From the NCBI GenBank assembly GCA_002269645.1, contig NIVC01000389.1, positions 1-64,000 of the forward strand: 64,000 bases of DNA, given 5' to 3'. The position numbers and the translations under genes are program-made. Shown piece after piece: positions 1 through 64,000 of this stretch; the first letter of the stretch is position 1, and every line of letters begins with the position of its first letter. Below the pieces are notes generated by a model. The model was given only the letters and a program-made list of their open reading frames with translations, ran no database searches and was not told the origin of the DNA. The DNA comes from Macrostomum lignano. Lineage: Eukaryota.

Positions 1-3000
1 ACAAGACCTGGCAGCCCAGACGGCTGTACCTGTGCAGACGGTCACTGGGACTTTGATCATCACCCTGTCCGATTTAAACGACGAGCCACCGCGTGTTCTG
101 CCAGCAACTAACAATACCTACCGTATCAACGTGTCCGAAGGTCTCGTGCCGCCTATTGAGATCAGCCTGACGGCCATGGCGGGGACTCTGATTCGAGCAA
201 TCCGCCACTAAGCTACGCTGTGCAGCCATCGAGCGCTCCCTTCCTGGCCAAACCGGACACGGGCCAGCTGGCGCTGATGGCTCCGCTAGACCGAGAGAAG
301 CAAGACCAGCTCACCTTCTACGTCCTGGCCAACGACAGCGTTCACATAACTACAGCAACTGTCTACGTCACGGTTAGCGATGTGAACGATGTTGTGCCGA
401 CTTTCTACCAGTTTGCGCCGAGTCTGAACGTCTCCGAAGGGCTCAGCGTTGGCTCGCTGCTCACCACGGTGCAGGCCTACGACAATGACACTGGGCTGTT
501 CGGCACGGTGCACTACCGAATCCTCAGCGGAAATGACGGACGATTTTTTATAAACGAAACCACCGGCGAGCTGCGTCTGGCGAGAACTCTAGACCGCGAC
601 GTTGCTGGCGGCAGCGCCTACAGCCTGCTGATCGAGGCCTTTGACAACCCGAACGGCACAGACAGCCAGCGTAGCAGCCGCACCATGGCGATCACCGTAC
701 TCGACATAAACGACAATGCGCCTCAGTTTGCGCAGGACAACTACACCATCACTTCGCTGCTAGAGAGCATGGAGGCGAACCAGCTGATCCGCGATATATC
801 CGCCACGGACGTCGACGCTGGTATCAATGCCGAGATGAACTTCAGCTTCGCTGCCATTCCGGGACAAAATGCTCAAGCTTTGAATCTTTTCCAGGTGGGT
901 TTGGCTCGCTGATTCAATTATTTGTATAAGTTGAGTAGACAGTCACTATGTTTCACACACGGGTTCGATTTCGAAGCTACCTAGCAAACGGCAATTTGAC
1001 CACCTCCGATTTGCAGGTGACAACCAAGCAGAGCGGCAGCGCCTTCTCAGCCGTAATCTCAACTCGCACGAGCCTCACACGCGCCGTTGGCTGGTACAAC
1101 TTGACCCTGCTGGCCATCGACTTTGGCAGGCCGACGCAGACGGGCTCAACCAACATTACATTCTTCATCGGCGATGTGAACGACAATCATCCCGTGTTTG
1201 TTTATCCGAACACCAGCAGCACTGTGCTGCTGGTCAACGAGTCCACTAACGCTTCGAGCACTGTTGGCCAGTCGCTAATTCAGGTTCAGGCCACTGACGC
1301 AGACTACGGAAACAACTCCGTGATCCGATTCGATCTGACTTCGAGCGGCGGCGATCACAACGCTTTCTCCATCGATTCGGTCACCGGATTGATCAACATT
1401 TCTGTCAGCTTGGATTTCGAGGCCAAGTCAGAGTATCGATTCCATGTTCGAGCTCGCGACCTTGGCACACCGCCACTCACAAGTCAAATCAGTCTCGTTG
1501 TGCAAGTTCTAAACGTCGACGAAGGCCCGCCAGTGTTTCCACTGGGCTCTCGGGTGCAGTCATTCTCGGTGCCTGAGAACTCGCCGCCTGCGGCAGTCAT
1601 CCGGGCATCAACAGGACCGGAGTGTACATCGGCTCAGTGGCGAAGGCGGCCGATCCAGATGCTGGAACATCCAGCAGCACTGTGTGCTACTTCATTCTCG
1701 GTAAACTTACCAGGGTATTTTAACCAGAAAAGACGTATGCATACGGATAGAGAAACTTTATATCTTGAAAAATCTTCGAAAGCTGGAAGTACGAGAAAAG
1801 TACATTTATGTAATCTTCGTTTCGTATTCTTCTCGTCAATCCTGTCTTCAAAGGTTTTAAAAGAAACGAAGTGTCCCGTTCTTTTTTCTAGTTATCTTTA
1901 GATTCAAGTAAATGTCGATTTTTCATGTTCAATCGATTTTCAGACAAAGTTTTCGACACATTTTATCTGAACAAATCTGGCGACCTGTACACGTTGAAGA
2001 CGTTCGACAGGGAGACGCTGTCGCAGTACACTTTGCATATTGTTGCCGTTGGTCCCAGCGAATGCAATTCCAGTAAGTCTCATATCGGATAGAAATATAG
2101 AGGGAAGCTAGAGTGAAAGATATTTTTGAAATAGGACACTTAAGGAACAGCTATGAAAAGAAAATCATTTAATCGTGGCTCATGGTGTGCAAGTGATGAT
2201 ATCTCGGGGTGCACAAAAGATGTTGTCTCAGGCTTTAGTCAGGTTTTATTTATGACTGTAGTTGTACACAAAAAGCAAAAATTGTGCAGTAAAAATATTC
2301 AGTGGTCCTCGATGCAGGAATATGTGAGCACACGACAGAGCACATTTAACTATCAAAACTTAATACTTCAGACAAGTACCAGTGGCGCAACGCACCAACG
2401 TCCAGTCGACGACGACGCTATCTCGACGACACTCCGGTGGCATTCGACGCGTCCAACCCGATCATGGCGCAGGTGGTTGTCAACGTTGCCGACGACAACG
2501 ACAACCCGCCGGTGTGGAGCTCACCAAAATACTACGGAGGCGTTAACGTCAATGATCCGCCTGGCACAACAGTGTTCAGCTTCGCCGAGTTCGTCACCGA
2601 TTTGGACGCTGGCAACAACAGCGCGCTGACATTCAGCATCACCCCAGTGCTGGCCAGCACCAGCCAGCTGACTTTACAGCTGGAGGAGCGCGGCATCTAC
2701 GCGAACGTGTTCGCGTTAGACAATCGGACTGGCGTGCTCAAGACAGGGGAGCGAACCTACTTCCAAGACAGCATGGCGGGCTCGCTCTACTTCAATGTGA
2801 CCGCATCCGATTCCAAGTACTCAGCCAAAGCGTCCTGCACGATCTACCTGCTCAGCTTGGACCAGCAGCTCGTATTCACCATCGCCGACGTACCGGCCAA
2901 CGTCACCCGCTATCGAGATGCGTTCGTCAACTACCTGTCTAACATCACTGGCTGGCAGGTGGTGGTAGACAGCATCGTGACGCACAAGAAAGACGACGGA

Positions 3001-6000
3001 ACCGCCGATCCATCGAAGTAAGTCGGTTATTTTGGAAAAAAACTGTGTTAACTAAGTACTACCAGCATTGATGTTCTAGATGAATATTTCTAGAAAATTG
3101 GGTAAATTGGGTAAAGTGTTCTATCCTGCGCAGCGAGGTTTTAAAAATTCGAAACTCTATCCGGGATTATCTGTTCAAATTTATCACGGGGAACAGTATA
3201 TAATTTCCAACTACACTTAAACAGGAAGTGACGTCACTACTTTCTACACCCAATGGCACTAATTTGGGCAGATTCTTTTCCCGTAAGGGGTCTTTGGTCT
3301 CGCAGTCCTCATTTTATTAATCTAAACTGTGAGAGGGTGCCCTTTAATTCTGGATTGGAACTTTCTAATCTGAGTAGTTCCATTTGAAGCTGGAGTAAAA
3401 GTGACTTAGCCTTGCAGAGTTCTCTACTCTTTGTCTCCATGCAGCGTCTCGTAAATTCTAGTTCAAAACGCGCTCTTTACTGTAGGATGAAGAGACAAGT
3501 AAGCAATTGTATTAACTATTCTACTAAATAGGGGAGATTGAGATTGAGATAGACCACAGACTCATACAGTAAGGGAGAAAAACAGAGGTATGAGACAGCG
3601 CCACACAGGGGAATGATGGAGTGTTGGGGCGGCAGGAAGGCAGGAAGCCGGGCTCAACTTGCAGAAAGACGTCTATTACTCGTACAAACTCATAGCTACC
3701 TTTTACCTAGTATCCATTATCTGTTTGGAACTGCTCAGCCGTTACTCGTCCGTATACTGCCATCATCTCACTTCAGCTAATGCGTTCAGAATTTTGTCTA
3801 AACTGAAGAAGAGATGCCATTCTGAGCTGGATTTTTTTCGAAATATAGTTAGGGCTACTGTGCACTCCTGTGTCAGTGTGTGCCTGTGTGTATGACTACG
3901 TACGTATCCCCGCGCTTGTGTGCCTGCTCAGGGGAGTCGGCGGAATGGGCAGTAATGCCTCTTGCCGGTTGTGTGACAATGTCGCCTAAAGTGCACCAAG
4001 GTGCACACAGACCCCTGACTAAAAAGTGTCATTGCAAACAAAATGGAGCCACTATAAAGCTAAGGAAATCGTTGCACTAGCTACTTGTTCTCTGGTGGAT
4101 GCTTGCTATTTAAGAATGGATACTTGCTATCAGGGGGATGCTTGCTATCGGAAGGAAGCTTGCTACTGGGGTAACTTGCTATTGGGAGATGCTTGCTCTT
4201 GGAGGTGGAGGGTACTTGCTATCTGAGAGGGGGTTGCTAGATATCTATAAGGTCTCTTTGTATCCAGGTTATGCTTGCTATCTGGGGTTTCTTGCGGTCT
4301 GGGGGATGCTTGCGGTCTGGGGGATGCTTGCTATCTGGGGGATGCTTGTTATCTGGGGGATGCTTGCTATCTGGGGGATGCTTGCTATCTGGGGTCTGTG
4401 GGATTCTTGCTATCTGGGGGATGCTTGCTATCTGGGGTTGCTTGCTATCGGGGAGATGCTTGCAGTCTGGGGGATGCTTGCTATTTGGGAATCGATGCTT
4501 GAATGCTGTCTGAGGATGCTTGTTGTCTTGGGATGTTTTGTTTTTAGAGGGAATGTCGGTTATTTTTTTATGAAGATTTTATTTCGCTGTCTATTTGTTA
4601 TTTGTAAACAACAAGGATTCTATCCAGATGTCCCCCATCGGGGGGCGAAGATTGCTAGTATTCTTCTAATAAAGGCAAGACTTTCGAGCCATATCGCCTG
4701 AGAAAGCTCATGCTATCAGCGGCGGAAACCAACTAGATGTCATCAGCCGCCTGAAAAAGACCCGAATGACATGAAAACCTCAGTACTGGATCCCTCGATT
4801 TACCCACCCAATTTGGGTTTGAGTGGCTCCCCTCCTTAATTCATTCATAATGAATTTTTATTCTATCATCCGTATCAAAAGATCACTTACGACTCGTAGC
4901 TAGCCATTTGCAGGGCTTTTAACTGCGATGAAGTCGGATCCTTCATTGCTTCTACTCCGCGCAACATCAATTCGATGCTTTTGCATGAATAATGGACGTT
5001 GTCAGCAGTCTGACGGGAAGACTCATAATTAGAAGCGTAGCCAGGATTTTTATTCAAGCCGTGTCTTCGAGGGCGGCAGTAGAGATGCAAAAAGTGTGTT
5101 ACAAAAAGGGGTCGCCATTATAAACACGAAAAATAACAACCTCGTAAGCCCTTCCCATCGTAAACCCGAAATGTGTCTCGTATCACAAACCCGAAAGTTC
5201 ATAACTCCAAAAACCAAAGTAGCAATGCCATGGTAGAAAGCGCTTTTCTGAGTTGTGAGTTTTTGGGTTTTTGATGCTCCCACAAAAATCAATTATATCA
5301 AATTTCGAGCTTATATTATGAGCCTATGCCTTTTTACTCGTACAAAAATTCACAAGGCGAATAGTTTTGTAACACGATTTAGCGATGGTCAACGGTTTAC
5401 TAAACCGGAACATCCTCTTTCCAGATCGGACGTCTACATCCATGCCATAGACAGAACGGACAACAGCATCGTGCCGGCCATCACTGTGCAGAACCGCATT
5501 GACCTGCTGTCTAACCAGATGGTCGTGCTCTACCGCCGATTCGGCGTGCTCTACGTTAAACTGGCGCGCCAGCAGACACCAACAGATCAGACTTTGGAAA
5601 TTTTGAAGATCTCGCTGATCGCGGTGGCCTGCGGATTAACTGTGCTGCTGTTCTTCTCTTGCATCTCGCTGTGGACTTGTCGGCGGATGTACCGAAGAAA
5701 GTTGAAAGCTGCCACCGCCGTGGCTTTCGGTGAGTTGAACTGAACGCGTTTCAAGTTGAAAAGCTTGTTGGAGGCTTCTCAGGACAAACCGACAAACCAG
5801 TAGAACCAAGTATAGTATAACGTCGCAATGCTCTCCGTCAGGACACTGCGCATGGTTAATAACACTCCACATGCACAGCTGCCATAAACAGTTGAACGTC
5901 TCTCTAAGCACTTTATAACCTGAAATAGACGGTAAAAAAGCCTCCCTAAACAATTTCGACATCTAAAGACCCTCTAAAGCCTCTATAAACATTTCGGCAT

Positions 6001-7383
6001 CTTCGTCGAGTCTCTAAAGGCTTGATAAACACTCCAAAACTATAGTAAACACTCGAAAACTTTAGTAAACACTCCAAAGCTATAGTAAACACTCCAAACA
6101 CTTATTAAACACTCCAACCAAACATTTGATAAACACTCCAGACCTTCAGTAACCACTCCAAACCTTTAATAAATGCTCCAGACCTTTCAAAAACGCTATA
6201 CCACCTCGATAGCAGCATAAAATTCACAAAAATGGCATCTTCATTGACCCTATTTGTTAATAACAATCCCTATCACAACTCAAACAAGCAACACCCCCGC
6301 TGCTGATTGCAGGCCCGAGCGGGCACCATTCCAGTACTCTAAAGACGCCCGGCACAAACATGCACGCGTTCGAGGGTTCGAATCCGATTTGGAGTAACGG
6401 CACGGACGGTGCTCAGTACGACAATCGAGCGTACGATAGGTAAGAAATCGACTCACTCCAATAAATATCTTTATTCTCCAGATTAGCAGAATTAATTTTG
6501 TTCAGTTGATTTGGTGTCAAATTTCAAATGGAATTGAGTACGACGCCTTCCACTCAGAGTCAAGCCCTTTCATGTGGAAAATATTGACTGAAGCAATCTG
6601 AATTACTCTGAAGTAAGTTACACAGCTGACATAAAAAATAGGACGCTTAGACTCCATCTAACAAATCGCATATCCACCAAAACCGAGTTTAGCGTTCTTC
6701 TAAGACTTCAGTTGCTCATGTTGAACCATTTTAACCGACTTTTCACACTTTACTACGGTTATACGAGCTAATTTAAAGTGACAACTTTTGCTTCTCTTCA
6801 ATATAGGGTTGTAGCCTAGTGGTTAAAGCGTCAGTCTCCCGACTAAAAGGTCTGGGGTTCGATTCTCCACCCACTCGGAAAAATTCGTGTCCTTGAGCAG
6901 GACACTTAACTCTGCATTGCTTCAGTTCACCCAGCTGTAAAATGGGTGCCAGAATTAGCTGGGGTAATTGAGGGTGTGTGTGGCGACCCCCCAGTCCTTG
7001 GACTGAACAGCCGTGTTGCACATCTGCCCATTAGGGCAGGTGTAATCAATTATTATCTATTATTATTAGTCTCAAAGATAAAACAATATTGCTATCATCT
7101 GATTTTCAGCGACAAAGACTCCATTGACAACAACCAGATCAACTTGGCCTCGCCGTCGAATCGCAGACAGATGCAACAGCAGCAGCAGCCACAGTTCGAG
7201 GACCTGGAGAAGACGATGCGATTCGCCCAAGACAATGCGTCCGACGGCGGAAGCAACGCCGACGACAGAAAGATTCTGGATACTGCAGTCAATGCCGGAC
7301 CCTCCATGGCGGGCACAAGGCAACGGAACGGGTCCCTGACCGGACCAGTGGATCTGTACAACCAGTCAGCCACGCAGATTTGA
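1..7383 (+). CDS. Cadherin-87A / cadherin-23-like type I membrane protein, 3' part. Exons 1-894, 1017-1700, 1944-2072, 2372-3017, 5425-5729, 6313-6439, 7110-7383
   Basis: Repeated cadherin motifs (LDRE, DVNDN, DINDNAPQF, ATDADYG, DDNDNPP). All GT-AG junctions are phase-compatible. TM helix ISLIAVACGLTVLLFFSCISLW is followed by RRKLKAATAVAF and a cytoplasmic PGTNMHAFEGSNPIW motif of Cad87A type. Two apparent 1-bp deletions (~180, ~1602) break the frame. Confidence 0.85.
4130..4520. repeat. 18-bp minisatellite (GGGGATGCTTGCTATCTG) in cadherin intron 4
   Basis: About 20 degenerate tandem units are visible; they explain the repetitive ORFs 4138-4701, 4271-4513 and 4275-4502. Confidence 0.9.
4631..4658 (+). 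mobile_element. Helitron-like 3' terminus
   Basis: Hairpin CCCCC-ATC-GGGGG, about 9 nt of spacer, then CTAG followed by T. The same architecture occurs at 24861-24889. Confidence 0.45.
5940..6200. repeat. Degenerate ~20-bp tandem repeat (TAAACACTCCAAA core) in cadherin intron 5
   Basis: AAACACTCC/AAACACTCG recurs about 8 times at roughly 20-bp spacing. Confidence 0.7.
6806..7068 (+). mobile_element. tRNA-derived CORE-type SINE
   Basis: tRNA-like head with A box (TAGCCTAGTGG) and B box (GGTTCGATTC), a CORE-like segment (GTCCTTGAGCAGGACACTTAACTC...CTGTAAAATGGG) and a (TAT)n tail. A second copy lies inverted at 36137-36438. Confidence 0.85.
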
Positions 7384-7946
7384 AAGATTCTTTTAAGCAC
7401 ACGCACACGTACATGTATTAGTTTTTTATGTGCCTACAACTAGTAGATAAACAATATCACCACTCTCTGGGCTTCCAAGTAGTAAAATATGTGAAGCTCA
7501 CAGGTCAGAGGTGACGCGTCCAACTATTGCAGTCTCTGGCGTCAATGATGGACGACAATTCGGCCTACATATGTAACCTTCAAGACATGCCTGACAATGA
7601 GAATGAGAAATAATCGTGCATACCGTCATGCTTCAATATTCATATATAATCCGCACCAGATGGTACAATAACGACTTGTAATTCATGACTAAATTGAGAT
7701 GCAAGTCAAACACTCTTCATTATGCGATATTGACTAATCAATTGGTTCATTTAGTACTTCTAGTAGTATCACTAAGAAGTAGAGCGAGAATGCGTTTGTT
7801 TCAGTGCCTGTTTGTTAATCGGAGACTCACAAATTTTATATGGTTTGTTTTACCCTCAAACTTTCTCACAATAATGCCCGCGCGATACTACTTACAAGCC
7901 TGTAAAGTAGACGAGCTGCTTTTGCACGCGTATATTCAAGGTGAAA

Positions 7947-8650
7947 TATAAAACTGATTTGTATGGAATGCTTATACAAAGTTATATTTTACTAATCCTA
8001 ACATAAAACATTGTGTCACCAAACATGCGCGAGCTATAAAAGTATTTATTACTTTCAATTAATTTTCATTACGCGAATGAATTTTACGTGAACAATTTTA
8101 TAAGCACGATACATTTTTGTTAAATAATTCAAATGATAACGGTTGTTACAAACACAAAATAATCTCAATTCTGTTTCTTACGTTTGGCCTTGACTTTTTA
8201 ATTCGAATTGGTTTTGCCTTTACACAGTGATTAACATTATTTTCATTAAGTATAAAGACTGGTTGGGAACAAAGACTCAATGCCCACCTGATTGTGCCGG
8301 CTTCCCGACGGTGCCAGACTACTGTTGCTGGGCGGCAGCAGCTGGCTGCAGAGGCACCGGCGGAGGCAGAGTGGGAAGGTAGATCAGCGTCAGCGCGTAC
8401 GCCACGTGACCGATGAGGCCGCCGCCGCCGCCGCCGCCGACTCCGCCGCTTCTGCCAGACTTCGAGTTTGACGCGGTCTCCGAGGCGGCCAGTTAGACCA
8501 GGCCGCACCAGACTGCGGCCAATGGCAGGCCGTCGAGCACCTGGGCGATGCGCTCCCGCCGCTGGCACTGCTCCAGCATCGGCCAGGCCGCCTCGCTCAG
8601 GCAGCGGCGAAGGTCGTCCTTGACGGCCGACTGTGGAAGCAGTTGTTTTT
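7947..8650 (-). pseudogene. Internally deleted remnant of a TMEM232 paralog (3' flank, one minisatellite unit, part of exon 6)
   Basis: 7947-8240 aligns to 24890-25190, and 8290-8650 is nearly identical to 26260-26610. Between them sit one GGGAACAAAGACTCAATG unit and the exon-6 donor context CCCACCTGAT. Exon 7 is absent. Confidence 0.8.
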
Positions 8651-8719
8651 GGTTCCTAGAAAGCCTACGACAATTAGGGATGCCGTTTTTAAAATTTAAA
8701 CTCAGGATTTACTCGTTGG

Positions 8720-9564
8720 TTAGCCACAAGGACTAAAATAGTCAGAATGCGTAGTTGGACAGTTGGAGCGGATCTCCGAACAGGTCGCGGTATGGTAGAG
8801 GCAGTATCGGCGACTGCGCCCTGCCCAGAAGCTAGAGCAGCCTGTACGACGTAATTGTGCTAGATTGGCTGCGCGACGGCGGCAGCGCCATAGATTGCAT
8901 TGCCAACTGCAGCAGGTCCGACATTTGTGCGGGGAGCCGGTTGCGCAGCCAATCAAAATCGCTCCGTACGACTGGTCTCGCACCGAGGGCAAATGGCCCT
9001 GCTGCTGCAGAGCACGCCGAGGGCGCGATTGTGGCTGCGACGTTTGTTGCGATTGATGCTGCTGCCGGTGCTGCGGCGGCTGGTCATGCATTGGCTGTAA
9101 TTTGGACAGGCGAGGCGGCAACTGCTGCTGTTGTTGTTGCAGATGCTCGGATGGCACTTGTTGATTGGAAAACTGGTCACAGTGTACCTGCTGCTGTTCG
9201 TTGGCAGGGAATCGGATGTTGCGTAGTCACGATATGAGGTTCCAGTGGTTCGGTTTTTGACGATATACCCACGTCGTCGGCGATCGTTTATACCGTTCAG
9301 CTGGCGCCTGATTTCGTTGACACTGGCTCTGCAGATGCACATCGTCGTCGTTGTCGATAAAACCATCGGATTGCAGATTTTGCCGCGACTGGCCGACGGC
9401 ACCCGATATAGAAGACGATGTGCATAGCCAAGACAATTGAGCCGATCGCTAAGCGACACCAGCTCGTCTGTTGGTCACCACCTGTAAGGACGAGTGCGCT
9501 GACGCGGCAAAGAAATCGACGGTGTCGATTCGACACGCGGAATATCCGCAGGTTTGTCTGCCAT
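8720..9564 (-). pseudogene. Degraded coding-like Gln-rich sequence of unknown identity
   Basis: GC-rich with CAG/CAA runs. Reading frames 9227-9436 and 8720-9157 are co-framed but split by TGA; another frame (ATG 9564) has TGA at 9475-9477. No family recognised. Confidence 0.3.
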
Positions 9565-9741
9565 TGACTGGTCTACACCTTCTCACTTTCAGTTTTGTAC
9601 TAGCTGCAACCATTTTTAACTTTCTGGCATCTGACACTTTTTGGTTGTGAAAGTTTCAGGTTCCCTCCAGTTTGCATACATTTCCAACAAACAGTCGATC
9701 AGTTCCAACAACTGCCAACCTATTCCATCACGTGAGGCATC

Positions 9742-10458
9742 TGTGACGTTGCTAGTTTAAGGTGGTCCCGCAAAAGGGCCGTTGGACTGTAGTTTCCCTT
9801 GCAATTTCTCATTTAAATTTCTCCAATAGTTTATTTTAACGTTTACTTGTAGTAGCGTGCAAATAATCTGTATCAATTGCTAATTCACTGTGTATTTGGT
9901 AGGCCTTGCGTTCGTCTGTAAATTTTAGCACGATCGATAATTTCAAATTCTCTCGCTAGCCAATGAAAACTCTCCGTGTTTTATGCTACCCCCTTTAGCG
10001 CTCTTTATTAACCCCGCCTGGCGGCGGGCTGGGGGCCTCCTCACTTCGCGGCTCTTGTTTTCCTTCTCTCTCTCCTGGCTGCCTCGAACCTCCTTATCTC
10101 TCGCCACGGCTCCTCTGTCTGGGCCAGCCTGTTACACACCGTATTCCACTTGTACTTCTACTACGGCTAGCGCCACTCTCCGCCACTTCTGGCTACTCAC
10201 GACCGCTGCTCACCGTTATTGCCTCATCGCCATCCGCCATCGCCTACTCATCTTAGCATAAACTCATTGTTGCAGCCGGCAGTGCCCATATTGTTATATC
10301 CTCTGTAATTCTATTGCTATTTTTGAGAAAAATATAAAAGCCAAGACCACAACGAATTTAACCAACGGTCTATTAATCAGTGCTACCGCTACACAAACTG
10401 CTACACCGCCAATCGTTCAACTCATCCTTCTTTGGGAACTACGACTCAAAACGTGACA
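9742..10458. mobile_element. Solo LTR (717 bp), probably Gypsy-type
   Basis: Termini TGTGACGTT...AACGTGACA (8/9 inverted match) with a perfect 4-bp TSD CATC at 9738-9741 and 10459-10462. No internal ORF. Confidence 0.8.
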
Positions 10459-10689
10459 CATCCGTTTCAACCAATTAAGACAAACTGCGATTCAGAATCG
10501 ACACTTTGCATACACTTTCTACAAAATTTCAATCAGTTCTAACAATTGCCAACCAATTTTGTCAAGTGGGATAGAAAGAGCCTGGGGCATATATATCATT
10601 TTTCTGGTTGAAATTTCCATTCCGCAAATTCAATTCCGCTACTTCTTAATTCACAGCTGATTGACCGGTTGATTAATATTAGAACGATG

Positions 10690-11130
10690 GTATTATTAAA
10701 ACGACAATATTATTAAAAGAGCTGTATTATTGAAACGACCGTATTGTTTAAACGACCATTATTTTAAAACTACATTATACTTAGGACGACATAAATACTA
10801 AAATAACAGTATTATTAAAACGGCAGTATTATTAAAACGACAGTATTATTAAAACAATCAGATTGTTAAAAGGACATTATTATTAAAATGACTATTATTA
10901 ACTTATACGACAGTAATTTTGAAACGCCATTGGTAAAACGACGGTTATTAAAACGACAGTATAATTAAAACTAGTATTATTTAAAAAACCCTATTATTAG
11001 AACATGAATATTAAAATGAGTATTATTAAAACGACCGTATCATTACAACCGTAAAAGTACAGTATTTTTAAGACGAGACGACAGTATTGTTAAAACGGCC
11101 ATATTATTAAAACGACTATTTTTCAGACGA
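10690..11130. repeat. Degenerate AT-rich tandem repeat (TATTATTAAAACGAC core, ~18-20 bp)
   Basis: The motif recurs about 20 times. Confidence 0.75.
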
Positions 11131-11301
11131 TTCGCTAGCTGATTCACCGACATGTGAAGCAGAATGCTCATGCCAAGATGCTCCTGCCAGAGTGCTCCCG
11201 TTAGAGTTTTTATGCAGCCAAAGTGCTCTTGCCAGAAGTCTCCTACTTTGAATTGGTTGTCTATGGGTGTACAATCTAGTAGGAATCTATCACTCGATTT
11301 T

Positions 11302-11690
11302 GGGCCGTATGCAGAAAGCCTAGTCCAGACTAGCTAGTCCGGACTTGGGTAGTTCAGTCTATAGTCTATGGTCCAGCTAGCCTAGTTCTGCTATAGTAGA
11401 CTGGTCTAACTTTGGGCCGTATGCAGAAAGCTCTGTCTAGGGTAGTCCGGTCTTGAAAAGCTAGTCTAGACTTGGATTTGGTATGCAGAAACGCAAAGTT
11501 AGACCGGTCTTCTATAGCAGAACTAGGCTAGCTAGACCATAGACCATAGACTGAACTACCCAAGCCCGGACTAGCTAGTCTGGACTAGGCTTTCTGCATA
11601 CGGCCCCTTGTGTTTCTGCATACCAAATCCAAGTCTAGACTAGCTTTTCAAGACCGGACTACCCTAGACAGAGCTTTCTGCATACGGCCC
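11302..11690. mobile_element. MITE with TIR GGGCCGTATGCAGAAAG (PIF/Harbinger-like); an inverted full copy (11414-11606) is nested inside another copy
   Basis: Four TIR copies in an A-B-A'-B' arrangement. The inner segment is the reverse complement of the joined outer halves. Flanks fit imperfect 3-bp TSDs. Confidence 0.75.
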
Positions 11691-11882
11691 ATTGTCGTGA
11701 TCAATGTGCATATATGCTATGGTTGAAGTGATAGGAAATTCCGAAATTTACCAGGAAAATCCCAAGGCCAAACGAGAGATTTAAGGCTATACTGGGAGCA
11801 TTTTGGCGTGATGTTTTTGGTACAGGTTTGACTGCTTCAATCTGCTGTCGAACGGATCCGAGATCCCAGTGACGGATCAGGG

Positions 11883-11945
11883 CAGGGGTCGGCAAACTTT
11901 TTTACCTCAGGGGGCCGGAGGAAGAATCCAGCTCATGGCTACGGG
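11883..11945 (+). mobile_element. hAT-like transposon left end fragment
   Basis: CAGGGGTCGGCAAACTTTTT is a typical hAT (Charlie/Tip100-type) terminus. No partner end was found in the window. Confidence 0.5.
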
Positions 11946-11949
11946 CCAG

Positions 11950-12140
11950 ATGAGAGAGGAAAGGAAATGGAATAGAAGAGATAAGAAATAAGACATGATG
12001 AGAAATGAAGGGAGAGAAGAGAGAGGGGAGGGAGGAGAGAGGGAGAGAGGAGAGAGAAAAGAGAGGAGAGAGGGGAGAGAGGAGAGAGAAAAGAAAGGCG
12101 AGAAAGAAGAGGGGAGAGAAGGGAGAGAGAAGAGAGGGGT
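11950..12140. repeat. Polypurine GA-rich microsatellite
   Basis: About 190 nt, almost only G and A on the + strand, abutting the duplicated cadherin exon. Confidence 0.9.
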
Positions 12141-12141
12141 G

Positions 12142-12664
12142 GACGACACTCCGGTGTCATTCGACGCTTCTAACCCGATCATGGCGCAGGTGGTTGTCAA
12201 CGTTGCCGACGACAACGACAACCCGCCGGTGTGGAGCTCACCAAAATACTACGGAGGCGTTAACGTCAATGATCCGCCTGGCACAACAGTGTTCAGCTTC
12301 GCCGAGTTCGTCACCGACTTGGACGCTGGCAACAACAGCGCGCTGATATTCAGCATCACCCCAGTGCTGGCCAGCACCAGCCAGCTGACTTTACAGCTGG
12401 AAGAGCGCGGCATCTACGCGAACGTGTTCGCGTTAGACAATCGAACTGGCGTGCTCAAGACAGGGGAGCGAACCTACTTCCAAGACAGCATGGCGGGCTC
12501 GCTCTACTTCAATGTGACCGCATCCGATTCCAAGTACTCAGCCAAAGCGTCCTGCACGATCTACCTGCTCAGCTTGGACCAGCAGCTCGTATTCACCATC
12601 GCTGACGTACCGGCCAACGTCACCCGCTATCGAGATGCGTTCGTCAACTACCTGTCTAACATCA
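12142..12664 (+). pseudogene. Truncated duplicate of cadherin exon 4 (copy of 2425-2947)
   Basis: 523 bp colinear with about 8 substitutions counted by eye. It lacks the original acceptor and donor. Confidence 0.9.
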
Positions 12665-13442
12665 TTATCGTCGAGCTTCAAATGCTACAGGAGACCGACA
12701 AGAAAGCAACCTTGCAGTTGTTCCTGTCTCATGTGTAGTTTTTTTTAGATTTTTCTAGCATTTATCGCCACCAAGGCACAGTAAAGTGTACATGCCTAAC
12801 TATAGAGTTCAGGCCGCTGTACACTCCTGTGTGCGTATTCCTGCACGTATGACTGCGTATGTATCCGCGCGCTCGTGTGCCTGCTCAAAGGAGTCGGCGG
12901 AATGGGTAGTAATGCCTCTCACTAATGTCTCTCGCCGGTTGTGTGACAAAGACGTTTACAATGTCGTTTACACAGCCCCTGACTCTAAAAAACCTAATGC
13001 GCACGCACTTTATCACAAAACTGCACATTCTTAAATAACCAGGGTCTAAATTTTTACTATACTTTTCGAAATTTAAGCAGGATTTTCACGCCATATTGCT
13101 AGAGACAGCGGGATGTTGGCAGTTGTCTGAAAATGACCCGAATGACATAAAAACCTCAGCTATGGTTTGGATCCGTAGATTTCCCTCCCAATCCTCGACA
13201 GAGTGACATGAATCGATCAGAAAAGCACAGGTTCCTTGTTCTAAAAAAATAACTGATAGAAAAAGCATCGGATTCAATCAAAAGATGTTCAGGGACGGTC
13301 CCAGCGCCTTCTCCAATATATTTAGTCCAAGATCGAGCCAATACAAAATCGATATTTTGCCAGTCAAGTCAAAGAATGTCAACGCATCCGCTAGGAAACA
13401 AAAAGATGGCAATCGCTGAGCCGCATAAATCCGTTCACGTCG

Positions 13443-14465
13443 TTAGCCGGTGCGGTCGAAAACCAGACGTAAGTCGGCGCTGTCCAGCTTGTTGGCCGAG
13501 ACGCCCACGGCTGCGACGACGCCGTCGAGAAAATCTGTCGGCCCTCCGGTGCTGCCGCTCCAGCCGATGGCCAGGCAGTAGCTGGTGTTTGCATTGAGCC
13601 AGTGAGTAGTAGACAAAATGTTATGCGGCACCACGGTGTAGTCCACGAAGTATTTGTAATCGTAATCGCTTGGGTCGTCAAAAATACTTGACCGGTTGAT
13701 AGCCAATCCCAGCGTGAAGAACTGACTGTCATCATCTGGCAGGGCGGACTCACCGGTGTAGGACCTGGCGAACGGACCCAAGTTGGCAAACAGAGCTCCG
13801 TTAGGTGACGAAGTCGGGGCCAGGTAGTTCTTCTCGAGGATATTCATGCCCATCACCTTGAAAGTGGCGCAGTCAGTCAGTTCAAGAAAGATATTGTTCT
13901 TCGGCCTTCTTTTCAGGCGAATCCCAAACGACACAGTATGTGTAAGGTGGAGCAACGGTACCGGAGAGGACCACAGCCTAGAGTTGTTTGAACCGTACAG
14001 ACGAGGTCCCTCGCTGGTCCAGGTGACTCCAGTTGACATTATGGTTGCATCGGTTCCGCCCGGCATGCAAGCCAGGCTTTCCATCCTTCCAGTACCGGCG
14101 TCTCCAACCCAGAAAAATAAGAACAGTCGGCTGGCCGAGATCGCGTCATACTTGGTGCCGAGGACCGTCCTGCAGCTGGTCGGGGTGGGTTGCTCATATT
14201 GACCGGCACCCATAAGCTGCTGGCAGACTCGCTGGTAGTTGTACAGCCAGCAGGTGTTGTCGCGGTCGTTCCACTGGGCCACGGCAAGGCCGCCCATGTC
14301 GTTGGTGCGGCTGGTCGCCACGCAGTCGATGAACGACGTGGCGGAGGAGTCGCTGCCGCGAGACTGGTCGAGGCAGTCGGTGTGGAGAATGTTGAGAGTT
14401 TTGGCGGTGGCGAGCGCCTGCAGCTGCAGGAGCAGCAGAGCGGCAGTCAGGGCTTGAAGTGGCAT
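13443..14465 (-). CDS. Intronless secreted protein: signal peptide, PAN/apple-like Cys module, concanavalin/LamG-like beta domain (tentative)
   Basis: 340-aa ORF from ATG 14465 (an upstream in-frame ATG is at 14519). Hydrophobic leader MPLQALTAALLLLQLQALATA; SFIDCVATS...AQWNDRDNTCWLY resembles a PAN module; the C-terminal half is beta-rich. Confidence 0.6.
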   Translation of the reverse strand: MPLQALTAALLLLQLQALATAKTLNILHTDCLDQSRGSDSSATSFIDCVATSRTNDMGGLAVAQWNDRDNTCWLYNYQRVCQQLMGAGQYEQPTPTSCRTVLGTKYDAISASRLFLFFWVGDAGTGRMESLACMPGGTDATIMSTGVTWTSEGPRLYGSNNSRLWSSPVPLLHLTHTVSFGIRLKRRPKNNIFLELTDCATFKVMGMNILEKNYLAPTSSPNGALFANLGPFARSYTGESALPDDDSQFFTLGLAINRSSIFDDPSDYDYKYFVDYTVVPHNILSTTHWLNANTSYCLAIGWSGSTGGPTDFLDGVVAAVGVSANKLDSADLRLVFDRTG

Positions 14466-15164
14466 GCCAGGTTTCGTGCAGGTAAATTGCTTTTGCTGCG
14501 CCGAAATTTGAGCACACATTTATACAATTTTAGGTTTGAGTGGCTCCCCCCCTTATCCATCCATAATGAATTTTTAATCCATCATCCGTATCAAAAAAGC
14601 TTTCAGCTAGCAATTTGGGCTTTTAACTGTACCGAAGTCGGATCCTCGATTGCTTCTACTCTGCACAACATGAAATCGATGCTTTTGCATCAATAATGGA
14701 AGGTAAAATTGCATTTTTCAGCAGTCTTAGTGGAAGAATCAGAATTGGGAGCGTAGCCAGGATATTTTGCTAGAGCCGTGTTTTTGAGGGCGGCAGCAGG
14801 GATGCTGAAGCAGCTGCAAAAGGTGGGAACCAACCGTACGAGCTATTTTTAGTACTGTTTTTGAGAGGCCGAATGGTCTTTGCCTACTGAAATTCGATCG
14901 ATTTGCCTTGAGCTTTGACTTTGGCTTTGTGTTGTGTGATTTACATGACAACCCAGGCCATGTTTTGCAGATCTAGACAGGGATTTTGTGCACAAGCCCC
15001 AAGTTACATGTACACTGTAATGCACGGAATTGAACTACGAACCAAATAGGGGCTGCAGGCAGTGCGAGAGTCAGACGCGTTTACATTTACTGGCTACTCT
15101 ACGAGTGTCCTTTTTACATGCATCTGCTATGACTTGCAACTTGGACATGAACAGCTAAAAGACG

Positions 15165-18100
15165 GTCTGACTTACTTGACTTTGCTGCAGGGGGCGTCCG
15201 GCGGATGCAGCGAGGAGGCGGAGGAGACCGCACATTCCGCTAGCCCCTGGAGACCAATGACTTCCATTGAAGCGATGTCGCTCAGGGATACCCGTCGGTC
15301 TCGCCTGCAGCGCGGTCCTCCTCACCGGCGGTGGGGAAGAAATCAGCTTTCTTCCCCAGGTGTCCCTGGGGAAGAAGTGTCCCAGGTGTTTCTGAGTGTC
15401 CCTGAGGTACCGGGCGAGCAGTGGTGTGCTCTCGGACAGGGAATCCTCTTTGGTTGCTTCGACCGCTTCCCCAGGAAGCGACACTCACCCTGCCCCACCC
15501 CTCCGTTGTACAAGGTTAGTCTCGTTTTTCGAGCTGTGTGGGAAGAAGAAAAGGATTCATTTGAACGAGTCCAGTTGAAAAGTCTGACTTTTTTATCCTG
15601 TGCAGTCGTCGCTTTGTTTCCCATTCATGCCTATGAGTATATGATAGCAAACCCAGAGGGAAGGAGAGACCCTGCTAAAATTAAAAATCTCTGTTACACT
15701 CAAAAACGCTCAAAACTGAAACTTTGAAAACATATTCTTCAAATAATACCAAAACAACTGTTATCAAAGATGGGATTCAAGTGTTGCGCCCCCCACTTTG
15801 CGTCACCAACCTGCCTCGACACGAGAAGGATTCAACTGTTAGTATCCATAAGTTTCCTCCCCGCACTCAGCCGGAGCTCTTAGAGAAGTGGATTTCGGCT
15901 ATTCCATGGGAGTTGACCGATGCTGAGTTAGAAAAGATACGCCATGATCCCAAGTACAACTATAGAATCTGTTCGCTCCATTTCGTTGAGAGATTCTTCG
16001 TTACTGACTCACAGGATTCTAACTCGCGTCGGAAGCGACCTGCATCTGCTGATTCGGACACCAATCAGGTAAAAAAATAAAGTTCCGACAATTGACTTCG
16101 GATGCTGTCCTCAGCATTTCCCAAATGCGACATCGTACTTGAATAAAAAAGTTCCTGAGGAGCGGCCCACCACCCCGACATCCGCCCAGAGTCGTCGTGA
16201 GAGTGTCATGCGTCGCTACGAGGAGGATGCAATCTTTTTTCTTCAAAGTGTTGTTATCGATAGCTTCCAAGACGTCCTAACGCACCAGCTGCCGGACTAC
16301 TTGAGCTGCTTTTTCAGGCATGCATCCAATTCGCAGGTAACGTTTTCCACAACTAATATGTCCTCCGCTGACAAACTTGAGATAGCCACCTCTAGCATCT
16401 GTGGAGTCAAACAAAACAGTTTGCGACAGATTTGGTACCCGAGAGTAAGTTGTGCACATTTTCGCAGCTGGAAAACATACTTGCTTGGCTGAAGAACTGT
16501 CTCCAAGATGAAAGTACTCTTGACTACCGGCGCCATTTGCTGCTTGCTCAAAAGGAGGTAGAGAAGGCTGTCCAGGATTTGTCCTCAATTTTAGAGAACA
16601 AGACAAACCTTGAACAGGATACCGCTGCTGAGGAATCTGTACGGGAAGCTGAGTTTCTTGTCAGAGCAGCTGAGTCAGGTCGCACAGCTCACAAAATTAG
16701 CCTTTTTTACTAAGCGCCGGCTCTAGAGCATTGCTTGTTCATATTTTTTGGTGAGTTATTTATCTTAACCTTATTTTGTCTTGTTAAAGGGTTTCGAACT
16801 GTTACGAGAGCTAATTATTACATCAATCTTTTAAATAACAAAGTTAACGAGTTTCTCATAGGAAAACATAGGCAGAATGAGTGGTTTGAGAGGGGTCTTG
16901 AGACTAACCTTGTACACCCCTCCCCCTAGCCCAGTGTCGCTTCTTGGGGAGCGCAGTGAGCCAATAGGATTTCCTGTCTTGGGCCTGCAAACGTCGGAGA
17001 ACGGGGTTTAGCCCGAGGTGAGTGAGCCTGGCCCAAGGACTACTAGACTAGTGTTCCTAGTGGTCCTTGGCCTGGCCCTGTAAAAACCGGGCAGTGGCAG
17101 ATAAAGTGCTCGGCGTTTTCACTGCCTGAGCAGCAGAAGGGGCACCGCTCCTCGGGTACCTGGCCCTGGAGGAAGCGGTGGCGAGAGAAGCAGCCATGCC
17201 CGGAGAGGGCCATGCAAACTGCTCTGAGATCTCTGCAGTTGAGCCTGAGGAGGGCTCTACGCAGGAGGGGGGAGGGATAGGGGACGGCAGCACGGGATTG
17301 CCTGCAATTTCGGGTTCCGCGCGACCTGCGGAGATGCTCGGAATCAGCCCAGCGCTTAAGGCGGGAGTTGATCACCGAAGCGGGGATGGGGGCCCCCGGG
17401 CCCGGCCCCAACAGCGCCGGCGGAGCCTGCCTTAGCCAGCAGGTCAGTGTGCTCGCTGCCGAGGATCCAGCATGACCCGGGATCCATCTGAGCTCCACCT
17501 GGTTGCCTAGCACAAACCCGTTGAGCTAGGGCGTTGCAGTCCAGGACAAATCTGGAGCTGGTGGTGCTGCGGCAGAGGGCCCGAGGGGCTGCTTGGCTGT
17601 GAAAATTACATTTCCGACCGCTGAGCTGCCCCCGGCCCCTGGCAAGCACCTCGCTCTGAAAAAACACTGGAGTTGAGTCCAGTGTGCTGGGAGTAGCTCC
17701 ACACCACTTCTCCCTTGAAGAAGATGCAAGCTCCGAAGCATGAAAGACCATGCCTCATTGAGCCGTCAGTGAAACAGTGGACTCGCTCCAGAATCGCTCC
17801 AGCTGTCACTCGCCCCGTGTCGAGGCTGAATAGTGAACTTATACTGGTACCTCTGGCTCAGGAGAAGCGTCACAGAAAGCCCTGCAGAAGATCTCTAATG
17901 GTATCAACCGAGGGGCCCGCGCATATTGCGGTCACATCATCGGCATAGCCAACTTTGAGAATGGGGTCATGGAGATCACTGCAAAGCAACTCATCCATGA
18001 CAATGTTCCAGAGAACGAGGGTGAGGACCCCGCCCTGAGGGCCCCCTTTTTGAACAGGCGCTGTTCGAGAGCTGCCGTTCAGGTGGGCCACAGCAGTGCG

Positions 18101-18830
18101 GTTCCGGATCATGAACATGATCCACCGGACAAGGTGAGGGTGCGTGGCCCTGGATTCCAGGGCTCTCCAAAATGCCTCGAAGATGACGTTGTCGAAGGCC
18201 CCCTCAATGTCCAGGAAAAGCGAGAGGGCAAAGCCGCTGCCAAGAACGGCCCTGATCTCCAGGAAGTCAACGATTACATTGAGGGCACTCTCAGTAGACC
18301 TGCCCGCGCGGAAGGCGTGCTGGTTCTGCGAGAGTGGGAAGCGCTTCAGCTCGACCGAAAGTAGGCGCCAAAGCACCAGCCTTTCGAGGAGCTTAAGGCA
18401 GAAAGAGGTAAGGCTGATAGGCCTGAAGGCCTTCACCGATTGGTAGTCGCTCTTTCCAGGCTTGGGGATAAAGACCACGCAGGCCTATCTCCACGCAACT
18501 GGTACATAGCCCAGCTCCACACAAGCTCGAGGGAGACGACAGAGGAGGTCCAGGAAGCGGTGGTTTTTCACCGCCTCGTGCAAGAACGCTGTGTAGATGC
18601 CATCGGGCCCAGGCGTTAAAGGACCTTGCCGCTCTAATAATGCGGTCTTTGGTGATCATAGACTTTGCCAGGCCTTGCCCTCCCACGGTGTGGTCAGGCG
18701 GGCCCTGCTGAGTCGGAGATGTAGGGGAGAAACCGTTGAGCATGAGCTCTAGAGTTTCTTCAGAGCTCTCTGTGACCGAGCCATCAGGTCTCTTCACAAC
18801 AGAGAGTTTAGAAAATCGGTCGGTCATTGT
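15165..18830 (-). mobile_element. 5'-truncated, degraded non-LTR retrotransposon with RT and RNase H (R1/LOA/Lian-like)
   Basis: RT motifs VFIPKPGK...FRPISLTSFCLKLLER, PQGGVL, YADD; RNase H motifs FTDGS and WIPGH; C-terminal CPFC..E...HF..HCP. Frameshifted and internally deleted; the 3' UTR is interrupted by a THAP element. Confidence 0.85.
15507..16916 (+). mobile_element. Non-autonomous THAP-domain DNA transposon (P-element-like)
   Basis: Perfect 17-bp inverted ends TGTACAAGGTTAGTCTC / GAGACTAACCTTGTACA. THAP signature MGFKCCAP-(frameshift)-LCVTN...HKFP...W...ICSLHF. No catalytic domain seen. Confidence 0.75.
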
Positions 18831-19148
18831 TAAATTGTCCGTGATGTACATGTAGTTGGCAGCTGAGTCCATATATGCTGTGTCTCAATTCTATCGTTAA
18901 TCCGATTTTGAAAAGATTTAATGGTTTTCGAGGCAGTTAGCACTAAATCCTTAGCTTGGAAATCTATAAATTCGCATATTTTTGCAGAATTAATTTTTTC
19001 GTCTAACGCCATTCTACTATAGTTATCCGAATGTTAAAAACAAACTGGGGGAAGTCAGTCGTACAAAAATTATATAGACGGATGGATTGGTTGTAACACA
19101 ACTGAGCGATGGCCAACGGTTATCCAAACCGGAACATCCTCCTTCCAG

Positions 19149-19448
19149 ATCGGACGTCTACATCCATGCCATAGACAGAACGAACAACAGCATCGTGCCG
19201 GCCATCACTGTGCAGAACCAGATGGTCGTCTAACCAGATGGTCGTGCTCTACCGCCGATTCGGCGTGCTCTACGTTAAACTGGCGCGCCAGCAGACACCA
19301 ACAGATCAGACTTTGGAAATTTTGAAGATCTCGCTGATCGCGGTGGCCTGCGGACTAACCGTGCTGCTGTTCTTCTCTTGCATCTCGCTGTGGACTTGTC
19401 GACGGATGTACCGAAGAAAGTTGAAAGCTGCCACCGCCGTGGCTTTCG
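19149..19448 (+). pseudogene. Duplicate of the cadherin transmembrane exon (copy of 5425-5729) with premature stop
   Basis: Near-identical exon with both splice sites, plus flanking intron homology out to about 19700. In-frame TAA at 19231-19233. Confidence 0.9.
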
Positions 19449-19699
19449 GTGAGTTGAACTGAACGTGTTTCAGGTTGAAAAGCTTCTTGGAAGGCTTCTC
19501 AGGACAAACCGACAAACCAGTAGAACCAAGAACCAAGTATGACCTCTCAAAGCTCTCCATCAGGACACTGCGCATGGTTAATAACACCCCACAGCCGCTA
19601 TAAAACAATTGAACGTCTCTGTAAGCACTTTATAACCAGACATGTACGCTCAAAAGCCTCCCCAAACAATTTCGACATCTATAGACCCTCTATAGACAC

Positions 19700-22600
19700 T
19701 TTGCCTGCAATTGTTACTCTCCGAGTAAGGTGTGTTAGACGCGCCGGGGGTTCCGCTGTACATGCCTCTGCACTCTCTGCACTCTGGTGGGGGTGTTGGC
19801 CGCGCCGGCCGGATTAAAGCCCCTGCACCCGGCCCGTCTTGTCTCCGCCGCCATTTCTCAATTTTTGCTCAGCCACCGTCATGAGTGCCAGCGCAAAGCG
19901 ACTAAACGTGCGCCAAATCAAGGCTTGTCCACTGCACTCGGCTTAGAGCAAGCTGACGAAGAGTTCAACAACTCCGAGATGACTTCTTCTGCTCCGGACG
20001 CCGAGAACGGCATAGCAGCGCGGGCCATTCGCCTCTGGGGCGGGGAGCGACGGGCTGGCCGCGTTGCGACAGGAAGTGGAGCTGCTCGAACTGAAATTCC
20101 TGTTAGAACGTCGTCGGAATCTTCAGCAACATCTTCACACTCAGTAGTGCTTGACGGCTCAGCCTCAGGCAGCATCATCATCAGGTGAGCAAGTCGTGCA
20201 TGCCGGTCTGCAGTTGCCCGAGGTTCTTGAATCTGGGATGAGGGAGGCGGCTCAGCTTCAGGCCGCTAATTGCCAGGCTCCGACTCGCAAGTTGCATCTG
20301 ATCAGAGACCACATCAAACTAACCAGAGGACCCAGCTCTGCCAGTCAGGAGCAGTTGATCGCCACAATGGAGAATGGGTCGCTCACATTAAGAAAGCAGG
20401 AGCCGAAGCTGTCCAGTATCTCTGCTAGTCGTGGATCGCGGCCAGCTCGATCATCCTGCAAAAGCTGATCAAGGAAAAACTCCCGGCGGCTGCTGAAAGC
20501 ACTGCTGGTCTCCTGACTGACGTCCTTGGCTACCTCAACTACAATCGCAAGATGGCCGCTGACTACCCGGAGTTCGTGATCTGGGAGTTTAACGAGGACT
20601 GCTGAAAGCTGGTGGCAGAGACGGGCATGGCGTGGGGTGAGGATCTGTACCACAGCTGTACCACAAATACCTCAACGCACCCAGAAACCTGTGGTTCACG
20701 TTCGCTAAGCAGCAATTGCCGGCAGCAATTAGGCCGATCTGCCTGCGTTTCAACTCCGAGTGCTCTGGGATGCATCCGGGGTGCATCCGCCTGAACTGCA
20801 AGTTCCGCCACGTCTGCAAAATCCAAGGCTGCCTGGCGTCGCACCCGGCCCTTGCCCACACACAGGCGCTGCATTCATCACTCACCGGACAGCTGTCGGT
20901 TCACGTGATCGGTGCGGGTGCAAAAAACTGATGCCATTTATCCGGTGGACTGCTCTGATTTTAATACCGAATTTTCTGCTTTTACTTCACTGCTCATCTC
21001 GTCTGACCTCTAACATCTGACCTCTGACCTCTAAGCCTGGAATGCTCTGCTCAACAACGACCCAGACCGTGACTTTCTGATGCAAGGCGTTGTCCACGGT
21101 TTCGCTCTCACCATGCCATCAGCTGCGTTTGACTTCGTTCAAGAACCACGCCTCCACCCTGCTGCACCACTCTGCTGTGGAAGCCCAGGTCGAGGAGGAG
21201 CTGCGCCTTGGGAGGTACATCCGTTGGAGCGGCCCGATCAAAGTCTACCCCATCGGCGGGCCTTCCCAAGTCGGACGGGAGGGTCCGCTTGATCCATGAC
21301 TTGTCGTATCGGACTGGCCAGTCGGTCAACGGCTGCTACGACCAGCAGAAGCACATCAACTACTGCACTGTCCAGCATCTGGTTCGTCATCTCCTTCCGG
21401 GACACTACATGGCCACGATGGATCTCAAAAGCGCCTACAGGTCCATGCCAATCAGGCCTGCTGACTACGGGCTCGTCAGCCCCGCCTGGCGGTTGACTCG
21501 GACAGCCAGGACAGTCTGCTCTGCGACACCAGGCTTCCCTTCGACGCCAAAGCTGCTTGCGAAGTTTTCCACCGTCTTTCAGTCGCTGTTACCCGGCACA
21601 TGCACCGGCTTGGCTTTTCTGCTACGGTCAACTACCTGGATGACTGAGCAGTCGCTGGGAGATCCGAGTCCGAGGCTTTCGAGGCTTTCAATTGCCTGCT
21701 GGACATCTTGCAACACCTCGGCTTTACCATCAACTGGGACAAGGTTGTCAGGCGCAGGCGCTGTCAACTGGGGTGCCAAGAGTTTCTGGACTGCCATCGA
21801 CTGGGAGCTGGACTGCGGTGGTGTGTTCAGGGATGCTCATATCAACTTCAAGGAGGCTTTGGCACCTTTGCTGATCATCCTGCACCGTCGCTCTCAGCTG
21901 ACTAACTGCAAGATTGTCATCTACACCGACATCACCGCAGCGGCTAGCTGAGCTAAGCTGAGCTGTCGTGACCCACGGTTCCTGCAGGTGTACCAGACTG
22001 TGGCTCTGCTGTGCATCAGGAACAGCATCAGTGTGGAGGCCTTTCACCTGACTGGTCGCATGCAGATTTTTGCTTCGCAGTCTGAGCTCATTAACTTTTG
22101 CTGCCGCTACTGCCGTACGCTCGTGATCTGCCCGCTTGAGTTCGCGTCGCACGCGCTCTCTGCCGCTTCTCAATCTCGCCTCCTTTTGCAGGTCGCCCTC
22201 GTCCTGTGAAGACGCCGGCCCGCCCCCCTCCCCGCGCTGTGTCTCCGCCAGAGCCTGGCGGAGAACTCCTGGAGATCCTAACTCAGCCAGCTACGCTCCT
22301 GTGAAGCCTTCTGTGTTAGCGCAGGCCGCCCTTCATCCCTAGCTGACGGTGACTTCCTCTGCCGCTACATTGCGCACCTGGTGAGCACCCGGCTTCGGTC
22401 CTTCTCCAGCCTCTGAGCCTACGTCCACGCCGTATCGTTCTGCACCAAGCCACCGGCGCCCTCGACTTCACCGTGCAGCTGGCCCTCCGCGGCGCCAAAC
22501 GTCATCTGGGCCTGCGATGCAAACAGGCGAAGCCGCTGACTATCGAGCACCTCAAGAGCACCCATCGGCAGCTCCGCGATCCACCTCAAGCGCAGATATC

Positions 22601-24310
22601 CGGGCTCCTGGGGGGCTGGTGGGGCATGTTGCGCCTTGGCGACTTCCTATCGGCTCACGGCAACCGCTCTGTCTCGCGAGCCTGCCTGTCAGCTTCATAT
22701 GGCTACTGGAAGTTGGCACTCCAAAAGTTCAAGGCCAACCAGTTTAGTTCGACGCCATGTAGTGTGAGCGTCTTGTGTTAATTTCTGAGTTCTATTAGCT
22801 AGTTGATTGTATTGTTGTTGATAATTATTTTGCTTATTTTAGTCACGCGTTTTTCAATGTACTTTTTGTTATTTAGAGTTTATTTTTAGTGTAAACAGGC
22901 CAGAAAGCTAGACGCAAATTTCCAGTCAAGAGTGACTCAGCGGAGGGTCGCGACGGTTTGCAGTGTACCCCGGCTTTGCGCGGCCAGCCAATCACGATCG
23001 GCCTGGACCCCTGGCACGCGGCAAAACAAGTCTACCCGGCCTGAGAAAGCGCCGCGGGTCCAACGCGAGTCGGCTTAACGAGCGGCCGGCCAGACACCCA
23101 CCACCCGGCTTGAGGAGGGGTTTGAAGGGTTTGGAAGTGACGATATATGAAAGTGTGTTTTAGCGGTTGGATCTCGTTCTCGTTTTCCTCTGTTTTCCGG
23201 CCCATGAGTTTGTCCCATTTCCCGGCCGTTCTAGCCTTGTTGCGCTTTGAGGCGCTCGATCTGAATCGACCTCCGGTCTTTGCTTTGCTCCCCCGCCCAA
23301 CCGCAATAGCCTTGCCAGCGTAACGCTCGCGATAATCTTGTCCTGAGAGCGTCGTTGGCAAGCGCGGTTAGATAGGAACTGACGGTTTTGACACAGTACG
23401 TGGCCTCGACCCCGAGGGCCTCAGTGCTGCACTGAAGGGCAGAGCTGGTAGGACTTAGCCAGAGCTCCGCTGAACTGTCAATCCGTCAGGGTCCTCACCT
23501 GAGAGTAGGTTCTGGGAATTAGGCAGGTGGTTAGGAGTCTTTCTCCGTGGTCCTGTGTCGGTTCTCTCTTCTTCCGTTCTTCAGAGCTGAGATCTGCTCA
23601 CCAATCTGCGTTAGCTAATTATATCGTTATTATTATTATCAGTGCTCAAATATTAATTGCGTTGCGAATTACGTTATTAAGGATTGTGTAACTTGAATCA
23701 ACTAATTAAAGCGTCAAGTCTTATCGGTCATTATCAATTAGGATTATCACTCTCTAAATCTGCCTGGAACCGCTCTCAATCGCGTTCGTTATTTACTTGT
23801 ACCGTACCTACGACTATTGGAGAAAGTCTGGTAGGACTCGCCGACCGGCGATAGGCAAATAGGGCCAATAGCTTTAAAATGTCTACATGCTCCAATATAG
23901 GTTTGTCTAAGGCCTAATCTATTTGCCGTATCGCATTTAATTCATCACAGCCGCCTGTCGTCTTTCTGCCACCTGTTCAAGCTGAGTCACCGCTCTGCCC
24001 TGTGCGCGCCCTGCGGTCTCACCTGCACCTGTCACCAGCCAGCGACTCAAGGACGCCGCTCTTCGGCTACGCGGAGGCGAGCTCTCAGCCAGCCAGTTCA
24101 TCAGCTGCCTTCGTGCGTGTCTGGCTGGCTCCAGCTGCAGGTTTCTCCGGCCACAGCATCCAGCGGGGTGGTGCCAGCTTCTGCCAACAATTCAGCTTTT
24201 CAGAATTGGACATTCGCGGGCCCTTGGAGGCTGGAGATCGGTCGCGCGTTCGTGAGCAATCTGAAATCCAGTGTGCTTCGACCTCTCGCTGCAGGTGTTG
24301 TATACCAATT
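19700..24310 (+). mobile_element. Degraded Ngaro/DIRS-type tyrosine-recombinase retrotransposon
   Basis: ORF1 ends in a Ngaro-like Zn finger (CLRFNSEC...CKFRHVCKIQGCLASH). RT motifs PKSDGRVRLIHDLS, MDLKSAY, NYLDD; RNase H-like YTD; YR motifs GMLRLGD, LCPVRAL, GHSIQRGGAS. Many frameshifts; outer limits are approximate. Confidence 0.8.
22758..23949. mobile_element. Solo LTR (1192 bp) inserted in the YR gene
   Basis: TGT...ACA termini with a 4-bp TSD GCCA/GCCG (one mismatch). Removing the insert restores the YR frame KANQFSSTPPVVFLPPVQAESPLCPVRAL. Confidence 0.75.
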
Positions 24311-24342
24311 TAATTGCTCTGATGACCAGAGCATTTCCTAAA

Positions 24343-24470
24343 TGGGAAAGACCAAACGGCATCTACACGAGAGTTACAGAACACTGGCCATTACTGAACA
24401 TCTGCTCACCTGCAAGAGCTGCTGTGACACTAAGCCACACGAAATGATTTTAGTCTTAAGACTGTAGAAT
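24343..24470 (+). mobile_element. Possible Penelope GIY-YIG endonuclease fragment
   Basis: Translates to GKTKRHLHE...AITEHLLTC, which resembles the PLE endonuclease G.T.R.L..R..EH region. Very short. Confidence 0.35.
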
Positions 24471-24860
24471 TTTGTAAGAACGATGACAAACTTAGCTTAT
24501 TAGAGCCTTAGAGGCTATGTACATTAAGGCCCACAACCTACTTTTAAACAATCAGCTAGCCATGGGGTGCTAGCCGTCAGCTTTAACTTTTTTGGCTCGC
24601 TCAAAAACCGGATGAGACTGATTTGATACATGCCACGCCTTTCTGCCCAAAATTGTGTACACAGCTTTGTACTCAAATCAATATATATATAAGAGCAATT
24701 TCTTATTTCGTTTAATAAATTTAATGAGCTCTGATGATTGATGTCCAATGTCCAAACTTAATATTATTGTTCTTTTATGTTGATACTTTATTGTTATAAA
24801 AGAAGCGTCATGTCAGACACACACAGTTTGTTCAAAAGTTTGTATTCCATTCTTTGTTGG

Positions 24861-24889
24861 CTCCCCAACGGGGGGGCACTAATTGCTAG
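24861..24889 (+). mobile_element. Helitron-like 3' terminus
   Basis: CCCC-AAC-GGGG hairpin, then CTAG|T. The paralogous empty site at 7946/7947 reads A|TATAAAACTG, matching the A|T target rule. Confidence 0.6.
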
Positions 24890-25406
24890 TATAAAACTGA
24901 TTGTGTATGGAATGCTTATACTAAGTTATTTTACTAATCCTAACATAAAATACTGTCCCCAAACATGTGCTAGCTATTATAGTATTTTTACTTTGAATTA
25001 ATTTTCTTTGCGCGACTGAGTTTTAATTTAACAATTTTATCAGCACGTTAAATTATTTCGATTAATTACGAGTAATATATAACGATTATTTAAAACACAC
25101 AAGAAACATCAATGATGTGTCTTACGTTTGTCCTTGACTACGAGTATTTAAATTGAATAAATTTTGCTTTTCCACAGTGATTAACATTGTTTAATTGATT
25201 GCTTAAGAATTTATTAAATTTAATTGTAATTAAAAAGAAATTTTAGCTATATAATTTTCAAGATACGTTTTCGCTACGTTTTTACAAAGTGAATCTTTGT
25301 TATAATATTATTCAATTAAATTTAAACGCGAGGTAAAAAATTAACAAATTTGTACTCGTGATAGGAGAGATCTCTTATAAAATTATTACATTAACGGAAT
25401 TGTTTG

Positions 25407-27716
25407 TTAATCAGCGGCGGTCGCGGCGGCTTCTGCGGCTTTCCTTCGGAGCTGCTCGTCTCGAGTTGCGTTCTCGAACTCAAGCTGACTTTGCGCTTGC
25501 TTGCGCCACTGCAGTTTGGAGAAATTGTGGAAGGTTTTTCACAACTTGGTTGAGGGGCAGACTGTCTTGAGATAAAGACTCAGTGAGGACAGAGCCATTC
25601 AATGAGGACAATGAGTTAAAGGGGCCAAAGACTCAATGAAGACACATAATTTAGGACAACAAAGGCTCCGTGAAGACAAAGACTTACAGAGAAAAATACC
25701 AGATCAGGACAAAGAATGCTTAAAGATGAAAGCTGTCTCAGGATGAAGACAATGAGTACAAAGACACAGTGAAGGAAAAGACTCAATGAGGGCAAAGACA
25801 CCATGAGGACAAAGACTCAATGAGGACAAAGACTCGATGACTACAAAGACTCAATGAAGACAGACTCCATGAGGACAAAGACTCAATGAAGACAGACTCC
25901 ATGAGGACAAAGACTCAATGGGGACAAAGACTCAATGGGGACAAAGACTCAATGGGGACAAAGACTCAATGGGGACAAAGACTCAATGGGGACAAAGACT
26001 CAATGGGGACAAAGACTCAATGGGGACAAAGACTCAATGGGGAAAATGACTCAATGAGAACAAAGAATCAGTACCCACCTGATCCTCAACCACTCGCCGA
26101 AGTTCGAATCCTCTCCGAACAGAAAATCCCACAGCTGGTTTGGCGTTAGCGGCTGACAGCGCGATTTCCTGACGAAGGCTGGTCCGTTGGCGCCTACCGC
26201 CCGGCGCTGCACCTGGCACCGCTGGAGTTGGCGCCGGTCGATTGGCGCCATTCGGCGCCAGCGGCTTCCCGACGGTGCCAGACTGCTGTTGCTGGGCGGC
26301 AGCAGCTGGCTGCAGAGGCACCGGCGGAGGCAGAGTGGGAAGGTAGATCAGCGTCAGCGCGTACGCCACGTGACCGATGAGGCCGCCGCCGCCGCCGCCG
26401 ACTCCGCCGCTTCTGCCAGACTTCGAGTTTGACGCGGTCTCCGAGGCGGCGAGTTGGACGAGGCCGCACCAGACTGCGGCCAATGGCAGGCCGTCGAGCA
26501 CCTGGGCGATGCGCTCCCGCCGCTGGCACTGCTCCAGCACCGGCCAGGCCGCCTCGCTCAGGCAGCGGCGAAGGTCGTCCTTGACGGCCGACTGTGGAAG
26601 CAGTTGTTTTTTGTACAGGTTTCAGGCTTCACCTGCCGTAGGTTGAATCTGAGACCCCAGTGAGGGATTAGGGGGGATCGGGTCTGAGATAGCAGTGAGG
26701 GATTTGGGGGGATCGGGTCTGAGATAGCAGTGAGGGATTAGGGGGATCGGGTCTGAGACAGCAGTGAGGGATTAGGGGGGATCGGGTCTGAGATAGCAAT
26801 GAGGGATTAGGGGGGATCGGGTCTGAGACAGCAGTGAGGGATTAGGGGGGATCGGGTCTGAGACAGCAGTGAGGGATTTGGGGGAATCAGGTCTGATATC
26901 CCAGCGGCGCCGGTCACCTTGGCAACAATGTCGAGTCCCTGCAGCGCCAGGTAGCGAATCCGCCAGCAGGTGTCCTCAGCCGCGGCGTCATGATCCGTGT
27001 CGATGCTCCGCAGTGCCAGGGCGGTCAGCGAGCAGGCCGGGTCGCCAGTCAGCGCCAGCTGTCGCCCGGAGCTCGACTGGCCGTCCAGGCAGACGTGGGT
27101 CAGTTGGTGCACAAAGCCAACGGCGAGCTCCCAGGGCCAGGTTGCCATGCCGACGGCGTATCGACCGGCGGCTCGACGCTGGATTAGCGGCTCGCTGGCT
27201 GCGGAGTCCTCCCGCAGCTCTCCGGCGGCAGCGTTGCTACGGTTACTTAATGCAGGAAATGTTGTCGTGGCAACGCTGGCGTCCTCCTCGGTTTCCACTG
27301 GGGCTCCGGTGGTGCTACGGCGACTGTCAGCGGTCGTGGCCGCGGTGGTCTTCGAGTCTCGGCGCTGCTCCGAGTCTGGAATGGTTCAAAATTGTCTGGC
27401 TCGATGAAGGAAGGATTCTGTCAGAATGCACTGACTGTTAGAGGGCGGCTTTGCTCACCAAACTGATTGTTCTCGTTGATAACTATCTCGCGGTCGGCGC
27501 CGAGCTCTTGAAACGCCTTCAGGCACTCGACGTCTTCGCAAGCTGCGTTTCCAACAATTAGCAAAGCCAGGTAGGTGTCAATCCTGTATAGACAATGTAC
27601 TTTTTGCATTTACTTTCAGATGTACTTTTCAAGTCAGTCAGTCAGTCAGTCAGTCAGTCAGTCAGTCAGTCAGTCAGTCAGTCAGTCAGTCAGTGAGTCA
27701 GTCAGTCAGTCAGTCA

Positions 27717-27767
<51 letters not shown>

Positions 27768-27768
27768 A

Positions 27769-27819
<51 letters not shown>

Positions 27820-30049
27820 AGTCAGTCAGTCAGTCAGTCAGTCAGTCAGTCAGTCAGTCAGTCAGTCAGTCAGTGAGTCAGTCAGTCAGTCAGTCAGTCA
27901 GTCAATCAGTCAGTCAGTCAGTCAGTGAGTCAGTCAGTCAGTCAGTCAGTCAGTCAGTCAGTCAGTCAATCAGTCAGTCAGTCAGTCAGTCAGTCAGTCA
28001 GTCAGTCAGTCAGTCAGTGAGTCAGTCAGTCAGTCAGTCAGTCAGTCAGTCAGTCAGTCAGTCAGTCAGTCAGTCAGTCAGTCAGTCAGTCAGTCAGTCA
28101 GTCAGTCAGTCAGTCAGTCAGTCAGTCAGTCAGTCAGTCAGTCAGTCAGTCAGTCAGTCAGTCAGTCAGTCAGTCAGTCAGTCAGTCAGTCAGTCAGTCA
28201 GTCAGTCAGTCAGTCAGTCAGTCAGTCAGTCAGTCAGTCAGTCAGCTCACCAGTTGCCCTGCTGCGCCATCCCGACGCTGCACTCAAGCAGGCCGTCTAG
28301 AGCTCCTTCAAGATCTCCGCCGAGGTGTCTGGCGCATCGCCAGACGTCCAGAGCGTGCCATAGCAGCGGGCTGAGCTCGTGCACCTCGGCAGTCACCAGC
28401 AACCGCAGTTCTGATGAAGCCGCCGGCCCGCCAGCACCAGGCTCAGCCTCCGCCGCTTCATCAGTTGCATCGACATTCTTATCGTCGTCGCTAACCTGAC
28501 CGGCGATCACTTTGCCGACCGCAACGATGAAGCTGTGACAGAAGGCGACGTCGGGATAGGCGGCGTACAGGTGCGCCAGCTGGGAGAAATCCTTCAGGTA
28601 GAGGGCCAGGCGGGAGCGGCTCTCGGCGTGCCTCCTGAGCTGGCCGGTCATGTGGTGGTAGAACAGGCGCAGGAAGGTCGCCTGCCCGACGCGGAGACTC
28701 TTCACTTCGGCGCTTCGGAGTGCGTCAGAGGCTGGCGACTCCGACTGGAGCCAGTAGAGCACGGTCTCGGCGATGTAGAACAGGGCTGGAATCTGGTAGT
28801 AGCCTACGGGAGCCTGCTCCAGCGAGATCACCAGCGTGTCTAGAGCGTCTGTGAAATGGCAGAATGAGGTTCTCTGAGGATGAGCATCTGATCTGAGAAT
28901 GGAGATCTGATCTAAGAATGGAGATCTGATCTGAGAATGGGGATCTCTGGGAATGAGGATCTAATCTGAGAATGGGGATCTGATCTGAGAATGGGGATCT
29001 CTGGGAATGAGGATCTAATCTGAGAATGGGGATCTGATCTGAGAATGGGGATCTCTGGGAATGAGGATCTGATCTGAGAATGGGGATCTGATCTGACAAT
29101 GGTGATCTCTGGGAATGAGGATCTCTGAGAATGAGCATCTGATCTGAGAATGAGGATCTCTGAGAATGAGGATCTCTGAGAATGAGGATCTAATCTGAGA
29201 ATGGGGATCTGATCTGAGAATGGGGATCTCTGGGAATGAGGATCTCTGAGAATGAGCATCTGATCTGAGAATGAGGATCTCTGGGAATGAGCATCTGATC
29301 TGAGAATGAGGATCTCTGAGAATGGGGATCTCTGGGAATGAGGATCAGATCTGAAAATGAGGAATCTGAACTGAGAATGAGGATTTCTGAGAATGAAGAT
29401 CTCTGAGAATGAGCATCTGATCTGAGAATGAGTATCTGATCTGAGAATGAGGGCGAGATTAGCTGTCCACTGTCCCTCCATGACCGCCTCTCGATCTGCG
29501 TATTCTTTTGTCTTATAATGTAATAAATCTAACTTATGGAAGTTTTGGTAAAACTAGCATATAGTTAACAATAAAGTACATGTGTACTGAAGCAAAGTGC
29601 ATGCGCACCCTGATGCACGCGGCCCCGACAGTGGGCCAGAAAGACCAGTTCAGTCCAAGCGAAAGGCAAGTTTACGTGCTGCCCGACGCCGCCGTCGCGA
29701 AGTCCCGCCCGGCGACGGACTCGAGCCAGCAGGCGCTGAGCCTCGGCCTCGCACGCGGTCTTCTCAGTGGCCGACTGGGCAGAATTATACTTTTTAATAA
29801 AAGCGTCGGTGACCTCGAACGGATTCCTGACAGATTGGTTGAGAAAAAGTGGATTAGTGAATTAATAGTCTTGATTAAGTCCTCTTTTAGTGTTGAGGAT
29901 AAACTGGGCTTTTACTTCTTCGATTGAAATCCTTCCTTCTCTTTGCCATCGAGTAGAGCCGCCTGAAGCAGTCTTTCTTGTAGTTCAAGTCGGCGACTAT
30001 GGGATATAATCCCAAACTTGTGCACTACTGGCAAGTGAAGTAGTGGCAT
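25407..30049 (-). CDS. TMEM232: Transmembrane protein 232. Exons 30049-29916, 29826-29609, 28848-28251, 27583-27459, 27375-26918, 26591-26079, 25508-25407
   Basis: Phase-consistent GT-AG model. Family motifs VHKFGIISHSRRLELQERLL, HVNLPFAWTELVFLAHCRG, IPALFYIAETVLYWL, RLFYHHMTGQL, WRIRYLALQ and EDQ|WRK. Confidence 0.85.
25570..26060. repeat. 17-bp minisatellite (GGGACAAAGACTCAATG) in TMEM232 intron 6
   Basis: Perfect units at 25915-26040, degenerate toward the left. Confidence 0.9.
26655..26900. repeat. ~35-bp minisatellite containing TTAGGG in TMEM232 intron 5
   Basis: About 7 units of CAGTGAGGGATTAGGGGGGATCGGGTCTGAGA(T/C)AG. Confidence 0.9.
27633..28245. repeat. (GTCA)n microsatellite filling TMEM232 intron 3
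   Basis: About 150 tetramer units; source of the SQSV ORFs. Confidence 0.95.
28860..29450. repeat. Compound minisatellite (CTGAGAATGGGGATCT variants) in TMEM232 intron 2
   Basis: Tandem variants of 14-19 bp. Confidence 0.9.
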
Positions 30050-31299
30050 TCTTCCAAAGATTCTTGATTAAAAGTCGAGCTAGATTTGTGCAGTTGACAT
30101 GCTGAAGTTTTTTTATTATGTATTGTCAAGTTATATTTTGTTCTATGTTATAGTTATTTTAAACTATATCAAAATATTCCTAAAAAGTAAATTAAACAAA
30201 GGGTAAGTCTAATTATACTAACAGAAATGAGAAATAAGCCATGATTTTCTGCTAAAAGTATGAAAGTCGACAAAAAACTATAAGTACTACAAGTATTATG
30301 CTAATTTCAATAGAAATTACTTATCAGTCTTATAATCAACACACATTAAAAACTTCTTTGGAATATATTTAAACGGTACACCATTTAACATGAAAATACA
30401 AATTTCAGGTTATTTAGTAAAAAATGATGCAGCATGCAATGCCAATAAAAATACTGCCTCGTAGTATTCACAATTCAAAATTCTATTTTTCTTAATTGAA
30501 ATAAATTTAAAGCCCTTATCTCCTTAAGATATATTTATGTCCTTCATTTATGTCCTTAAGACCTTCAAATGAATGACTTCATTATTATTTTCCGAAACTA
30601 GTATAAATATTTGAAGTTCAAGTAGGATCAATGATCGATTATACTACTGTGTACACAACCAAGACAAAACTGAATGTAAATCAAAAATTTGTTGAAATTT
30701 TAGCCAAAACGAAGAACGCACGAACTTCCTAAATGCTAAGGTAAAGAAAATTATTCTCTGCATAAGCATATGTGTAAAATACTGTTTGTTTGTTTTAGAG
30801 TAAAAACTGATTAAATTTTAACAAATAGAAACCTATAAAGAAATTTAAAAAACAACAGCTACTAAAATTGTTATAATAAACATCTCACGGAATGAAATAA
30901 AATTATTTGATAAACGGCTAAATCACAAACGGCAGATTCTTAGATTTTATAATTTTTCTAACAAATAAACAAAAAAATTTAAGGCCTGTAAGAAACGTAT
31001 ATTTACCGTATGCTCTAGAAAACGCTCAAGGGGTTGGGGTTTGGCAATGAACTGCAGATTTAATATCGGTCGAATATATCCAAGCTGCCTAGAAAAAAAC
31101 TTCAGTTAATTGCTAAAGAGTCGAGGTTCGCTGCTTCGCTGAAAAATTCAGACGATGCGGTAATTTACTGGTCGTAAGTAAAAAACGATTATTTAATAAT
31201 TCATTACACGGCTGACTTCTCGAGAAATTAACTGAGGATCAAGAAAAATCCGATCCGTAATGTAGCTATATACATGCAATGTAGCATACAAATTGCAAA

Positions 31300-31570
31300 A
31301 ATTCTGCGGCGTTAAAAATAAGTGCCTGCGTCGCTAAAGTCAGTGCCTGCGGCGCCAAAATAAGTGACGCGGGGCCCAAAAGGAACTTGCATGCATGACT
31401 GCGGGGCCAAAATAAGTGCAGACTGCGGCCGGGCCATGAATATATGCATGACTGCGGGGCCAATTGATAGTTATCTGCGGCACTAAAATGATGGCCGGCG
31501 GCCGCAGCCTACGGTGCTAAAGTGAGTGCCTGCGGTGCCAAAATGAGTGCCTAGGAAGCGCTAAATAAGT
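31300..31570. repeat. Degenerate ~21-bp GC-rich tandem repeat (GCCTGCGG..CCAAAATAAGT)
   Basis: About 11 diverged units forming a GC island in the AT-rich spacer. Confidence 0.6.
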
Positions 31571-34500
31571 GTCAATTTAACGCCAAAAATGATCCCGCAC
31601 AACACCGATTCTAAAAAAATATGTACAGCTGTATACATGCACTGCATGTAGAATTCTTTGCTCCCCCCATAAAATCCATGGCAACCGCCCCTGCTACTCT
31701 GATTCAATGAAAGTGTTTCAGTTGTGCAGAAAGATTGTGAGGTCGTGACGTTGTCGGATGACATTCCGTAAAGCAAAAAGTGAATTATTTAATTTACCCT
31801 GCTGATTTTTTGCAGATCAAATAAAAAAATATACTTTATACATGTAGGCTTGAAACTTTGAAAACTAGAACTATCAAGTCATTGAATTTTTTTTAATCTT
31901 CTCTTTGTGGCCCGAAAAAAACGATTATTCACAAGATTGTAATTTGTTCGAAATGAAACCTCTTGAAACTTCTACGAAACAATCCGACAATAGCGCTCTC
32001 AGCGACGACAGTGTGATGTTTAGGCCTATTGAAATTTCTTGGATCGTATGCACCATCTCTCTAATTTTTGTTACTTATTATTTTTAATGTCTAGTGTAAG
32101 AGGTTTCACTAGCACAACAAAATCTTATACATATTGACGTTATTTAAATGAAAGGTGCTTAGCTAAGCCTATCAATGTTAGGCACTTCAGTGAGAAAATT
32201 AAATTTCAGAAATTGTTATAGGCTGCTATTTCACTAGATAGATCTTACTTTCCCATTTCCAAAATGGCCAAACTTTAGTGATTTGGTTGAGTAATAAGGA
32301 AACTACAGCTATTTTAGTAACCCCGATTTGTGCCTTTAGCCAATGGAATTTTTACATTACGGTTTGTGATCATTTTTGGCCAAAAAGTTGGCTTTTTGTC
32401 TTTGAACACTTGTAATTAATTTTCTAGCCAACCAAAATGACTGTGCTTGGTGTCATTTTGTTCAGTTTTTTAGTGTTAATTGTATGAATTATATATTTTA
32501 ATATTATTTTATATGCCCAAGTTGCTAAGCTAATTGAAACAGGATGGGTGTATGAAATTTTGACTATTTTAACCAGAAACGCAATGATTGCAATTTTAAA
32601 AATACAATAGCATCTGTTCTGCTTGCTTAATTTATACAAGGCTAGTGTCATTTTGTTCAGGTTTTTACCTACTATAATACTATTCTACTTCTTGCCCTAA
32701 ATTTTTAATGCATGACAGACACCCCAACTGCAATGTAATGTGCTGTACAGGCTTTGCGCATGGGTTTATTAAAAAACGGTTTTGTCTATCGTGTTCAGCA
32801 TAGCAGAATTAGTTAAATGACACAGAGAACTAGTTTGCCGGAAGGCAGAGTCTCACAAAAAACACGAAATACACGTTTCAATGGGTATTTTACATGTAAA
32901 CGTATCAAAAAAAGAAACCTCCACAAAATTTTTGCGCCTATAGCTATTGGCAAGCGGTTTTTTTACTGTGCTTGTATTGTCAATAGGTAATGAAAAATAT
33001 AAAGAGAAACAATGCAGGAAAAGGATTTCATGGAAAATTTTGGATTTGAAATTTTGCATAGAGCCATATGGGCATTAAAAGAAAAAAAAATTTTTTTTAA
33101 CACCAGAAAAATGTTTCTAAATTATCCCTTTACACTATAAAACCTTTGTTTCCATTATAAGAAACACATTGCAGCTAAGAAAAAGCATTTTCTGAACCAC
33201 TGTTTTTTTATTCATTTTGGCTTCAATTTTATATTCCTCCTAAAAAATGGTCAACTTTAAAAATAGACAGTGCAAAAAGTATAACAAAGCTAGACTTGCA
33301 GTTGGTGTCATTTGAAAGAGCTCCTTTTTACCTTTTAAATGCATATTTTACTTTCATCCTGGCTTCTATAGTTTCTTTAAAATCGCCCTTGAAAAATTGG
33401 ACTTTTTTCTTACTTTTTTGCCATTGGCACGCACTTCTTATAACTCACTGAAGTCCCTATCAATGTAACAATTTCAGCCTATCATGTAAACTGTAATCAT
33501 CAGTTTAGTTTATATGCCTACTATATGGCAATGTACCATAGGGCCCTACTGAGTTGCTTCAAATCTAAGACATTTAATATGTACTGTTTTGTCCTTCAGA
33601 AGTTGGTGCTAGGCCTAGTTGGTATGTATTTATTCCTGGCATCTATGAGGGATAGGCCTCATCCCTCATAGGCTTATAGATCAGTTAGTTAGGCCCTAGT
33701 GTCAGGTATAGTTGTATAGGTAGAAACTTTAGTAATGCTAGGCCTAAGGCAAGAAAGGGTCATGTAACTTGCTAGAGAATAGGCCTATGATATATGCTAG
33801 GGTCTATGCATGCAAAAGACAAATAAAAAATAGAATTAGGCCCAGCAAATGAATAGGCCTAGCTTTGCAATCTAATTAGGGCCTACATTATATAGGCCTA
33901 GGCTTAGGCCTAGAAAAAAAGCAAATAGACCTAGCCCTCCCTATAAACTATAAAAAAGGAACAAAATTTCTTAGGCTTATCATCTGTTCTGTAATCATAT
34001 AGAGATTAGGGGTCTAATTAAAAAATAATGCTAATTAAGAAAAAAATATATATCATTATCAATAAATCAATATTCTTTTTTTATTATCATAGATCACATA
34101 GTACTATCCATAGGCCTATGGGAGTTGGGACTTTTGATATATGATCCCCTTTAGAAGATAACAAAATTAGGGCCTATAAGTTTAAATTATTCTTAAAATC
34201 AAACTTCAAAATAAGACCACTTTTAAGCTTTTATCATAGCATCAAATCTTGTGTTTTGTTAGGAATATACTATAGAGTATAGCTTTTATTCAGTTTTGTT
34301 ATAAAATCATTTAAATGGTGAATTTATATGCAGATAATTGTAAGATAAAACTAAAAGAGCTTATTGATTGGTTTCAAATAATGTCAATGATCACATCAAT
34401 AATAAAATTATATTATTTTTTTTAAATTTTAAGAAATTTTTGGTAATTCTAATAGGTTTTAGCCTGGGTCTAAAATAAATATTTTGACAGGTATAACTTA

Positions 34501-34583
34501 TATAGTTTGTGATTCTTATATTATTTTATTTACTAGCATTTTAAGGAACTTTAAAATAATTTTAAAAATTCTTAGGCCTAGTC

Positions 34584-35051
34584 TAGATGGTATCCAGTCA
34601 ATCCGGCGACAAGACAATCCGGCGACAGACGATCTGGCGACAGTCAATCTGGCAAAATTCAATCCGGCGACAGATATTAAATCAATGTATATCAGCATAT
34701 TTATGGATTAGTTGAGCTATTTTTTAGCTCTTTATTATTACCTATTAATACTTAAATAATAAAATAACAATTACATAAACTATAATTGTTGCAGTTATAT
34801 TTTTAGAGCTGTATGTAGCTGTTGATTTTCAATATGTTATTTTCAAAGACAATCAATCAATTTAATCTGCTTGGAAAGCAAGTTTCTATGACTATGATCA
34901 ATATTGTTGTATATATTGTATTTGTGACAGATATTGTATTTAATATCTGTTGCCAGATTGTTTGTCGCTGGATTGACTATTGCCAGATTGTCTGTCGCCG
35001 GATTGACTGTTGCCAGATCGTCTTGTCGCCGGACTGTCTGGAAGCCGTCTA
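34584..35051. mobile_element. Foldback-type MITE with ~100-bp TIRs built from 15-bp subrepeats (AATCCGGCGACA)
   Basis: 34584-34680 is the inverted counterpart of 34940-35051. Both ends sit in CTAG; TSD ambiguous. Confidence 0.75.
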
Positions 35052-36136
35052 GATCAATATGTATAATATAATGTACAAAGCCAATTTTTAATCATTATTA
35101 TTTTTAAGTTCCTAATGAAAAATATCAAAAAGACCTTAATTTTTTTATATAATTGTAGCCAAAGTTGTAATATACTTTTGCCTTCCTTACCTAAAATATA
35201 TTCTATCTTTGATATTAAAATCTATAATTGGGACAATTATATAGCACCTTTGTATATTTCTAATAATATAATATGTATTAGTTCTATAACATGTAGCATT
35301 GGTAATATATCATGTTCAAATAATTGTAATCTTAGCCTGAATAATTTATGACTATATATCTAAATATATGTGTAACCTCTAAAATTATATAGGCCTAAAA
35401 TTATATATATTATATAAAATTATTTCTGAGTTATCTAACAAAAAATATTCTATTGTTTGTCAAGATTTGTCAAAAATCATTAATTTTGTTGTTTACCCTT
35501 GGTTTGCCACAATTTATGCTAGTTAGATTTGTAGGATTAGTCAGTAATTATATAATATTATAATATTTTATTTCTTGTATTTATCTGATAATTAAATATT
35601 TATATTTATATTTGCTTCTATTGAGGGTTTTTGTAGTCTAAGTATTGGATTAACACATTGCATTAAAACCTTTCACTTTTAAATTAACTACCTAGATACT
35701 ATCTAGTATTATTATATATGTTAATATATATTGTATTATATTTGTTAACTAATTTGTTAATATACTAGTGCAATTTTTAGATAGTTGGAATTTTTTTATG
35801 TATACTAAGCTTACCTAAGCAATCTAGACTACATTTTAAATAAGCATAAAAATACTCTAAATAAACTTGTTTAAATAGACTGCAACATTTTTGTTGACAG
35901 TTTTCATTGTTTAGAGATATAATTTTAGATGGTTAATTTTGTATGTATATATTTTTGAATTAGTACTATCTTTAGAAAGGGGTCATTTGCCCAACTCACT
36001 CTGTCCCAAAGATGTTTTTAGTAGTATATATAGAGATTTAGTATATTTTTATTTATTAAAGCATAAGAAATAATAATTTAATGCACTAACAATCTTGTAT
36101 TGAATTAGCTTGAAAAAATATTGCTGCCACTTTAAG

Positions 36137-36438
36137 TAATAATAATAATTGATTACAGCTGCCCTAATGGGCAGATGTGCAACCAATAGCTCAGCTGCAG
36201 CTATTGCGTGGTGCATCTGAAGGCTGCGTACCACTCTCAGTCCAAGGACTGGGGGTTGCCACACACCCTCAATTACCCCAGCTAATGCTGGCACCCATTT
36301 TACAGCTGGGTGAACTGAAGTAATGCAGAGAGTTAAGTGTCTTGGCTCAAGGACACCAATTGTTCCAGTAGGATTGGGAATCGAACCCCCGACCTTCAAG
36401 TTGTGAGTATAATGCTCTAGCCACTAGACTACAACCCC
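36137..36438 (-). mobile_element. tRNA-derived CORE-type SINE, second copy
   Basis: Reverse complement of 6806-7068 with the same head, core and tail, plus about 50 extra nt in the 3' part. Confidence 0.85.
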
Positions 36439-36683
36439 TTAACTAAGCAAGTTTTAATACTTTTGGGTTTTATTTTTAGGCACAACTAGTGTGTAATATT
36501 GTGCAATCCAGATTAACTTGTTTTCATGGTTTTCTTGGTAACCAAATTTCACCATTATTGCAGTTATTATGCAATAGAATATGCAGCTAATGCATGGCTA
36601 TATATACAGCTAGTCTCAATTCATATTTGATGCCTGAGTCTGAGAGATAGAGAGCCAGATATCGGCCAAATTGCAGCATCGCC

Positions 36684-39600
36684 ATGAACCATCTGATGTC
36701 ATCCGTGATGCGCGGCATCGGTCGCAAGCGGCGTTGCGATGAGCCGGGCAGGCGCTCAACTGGCGTCGACAGCAGCAGCAGCGACGATGACTTGGATCTG
36801 GATCCAGATTTTTCTCCCGACTCTGAGGAGCTTCGATCGCCAGTTGCTAAGCTGGCTAGGATTAAGCGGGCTGCTGCCGCTGCTGCTGCTAAAAAGCGAA
36901 GAAAAACTTCTACTGCAAAGAGAGTTTCAAAGTCAAAGGCCTCCGACAGAAGACTGTGAGTTTTTTAAGCTTTCAGAGCTTTAATTAGTTTGAAATTATT
37001 TTCAATGTTGTCTGGGGAAGTTCCTTTAAAATTCCAAAGCTTTATCTCAAAATCCCCAAAACTCTTCCTTAAAATCCCCAAAGCTCTATCTTTAAATCCT
37101 CAAAGCACCACCTTATTTTCCCCAAAGCTCCACCTTATATTCCCCAAAGCACCACCTTATATTCCCCAGAGCTCCACCTTATATTCCCCAAAGCACCACC
37201 TTATATTCCCCAGAGCTCCACCTTATATTCCCCAAAGCACCACCTTATATTCCCCAAAGCTCCACCTTATATGTATTCCCCAAAGCTCCACCTTATATTC
37301 CCCAAAGCTCTATCTTATATTCCCCAAAGCTCCACCTTATTTTCCCCAAAGCTCCACCTAATATTCCCCAAAGCACCACCTTATATTCCCCAAAGCTCCA
37401 CCTTATATTCCCCAAAGCTCCACCTTATATTCCCCAAAGCTCCACCTTATATTCCCCAAAGCTCTATCTTATATTCCCCAAAGCTCCACCTTATATTCCC
37501 CAAAGCTCAATCTTATATTCCCCAAAGCTCTATCTTATAATCCCCAAAGCTCCACCTTATATTCCCCAAAGCTCTATCTTATATTCCCCAAAGCTCTATC
37601 TTATATTCCCCAAAGCTCCACCTTATATTCCCCAAAGCTCTATCTTATATTCCCCAAAGCTCTATCTTATATTCCCCAAAGCTCCACCTTATATTCCCCA
37701 AAGCTCTATCTTATATTCCCCAAAGCTCCACCTTATATTCCCCAAAGCTCTATCTTATATTCCCCAAAGCTCCACCTTATATTCCCCAAAGCTCCACCTT
37801 ATATTCCCCAAAGCTCTATCTTAAAATCCCCAAAGCTCCATCTTAAAATCCCCAAAGCTCCATCTTAAAATCCCCAAAGATTCATCTTAAAATCCCCAAA
37901 TCCCCATCTTAAAATCCCCAAAGCTCCATCTTAAAATCCCTAAAGCTTCATCTTAAAATCCCTATAGCTTAATCTTATAACAATCCATATTCAACATTCA
38001 ACCATAGAACTAGAAAGTCAGCAGTCGCCGCCGACCCAGCCGACAATAACGCCGGTTGTCGCTCAGTCAGCTTGGACACTTTGCCAACCGACGTTCTGCT
38101 TCGAATAGTCGAATTCGCCGCCTCCCAGACCGGCATGCTCAGCCTGGCAGCCAGCCTGTCTCAGGTGTGCCAACGATTGCGTCATTTTATTACCGTCGAA
38201 TCGCCTCGCTGCTATTCGACTGCTCTGTGGCGCAATGCCGATTTCTCTCGTTTGAATCGGAAGTTAAGCACAGCTCAGCTGCACTCAATGGCACTGCCCA
38301 GGTTCCCGGCTCTGAGCTCCATCAATTTGGAGAACTGGAAAACACTGAGGGATAAAGATGTCGAAGCTATTTGCGACAAGTATGGAGACACTTTGAGCGA
38401 GGTGAATCATTTTTAAGTCACTCTGTAGTTTAAACAGTTCTTTATCCGTCAGCCCAACCCTCACGAATCGCCCCTAACCCTTAGGATCATTTCAATCCTC
38501 AAGAATCGCCCACAGTCCTCAATAATCGCCCGAACCCTCAGGAATCACCCCCCAATCCCCAAGAATCGCCCCCAATCCCCAAGAATCGCCCCAACCGTCA
38601 AGAATCGCCCCAAACCCTTTAGAATCGCTCCCAATCCTAAAAAATCGCCCCAACCCTCACGAATCGCCCCCAACCCTCACGAATCGCCCCAACCCTCACG
38701 AATCGCTCCAACCCTCACGAATCGCCCCCAAACCTCAAGAATCGCCCCAAACCCTTTAGAATCGCTCCCAATCCTCAAGAATCGCCCCAACCCTCACAAA
38801 TCGCCCCCAACCCTCAAGAATCGCCCCAAAACTTTTAGAATCGCTCCCAATCCTCAAGAATCGCCCCAACCCTCAAGAATCGCTCCCAACCCTTTAGAAT
38901 CGCCCCCAACCCTCAAGAATCGCCCCAACCCGCAAAAATCGCCCCCAACCCGCAAGAATCGCCCCAACCCTCAAGAATCGCCCCTAATCCTCTAGAATCG
39001 CCCCAACCGCAACAATCGCCCCAACCCTCAAGAATCGCCCCAACCCTCAAGAATCGCCCCTAATCCTCAAGAATCGCCCCAACCGCAACAATCGCCCCCA
39101 ACCCGCAATAATCGCCCCCAACCGCAAAAATCGCCCCCAACCCTCAAGAATCGCCCCTAACCCTCAAGAATCGCCCCTAACCCTCAAGAATCGCCCCAAC
39201 CGCAACAATCGCCCCCAACCCGCAAGAATCGCCCCTAATCCTCAAGAATCGCCCCAACCGCAACAATCGCCCCCAACCCGCAAGAATCGCCCCTAATCCT
39301 CAAGAATCGCCCCAACCGCAACAATCGCCCCCAACCCGCAATAATCGCCCCCAACCGCAAAAATCGCCCCCAACCCTCAAGAATTGCCCCTAACCCTCAA
39401 GAATCGCCCCAACCGCAACAATCGCCCCCAACCCGCAAGAATCGCCCTCAACCACCGTGGGAAACTCGCCCCAGTCTGACCAATGACAATCCAATGACAA
39501 TGCCGCAACCCGCCAGGTGTCTCTCGCCGGTTCGGACCACCTGTCGGGTCGCACACTCACCTGCCTGTCTGACCGCTGCCGCCGCCTCAGCCGCCTGTCC

Positions 39601-41773
39601 CTGCGCCGCCTGCCTCATCGACTGGCGCACGGCCAACTGTTCACCCAGCTGCTTCAGCGTCACTCTGACAGCCTTGTCGACCTGTCAATCGATTCGTTGG
39701 AAGGTGAAATAGTCGGTTTCGGCTTGTTACTAAGCGGCCTGACCGCTAAGCCCGGTGCGCTGTCTCGGCTTCATCGTCTGCGACTCGCCAACTTGCGCTC
39801 CAGCAGCCTGCGAGACTCCGCCCTGGACGTCTCCGCTCTGGCGGCCAGTGCACCGAATTTGCGTCAGCTTGAATTAGCGAATCTGCCGCTGGCTGGCGGA
39901 CTGCCGTTTGTGTGGCCCGACTGTCGGCTGAGTCAGTTACGGCATCTCTTGGTGCAGGTGTGTTGGTATAGTCCAGATGAGCCAGATCCCCAATCTGTAA
40001 TGAGCCAGATCCCCAATCTGTAATGAGCCAGATCCCCAATCTGTATTGAGCCAGATCCCCAATCTGTAATGAGCCAGATCCCCAATCTGTATTGAGCCAG
40101 ATCCCCAATCTGTAATTAGCCAGATCCCCAATCTGTAATGAGCCAGATCCCCAATCTGTAATGAGCAAGATCCCCAATCTGTAATGAGCCAGATCCCCAA
40201 TCTGTAATTAGCCAGATCCCCAATCTGTAATTAGCCAGATCCCCAATCTGTAATGAGCCAGATCCCCAATCTGTAATGAGCAAGATCCCCAATCTGTAAT
40301 GAGCAAGATCCCCAATCTGTAATGAGCAAGATCCCCAATCTGTAATGAGCCAGATCCCCAATCTGTATTGAGCCAGATCCCCAATCTGTAATGAGCCAGA
40401 TCCCCAATCTGTAATGAGCCAGATCCCCAATCTGTAATGAGCCAGATCCCCAATCTGTAATGAGCCAGATCCCCAATCTGTAATGAGCCAGATCCCCAAT
40501 CTGTAATGAGCCAGATCCCCAATCTGTAATTAGCCAGATCCCCAATCTGTAATTAGCCAGATCCCCAATCTGTAATGAGCCAGATTCCCAATCTGTAATT
40601 AGCCAGATCCCCAATCTGTAATTAGCCAGATCCCCAATCTGTAATTAGCAAGATCCCCAATCGAAATTCTGATCGAGATTATCAATCGAACTCAATTATC
40701 GTCAGGAGTTGCCCAGCCCATTCCGCCTCACTGTGAGCTCAGCTGCTCTGCCCAGTCTCTCCAGCCTGAGTATCGTGGCCACCGACTTCGATCTAGTGGA
40801 CGATTTGTCGTCGGCTTTGCAAGCCGAAGTCGATGACACCGGTGAAAAATCATCGATTCAAGGATTTAAAGGCCTACGACGTCTTGCAGTATCTCATTGC
40901 ACTAATGCTGATGAAGCTGACACGCTGGCTCCGCTATTGTTGCTAATGGAGTCTGGCCAGCTGCCTCTGCTTGATGAAGCTGATTTCACTGCCAGTTCGA
41001 TTTTCAGCTTGCCCGGCGGTGGCGACCGGCTTGCGGCGGCTCTGGCTTCGCTGCCCAGCCTTAACGAGCTTAATCTCACTGGGACAGGGGTCCTGCTGCC
41101 AGCTGTCAGGTGTGAATGCATTTCCTCATGCATGCTTATTTGCTGCTCATTCTTAATTTAGGCTTTAGTCTAGCCCCCCCCATTCTAGATTTGCAGCATT
41201 AATTGCAATGTCCATGAGAATCTTCTTCCTCAATAAATGTCCATGGGAATCTTCTTCCTCAAGAAATGTCCATGAGAATCTTCTTCCTCAAGAAATGTCC
41301 ATGGGAATCTTTGTTTCTCAAGAAATGTCCATAAGAATCTTCTTCCTCAAGAAATGTCCATGGGAATCTTTGTTTCTCAAGAAATGTCCATGGGAATCTT
41401 CTTCTTCAAGAAATGTCCATGGGAATCTTCTTTCTCAAGAAATGTCCATGGGAATCTTCTTCTTCAAGAAATGTCCATGAGAATCTTCTTCCTCAAGAAA
41501 TGTCCATGGGAATCTTCTTCCTCAAGAAATGTCCATGGGAATCTTCTTCCTCAAGAAATGTCCATGAGAATCTTTGTTTCTTAAAGAATGTCCATGAGAA
41601 TAACAGTCGCCTTAAACCACACCTTGCGCAGGTTGATCGCTTCGTCCTCCGGCTCGCTAACTAAACTCAACTTGACTGCGTGCAAGTGTTTGCCTCGGGG
41701 ATTTAAGCAGCTTCTGACATCGAGGCAGAGTATTGCGGCCTGGGTGGCTAAGGCCGAGACTGAGTTGGATTGA
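36684..41773 (+). CDS. FBXL6: F-box/LRR protein, FBXL6-like. Exons 36684-36955, 38008-38401, 39517-39957, 40706-41109, 41632-41773
   Basis: F-box LDTLPTDVLLRIVEF...SQVCQRLR...LWRNADFS, LRR-like segments, and C-terminal LNLTACKCLPRGFKQ as in FBXL6. Splice phases are consistent. Confidence 0.7.
37060..37975. repeat. 22-bp minisatellite (CCCCAAAGCTCCACCTTATATT) in FBXL6 intron 1
   Basis: About 40 units; grades into an AAAATCCCC variant at the 3' end. Confidence 0.95.
38455..39450. repeat. 19-20-bp minisatellite (AAGAATCGCCCCCAACCCTC) in FBXL6 intron 2
   Basis: About 50 units. Confidence 0.95.
39975..40660. repeat. 23-bp minisatellite (GAGCCAGATCCCCAATCTGTAAT) in FBXL6 intron 3
   Basis: About 30 highly homogeneous units. 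Confidence 0.95.
41200..41600. repeat. 29-bp minisatellite (GAAATGTCCATGGGAATCTTCTTCCTCAA) in FBXL6 intron 4
   Basis: About 13 units. Confidence 0.95.
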
Positions 41774-42379
41774 AACCTGCTCTGAGATGGCGTCATTGAC
41801 TCACTGGGGTTGGATATAAAAGCAAAATCATTTAGATTAGAGTCTGGCTCATTGATATCTCGTTGCTTTAAAGTCGTCTAGAGCCACTTTTTTCTATTTT
41901 ACTTACCTGTTTTACCTGAAGCGACTATGGGGCGCTTCTTGGCCTGGGTACCGTTGTCATCGGGGTATCTTTACATTACGCATTTCTGTTAATAGTGTTT
42001 TAATTCCGTTACTGTATATTTGTAAGCTTAAATTGATTTTTTCCAATTACACAATGAAAATACTTTTTCTATTAAAAGTGCATGCAAGTTTTTTAATTAG
42101 TTTTTATCAATGTTGCTAATTCTTCTATTTATACAATTTTTAAAACTTGGTTCAACGTTTTGTAACTTTTGGTTCGCTATTATGTAATGATTTTGTACTT
42201 TTTCGTATCTTAATATAATAATTCAGATTTTTTTTATTCCATAATTTTTGTCTTCTCTGTTTTTATTTTAATCTCTGTGCACAGCTTTTACCAACTAGTT
42301 CGTCTGCCATTGTGATAAGTCCAGGTTAGACTGCAGATTTTATAGTCAATCTGCAGCTTTGACTGCCAAGGGTGTAGAT

Positions 42380-42910
42380 TTGACAGCCAATGATTCTAGA
42401 TTTGACAGCCAATAACTGTAGATTTGACAGCCAATAACTGTAGATTTGACAGCCAATAACTGTAGATTTGACAGCCAATAACTGTAGATTTGACAGCCAA
42501 TAATTGTAGATTTGACAGCCAATAATTGTAGATTTGACAGTCACTGTAGATTTGACAGTCACTGTAGATTTGACAGCCAATAATTGTAGATTTGACAGTC
42601 ACTGTAGATTTGACAGTCACTGTAGATTTGACAGCCAATAATTGTAGATTTGACAGTCACTGTAGATTTGACAGCCAATAATTGTAGATTTGACAGTCAC
42701 TGTAGATTTGACAGTCACTGTAGATTTGACAGTCACTGTAGATTTGACAGTCACTGTAGATTTGACAGTCACTGTAGATTTGACAGTCACTGTAGATTTG
42801 ACACAATTACTGTAGATTTGACAGCCACTGACTGTAGATTTGACAGCCACTGACTGTAGATTTGACAGCCACTGACTGTAGATTTGACACAATTACTGTA
42901 GATTTGACTG
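42380..42910. repeat. Mixed 22/18-bp minisatellite (TGTAGATTTGACAGCCAATAAC / TGTAGATTTGACAGTCAC) upstream of HINT
   Basis: Two unit types interleaved around a shared TGTAGATTTGACAG core. Confidence 0.9.
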
Positions 42911-42959
42911 TAGATGTATAGATTTTAGCATAGTCCTCCTTCCCGCCACCCTATTTTGC

Positions 42960-43469
42960 ATGTTGTCGTTTCGCAACCTAGCAGCTTTAGCAAGTCGTTG
43001 GCCAAAGTCGTCGCATCGTCTTTTAGAAGCAGCAGCGGCAGCAGCCAGACCAGCCGCTTACAGCAGAGGAATGTCAGACGAAGTGGCCAAGGCCCGAGCG
43101 GCAGCCGAGGCGGCCCACGGCGACCTGAACAAGCCGACCATATTCAACAAGATCATCAGCAAGGAAATCCCAGCCAAAGTGCTATTCGAAGACGATCGAG
43201 CTCTAGCCTTCTCGGACGTTAATCCGCAGGCTCCGGTGCACTTCCTGGTGATTCCTAAAGTGCAAATCCCTATGCTAGAATTCGCCAAAGATGACGACGA
43301 ATCCCTGCTAGGCCATCTAATTCTAACGGCTCGCAGAGTGGCCGCCGAGCAGGGTCTGAACAATGGCTACAGGCTGGTGATTAACAATGGCAGCGACGGC
43401 GCCCAGAGCGTCTTTCACCTGCATGTGCACGTCATGGGCGGCAGGCAGATGGGCTGGCCGCCTGGCTAA
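42960..43469 (+). CDS. HINT1: Histidine triad nucleotide-binding protein (HINT1/HINT2 family) with N-terminal extension, intronless
   Basis: [59 protein letters not shown] (HIT motif). The HINT1 versus HINT2 assignment is uncertain. Confidence 0.95.
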
Positions 43470-43834
43470 TGAAGTTCTAGGATAATAATGATAATACAAT
43501 GATAAACGAACTATCACTTTTTATTGTTTAAAAATTAATTTTGGTTTTCTTCAATCTGATGCCAGTAAATATAATGAGGTGTGAATTGTGAAGAAATTTA
43601 AGCTTCTTGATTTAATGTTTCTTTTGATTAGATGTTTTGATGAGAATTGTCCAGCTAAATGCTTTAATTACCTCTGACCATCCTAATTGGCCTGTTTCAT
43701 CATCCTAATGACCTGTATTAGCACCCTAATGACCTGTATTAGCACCCTAATGGCCTGTATTAGCATCCTAATGGCCTTTAAGAGTTTTAGAATCGGGGCA
43801 GAAACAGTTAGACTTTGAACTCAGTCCTTACTGC

Positions 43835-44040
43835 CCTGCTCTCTTATTAGCTGAGCCAGATTGGGCCTGCCCCCCCCCCCTAGGCCGACTTTCGTCCGTC
43901 CAACTTTAACCTCTCTCCTTACTGCTCTCTTATTGGCTGAGCTAGATTGGGGCCTGTCCCCTAGACTGACTTTCTTACGTCTGACTTGGACCGCTCTCCT
44001 TACTGCTCTCTTATTGGCTGAGCTAGATTGGGCCTGCTTA
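43835..44040. promoter_or_regulatory. Triplicated ~80-bp unit carrying reverse-strand CCAAT boxes upstream of FPGS
   Basis: CTCTCTTATT(G/A)GCTGAGC(T/C)AGATTGGG occurs three times; ATTGG is an inverted CCAAT. Promoter function is inferred only. Confidence 0.35.
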
Positions 44041-44333
44041 GCTAAATGATTAGTAAGGTATTTAAACCAATGTGGAATTTTGTTCTCGTGAAACCCACCA
44101 CTTTTACTATGGCTTGGACGATTCATTCAGTGGTTTTATGGTAATATTCTTAAACTGATAATATTGGCTTAGTTCTACTAACTACAGGTGTTGTGTAATT
44201 TGCGCTACTTCTTATCTTGTCTCAGCCCACCTTTGCCTGACAGTTTATTATATTAGACAACTTTCTATTGAATGAACCGTATAAGGCATATCAAATAACA
44301 CACTCAACTGATGTTGCTGACCAGCCAGTCTTA

Positions 44334-46477
44334 ATGATGAGGAGCGCAGACTCCTCCAAAGTTTCCTACGCTTCGGCCATCGCCGCTCTGAACCAGCTGC
44401 AGTCTGGACCCAACTGTCGGGCCGCCCGACAGAGACCCGGCGGCCAGGACAGGTCCTCGGAAATGGCCCAACTGGCAGACCTGGCCGCTCGGGTGGGGCT
44501 GCACCAGACTGCACTGGCCGGGCTCAGGCCGGTGCACATCGCCGGCACCAAAGGCAAGGGCAGCACGGCCGCGTACACTGAGCGGCTGCTGCGCGCCTGC
44601 GGCCTCCGAACCGGCCTATTCACGTCGCCACACCTGGTAGAGGTGCGCGAGCGAATCCGGCTTAACGGCCGGCCAATCTCGCGGTCGGAGTTCGGGGAGC
44701 AGTTCTGGCGGCTGCACGACGATCTGACGGCTGCCACGGCGGCCACTTCCGGCTTTGAGTTCCCGAGGTACTTCCGGTTTCTCACCTTCATGGCGCTGCG
44801 ACTGTTTGTCGAACAGGCGGTGGACGTCGCCATCGTGGAGGTTGGCATCGGTGGGCGCTACGACAGCACGAACTTCATCAAAGAGCCGTGGGTGTGCGGC
44901 ATCGCGTCGCTGGGACACGACCACACGGCGCTGCTGGGCGGCACGCTCGATAAAATTGCCTGGCACAAGGTGGGCTTAATAATAATAACAGTTGCAGTAG
45001 GGCTGCGGGCACCCTGATGCAACGCCTTCGGCGACATCGTTCCACAGCCAGCGGTGACAGCGTAATGCCTCTCGCCGGTTTTGTGACAATGTCGCTTAAA
45101 GTGCGCCAGGCCGGGTGCTCACAGCCCCTGGCTCTAATAATGAAATTGCCGAATATTACTAAGCTAAGTGAGTTCCTAATGGCATTTAAACTCATCAATC
45201 CGCAGGCGGGCATCCTGAAGCCGGGCTGCATTGGCGTTACCTCGCCCGAACAGCCGGCCGAGTGTCTGCCGGTGCTGGCCAGGGCGGCCGCGGCTGCCGG
45301 CTGCCCCATCCGGGTGTCGCCTCGCCTGACGGCCTTCGCCGGCTTCGAGCGTCTGGGCCTTGACGGCTACCAACAGCTGAATGCGGCTCTGGCGCTGCAG
45401 CTCGCTCGCCTGTGGCTTCGTCGGTACTCAGATGAGGCTGGCAGTGCTGGTAATAGATTTGAGCCTTCCATCCGTGACGTCATCCGCTCTGTCAATGAAG
45501 ATGACGTCAGTTTGAAAAACCTCTCTAAAAATTTCATACAATTTTCCAATAATGACCGCAATCGCTGGACCTCCGCTAATGATAGCATCGTCAGCAGCCC
45601 AACGTCTTCCAATGGTGACGTCACAGATTCAGTTTCTAAAAATAGAGACGTTATACAGCTTGTATCGCCGAATAATGACGTCATAGATCGAGTATCCACG
45701 AATGATGACGTTATAGATCTGAAATCAACTAATGGTGACGTCATAGATCCAGTATCAACTAATGGTGACGTCATAGATCCGGTATCAACTAATGTTGACG
45801 TCATAGATCCGGTATCAACTGATGGTGACGCCATAGAAGCACCGCGCACGCTGTCGATATTTGCTCTACCAGAAGCATTTGTTGACGCAATTTCGTCCAC
45901 CCGCTGGCCGGGCAGGAACACCATCATCGTCAGGAAGGTGCCCACTGGTGACAGCTCCGAATGTACCATCACCTTTTATATCGACGGAGCGCACACTATT
46001 GAAAGCTGTCCATTGGCTGGGGAATGGTTCTCCAAGTTGACATCCGGCTCGCCAGCAGTGGATGAGCGGGTGCTGATTTTCAATCGAACTGGGAATAGAA
46101 ATCCCAATGAGCTGCTTGAGAGCTTGATCGGTGCTCGCAGTGGACAGTTTCCGTTACAATTTTCGGCCGGTCTGTTCTGTCCGAATCTCGTGGACGCTGA
46201 ACCGGCCGCCCATCCGGAGCTGGTGAACCTGATGGTGTCGCCTGAAGCGGCCGAGACCGCTACACAGCAGAATGCAAGCGCTTTCGCCTGTCTGATGCCG
46301 GCTGGCACAGAAACTGTTCAACTGTCTTGTCTTCGAGACGCTGTCGAATGGCTTCAATGCAGAGCGATGGCTGGACATCTTCGGTCTATTGCTGTGCTGG
46401 CAACTGGCAGTCTGCATCTGGTTGGCTGCCTGCTGGCCGTGCTGCAGCCTGAGGTGGCCGACGGTTGCGATGCTTGA
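44334..46477 (+). CDS. FPGS: Folylpolyglutamate synthase. Exons 44334-44969 and 45206-46477, with a possible extra in-frame intron from 45450
   Basis: HIAGTKGKGST, GLFTSPHLVEVRERIRLNG, EVGIGGRYDSTN, LGHDH, WHK|AGILK, WPGR, DGAHT and TGSLHLVG. Confidence 0.95.
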
Positions 46478-46496
46478 CTGTTAGGGATGGAGATCG

Positions 46497-49400
46497 TTGC
46501 ATCCCCCATTCTTCACGTCCAAATCTTTGCATCCCCCATTCTTCACATCCAAATCTTTGCATCCCCCATTTTTCACGTCCAAATCTTTGCATCCCCCATT
46601 CTTCACATCCAAATCTTTGCATCCCCCATTTTTCACGTCCAAATCTTTGCATCTCCCATTCTTCACGTCCAAATCTTTGCATTCCACATTCTTCACGTCC
46701 AAATCTTTGCACCCCCATTCTTCACGTCCAAATCTTTGCATCCCCCATTCTTCACGTCCAAATCTTTTCACCCCCCATTCTTCACGTCCAAATCTTTGCA
46801 TCCCCCATTCTTCACGTCCAAATCTCCTCACCCCCCATTCTTCACGTCCAAATCTTTGCATCCCCCATTCTTCACGTCCAAATCTCTGCACCCCCCATTC
46901 TTCACGTCCAAATCTCTGCACCCCCCATTCTTCACGTCCAAATCTTTGCATCCCACAATCTTCACGTCCAAATCTTTGCATCCCCCATTCTTCACGTCCA
47001 AATCTCTGCACCCCCCATTCTTCACGTCCAAATCTCTGCATCCCCATTCTTCACGTCCAAATCTTTGCATCCCCCATTCTTCACGTCCAAATCTCCTCAC
47101 CCCCCATTCTTCACGTCCAAATCTCTGCATCCCCATTCTTCACGTCCAAATCTCCTCACCCCCCATTCTTCACGTCCAAATCTCCTCACCCCCCATTCTT
47201 CACGTCCAAATCTTTGCATCCCCCATTCTTCACGTCCAAATCTCCTCACCCCCCATTCTTCACGTCCAAATCTTTGCATCCCCCATTCTTCACGTCCAAA
47301 TCTTTGCATCCCACAATCTTCACGTCCAAATCTCTGCACCCCCCATTCTTCACGTCCAAATCTCTGCACCCCCCATTCTTCACGTCCAAATCTCTGCACC
47401 CCCCATTCTTCACGTCCAAATCTTTGCATTCCACATTCTTCACGTCCAAATCTCTGCACCCCCCATTCTTCACGTCCAAATCTCTGCACCCCCCATTCTT
47501 CACGTCCAAATCTCTGCATCCCCATTCTTCACGTCCAAATCTTTGCATCCCCCATTCTTCACGTCCAAATCTCTGCACCCCCCATTCTTCACGTCCAAAT
47601 CTCTGCATCCCCATTCTTCACGTCCAAATCTCTGCACCCCCCATTCTTCACGTCCAAATCTCTGCACCCCCCATTCTTCACGTCCAAATCTTTGCATCCC
47701 ACAATCTTCACGTCCAAATCTTTGCATCCCCCATTCTTCACGTCCAAATCTCTGCACCCCCCATTCTTCACGTCCAAATCTCTGCATCCCCATTCTTCAC
47801 GTCCAAATCTTTGCATCCCCCATTCTTCACGTCCAAATCTCCTCACCCCCCATTCTTCACGTCCAAATCTCTGCATCCCCATTCTTCACGTCCAAATCTC
47901 CTCACCCCCATTCTTCACGTCCAAATCTCCTCACCCCCCATTCTTCACGTCCAAATCTTTGCATCCCCCATTCTTCACGTCCAAATCTCCTCACCCCCCA
48001 TTCTTCACGTCCAAATCTTTGCATCCCCCATTCTTCACGTCCAAATCTTTGCATCCCACAATCTTCACGTCCAAATCTCTGCACCCCCCATTCTTCACGT
48101 CCAAATCTCTGCACCCCCCATTCTTCACGTCCAAATCTCTGCACCCCCCATTCTTCACGTCCAAATCTTTGCATTCCACATTCTTCACGTCCAAATCTCT
48201 GCACCCCCCATTCTTCACGTCCAAATCTCTGCACCCCCCATTCTTCACGTCCAAATCTCTGCATCCCCATTCTTCACGTCCAAATCTTTGCATCCCCCAT
48301 TCTTCACGTCCAAATCTCTGCACCCCCCATTCTTCACGTCCAAATCTCTGCATCCCCATTCTTCACGTCCAAATCTCCTCACCCCCATTCTTCACGTCCA
48401 AATCTCCTCACCCCCCATTCTTCACGTCCAAATCTTTGCATCCCCCATTCTTCACGTCCAAATCTCTGCATCCCACAATCTACACATCCCAAATCTTCAC
48501 ATTCCACCATCTACACATCCCAAATCTTCACATTCCACAATCTGCACATTCCACAATCTGCACATCCCACAATCTTCACATCACAATCTTCACATTCCAC
48601 AATCTTCACATCACAATCTTCACATTCCACAATCTTCACATCACAATCTTCACATTCCACAATCTTCACATCACAATCTTCACATTCCACAATCTTCACA
48701 TCACAATCTTCACATTCCACATTCTTCACATCACAATCTTCACATTCCACAATCTTCACATCACAATCTTCACATTCCACAATCTTCACATCACAATCTT
48801 CACATTCCACAATCTTCACATCACAATCTTCACATTCCACAATCTTCACATCACAATCTTCACATTCCACAATCTTCACATCACAATCTTCACATTCCAC
48901 AATCTTCACATCACAATCTTCACATTCCACAATCTTCACATCACAATCTTCACATTCCACAATCTTCACATCACAATCTTCACATTCCACAATCTTCACA
49001 TCACAATCTTCACATTCCACAATCTTCACATCACAATCTTCACATTCCACAATCTTCACATCACAATCTTCACATTCCACAATCTTCACATCACAATCTT
49101 CACATTCCACAATCTTCACATCACAATCTTCACATTCCACAATCTTCACATCACAATCTTCACATTCCACAATCTTCACATCACAATCTTCACATTCCAC
49201 AATCTTCACATCACAATCTTCACATTCCACAATCTTCACATCACAATCTTCACATTCCACAATCTTCACATCACAATCTTCACATTCCACAATCTTCACA
49301 TCACAATCTTCACATTCCACAATCTTCACATCACAATCTTCACATTCCACAATCTTCACATCACAATCTTCACATTCCACAATCTTCACATCACAATCTT

Positions 49401-50580
49401 CACATTCCACAATCTTCACATCACAATCTTCACATTCCACAATCTTCACATCACAATCTTCACATTCCACAATCTTCACATCACAATCTTCACATTCCAC
49501 AATCTTCACATCACAATCTTCACATTCCACAATCTTCACATCACAATCTTCACATTCCACAATCTTCACATCACAATCTTCACATTCCACAATCTTCACA
49601 TCACAATCTGCACATTCCACAATCTTCACATCACAATCTTCACATCACAATCTTCACATCACAATCTTCACATTCCACAATCTTCACATCACAATCTTCA
49701 CATTCCACAATCTTCACATCACAATCTTCACATTCCACAATCTTCACATCACAATCTTCACATTCCACAATCTTCACATCACAATCTTCACATTCTACAA
49801 TCTTCACATCACAATCTTCACATTCCACAATCTTCACATCACAATCTTCACATTCCACAATCTTCACATCACAATCTTCACATTCCACAATCTTCACATC
49901 ACAATCTTCACATTCCACAATCTTCACATCACAATCTTCACATTCCACAATCTTCACATCACAATCTTCACATTCCACAATCTTCACATCACAATCTTCA
50001 CATTCCACAATCTTCACATCACAATCTTCACATTCCACAATCTTCACATCACAATCTTCACATTCCACAATCTTCACATCACAATCTTCACATTCCACAA
50101 TCTTCACATCACAATCTTCACATTCCACAATCTTCACATCACAATCTTCACATTCCACAATCTTCACATCACAATCTTCACATTCCACAATCTTCACATC
50201 ACAATCTTCACATCACAATCTTCACATTCCACAATCTTCACATCACAATCTTCACATTCCACAATCTTCACATCACAATCTTCACATTCCACAATCTTCA
50301 CATCACAATCTTCACATTCCACAATCTTCACATCACAATCTTCACATTCCACAATCTTCACATCACAATCTTCACATTCTACAATCTTCACATCACAATC
50401 TTCACATTCCACAATCTTCACATCACAATCTTCACATTCCACAATCTTCACATCACAATCTTCACATTCCACAATCTTCACATCACAATCTTCACATTCC
50501 ACAATCTTCACATCACAATCTTCACATTCCACAATCTTCACATCACAATCTTCACATTCCACAATCTTCACATCACAATC
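46497..50580. repeat. 4.1-kb satellite: 29-30-bp unit (CCCCCATTCTTCACGTCCAAATCTTTGCAT) switching near 48480 to a 30-bp 14+16 dimer (CACAATCTTCACAT + CACAATCTTCACATTC)
   Basis: Directly visible. The lack of stop triplets on the + strand explains the three 1380-1400-aa ORFs. Confidence 0.97.
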
Positions 50581-51189
50581 GTCGGAAAGTTTTCTGTTTT
50601 CAATCGTGTCAAAAATTGAATTTAACAATAAAAATTAGCTATTTGCATTCTGAATTGCTGCCAAATAGCATTTTACATGCATGTCTTTACCAGTAAATTT
50701 AAAGGCTAAAGTGCTTTATATGCTACTTTTATCATCTTAGAGATACGCCAGTATGTCAGCATTCGACATGCTTTGTTGTGGCTGTTGAAAATATCACTAA
50801 TATTAATTCATGCAGCACTACTTTACAAGTAACTTATCTAATAAGCATTTTTATTGGATTTCTAATTTTAATTGTATTGCTTTTGGCTATGCGTGTACTT
50901 TCCGATTTTTGTAGCAACTGTTTTTGTATTTTTTCACTCTTATTCAATATTCTTTAGTTAGTTGGATTTTTATGCTAGCAAGACCGAAAATCTTTTTATA
51001 AATTGACGGCAAGGAGTGATTTTTTGATATTTTATTTTTCAAAGAAAATTAAATCGCCTATAATTGAACAAAATAATATTTGCTACTTATAGTAGGTTAC
51101 TGTGTCTCTGAGTTCTTTCATCTTTTCTGTCTGCTAAGTTTAGAGTTAAGTAGAAGATGAGGGACTTGAAACCTGTATAGTTGAGACAG

Positions 51190-51490
51190 AATGAGAACTT
51201 GGGATCCTTAGAGACTTGGGATTTGGGAGGGACTTGGGATCCTTCAGGATTTGGGATTCGGGAGGGACTTGGGATCCTTAGAGACTTGGGATTCGGGAGG
51301 GACTTGGCATCATTCAGGATTTGGGATTCGGGAGGGACTTGGCATCATTCAGGATTTGGGATTCGGGAGGGACTTGGGATCCTTCTGAATTTGGGATTCG
51401 GGAGGGACTTGGGATCCTTCGACCGCGATTTGGGATTCAGGGGGAACTTGGTATGATTCAGGATTTTGGGATTTAAGACATGGGATCCCG
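51190..51490. repeat. G-rich ~35-bp minisatellite (GGGATTCGGGAGGGACTTGGGATCCTTCAGGATTT)
   Basis: About 8 units with many GGG runs. Confidence 0.85.
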
Positions 51491-51718
51491 TTAGATGATG
51501 GATTTTGCTAGACTTCATTACTCAGAACCTAAGAATGTTTAAATATTCGCTAAGTATTCAAAATTTCGTCATCATTGCAGGTTTGCACACTCCAAATCGC
51601 TAACGCCGCTTCCAACTTTGGCGGTTTAAAACAAAATTCCAGGCAAAGAAGACTTAAATAAGCAAATATTCGATTTCTAATTGAGGCTTAAGGCAAATAT
51701 TACTTATTGCTTGTTGCT

Positions 51719-53920
51719 ATGGCCGCCGCGGCCGCAGCAGCAGCCGCCGCAGCATCTGCGGGCCCGCCGGGTCCCAGCGGCCGTGGCCTGGTGCTGTTCC
51801 AGAGCACCATCCAGAATGCCAGCATGCTGCTTGGCCAGCTGTCCGAACTGCAACTTCTGGAGGCTGTGCGCACCATCCACTCGTTGCAGGACCGGGCGTT
51901 GAGCATCCTGCTGCCCAGGTGTGGCAGGTCGCTTCAGATGCTCATGCAGCAGCCGCAGCATCAGCTATCGACACAGCCTCCTGCGCCACCACATCAGCAG
52001 CAACAACAGCAGCAACAGAAGCAGCAACAGCAACAGCATCGACAACTTCAACAACCGCGACCGCCGGCTCCTAGACCTTCGGCGCCAAGGCCGCAGCCGC
52101 CTCAGCAGCAGCAACAACAGCAGCAGCCGCCGCCACCACAGCAGCGTTTGGCTCCGCCAAGCTCCAGCCAAATGTCGGACTACACCGCCGCCTTGCCAGC
52201 TGTAGGCATCAAGCGATCTAACAGCGTGCCGGATCTGGCAGCAGATGAACCCGCGCCCAAGACGGCCAGGTTGTTGCAGGCGCAGCAGCAGCAGCAGCCG
52301 CCCCCGCCTCCTCCTCCTCCAACATCGGCTTCTTGCCAGCAGCGACCGCCAATGCCCGGCTTCAGCCATCAGCAGCGCCCGCCTCTGCCTCGGCCTCCAC
52401 CGCCGCCGCCACCTCCGCTGCAGCATCTGCAGCAGATGCAACAAATGCAACAGATGCAGCACCGGGCCCAGCATCCTCAGCAGCATCCTCATCATCATCC
52501 TCCTCCTCAGCATCAGCATCCCCAGCATCCGGCAACTATGTCGCCTCATCGGCCCAGGCCGCCGTTGCCGCCGCAGTCGCCCCAGCAGTTGCCGCAGATG
52601 CCAACTTCGGCGGCAACAACGCGATTTCCGTTCGGTCTGCCGCCAGGCATGCCGCAGCAGCAGCCGCAGCACCGGCCGCCGCAGATGTCACCACATCATC
52701 TTGTGCAGCATCAGCAGCAGCCTCCGCATCCTCATCAGCATCCAGGAGTTCCTTCAGCTCAGCAGCAGCAGCAGCAGCGGAATACAATGTCTCCCGGCAA
52801 AATTCCGGCTTCGTCTTCTGCCGCCGCCGCCACCTCCTCCGCCGCCACTGCCGGAATTTTGACTGGCGGCGGCGGCGGCTATCGGCCGGCCCAGTCGCCT
52901 CATCAGCTACCGCCGTCTCAGCATCCGCAGCAACCAATGCCGCCGCCTCCGCCGTCGTATCAGCAGCAACAGCAGCAGCAAAGCCAGTACCGTCCCATGC
53001 AGCCGTCCTGCGATCTAGATGACGCCGACCAGCAGCAGCAGCAGCAGGACCGGATGATGTTTCACCGATTCCGCACCGCGCAGTACCTGCTGCACCGGCC
53101 GAACTGCATGTCAGCTCCTGACAGGGACTTCGACAACCGACTGTTGCAGGCCTGGTTCAGCTGCCCGCCGAGGGAGCGGCCGAGGCTCTACCGTCAGGCT
53201 GACGCTATTATTTCTGACGTTGATCCGACCGGATGCCGACGTCGGCAAGCTCACGCCTTGATGTCGCATGTGCCGCATCAGCAGCATCATCAGCTGCATC
53301 AGCAGCAGCAGCAGCATCAGCAGCCTCAGCACTCGCCAATGCCCAGCCTGCCCAGCCTAGCAGCCCTAGCCAGTTCACCTACCCACGATCTCATCCCGCC
53401 TTTGGTTGTATCGCCGCGTCCTCAGCAGCAGCAGCAGCCGCAGCAACAGCGGCAACAGACGCAACCAAACTCTGACGACGCCTCTGGCGGCGGTGGCAGC
53501 GGCTGCGCCAGCTCCGACTCGGTGCTCTCAGCCGCCATCGTCAAATCCGAGGCCACATTTGGTGCCGGCGCTGGCGGCGGTCTGGACGACGGCTACTGCC
53601 TGCAGCAGATGCACCTGCCGCTGCTCATGGAGCTGGAGCCGCCCGCTTCTGCCCAGCCTCCCGACGGCGACGGCGACAACGGCAACCATGAAGGCGACGG
53701 CGAAAATCGATCGACAGCAACACCGAATATTGTTGCCAATGGCAACGGGGACAACAGCAACAATGACAGCGGCGAGCAGCAGCAGCACGAGGAGCACCGG
53801 CCGACAGCAGAACCAGCCGAGGCACCAGCTGATGCCGCCGAAGCCGCCGCCACAACTGCCGAATCCAACAACAACAGCGGCAACAGCAGCTCAGCGTTTA
53901 ACGACAGCTCAGATGCTTGA
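51719..53920 (+). CDS. Orphan Q/P/H-rich protein (733 aa) with a helical N-terminal motif and a possible divergent HMG-box-like domain
   Basis: 2.2-kb uninterrupted ORF with CAG-coded polyQ in frame and two islands of complex sequence (51788-51910, 53048-53212). Confidence 0.75.
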   Translation: MAAAAAAAAAAASAGPPGPSGRGLVLFQSTIQNASMLLGQLSELQLLEAVRTIHSLQDRALSILLPRCGRSLQMLMQQPQHQLSTQPPAPPHQQQQQQQQKQQQQQHRQLQQPRPPAPRPSAPRPQPPQQQQQQQQPPPPQQRLAPPSSSQMSDYTAALPAVGIKRSNSVPDLAADEPAPKTARLLQAQQQQQPPPPPPPPTSASCQQRPPMPGFSHQQRPPLPRPPPPPPPPLQHLQQMQQMQQMQHRAQHPQQHPHHHPPPQHQHPQHPATMSPHRPRPPLPPQSPQQLPQMPTSAATTRFPFGLPPGMPQQQPQHRPPQMSPHHLVQHQQQPPHPHQHPGVPSAQQQQQQRNTMSPGKIPASSSAAAATSSAATAGILTGGGGGYRPAQSPHQLPPSQHPQQPMPPPPPSYQQQQQQQSQYRPMQPSCDLDDADQQQQQQDRMMFHRFRTAQYLLHRPNCMSAPDRDFDNRLLQAWFSCPPRERPRLYRQADAIISDVDPTGCRRRQAHALMSHVPHQQHHQLHQQQQQHQQPQHSPMPSLPSLAALASSPTHDLIPPLVVSPRPQQQQQPQQQRQQTQPNSDDASGGGGSGCASSDSVLSAAIVKSEATFGAGAGGGLDDGYCLQQMHLPLLMELEPPASAQPPDGDGDNGNHEGDGENRSTATPNIVANGNGDNSNNDSGEQQQHEEHRPTAEPAEAPADAAEAAATTAESNNNSGNSSSAFNDSSDA

Positions 53921-54043
53921 CCGGTTCAGTTCCGTGCGCACTGTCCTTAGGATCGCTAGTAGTATAGCAGAGACAGGGCAGTTCAACTTTATCGGAAGCA
54001 TTCATTCAAGGCTAGCTTATGCATCGGTTTTCAACTCCTGATA

Positions 54044-54188
54044 TGAAAGGTGTCCAAAAAGTAAAGTGGGAAATTTCAACCTAGCTTACAGTTGGATTCA
54101 GATTCAGCTGCCGGCATTCACAAGTTACATCCAATCTAGTACGTTCAATCTAGGTTGAAACTCCCCACTACTTTTTGGACACCTCTCG
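54044..54188. mobile_element. Tc1/mariner-type MITE (145 bp)
   Basis: About 40-bp imperfect TIRs (AGGTGTCCAAAAAGTA...TTTCAACCTAG) flanked by TA on both sides. Confidence 0.8.
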
Positions 54189-54759
54189 TAAATTTGACGG
54201 CATTGTCCTTCCTCCTCTACTGCAAGCAGTTTTTTGCTATTTTATTTTCTCTGTCGATATCGATACAATCGTCACATCTTGTCACATTATATACTACTGC
54301 TATTGTTACTCAGTAGGCAAGTAGCGCATTTTTTGCATTCGAATCTTTTCCGCTTATTTTTTTAAACTTCCCTCGGTAGGTAATGATCTTTATGCAACGA
54401 AAAAAAGCAGCAGCATTCGAGCTCCTGAGATTAACTACAGTTTCTCCTACTAAATCAGCAGAGAGTTTGCTTTGTTGCATAAATTCCTTCCTTGTAGTTC
54501 AATAACAGCTTGAGAAGTTTTGTTGTTTTGTTATATATATTTTTAATTTTCAATTTAGGCCACATATTTCTAAAGAAAACATTGCTTCTCCTCGCGTCCT
54601 TATAGTGTTATCCCTTCCAGTTGCCATGCTTCCAACAGTAACAGTTTTTGGCTGTAGTTTTGCGGGAGAAATTTTAATGCTCGGTTGCTGGCATCTATAT
54701 ACCTCAGCTAACTTATCTTGGTCAAACTCTCAAATCCTCTTGTTGAGTTGTCAGATCAT

Positions 54760-55650
54760 CAGCTCACGCTCTCAGATCCCCAGCTCACACACTCAGATCC
54801 TCAGACTACACTCCCAGATCCTCAGCTCACACTCTCAGATCCCCAGCTCACACTCTCAGATCCTCAGCTCAACACTCTCAGATCCTCAGATCAAACTCTC
54901 AGATCCTCAGCTCACACTCTCAGATCCTCAGCTCACACTCTCAGATCCTCAGCTCACACTCTCAGATCCTCAGCTCACACTCTCAGATCCTCAGCTCACT
55001 CTCAGATCCTCAGCTCACACACTCAGATCCTCAGCTCACATTCTCAGATCCTCAGCTCAACACTCCCAGATCCTCAGATCACATTCTCAGATCCTCAGCT
55101 CAACACTCCCAGATCCTCAGATCACATTCTCAGATCCTCAGCTCACACTCTCAGATCCTCAGCTCACACTCTCAGATCCTCAGCTCACACTCTCAGATCC
55201 TCAGCTCACACTCTCAGATCCTCAGCTCACACTCTCTGATCCTCAGCTCACACTCTCAGATCCTCAGCTCACACTCTCAGATCCTCAGCTCACACTCTCA
55301 GATCCTCAGCTCACACTCTCAGATCCTCAGCTCACACTCTCAGATCCTCAGCTCACACTCTCAGATCCTCAGCTCACACTCTCAGATCCTCAGCTCACAC
55401 TCTCAGATCCTCAGCTCACTCTCAGATCCTCAGCTCAACACTCCCAGATCCTCAGATCACATTCTCAGATCCTCAGCTCACACTCTCAGATCCTCAGCTC
55501 ACTATTCTCAGATCCTCAGCTCACACTCTCTGATCCTCAGCTCACACTCTCAGATCCTCAGCTCACACTCTCAGATCCTCAGCTCACACTCTCTGATACT
55601 CAGCTCACACTCTCTGATCCTCAGCTCACACTCTCAGATCCTCAGCTCAC
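54760..55650. repeat. 21-bp minisatellite (CAGATCCTCAGCTCACACTCT)
   Basis: About 42 units; source of ORFs 54605-55729 and 54718-55239. Confidence 0.95.
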
Positions 55651-56558
55651 ACTTCCAGTCCCTCAGGCGGACATTGCCACACTCAGATTCACAAATTGGG
55701 CAGAATTATTCAATCTTTCTTGCTTTTAAAATACTTGTAGCTTTTTCTGAACGTTCTTCCCAAGCTAGTAACATGTTGCGGCATTTTCTCAACTGATGAG
55801 AAAACTGACGTGATTGGCCCCCGATTTCTCAAAGCAAAGCGCAAGAAGTCCAGCTTTTTGGCATAATAACAGCTAGCAACAGTTTATTAATTTGGTTAGT
55901 CTAGGTTGAATAGCATCAAATAATTGTGTATCAATTCGATCTATAATAAATTTCTCTTTTTTATGTTGTTTTTTGTTAAATTAACAGAAAATTTTGTAAA
56001 TAGCGTTCACTCTGATCGAGTCACAATACTGTCACATCGATGTCGTTCTTCTATAAACGCATCATACATGCGCTAATGCTTGGACTTACCAATCTGTTAA
56101 TAGTAAAGTACTTTATCGCAACAACTTGTGTAAAATATCCGAGTATTACCAAACATATAATTTTGCTTCTTATATAGTGATTAAATAAACACGTTAAACT
56201 CTACCAATTTTTGCTGAGGTGACTGACACAATCAGAATTCAGTTTTATAGTTGTAGTCTGAGAAAATATTCTGTTTTTCTTTACTTTTGCGTTTTTCTCC
56301 GTTTAATTTCGAGCCTTTTGACCATAGACTATGGAAAGCAATGGTTGGGCCACCCCCCTCCCCACGATTGCTTTTTTCCATGGCTGCTCGATGCATTGTA
56401 GCTGTTGGGTTGTGATTAGTCTATGGCCGAGCTCCCCGTCTCCTAGGCTAGATAGCTAGTCTGTTGAAGTCCATAGAGGCGATAGAAAATTTTGTCTCTA
56501 TCTCAGTTGTTTAGTATTTTAGCTACTTTTACTTGATTTGGCAAATCTCACATTAACT

Positions 56559-57576
56559 ATGGCCGATAGATCAACAACAACAGAAGACAAACAAGTCTTC
56601 ATAGAGCTGGCGCAGTTCCAAGACACCCTGGCCTGCGCCTCGGCCATGCTGCCTAATCTAGACCAGTCTGACTTGATGTCCGCCCTGCTGCTAGCTATGC
56701 AACTGCAGAGTAGAATAGTTGGTATTATGATGATGCCGGACGCCAGTAGCAGGCCAGCTGAAGACGGTCGGTGGTCTTCGACGACTGAGGCTTCTACTGA
56801 GTCGTCAGTGATGCCGGCAGAAGCGGAGGCTGAGCTAAATCAGGATCGTGTTGACGATGTTGCCACTGTCGCTATCGAGTCTGAGATTCTCAGCGGTGAG
56901 CTGGGCGGCGGTGAATTGCCGCAAGAGTCGCCGAGTCTCGATGATGCTGACGAGGACTCTCCTCCATCAGCAACAAAGCGAATCAAGCTCGAGCTGGCTG
57001 GCCAGCGAACGCAACCGCACGAGGAGCTCGGATTCTTCGTAGCCCAGGTTAACAGCGGTGAGAACGAATCGACCACAAGGGACGAAGAATGCGACTTTAT
57101 TGTCGATCCGGAGGATGGGGTGAGTTAGTAGACAAGAAATTACCTATCTCTAGCCAGCAATCGGCAAAGACCTGGTCCATAGATAATTACTTAATTTCAT
57201 CGATTGATAGATTGGGTGCAAATCTTATAACTTGTGCCTACCTTGACCCCACCTTGAAACTTAGCATGAAAGTGCACGCATGCGAAGCCGCGAAAATGCG
57301 ACGAAACCAATAATTCATTACTTTACTTCTTCCACGATACAGGGCTTCATTATTCCCGGTTTCACAATTGTCGATGGAAGCAGCCACTGTCAAGACTTCT
57401 CATCAGCTGAGCAATCTTCATCTTCACCTTCTTCAAGTTATTCCACGAAAACTGGGCCACCATCATTGCCTTTTTCTACTGGTCAACTGTTGCTCAACAG
57501 CCGAGTGGTGTCTGCCCTAACTAGGGCCGCCGTATTCGCCGCCGCCAACGGGAAAGTTCGAGAGTCAGGAAATTGA
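56559..57576 (+). CDS. Orphan acidic protein sharing the N-terminal motif of 51719-53920. Exons 56559-57119 and 57343-57576
   Basis: ATG in good context, GGG|GTGAGT donor and ATACAG|GGC acceptor, both phase 0. A basic NLS-like TKRIKLE is present. Confidence 0.65.
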
Positions 57577-59403
57577 AATTTGAATATACGAGTATTTTGT
57601 GCAGTAGCTTGAAACTGAAAGCTTCAAATTCAAATTCAAGTGTTGAGTGTTGAAGTAGAGTATCGTGTGCATGTGTGTACTGTATGTGTCGTGTACATGT
57701 ACATAGGTATGAACATTTTTAGCTTACAAGGTTATTTAATACGGATTATTCAGAGTACGTTTTGTGTTAGAGCAGGTACTTTTGTAAAACATGTTTACGC
57801 ATACACGTTTCGCGTATTGTATTTCATGCGCTGTTATGTAGGCTTACATGTGCAACACGTTCTTTAATTAATCATACTGTAGATTGTTTACATTAAATAA
57901 AGCTATACCTCTTTCGAATAACTGCAGTTTAATTTGAAAATGTTGATTTAAACTACTGGCTGCCTTGTTAATTACTTTACCACCGAGTTGTTGACAATGA
58001 AATCTAAAATACACGGCATTTGCGGTTAAAACGAATTACATAATCATAGAGTTTTTCTCGAAACTACAGTTTATGTTCTCTTATTGATATCTTTGAGACT
58101 CAAAGATATATGCTACGTCGGCGTAAAATGTGAGCCAATAATGATAAAAATACGTTTTTGCGCGCGATTTCAAAAAAGAAAAAACAACCTAATCGGCCCG
58201 GCGAAGCGACCTCGGTCGTGACTTGTGTGGTAGTAGCTTGGTACAGATTACCATGTTAAACCAATGTCAAAGCTGGCGGGCTGTACCTGTTTGTACCGCT
58301 ATCACAAATATATCATATTGAGCTGGTTTTAACATTTTACAACCGTTTCATGCTCTACTAGGGCCTATTTAATAATAATATTTTGATGCTTCACTAAATG
58401 ACTGAATTCTTTAGGTCCAATTTTAAACGTATGGCCCATTGTGCTCTAAATTTGCTATACTTTTACAATGCAAATAGTAGAGTTTTGTACTAATTGTTTG
58501 CCTAGAAGCATTATCTGGAAGCATTAACACTAATATTAATAACTTTATACTATTAGTATTAATTATAGTTGTTAAAGTTAAAGCTTTTACTAGGCATGCA
58601 ACATGAATTATAAGTATCTATTTCTATTATTAGCATTCATTGCTAATTGAAAGTAAATGATAACTTTAACTAGTATCATTAAAATTTAAGGTTAGGTTTT
58701 TTGTTATATTATAAAATTTATAGCATAGGCACATAAGCTATTTCTTTAATACATGATATGATAGATATGTAATAAATAAATTTGTTTCATTCTTTATGTC
58801 ATAAATAAGTCTCAAAATTAATTTAAAATCTAAATAAATAAAATGTGACTGGGTGCTGACCCATTTGGTAATAAACAAATTTGGCAACAATAAAGGAAGA
58901 ACAATTGTGTATTATCATTTTTTTAAATAGAGCCTAGGCTATTTTAGTATAACAGTATTAGGCTAGTCAATGCATATAAGTTAGGCTTAGGCCTAGATTT
59001 TCTATTTTAATTGAGTTTTTATTTATAGGCCATCCTGTGCTTTTTAAATATGCTTATTTCCAAGAAATGTTTATTTGTGCAATGTTTAATTATTTTAATC
59101 AAATACCTTTTTTCTATTAATATTAGGCCTAAAGGTTATATCATATAAGCCATACTCTGGATCAATAGATCATATTGTATATGTCCAAAAAATCAGGCAT
59201 GCATTGGCTTTGCATGCCAAAAGTAGGCATCTAAGATGGAAAGAGAAGATTTCTTTTTTAAACAGTAAATATTGTTGAAAAGTTGGGGTTTTTCCTTCGA
59301 AACTGGTTAGCATTGCATTCGCACGAATCAAGCCAGAAATCACACAGACTAATCACAACGGAGCTAGGGGCCAGCCATAAATGCGCAGTTGGCTGTCAAT
59401 GAG

Positions 59404-59856
59404 CTATAGTCTTTTGGGATATATCTCCATGGTGGCATCCCAGTATGCTTTTAGATGGAGGTCCCAGCCATTCTTGAGGAGGCCGGCCTCCATGTAGGCA
59501 AGGGTCAATAGTAAAGCTAGGGCTAGTTGGGGGCTCTGCCCTTGGTAGAGGCTTTCCTCCACGCTGGCTATATAGCTGTCCAAAATCTCCTTGGCTGCAG
59601 ATGGCTGCATTAAGCCGCACATAGTCTGCCATTGGGCGTCGATTCTTATGCGGCCTTTGCTCACTGCCTGGAGCACAGCTGCATCAAGTGCTTGTTGCAA
59701 TCGGATTTGGGCTGGTGCCTTGCCCTCAGAGGTAGAGGTCAGGGCGCGCAGAGTGAGCACTTCCTTGGGCTGGAACCAGGAGGCTTGGGCAAATGCGGCC
59801 TCGAGGTCCGGGGTCCAGCCAGTAGCACCTTCAGATGCCAGGTTGCTGGACATCAT
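59404..59856 (-). other. Isolated 150-aa coding-like ORF of unknown identity
   Basis: GC-richer island in AT-rich DNA with a helical, protein-like composition. No family recognised; could be an exon or a TE fragment. Confidence 0.3.
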
Positions 59857-60031
59857 GTTGCAGATTGAACAAATGATAAAGCAATTAGGGCAACAATGAA
59901 AAACATATACAGGAAGATGATTAGGACAATAGAATATTATAGGAGGCAGATTGGATTTTGGCTAAGTGCATGGAGAAAATTTATAAAATTAACAACAATG
60001 AGGGGCACTTAGCTGCCTTATATATGCAAGT

Positions 60032-61606
60032 GGCTCATTCCATATAAGATGGACATATTTGGAAAATAGAAAAAAGTCAATATTTTTGCTTGCCATTGCC
60101 TAATTAGCCGGCTCATTCCATATAAGATAGACATATTTGGAAAATAGAAAAAAGTCAATATTTTTGCTTGCCATTGCCTAATTAGCCTATTTTTTACCAA
60201 ATGTTTATATTGTGCAATATATACAATCTAAGAATAAAGGAATGGTAAAATGTTGGATTAGTATGTTATCAATTGGCAAAAAGTCATTTTTGTAAAAATT
60301 TGGACATTTTTCGAAGCAAAAGACATCATTAAGATTTTGTACCTTTTAAAAACAAATAGAAAGCTTTTGAAGGTTGAAACAAACTATAGATAAAAGTATA
60401 GTACTTGCATCATCAGATAAAAGCATTGGTGACCAAATAATCTATTATATTTTTAATGTATTAGTACCTCAAAGTTACTGAATTGACAGAAAAAAATATG
60501 TTACGACCATAATGTTACGACCATAAGGCTGCCTTTTCTTTTGTATCTTTGTTGCCTTTTGAGTTTATATATTCTAATAAAAGAGTATGATTTCTAAAGA
60601 TGTTCTTAGTCAAATTTTAAAAATGTATTGCAAAATATCAAAAATGAAAAATGTTATAAGACTTTTACCTTTTAGTTTCTATATGTCAAAAATCCTGTCG
60701 TTACGACCATAAGTGTCATTTAAGGTTTAATAGCATCTATACTAATAATGATATCTATATGAAACTCTATAAATATATTCTAGACAAAATAATCTTTCAT
60801 TTAAAATATTGGTTTAGTATATTCTATTATTAGATTTCATTTTATAAGTAAAAATAACCTGTCATGTTACGACCATGCTTATATGGAATGAGCCAGCCTA
60901 TTTTTTTACCAAATGTTTATATTGTGCAATATATACAATCTAAGAATAAAGGAATGGTAAAATGTTGGATAAGTATGTTATCAATTGGCAAAAAGTCATT
61001 TTTGTAAAAATTTGGACATTTTTCGAAGCAAAAGACATCATTAAGATTTTGTACCTTTTAAAAACAAATAGAAAGCTTTTGAAGGTTGAAACAAAGTATA
61101 GATAAAAGTATAGTACTTGCATCATCAGATAAAAGCATTGGTGACCAAATAATCTATTATATTTTTAATGTATTAGTACCTCAAAGTTACTGAATTGACA
61201 GAAAAAAATATGTTACGACCATAATGTTACAACCATAAGGCTGCCTTTTCTTTTGTATCTTTGTTGCCTTTTGAGTTTATATATTCTAATAAAAGAGTAT
61301 GATTTCTAAAGATGTTCTTAGTCAAATTTTAAAAATGTATTGCAAAATATCAAAAATGAAAAATGTTATAAGACTTTTACCTTTTAGTTTCTATATGTCA
61401 AAAATCCTGTCGTTACGACCATAAGTGTCATTTAAGGTTTAATAGCATCTATACTAATGATGATATCTATATGAAACTCTATAAATATATTCTAGACAAA
61501 ATAATCTTTCATTTAAAATATTGGTTTAGTATATTCTATTATTAGATTTCATTTTATAAGTAAAAATAACCTGTCATGTTACGACCATGCTTATATGGAA
61601 TGAGCC
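60032..61606. mobile_element. 785-bp non-autonomous DNA transposon (TIR GGCTCATTCCATATAAG, 4-bp TSD) with a second full copy (60110-60894) nested inside it
   Basis: Perfect 17-bp TIRs. Outer TSD AAGT/AAGT, inner TSD AGCC/AGCC. Repeated subterminal GTTACGACCAT motifs. Confidence 0.9.
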
Positions 61607-62699
61607 AAGTGGCTGCCCAAGCAATGAATGAGGGGAATTCACGCATTGGAACAGGGCACCAGTCACTGCCCAGAATGCACTCTATGGTGGGCACACATGG
61701 AGGTGGGGTAGGTGACAAATTGTAGAGTAATAAAACAGATAGCTAACCGCAGCAGGGGGTCTAACTTAGAATGAATTAGGGCCTTAAAAGCCTTAAACAG
61801 CTTACATCAAATGGAGGAGAGCAATTAAAAAAGACTGGTTAATGCATAAACAACAGCTAAAATAAAATAAAGTAGTAAGGGAGCAAAGGCGGGCTCCTTA
61901 CTATTGATAATGTTAGAATAAAGTAGGTTAGCTACCGATATGGCATGCAGAGGCTCCATAGGGAGTTATAATGAAACAGGGGCTACCTCTGGCACTGGGA
62001 GAGGGAAGCCAAAATTGGAGGCCCTTACAGTGTTCCCAGGCTCAAGCAAAATCAAACAAAGAACAGGGGTCAAATCACCTCAAATGCCCTCCGCTGAGAA
62101 CAAGGCCTAGATCCGAGGCGCTTGACCTGAATGGGGCACAGACAAAATTGGCCCTTAGACAGCAGGCTCACCAAATAGCAGAGAGAAAAAAAGGACCTTC
62201 AGTTTTAATTGAACTGGAAGGTTTACAATAATTAACTGCTTTTCTCCTGAAAGCATAAGGAAAAAGGGGGATACCTCTGCACTTTGGTTGTGTGCGAAGA
62301 AGTTTACAATGAACAGGGATTCGCAGAAGCAGATAAAACACAAAATACTGTATCGCATTGATTAAAGATTGACGCGTTGAATAAATATCAATCGCATTGG
62401 TTAGATGAGAATTTCACTATACATGAGAACTAAAAGATTCAAAACGCTGCTTTTAGCCAGAAAGCATAAGGAAAAGAGAAATTGCTTTTATCCCTGAAGC
62501 AGAAGGAAAAGTACATTGAAAGTAAAATTTAACACATGCTTTTATTCAGAAAGCATAAAGAAAAAAGAAATTGCTTTTATCCCTGAAGCATAAGGAAAAG
62601 TACATTGAAATTAAAATTTGATGCCTGTTTTTTTATCCGGAAAGCATAAGGAAAAGAGAAATGGATATTTCAACGTAGTATTGATGTAGGTTATGATGT

Positions 62700-64000
62700 A
62701 CTTATTGCCTTAGTCTGTCGGGTCTCCAGTGGGGCCCATGATATCGATCGCGCATCACCCATAGACTTCGCAGACCGGAAATGACTACATGCACTGGGAT
62801 ACATCGCCATCCTTTGCTTTGAGTGCAGGTCTAGCAGGAAGCGACATAGTCAGACAGGGCAAGGCAGGGCAGGTTGCCAGAACCTCTCGCGCACCTCTGC
62901 AATAGTAAGATCTCGGCCCATGTGTCTGCAGTAGGGCAAACCATGCAGGTTGGCAAACACCGTGGCATCGAGACTCTTTGACAATACAATCCTCGCTTTG
63001 TCCTCCTTGCCAATATCGTCGAGATGGATGACTAATAGTCTGTCGCCTCAGACTTCCAATTGCTCATAGAATGCTACAAAGAGATTTTGCTCTTCTCTTG
63101 TTAGATTTAAATGCTGATTTAGTAGTGGCTTCGGTAGTCGACTTTCGATAAGGTTGATCATCATCCCCATGGCAGAGTCAGCACATTGATGAGTCTGGAG
63201 CTCCTCTCGAGTGACTGGTCTCGGGATGTGATCAGTTAAGTTCAAGGTTTGGCATCTGTTAGTCAAACTAGTTGACCCGGCTTCGGCTGTGGCTACATGG
63301 TTCAGGGTCTGGAGCTCGACGCACAATCACTACTCTGGCCAGTTGCCGGGTCATTGAAAAATTTGAAGGCCGATCCTTGTTGGTCATTTCGGCATCCCTT
63401 TTGTCGGAATTGGACTCGTCAGCAGATGAGAGTGAGTTAGCAGAACTGTTAGCATCAAGGCTGAAACTCACTTTCTTGAACTTAGGATGGCAAGCGGGTT
63501 GGCAGTGGTCGTTATTGGCTGCGCTGTGGTTGCTGTCCTTGTTGCCTTTAGCTAGTAGATGGTGGCTCCTTGAAGGGCAACATGTTGTGCTGCTAAAGCT
63601 AGTAGGCGACCTCTGTGAGTCTCGAAAACGGCTGGCTGATGGCCTCGGCTTTGTCGCTGGCGGGTGCAGCGCTATCAGCGGCTTGCTGTCAGCTGTCGAT
63701 GTTGCTGGCGGCATAGCCTCACCGTTGGACTCCTTTGGCTTCATTGGCAGTTTCCGTCAAGTCCAGCAGGTTGGTTGCTTCTTGCTTAGTGGTAGGCTAG
63801 GGTGGCCACTGTCATGGACCTTCGGCGCTGCTGTGCCAGTTATTGCGGCTGGCTGCTTACTTTGGTCCTCATCAGCTGCCTCATGTTGAGCCTCCTCTAA
63901 ACATTTGGCGTCGTCCTTGGGCTGTCTCGAGAGACTGTCGGCATTCTGATGCTGACTTGATTTTTGATGCTGGATCTCGAACTCAAATTTTAGTGTTCTG
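62700..64000 (-). mobile_element. Degraded Gypsy-like pol/integrase remnant
   Basis: Integrase Zn-binding region H....HMGRDLTIAEVRERFW...DYVASC.TC, preceded by VTREELQTHQCAD. Contains stops and frameshifts; RT/RNase H not seen. Confidence 0.6.

What the first reader, a model, noticed from the sequence alone, without database searches (positions are those of the whole stretch)
51788..56729. Two neighbouring orphan genes share an unrecognised 41-aa N-terminal domain
LVLFQSTIQNASMLLGQLSELQLLEAVRTIHSLQDRALSIL (51788-51910) and LAQFQDTLACASAMLPNLDQSDLMSALLLAMQLQSRIVGIM (56607-56729) align without gaps at 14/41 identities with a conserved hydrophobic period (LxxFQxTxxxASxxLxxLxxxxLxxAxxxxxxLQxRxxxI). 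The rest of the proteins is unrelated: one is polyQ/P with a possible DNA-binding domain, the other short and acidic with an NLS-like TKRIKLE. I do not recognise the motif. A long activator-like protein and a short partner sharing a helical module suggests a lineage-specific dimerising regulator pair, analogous to bHLH/Id or SCAN-only proteins.
Basis: partly seen in the sequence, partly recalled or inferred. Interest (0 to 1): 0.72.

Follow-up and report, generated by a model that had tools for sequence, protein, structure and literature searches.

The report
New helical domain in flatworm paralogues
Two adjacent genes of the flatworm Macrostomum lignano really do share a short, previously unclassified N-terminal two-helix domain, confirmed by a third bridging protein from an unidentified eukaryote, but what it does is still only a guess.

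Summary
The window is Macrostomum lignano contig NIVC01000389.1:1-64000. Both 41-aa segments translate as quoted and sit at the N-termini of two same-strand genes present in the RNA-seq-based NCBI annotation. Gene A is 51719-53920, one exon, 733 aa, Q/P-rich. Gene B is 56559-57576, two exons, 264 aa, acidic.

The A-B match alone is marginal: 14/41 identities, shuffle p about 4e-4, and default BLASTP reports nothing. An exhaustive profile search of 1.84 billion proteins found one outside hit, P0003 (E=3.8e-5), a 263-aa acidic two-exon protein from an ENA metagenome contig. It matches A (E=9e-11) and B (E=2e-7) over the same N-terminal stretch, so the three are homologous.

Pfam, PDB sequences, Foldseek, and a test against SERTA give no known family. 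UniProt's "Rubis-subs-bind" name for B is not reproducible with current Pfam.

AlphaFold2 predicts a two-helix hairpin in A and B at low confidence. Conserved hydrophobic residues follow heptad spacing. No significant similarity exists outside the domain.

Best reading: tandem paralogues of a lineage-restricted family whose N-terminal hairpin is a protein-protein or oligomerisation module. Dimerisation and gene regulation are untested inferences. Interest is modest.

The parts
51719..53920 (+). Gene A: single-exon CDS of 733 aa plus stop. Q/P-rich long form.
   Evidence: ORF. The ATG context is shown. It is annotated as a 733-aa gene in the RNA-seq-based NCBI annotation of NIVC01000389.1 (L003 is identical to the window). 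A 729-aa copy is annotated in L004. The ORF is intact but unannotated in L002.
51788..51910 (+). A N-terminal domain core, residues 24-64: LVLFQSTIQNASMLLGQLSELQLLEAVRTIHSLQDRALSIL
   Evidence: Translation. AlphaFold2 predicts helices at residues 22-37 and 43-64. BLASTP against P0003 gives E = 8.7e-11.
51929..53029 (+). A residues 71-437: low-complexity Q/P/H-rich region (25% Q, 25% P), predicted disordered
53030..53278 (+). A residues 438-520: basic, Arg-rich helical island (DRMMFHRFRTAQYLL...AHALMSHV). It is the only moderately confident folded part of the model.
   Evidence: AlphaFold2 predicts helices 438-457, 469-481, 484-501 and 506-516, with pLDDT 63-77 across residues 471-520. pI is 10.1. 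No Pfam, PDB or Foldseek relative was found.
53456..53917 (+). A residues 580-733: acidic Ala/Gly/Ser/Asn/Asp-rich tail (pI 4.05). It includes the weak motif DSVLSAAIVKSEATFGAGAGGGL at 53516-53584.
54751..55653 (.). 21-bp tandem repeat of 43 copies in the A-B intergenic spacer
56559..57119 (+). Gene B exon 1, residues 1-187. The GTGAGT splice donor starts at 57120.
   Evidence: It is 100% identical to UniProt M. lignano A0A1I8H0D5. The NCBI models Mlig007143g1-g3 are 5'-partial and start at 56571.
56607..56729 (+). B N-terminal domain core, residues 17-57: LAQFQDTLACASAMLPNLDQSDLMSALLLAMQLQSRIVGIM
   Evidence: Translation. AlphaFold2 predicts helices at residues 8-30 and 36-57 with pLDDT 55-60. 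BLASTP against P0003 gives E = 1.9e-7.
56973..56993 (+). B residues 139-145, TKRIKLE: a basic patch that resembles a nuclear localisation signal and also fits the sumoylation-type pattern psi-K-x-E. Inference only.
   Evidence: Read directly from the sequence.
57120..57342 (+). Gene B intron, 223 nt (GTGAGT...ACAG)
   Evidence: together with the gene model of P0001.
57343..57576 (+). Gene B exon 2, residues 188-264 plus stop. It includes a predicted C-terminal helix at residues 233-255.

Best explanation
Genes A and B are tandem paralogues of a small, fast-evolving, lineage-restricted protein family. The family is defined by an N-terminal domain of about 45 residues that is not yet classified anywhere.

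The domain folds as an antiparallel two-helix hairpin. Helix 1 carries the invariant pattern L-x2-F-x2-T-x3-A. A short polar loop follows. Helix 2 carries the invariant pattern L-x2-A-x6-L-Q and ends at a proline. Conserved hydrophobic residues sit at heptad spacing, at positions 1, 4, 8, 11, 15 and 18 of helix 1.

I infer that the hairpin is a protein-protein interaction module, most likely packing into a four-helix bundle. Through it, the long Q/P-rich form (A) and the short acidic form (B) would either pair with themselves and each other or compete for the same partner.

The short acidic two-exon form, seen in B and in P0003, is probably ancestral. A would then be a copy that acquired about 370 residues of Q/P low-complexity sequence and a basic helical island.

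Shown: the homology, the N-terminal position, the tandem arrangement, the existence of RNA-based gene models, and the absence from known families.
Inferred: the hairpin fold (low-confidence model), oligomerisation, nuclear or regulatory function, and the direction of evolution.
For: Homology:
- The A+B profile finds P0003 at E = 3.8e-5 among 1.84e9 proteins. P0003 is the only hit from outside M. lignano, and the match covers residues 9-57, so it is N-terminal as in A and B.
- A against P0003 gives E = 8.7e-11. B against P0003 gives E = 1.9e-7.
- Adding B to A raises the P0003 score from 30.1 bits (small local run, core-only model) to 39.5 bits (library search, 75-column profile). The two runs differ in setup, so this is only a rough sign that B carries family signal.
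- An HMM of A+P0003 finds B at E = 3.9e-5 among 1106 sequences.

Architecture:
- P0003 is 263 aa, acidic (pI 4.6) and has two exons. B is 264 aa, acidic (pI 4.1) and has two exons.

Fold:
- Independent single-sequence AlphaFold2 runs place two helices over the aligned region in both B (8-30, 36-57) and A (22-37, 43-64).
- Eight columns are invariant, and hydrophobic columns fall at 1, 4, 8, 11, 14/15, 18, 23/24, 27, 33, 37/38 and 40/41.

Genes are real:
- The annotation is RNA-seq based (PMC5730564). It contains A (733 and 729 aa) and B (g1-g3).
- All three genome copies keep the A ORF intact. There are four indels, all in frame, and 6 synonymous against 4 non-synonymous changes. None of these changes falls in the domain or in the helical island.

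Not a known family:
-.
Against: - The family rests on only three distinct sequences. The direct A-B comparison is marginal.
- The structure models have low confidence: pLDDT 46-60 over the domain, pTM 0.25-0.27. No multimer prediction could be run, so dimerisation has no direct support.
- The genome copies differ by only about 0.5%, so purifying selection cannot be measured. Flanking DNA differs by 0.1-2.5%. All 3-4 substitutions in B exon 1 are non-synonymous.
- The NCBI RNA-based models of B start at 56571, which is 12 nt after the genomic ATG and directly after an AG dinucleotide. Two UniProt models start at Met30 and lack helix 1. If the mRNA is trans-spliced at that AG, B might not carry a complete domain.
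- Searches with A itself saturated on low-complexity words. Relatives of A's helical island cannot therefore be excluded.
- The organism that encodes P0003 is unknown.
Confidence: 0.45

Rival explanations
1. The shared hairpin is a docking module for a common third partner rather than a self-association or hetero-association domain. Under this reading A and B are targeted to, or compete for, the same complex and never bind each other.
For: The data are the same as for the main explanation: a conserved single face on each helix and divergent remainders. Nothing in the data separates self-association from docking.
Against: There is no partner candidate and no test. Continuous heptad spacing on both helices is more typical of bundle-forming hairpins, but that is a weak argument.
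Confidence: 0.3
2. The domain is a very divergent member of a known family that the available searches could not reach. Candidates are SERTA, an HNF1/RIIa/Dpy-30-type dimerisation hairpin, the Rubisco-LSMT substrate-binding domain that UniProt's name implies, or a matrix metalloproteinase (MMP) prodomain-like helix bundle.
For: - UniProt names only the two full-length 264-aa B models 'Rubis-subs-bind domain-containing'. The two models that lack helix 1 are not so named. An older Pfam model therefore probably touched this region.
- The best PDB profile hit is the matrilysin (MMP7) prodomain at E = 0.094. A carries 'PRCG' at the position of the cysteine switch.
- SERTA proteins share the overall layout of a small acidic protein with an N-terminal helical motif. 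This last point is from memory only.
Against: - Current Pfam gives no hit at E <= 10 for whole proteins or for isolated domains.
- hhalign against a SERTA alignment gives probability about 0.1%.
- The MMP hit is not significant. B and P0003 lack the cysteine, and there is no catalytic domain.
- There is no SET domain.
- Foldseek finds nothing.
Confidence: 0.1
3. The A-B resemblance is a chance match between two leucine-rich amphipathic helical segments, and the genes are unrelated.
For: BLASTP with default settings reports nothing for A against B. phmmer E-values are 0.03-0.1 even in a search space of 1105 pieces. Shuffles nearly or just reach the observed score: the maximum is 57 against an observed 58, and 2 of 3000 shuffles reach it.
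Against: P0003 matches both A and B significantly over the same columns and at the same N-terminal position. The two genes are adjacent on one strand, and both domains start 16-23 residues after the initiator Met.
Confidence: 0.04
4. B is a decaying or truncated duplicate. Its mature mRNA loses the genomic ATG through trans-splicing, so only helix 2 onward (from Met30), or nothing, is made. Under this reading the 'pair' has no joint function.
For: All three RNA-based NCBI models are 5'-partial and begin at 56571, just after AG at 56568-69. The M. lignano spliced leader ends in ATG (PMC8629364), and by my reading of the frame that ATG would be out of frame at this site. Two UniProt models start at Met30. 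All substitutions in B exon 1 between genome copies are non-synonymous.
Against: - Helix 1 of B keeps the family's invariant residues L, F, T and A although the DNA has diverged completely from A. This is unexpected for untranslated sequence.
- The reading frame is open from 56523.
- The AG at 56568-69 does not fit the YTNCAG trans-splice acceptor motif.
- The B ORF and its splice sites are intact in all three copies.
Confidence: 0.11

Closest known systems
   Same: There is a long form with activator-like Q/P-rich sequence and a short form that shares only a short helical module. That module is predicted to be a helix-loop-helix-type hairpin with conserved hydrophobic faces.
   Different: There is no sequence relationship: no Pfam HLH or SCAN hit was found. 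No basic DNA-contact region adjoins the module. Dimerisation, nuclear localisation and any antagonism are untested.
SERTA-domain proteins (SERTAD1-4, CDCA4, Drosophila Taranis)
   Same: From memory, these are small acidic nuclear co-regulators of about 200-300 aa, plus one long Q-rich insect member. They carry a helical motif of about 40-45 aa near the N-terminus.
   Different: The defining SERTA motif is absent. Pfam gives no hit.
Rubisco LSMT substrate-binding domain (Pfam PF09273), the name UniProt gives to B
   Same: The UniProt name is attached only to B models that contain the whole N-terminal domain. Both domains are all-helical.
   Different: The match is not reproducible with current Pfam at E <= 10. 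There is no SET domain. The PDB profile search does not retrieve SETD3, SETD6 or LSMT.
Matrix metalloproteinase prodomain with the PRCGxPD cysteine switch
   Same: This is the best PDB profile match, though not a significant one (matrilysin, E = 0.094). It covers helix 1 through the 'PRCG' that follows helix 2 in A.
   Different: The match is not significant. The cysteine is absent from B and P0003. There is no protease domain. The resemblance is judged to be coincidence.

Membership tests
New A/B/P0003 family (unnamed) | An N-terminal two-helix segment of about 41-45 aa starting 8-23 residues after Met, with invariant L1, F4, T7, A11, L23, A26, L33, Q34 and a Pro shortly after helix 2 | tested here: met
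   Three-way alignment. Helices are predicted.
SERTA (PF06031) | A match to the SERTA profile or motif (S-L-x-K-L ... E-P-x-L-x-R-x-V-L-I-x-N-T-L; motif recalled from memory) | tested here: not met
   No Pfam hit at E <= 10. hhalign probability about 0.1%.
Rubis-subs-bind (PF09273) | A match to the PF09273 profile above its gathering score, normally located C-terminal to a SET domain | tested here: not met
   No hit for P0001 or for the isolated domain. No SET domain is present in the 264-aa protein.
bHLH / Id (PF00010) | HLH profile match. For bHLH proper, a basic region N-terminal to helix 1. | tested here: not met
   No Pfam hit. The residues before helix 1 are Gly/Pro-rich in A and acidic in B.
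SCAN (PF02023) | SCAN profile match: a five-helix dimerisation domain of about 84 aa | tested here: not met
   No Pfam hit. The domain here is about 45 aa with two helices.
MMP prodomain (PG_binding_1, PF01471) | A conserved cysteine switch PRCGxPD, followed by a zinc protease domain | tested here: not met
   The PDB profile hit at E = 0.094 is not significant. PRCG occurs in A only. No peptidase domain is present.
Four-helix-bundle dimerisation hairpins in general (a functional class, not a sequence family) | The isolated domain forms homo-oligomers or hetero-oligomers | not testable with these tools
   Only monomer AlphaFold2 was available, and there are no experimental data.

The most novel reading that the evidence does not exclude
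A and B are the founding pair of a previously unknown family of nuclear co-regulators, found in flatworms or more widely among invertebrates. The new N-terminal hairpin forms a four-helix-bundle dimer. The short acidic paralogue titrates or redirects the long Q/P-rich paralogue. The logic resembles Id/bHLH but is built on an unrelated fold.
Probability: 0.12. Interest if true: 0.55.

Novelty: new variant of a known kind. Interest (0 to 1): 0.3.

Why it matters
If the reading is right, it defines a new protein domain family. Three members are now known, and none is in Pfam or the PDB. It also gives a concrete hypothesis for two expressed M. lignano genes of unknown function, in an animal where RNAi and transgenesis are available.

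It also corrects a database label. The UniProt name 'Rubis-subs-bind domain-containing protein' for B is not supported by current models.

Lineage-restricted helical modules in fast-evolving disordered proteins are common, and no phenotype, localisation or partner is known. The finding is therefore a useful annotation and a testable lead, not a surprise.

Tried and rejected
1. Whole-protein A search and a search with the low-complexity parts removed, both in the 5.8-billion-protein index. Both saturated at 8000 word candidates and returned nothing. They are uninformative about A's relatives.
2. SERTA hypothesis, which came from comparing by eye. hhalign gives probability about 0.1% and Pfam gives no hit. 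Rejected.
3. The UniProt 'Rubis-subs-bind' label. It is not reproducible.
4. MMP-prodomain resemblance, including 'PRCG' in A. E = 0.094, and the cysteine is not conserved. Judged coincidental.
5. Resemblances by eye to the HNF1 dimerisation domain, RIIa/Dpy-30 and the INCENP N-terminus. There is no Pfam support. Dropped.
6. Foldseek of both AlphaFold2 models against the PDB. It found nothing usable, and the models are of low confidence.
7. Two scans of JGI metagenome contigs for more family members. None was found.
8. A search for further copies of the domain in the window and on the P0003 contig. None was found.
9. Similarity between A's C-terminal half and B or P0003. Nothing is significant. 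Only a weak colinear motif appears: A 600-622 against B 99-120, followed by GENRST in A and GENEST in B.
10. Measuring selection from the three genome copies. The copies are too similar for this.
11. Expression data for Mlig007143 in the supplements of four M. lignano papers. The identifier was not found in the held text.
12. Identifying the organism of ERZ25070786 from neighbouring genes or from papers. All cluster members come from ENA only and are unnamed.
13. The idea that the intronless gene A is a retrocopy of a spliced-leader-bearing mRNA, prompted by 'TTATTGC' upstream of its ATG. No spliced-leader-like 21-mer occurs in the window at up to 3 mismatches. Unsupported.

Full report
**What the window is**

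Gene B's ORF is 100% identical to UniProt proteins of the flatworm Macrostomum lignano. A 21-kb locus fetched from GenBank assembly GCA_002269645.1, contig NIVC01000389.1 positions 46571-67576, is base-for-base identical to the window wherever the two overlap (17,430 bases compared). Window coordinates therefore equal contig coordinates. The sequence is eukaryotic, repeat-rich DNA, so the bacterial-style ORF list must be read with care. Several ORFs of about 1,390 aa at 46.5-50.7 kb are artefacts of a 30-bp satellite.

**Checking the observation**

The two quoted peptides translate exactly as written. They align without gaps at 14/41 identities. Each lies at the start of a gene.

- Gene A begins at ATG 51719 and runs uninterrupted to the stop at 53918-53920, giving 733 aa. 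The shared segment is residues 24-64.
- Gene B begins at ATG 56559. Exon 1 ends at 57119 before a GTGAGT donor. A 223-nt intron ends in ACAG at 57342. Exon 2 runs to the stop at 57574-57576, giving 264 aa. The shared segment is residues 17-57.

Taken alone, the A-B similarity is borderline.

- BLASTP reports no alignment over the shared segment.
- phmmer makes the two segments reciprocal best non-self hits among 1105 six-frame pieces of the window, but only at E = 0.033 and 0.098.
- The Smith-Waterman score of 58 is reached by 2 of 3000 shuffles, and a Gumbel fit gives p about 4e-4.

**The decisive evidence: a third family member**

I built a profile from the two N-termini (alignment A1, 75 columns). 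I ran it with HMMER against all 1.84 billion representative proteins of the large library, a search that uses no word index. Only two proteins scored E <= 0.001:

- P0002, a B copy from M. lignano.
- P0003, at E = 3.8e-5 and 39.5 bits. Profile positions 14-62 match its residues 9-57.

P0003 comes from a 12-kb contig of ENA assembly ERZ25070786 (locus L001). The contig shows no DNA or tblastx similarity to the window. Reading the DNA gives a two-exon gene: 6759-7151, a 64-nt GT..AG intron, then 7216-7614. It encodes 263 aa.

P0003 is intermediate between A and B.

- It shares 18/41 identities with A and 13/41 with B over the core.
- BLASTP with default settings gives E = 8.7e-11 against A (43.8% over 48 aa) and E = 1.9e-7 against B.
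- Shuffle-based p values are about 1e-9 and 3e-6.
- An HMM of A+P0003 recovers B as the best remaining piece of the window, at 19.6 bits and E = 3.9e-5.
- Adding B to A raised P0003's score from 30.1 to 39.5 bits, although the two runs used different profiles.

The three segments are therefore homologous, and in all three proteins the domain is N-terminal. The three-way alignment has eight invariant columns: L1, F4, T7, A11, L23, A26, L33 and Q34. Hydrophobic columns fall at 1, 4, 8, 11, 14/15, 18 and at 23/24, 27, 33, 37/38, 40/41. That is heptad-like spacing on two segments separated by a polar loop at columns 19-22.

**Are the genes real?**

The NCBI annotation of this assembly is built from RNA-seq with StringTie/TACO, the TBONE boundary pipeline and TransDecoder (PMC5730564).

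- It contains A as a 733-aa single-exon gene at exactly 51719-53920. It contains B as Mlig007143g2.
- A second genome copy (L004) has both genes annotated, at 729 aa and 260 aa.
- In a third copy (L002) the A ORF is intact but unannotated.
- All three copies of this neopolyploid genome keep the order A, then about 2.6 kb, then B. In the two loci whose annotated stretch reaches that far (L003 and L004), a Mo25 gene lies about 9-10 kb downstream.

Between the window and L002, A shows 10 substitutions: 6 synonymous and 4 non-synonymous. All four non-synonymous changes lie outside the N-terminal domain and the helical island. There are also four indels, all in frame. The copies are too similar for a meaningful selection test: coding sequence differs by about 0.5% and flanks by 0.1-2.5%.

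One caveat remains. The RNA-based B models are 5'-partial and start at 56571, which is 12 nt after the ATG and directly after an AG. Two UniProt models start at Met30 and lack helix 1. The M. lignano spliced leader ends in ATG (PMC8629364), and by my reading of the frame that ATG would be out of frame at this site. B's helix 1 keeps the family's invariant residues, so I think it is translated. The 5' end of the mRNA still needs read-level data.

**What the proteins look like**

Gene A is 18% Q and 17% P. Its parts are:

- the N-terminal domain, with AlphaFold2 helices at 22-37 and 43-64;
- about 370 residues of Q/P/H low-complexity sequence;
- a basic, Arg-rich helical island at residues 438-520, with pI 10.1 and four predicted helices; pLDDT is 63-77 across residues 471-520, making this the only moderately confident part of the model;
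- an acidic tail with pI 4.05.

Gene B is acidic (pI 4.1). AlphaFold2 places helices at 8-30 and 36-57 (pLDDT 55-60), a disordered acidic middle that contains TKRIKLE, and a C-terminal helix at 233-255.

P0003 is also acidic (pI 4.6) and has the same length and exon number as B.

Outside the N-terminal domain nothing is significantly similar. I noted one weak colinear motif. DSVLSAAIVKSEATFGAGAGGGL in A corresponds to DDVATVAIESEILSGELGGGEL in B and LVAVSDERHCLYGEI in P0003. Further on, GENRST in A corresponds to GENEST in B. This hints that A may be a B-like protein expanded by low-complexity insertions, but it is not statistically supported.

**Comparison with known families**

- Pfam gives no hit at E <= 10 for A, B, P0003 or the isolated domains.
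- Sequence and profile searches of the PDB give nothing significant. The best is the matrilysin prodomain at E = 0.094. It includes a coincidental 'PRCG' in A that B and P0003 lack.
- Foldseek of the two low-confidence models finds nothing.
- A resemblance to SERTA proteins that I suspected by eye fails hhalign, with probability about 0.1%.
- UniProt's name for B, 'Rubis-subs-bind domain-containing protein', is attached only to the two models that include helix 1. An older profile therefore probably touched this domain. Current Pfam does not reproduce the hit, and there is no SET domain.

**Interpretation**

The best-supported account is that A and B are tandem paralogues of a small, fast-evolving family defined by a new N-terminal two-helix hairpin.

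The mechanism is inference. It rests on heptad-spaced conserved hydrophobic residues on both helices, on the hairpin prediction, and on the general behaviour of such modules. On that basis the hairpin mediates protein-protein interaction, most simply a four-helix-bundle dimer. This would let the long Q/P-rich form and the short acidic form associate with each other or compete for one partner.

A docking role for a third partner fits the data equally well.

I put homology at about 0.9, the hairpin fold at about 0.6 and dimerisation or regulation at about 0.3.

**Limits**

- The family has only three distinct sequences.
- The organism that encodes P0003 is unknown.
- Searches with A itself were swamped by low-complexity words.
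- No multimer prediction was available, and no expression or localisation data could be retrieved.

**Verdict**

At the sequence-family level it is a new domain shared by two expressed neighbouring paralogues and one outside homologue. Its functional interpretation remains a hypothesis, and its general interest is modest.

Noticed in passing
window 46500-50574: A 30-bp satellite of 136 copies on a strongly C-rich strand (GC skew down to -0.9). It produces sham ORFs of 1383-1399 aa in three frames and several more on the minus strand.
   Followed up: partly
window 51197-51473 and 54751-55653: A 35-bp tandem repeat lies immediately upstream of gene A. A 21-bp tandem repeat of 43 copies lies between A and B. 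Copy numbers differ in the paralogous loci L002 and L004.
   Followed up: partly
window 220-1901: Two ORFs carry cadherin domains (Pfam E = 1.7e-26 and 6.9e-23). They are probably exons of a large cadherin gene at the start of the window.
   Followed up: no
window 56559-56571: All three RNA-based NCBI models of gene B are 5'-partial. They start at 56571, which is 12 nt after the genomic ATG and just after an AG. Two UniProt models start at internal Met30 (56646). The M. lignano spliced leader ends in ATG, and by my reading of the frame that ATG would be out of frame at this site. The true 5' end and start codon of B are unresolved.
   Followed up: partly
UniProt A0A1I8H0D5 / A0A1I8JAF1 (= gene B, window 56559-57576): The database name 'Rubis-subs-bind domain-containing protein' is given only to B models that contain the full N-terminal domain. 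Current Pfam does not reproduce the match, so the label is probably wrong.
   Followed up: yes
L001 4615-5945 and 10145-11475: The P0003 gene lies between the arms of a perfect 1331-nt inverted repeat. ORFs in the arms belong to clusters of 64-68 members in ENA assemblies. A DIRS-like tyrosine recombinase and a reverse-transcriptase fragment lie upstream. This could be two inverted copies of a transposable element or an assembly artefact.
   Followed up: partly
window 51700-51718: 'TTATTGC', 12 nt upstream of the ATG of intronless gene A, equals the 3' part of the spliced leader (...TTTATTGCATG). This prompted the idea that A is a retrocopy. No spliced-leader-like 21-mer occurs in the window at up to 3 mismatches, so the match is probably chance.
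   Followed up: yes
window 53516-53584 (A) and 56853-56918 (B); L001 about 7008-7052: A weak second colinear motif appears. DSVLSAAIVKSEATFGAGAGGGL in A corresponds to DDVATVAIESEILSGELGGGEL in B and LVAVSDERHCLYGEI in P0003. Further on, GENRST in A corresponds to GENEST in B. Pairwise E is about 2, which is not significant. It may still mean that A is a B-like protein expanded by low-complexity insertions.
   Followed up: partly
window 30001-36000: An AT-rich stretch with GC of 25-34%, against about 45-55% elsewhere in the window. It was not examined.
   Followed up: no
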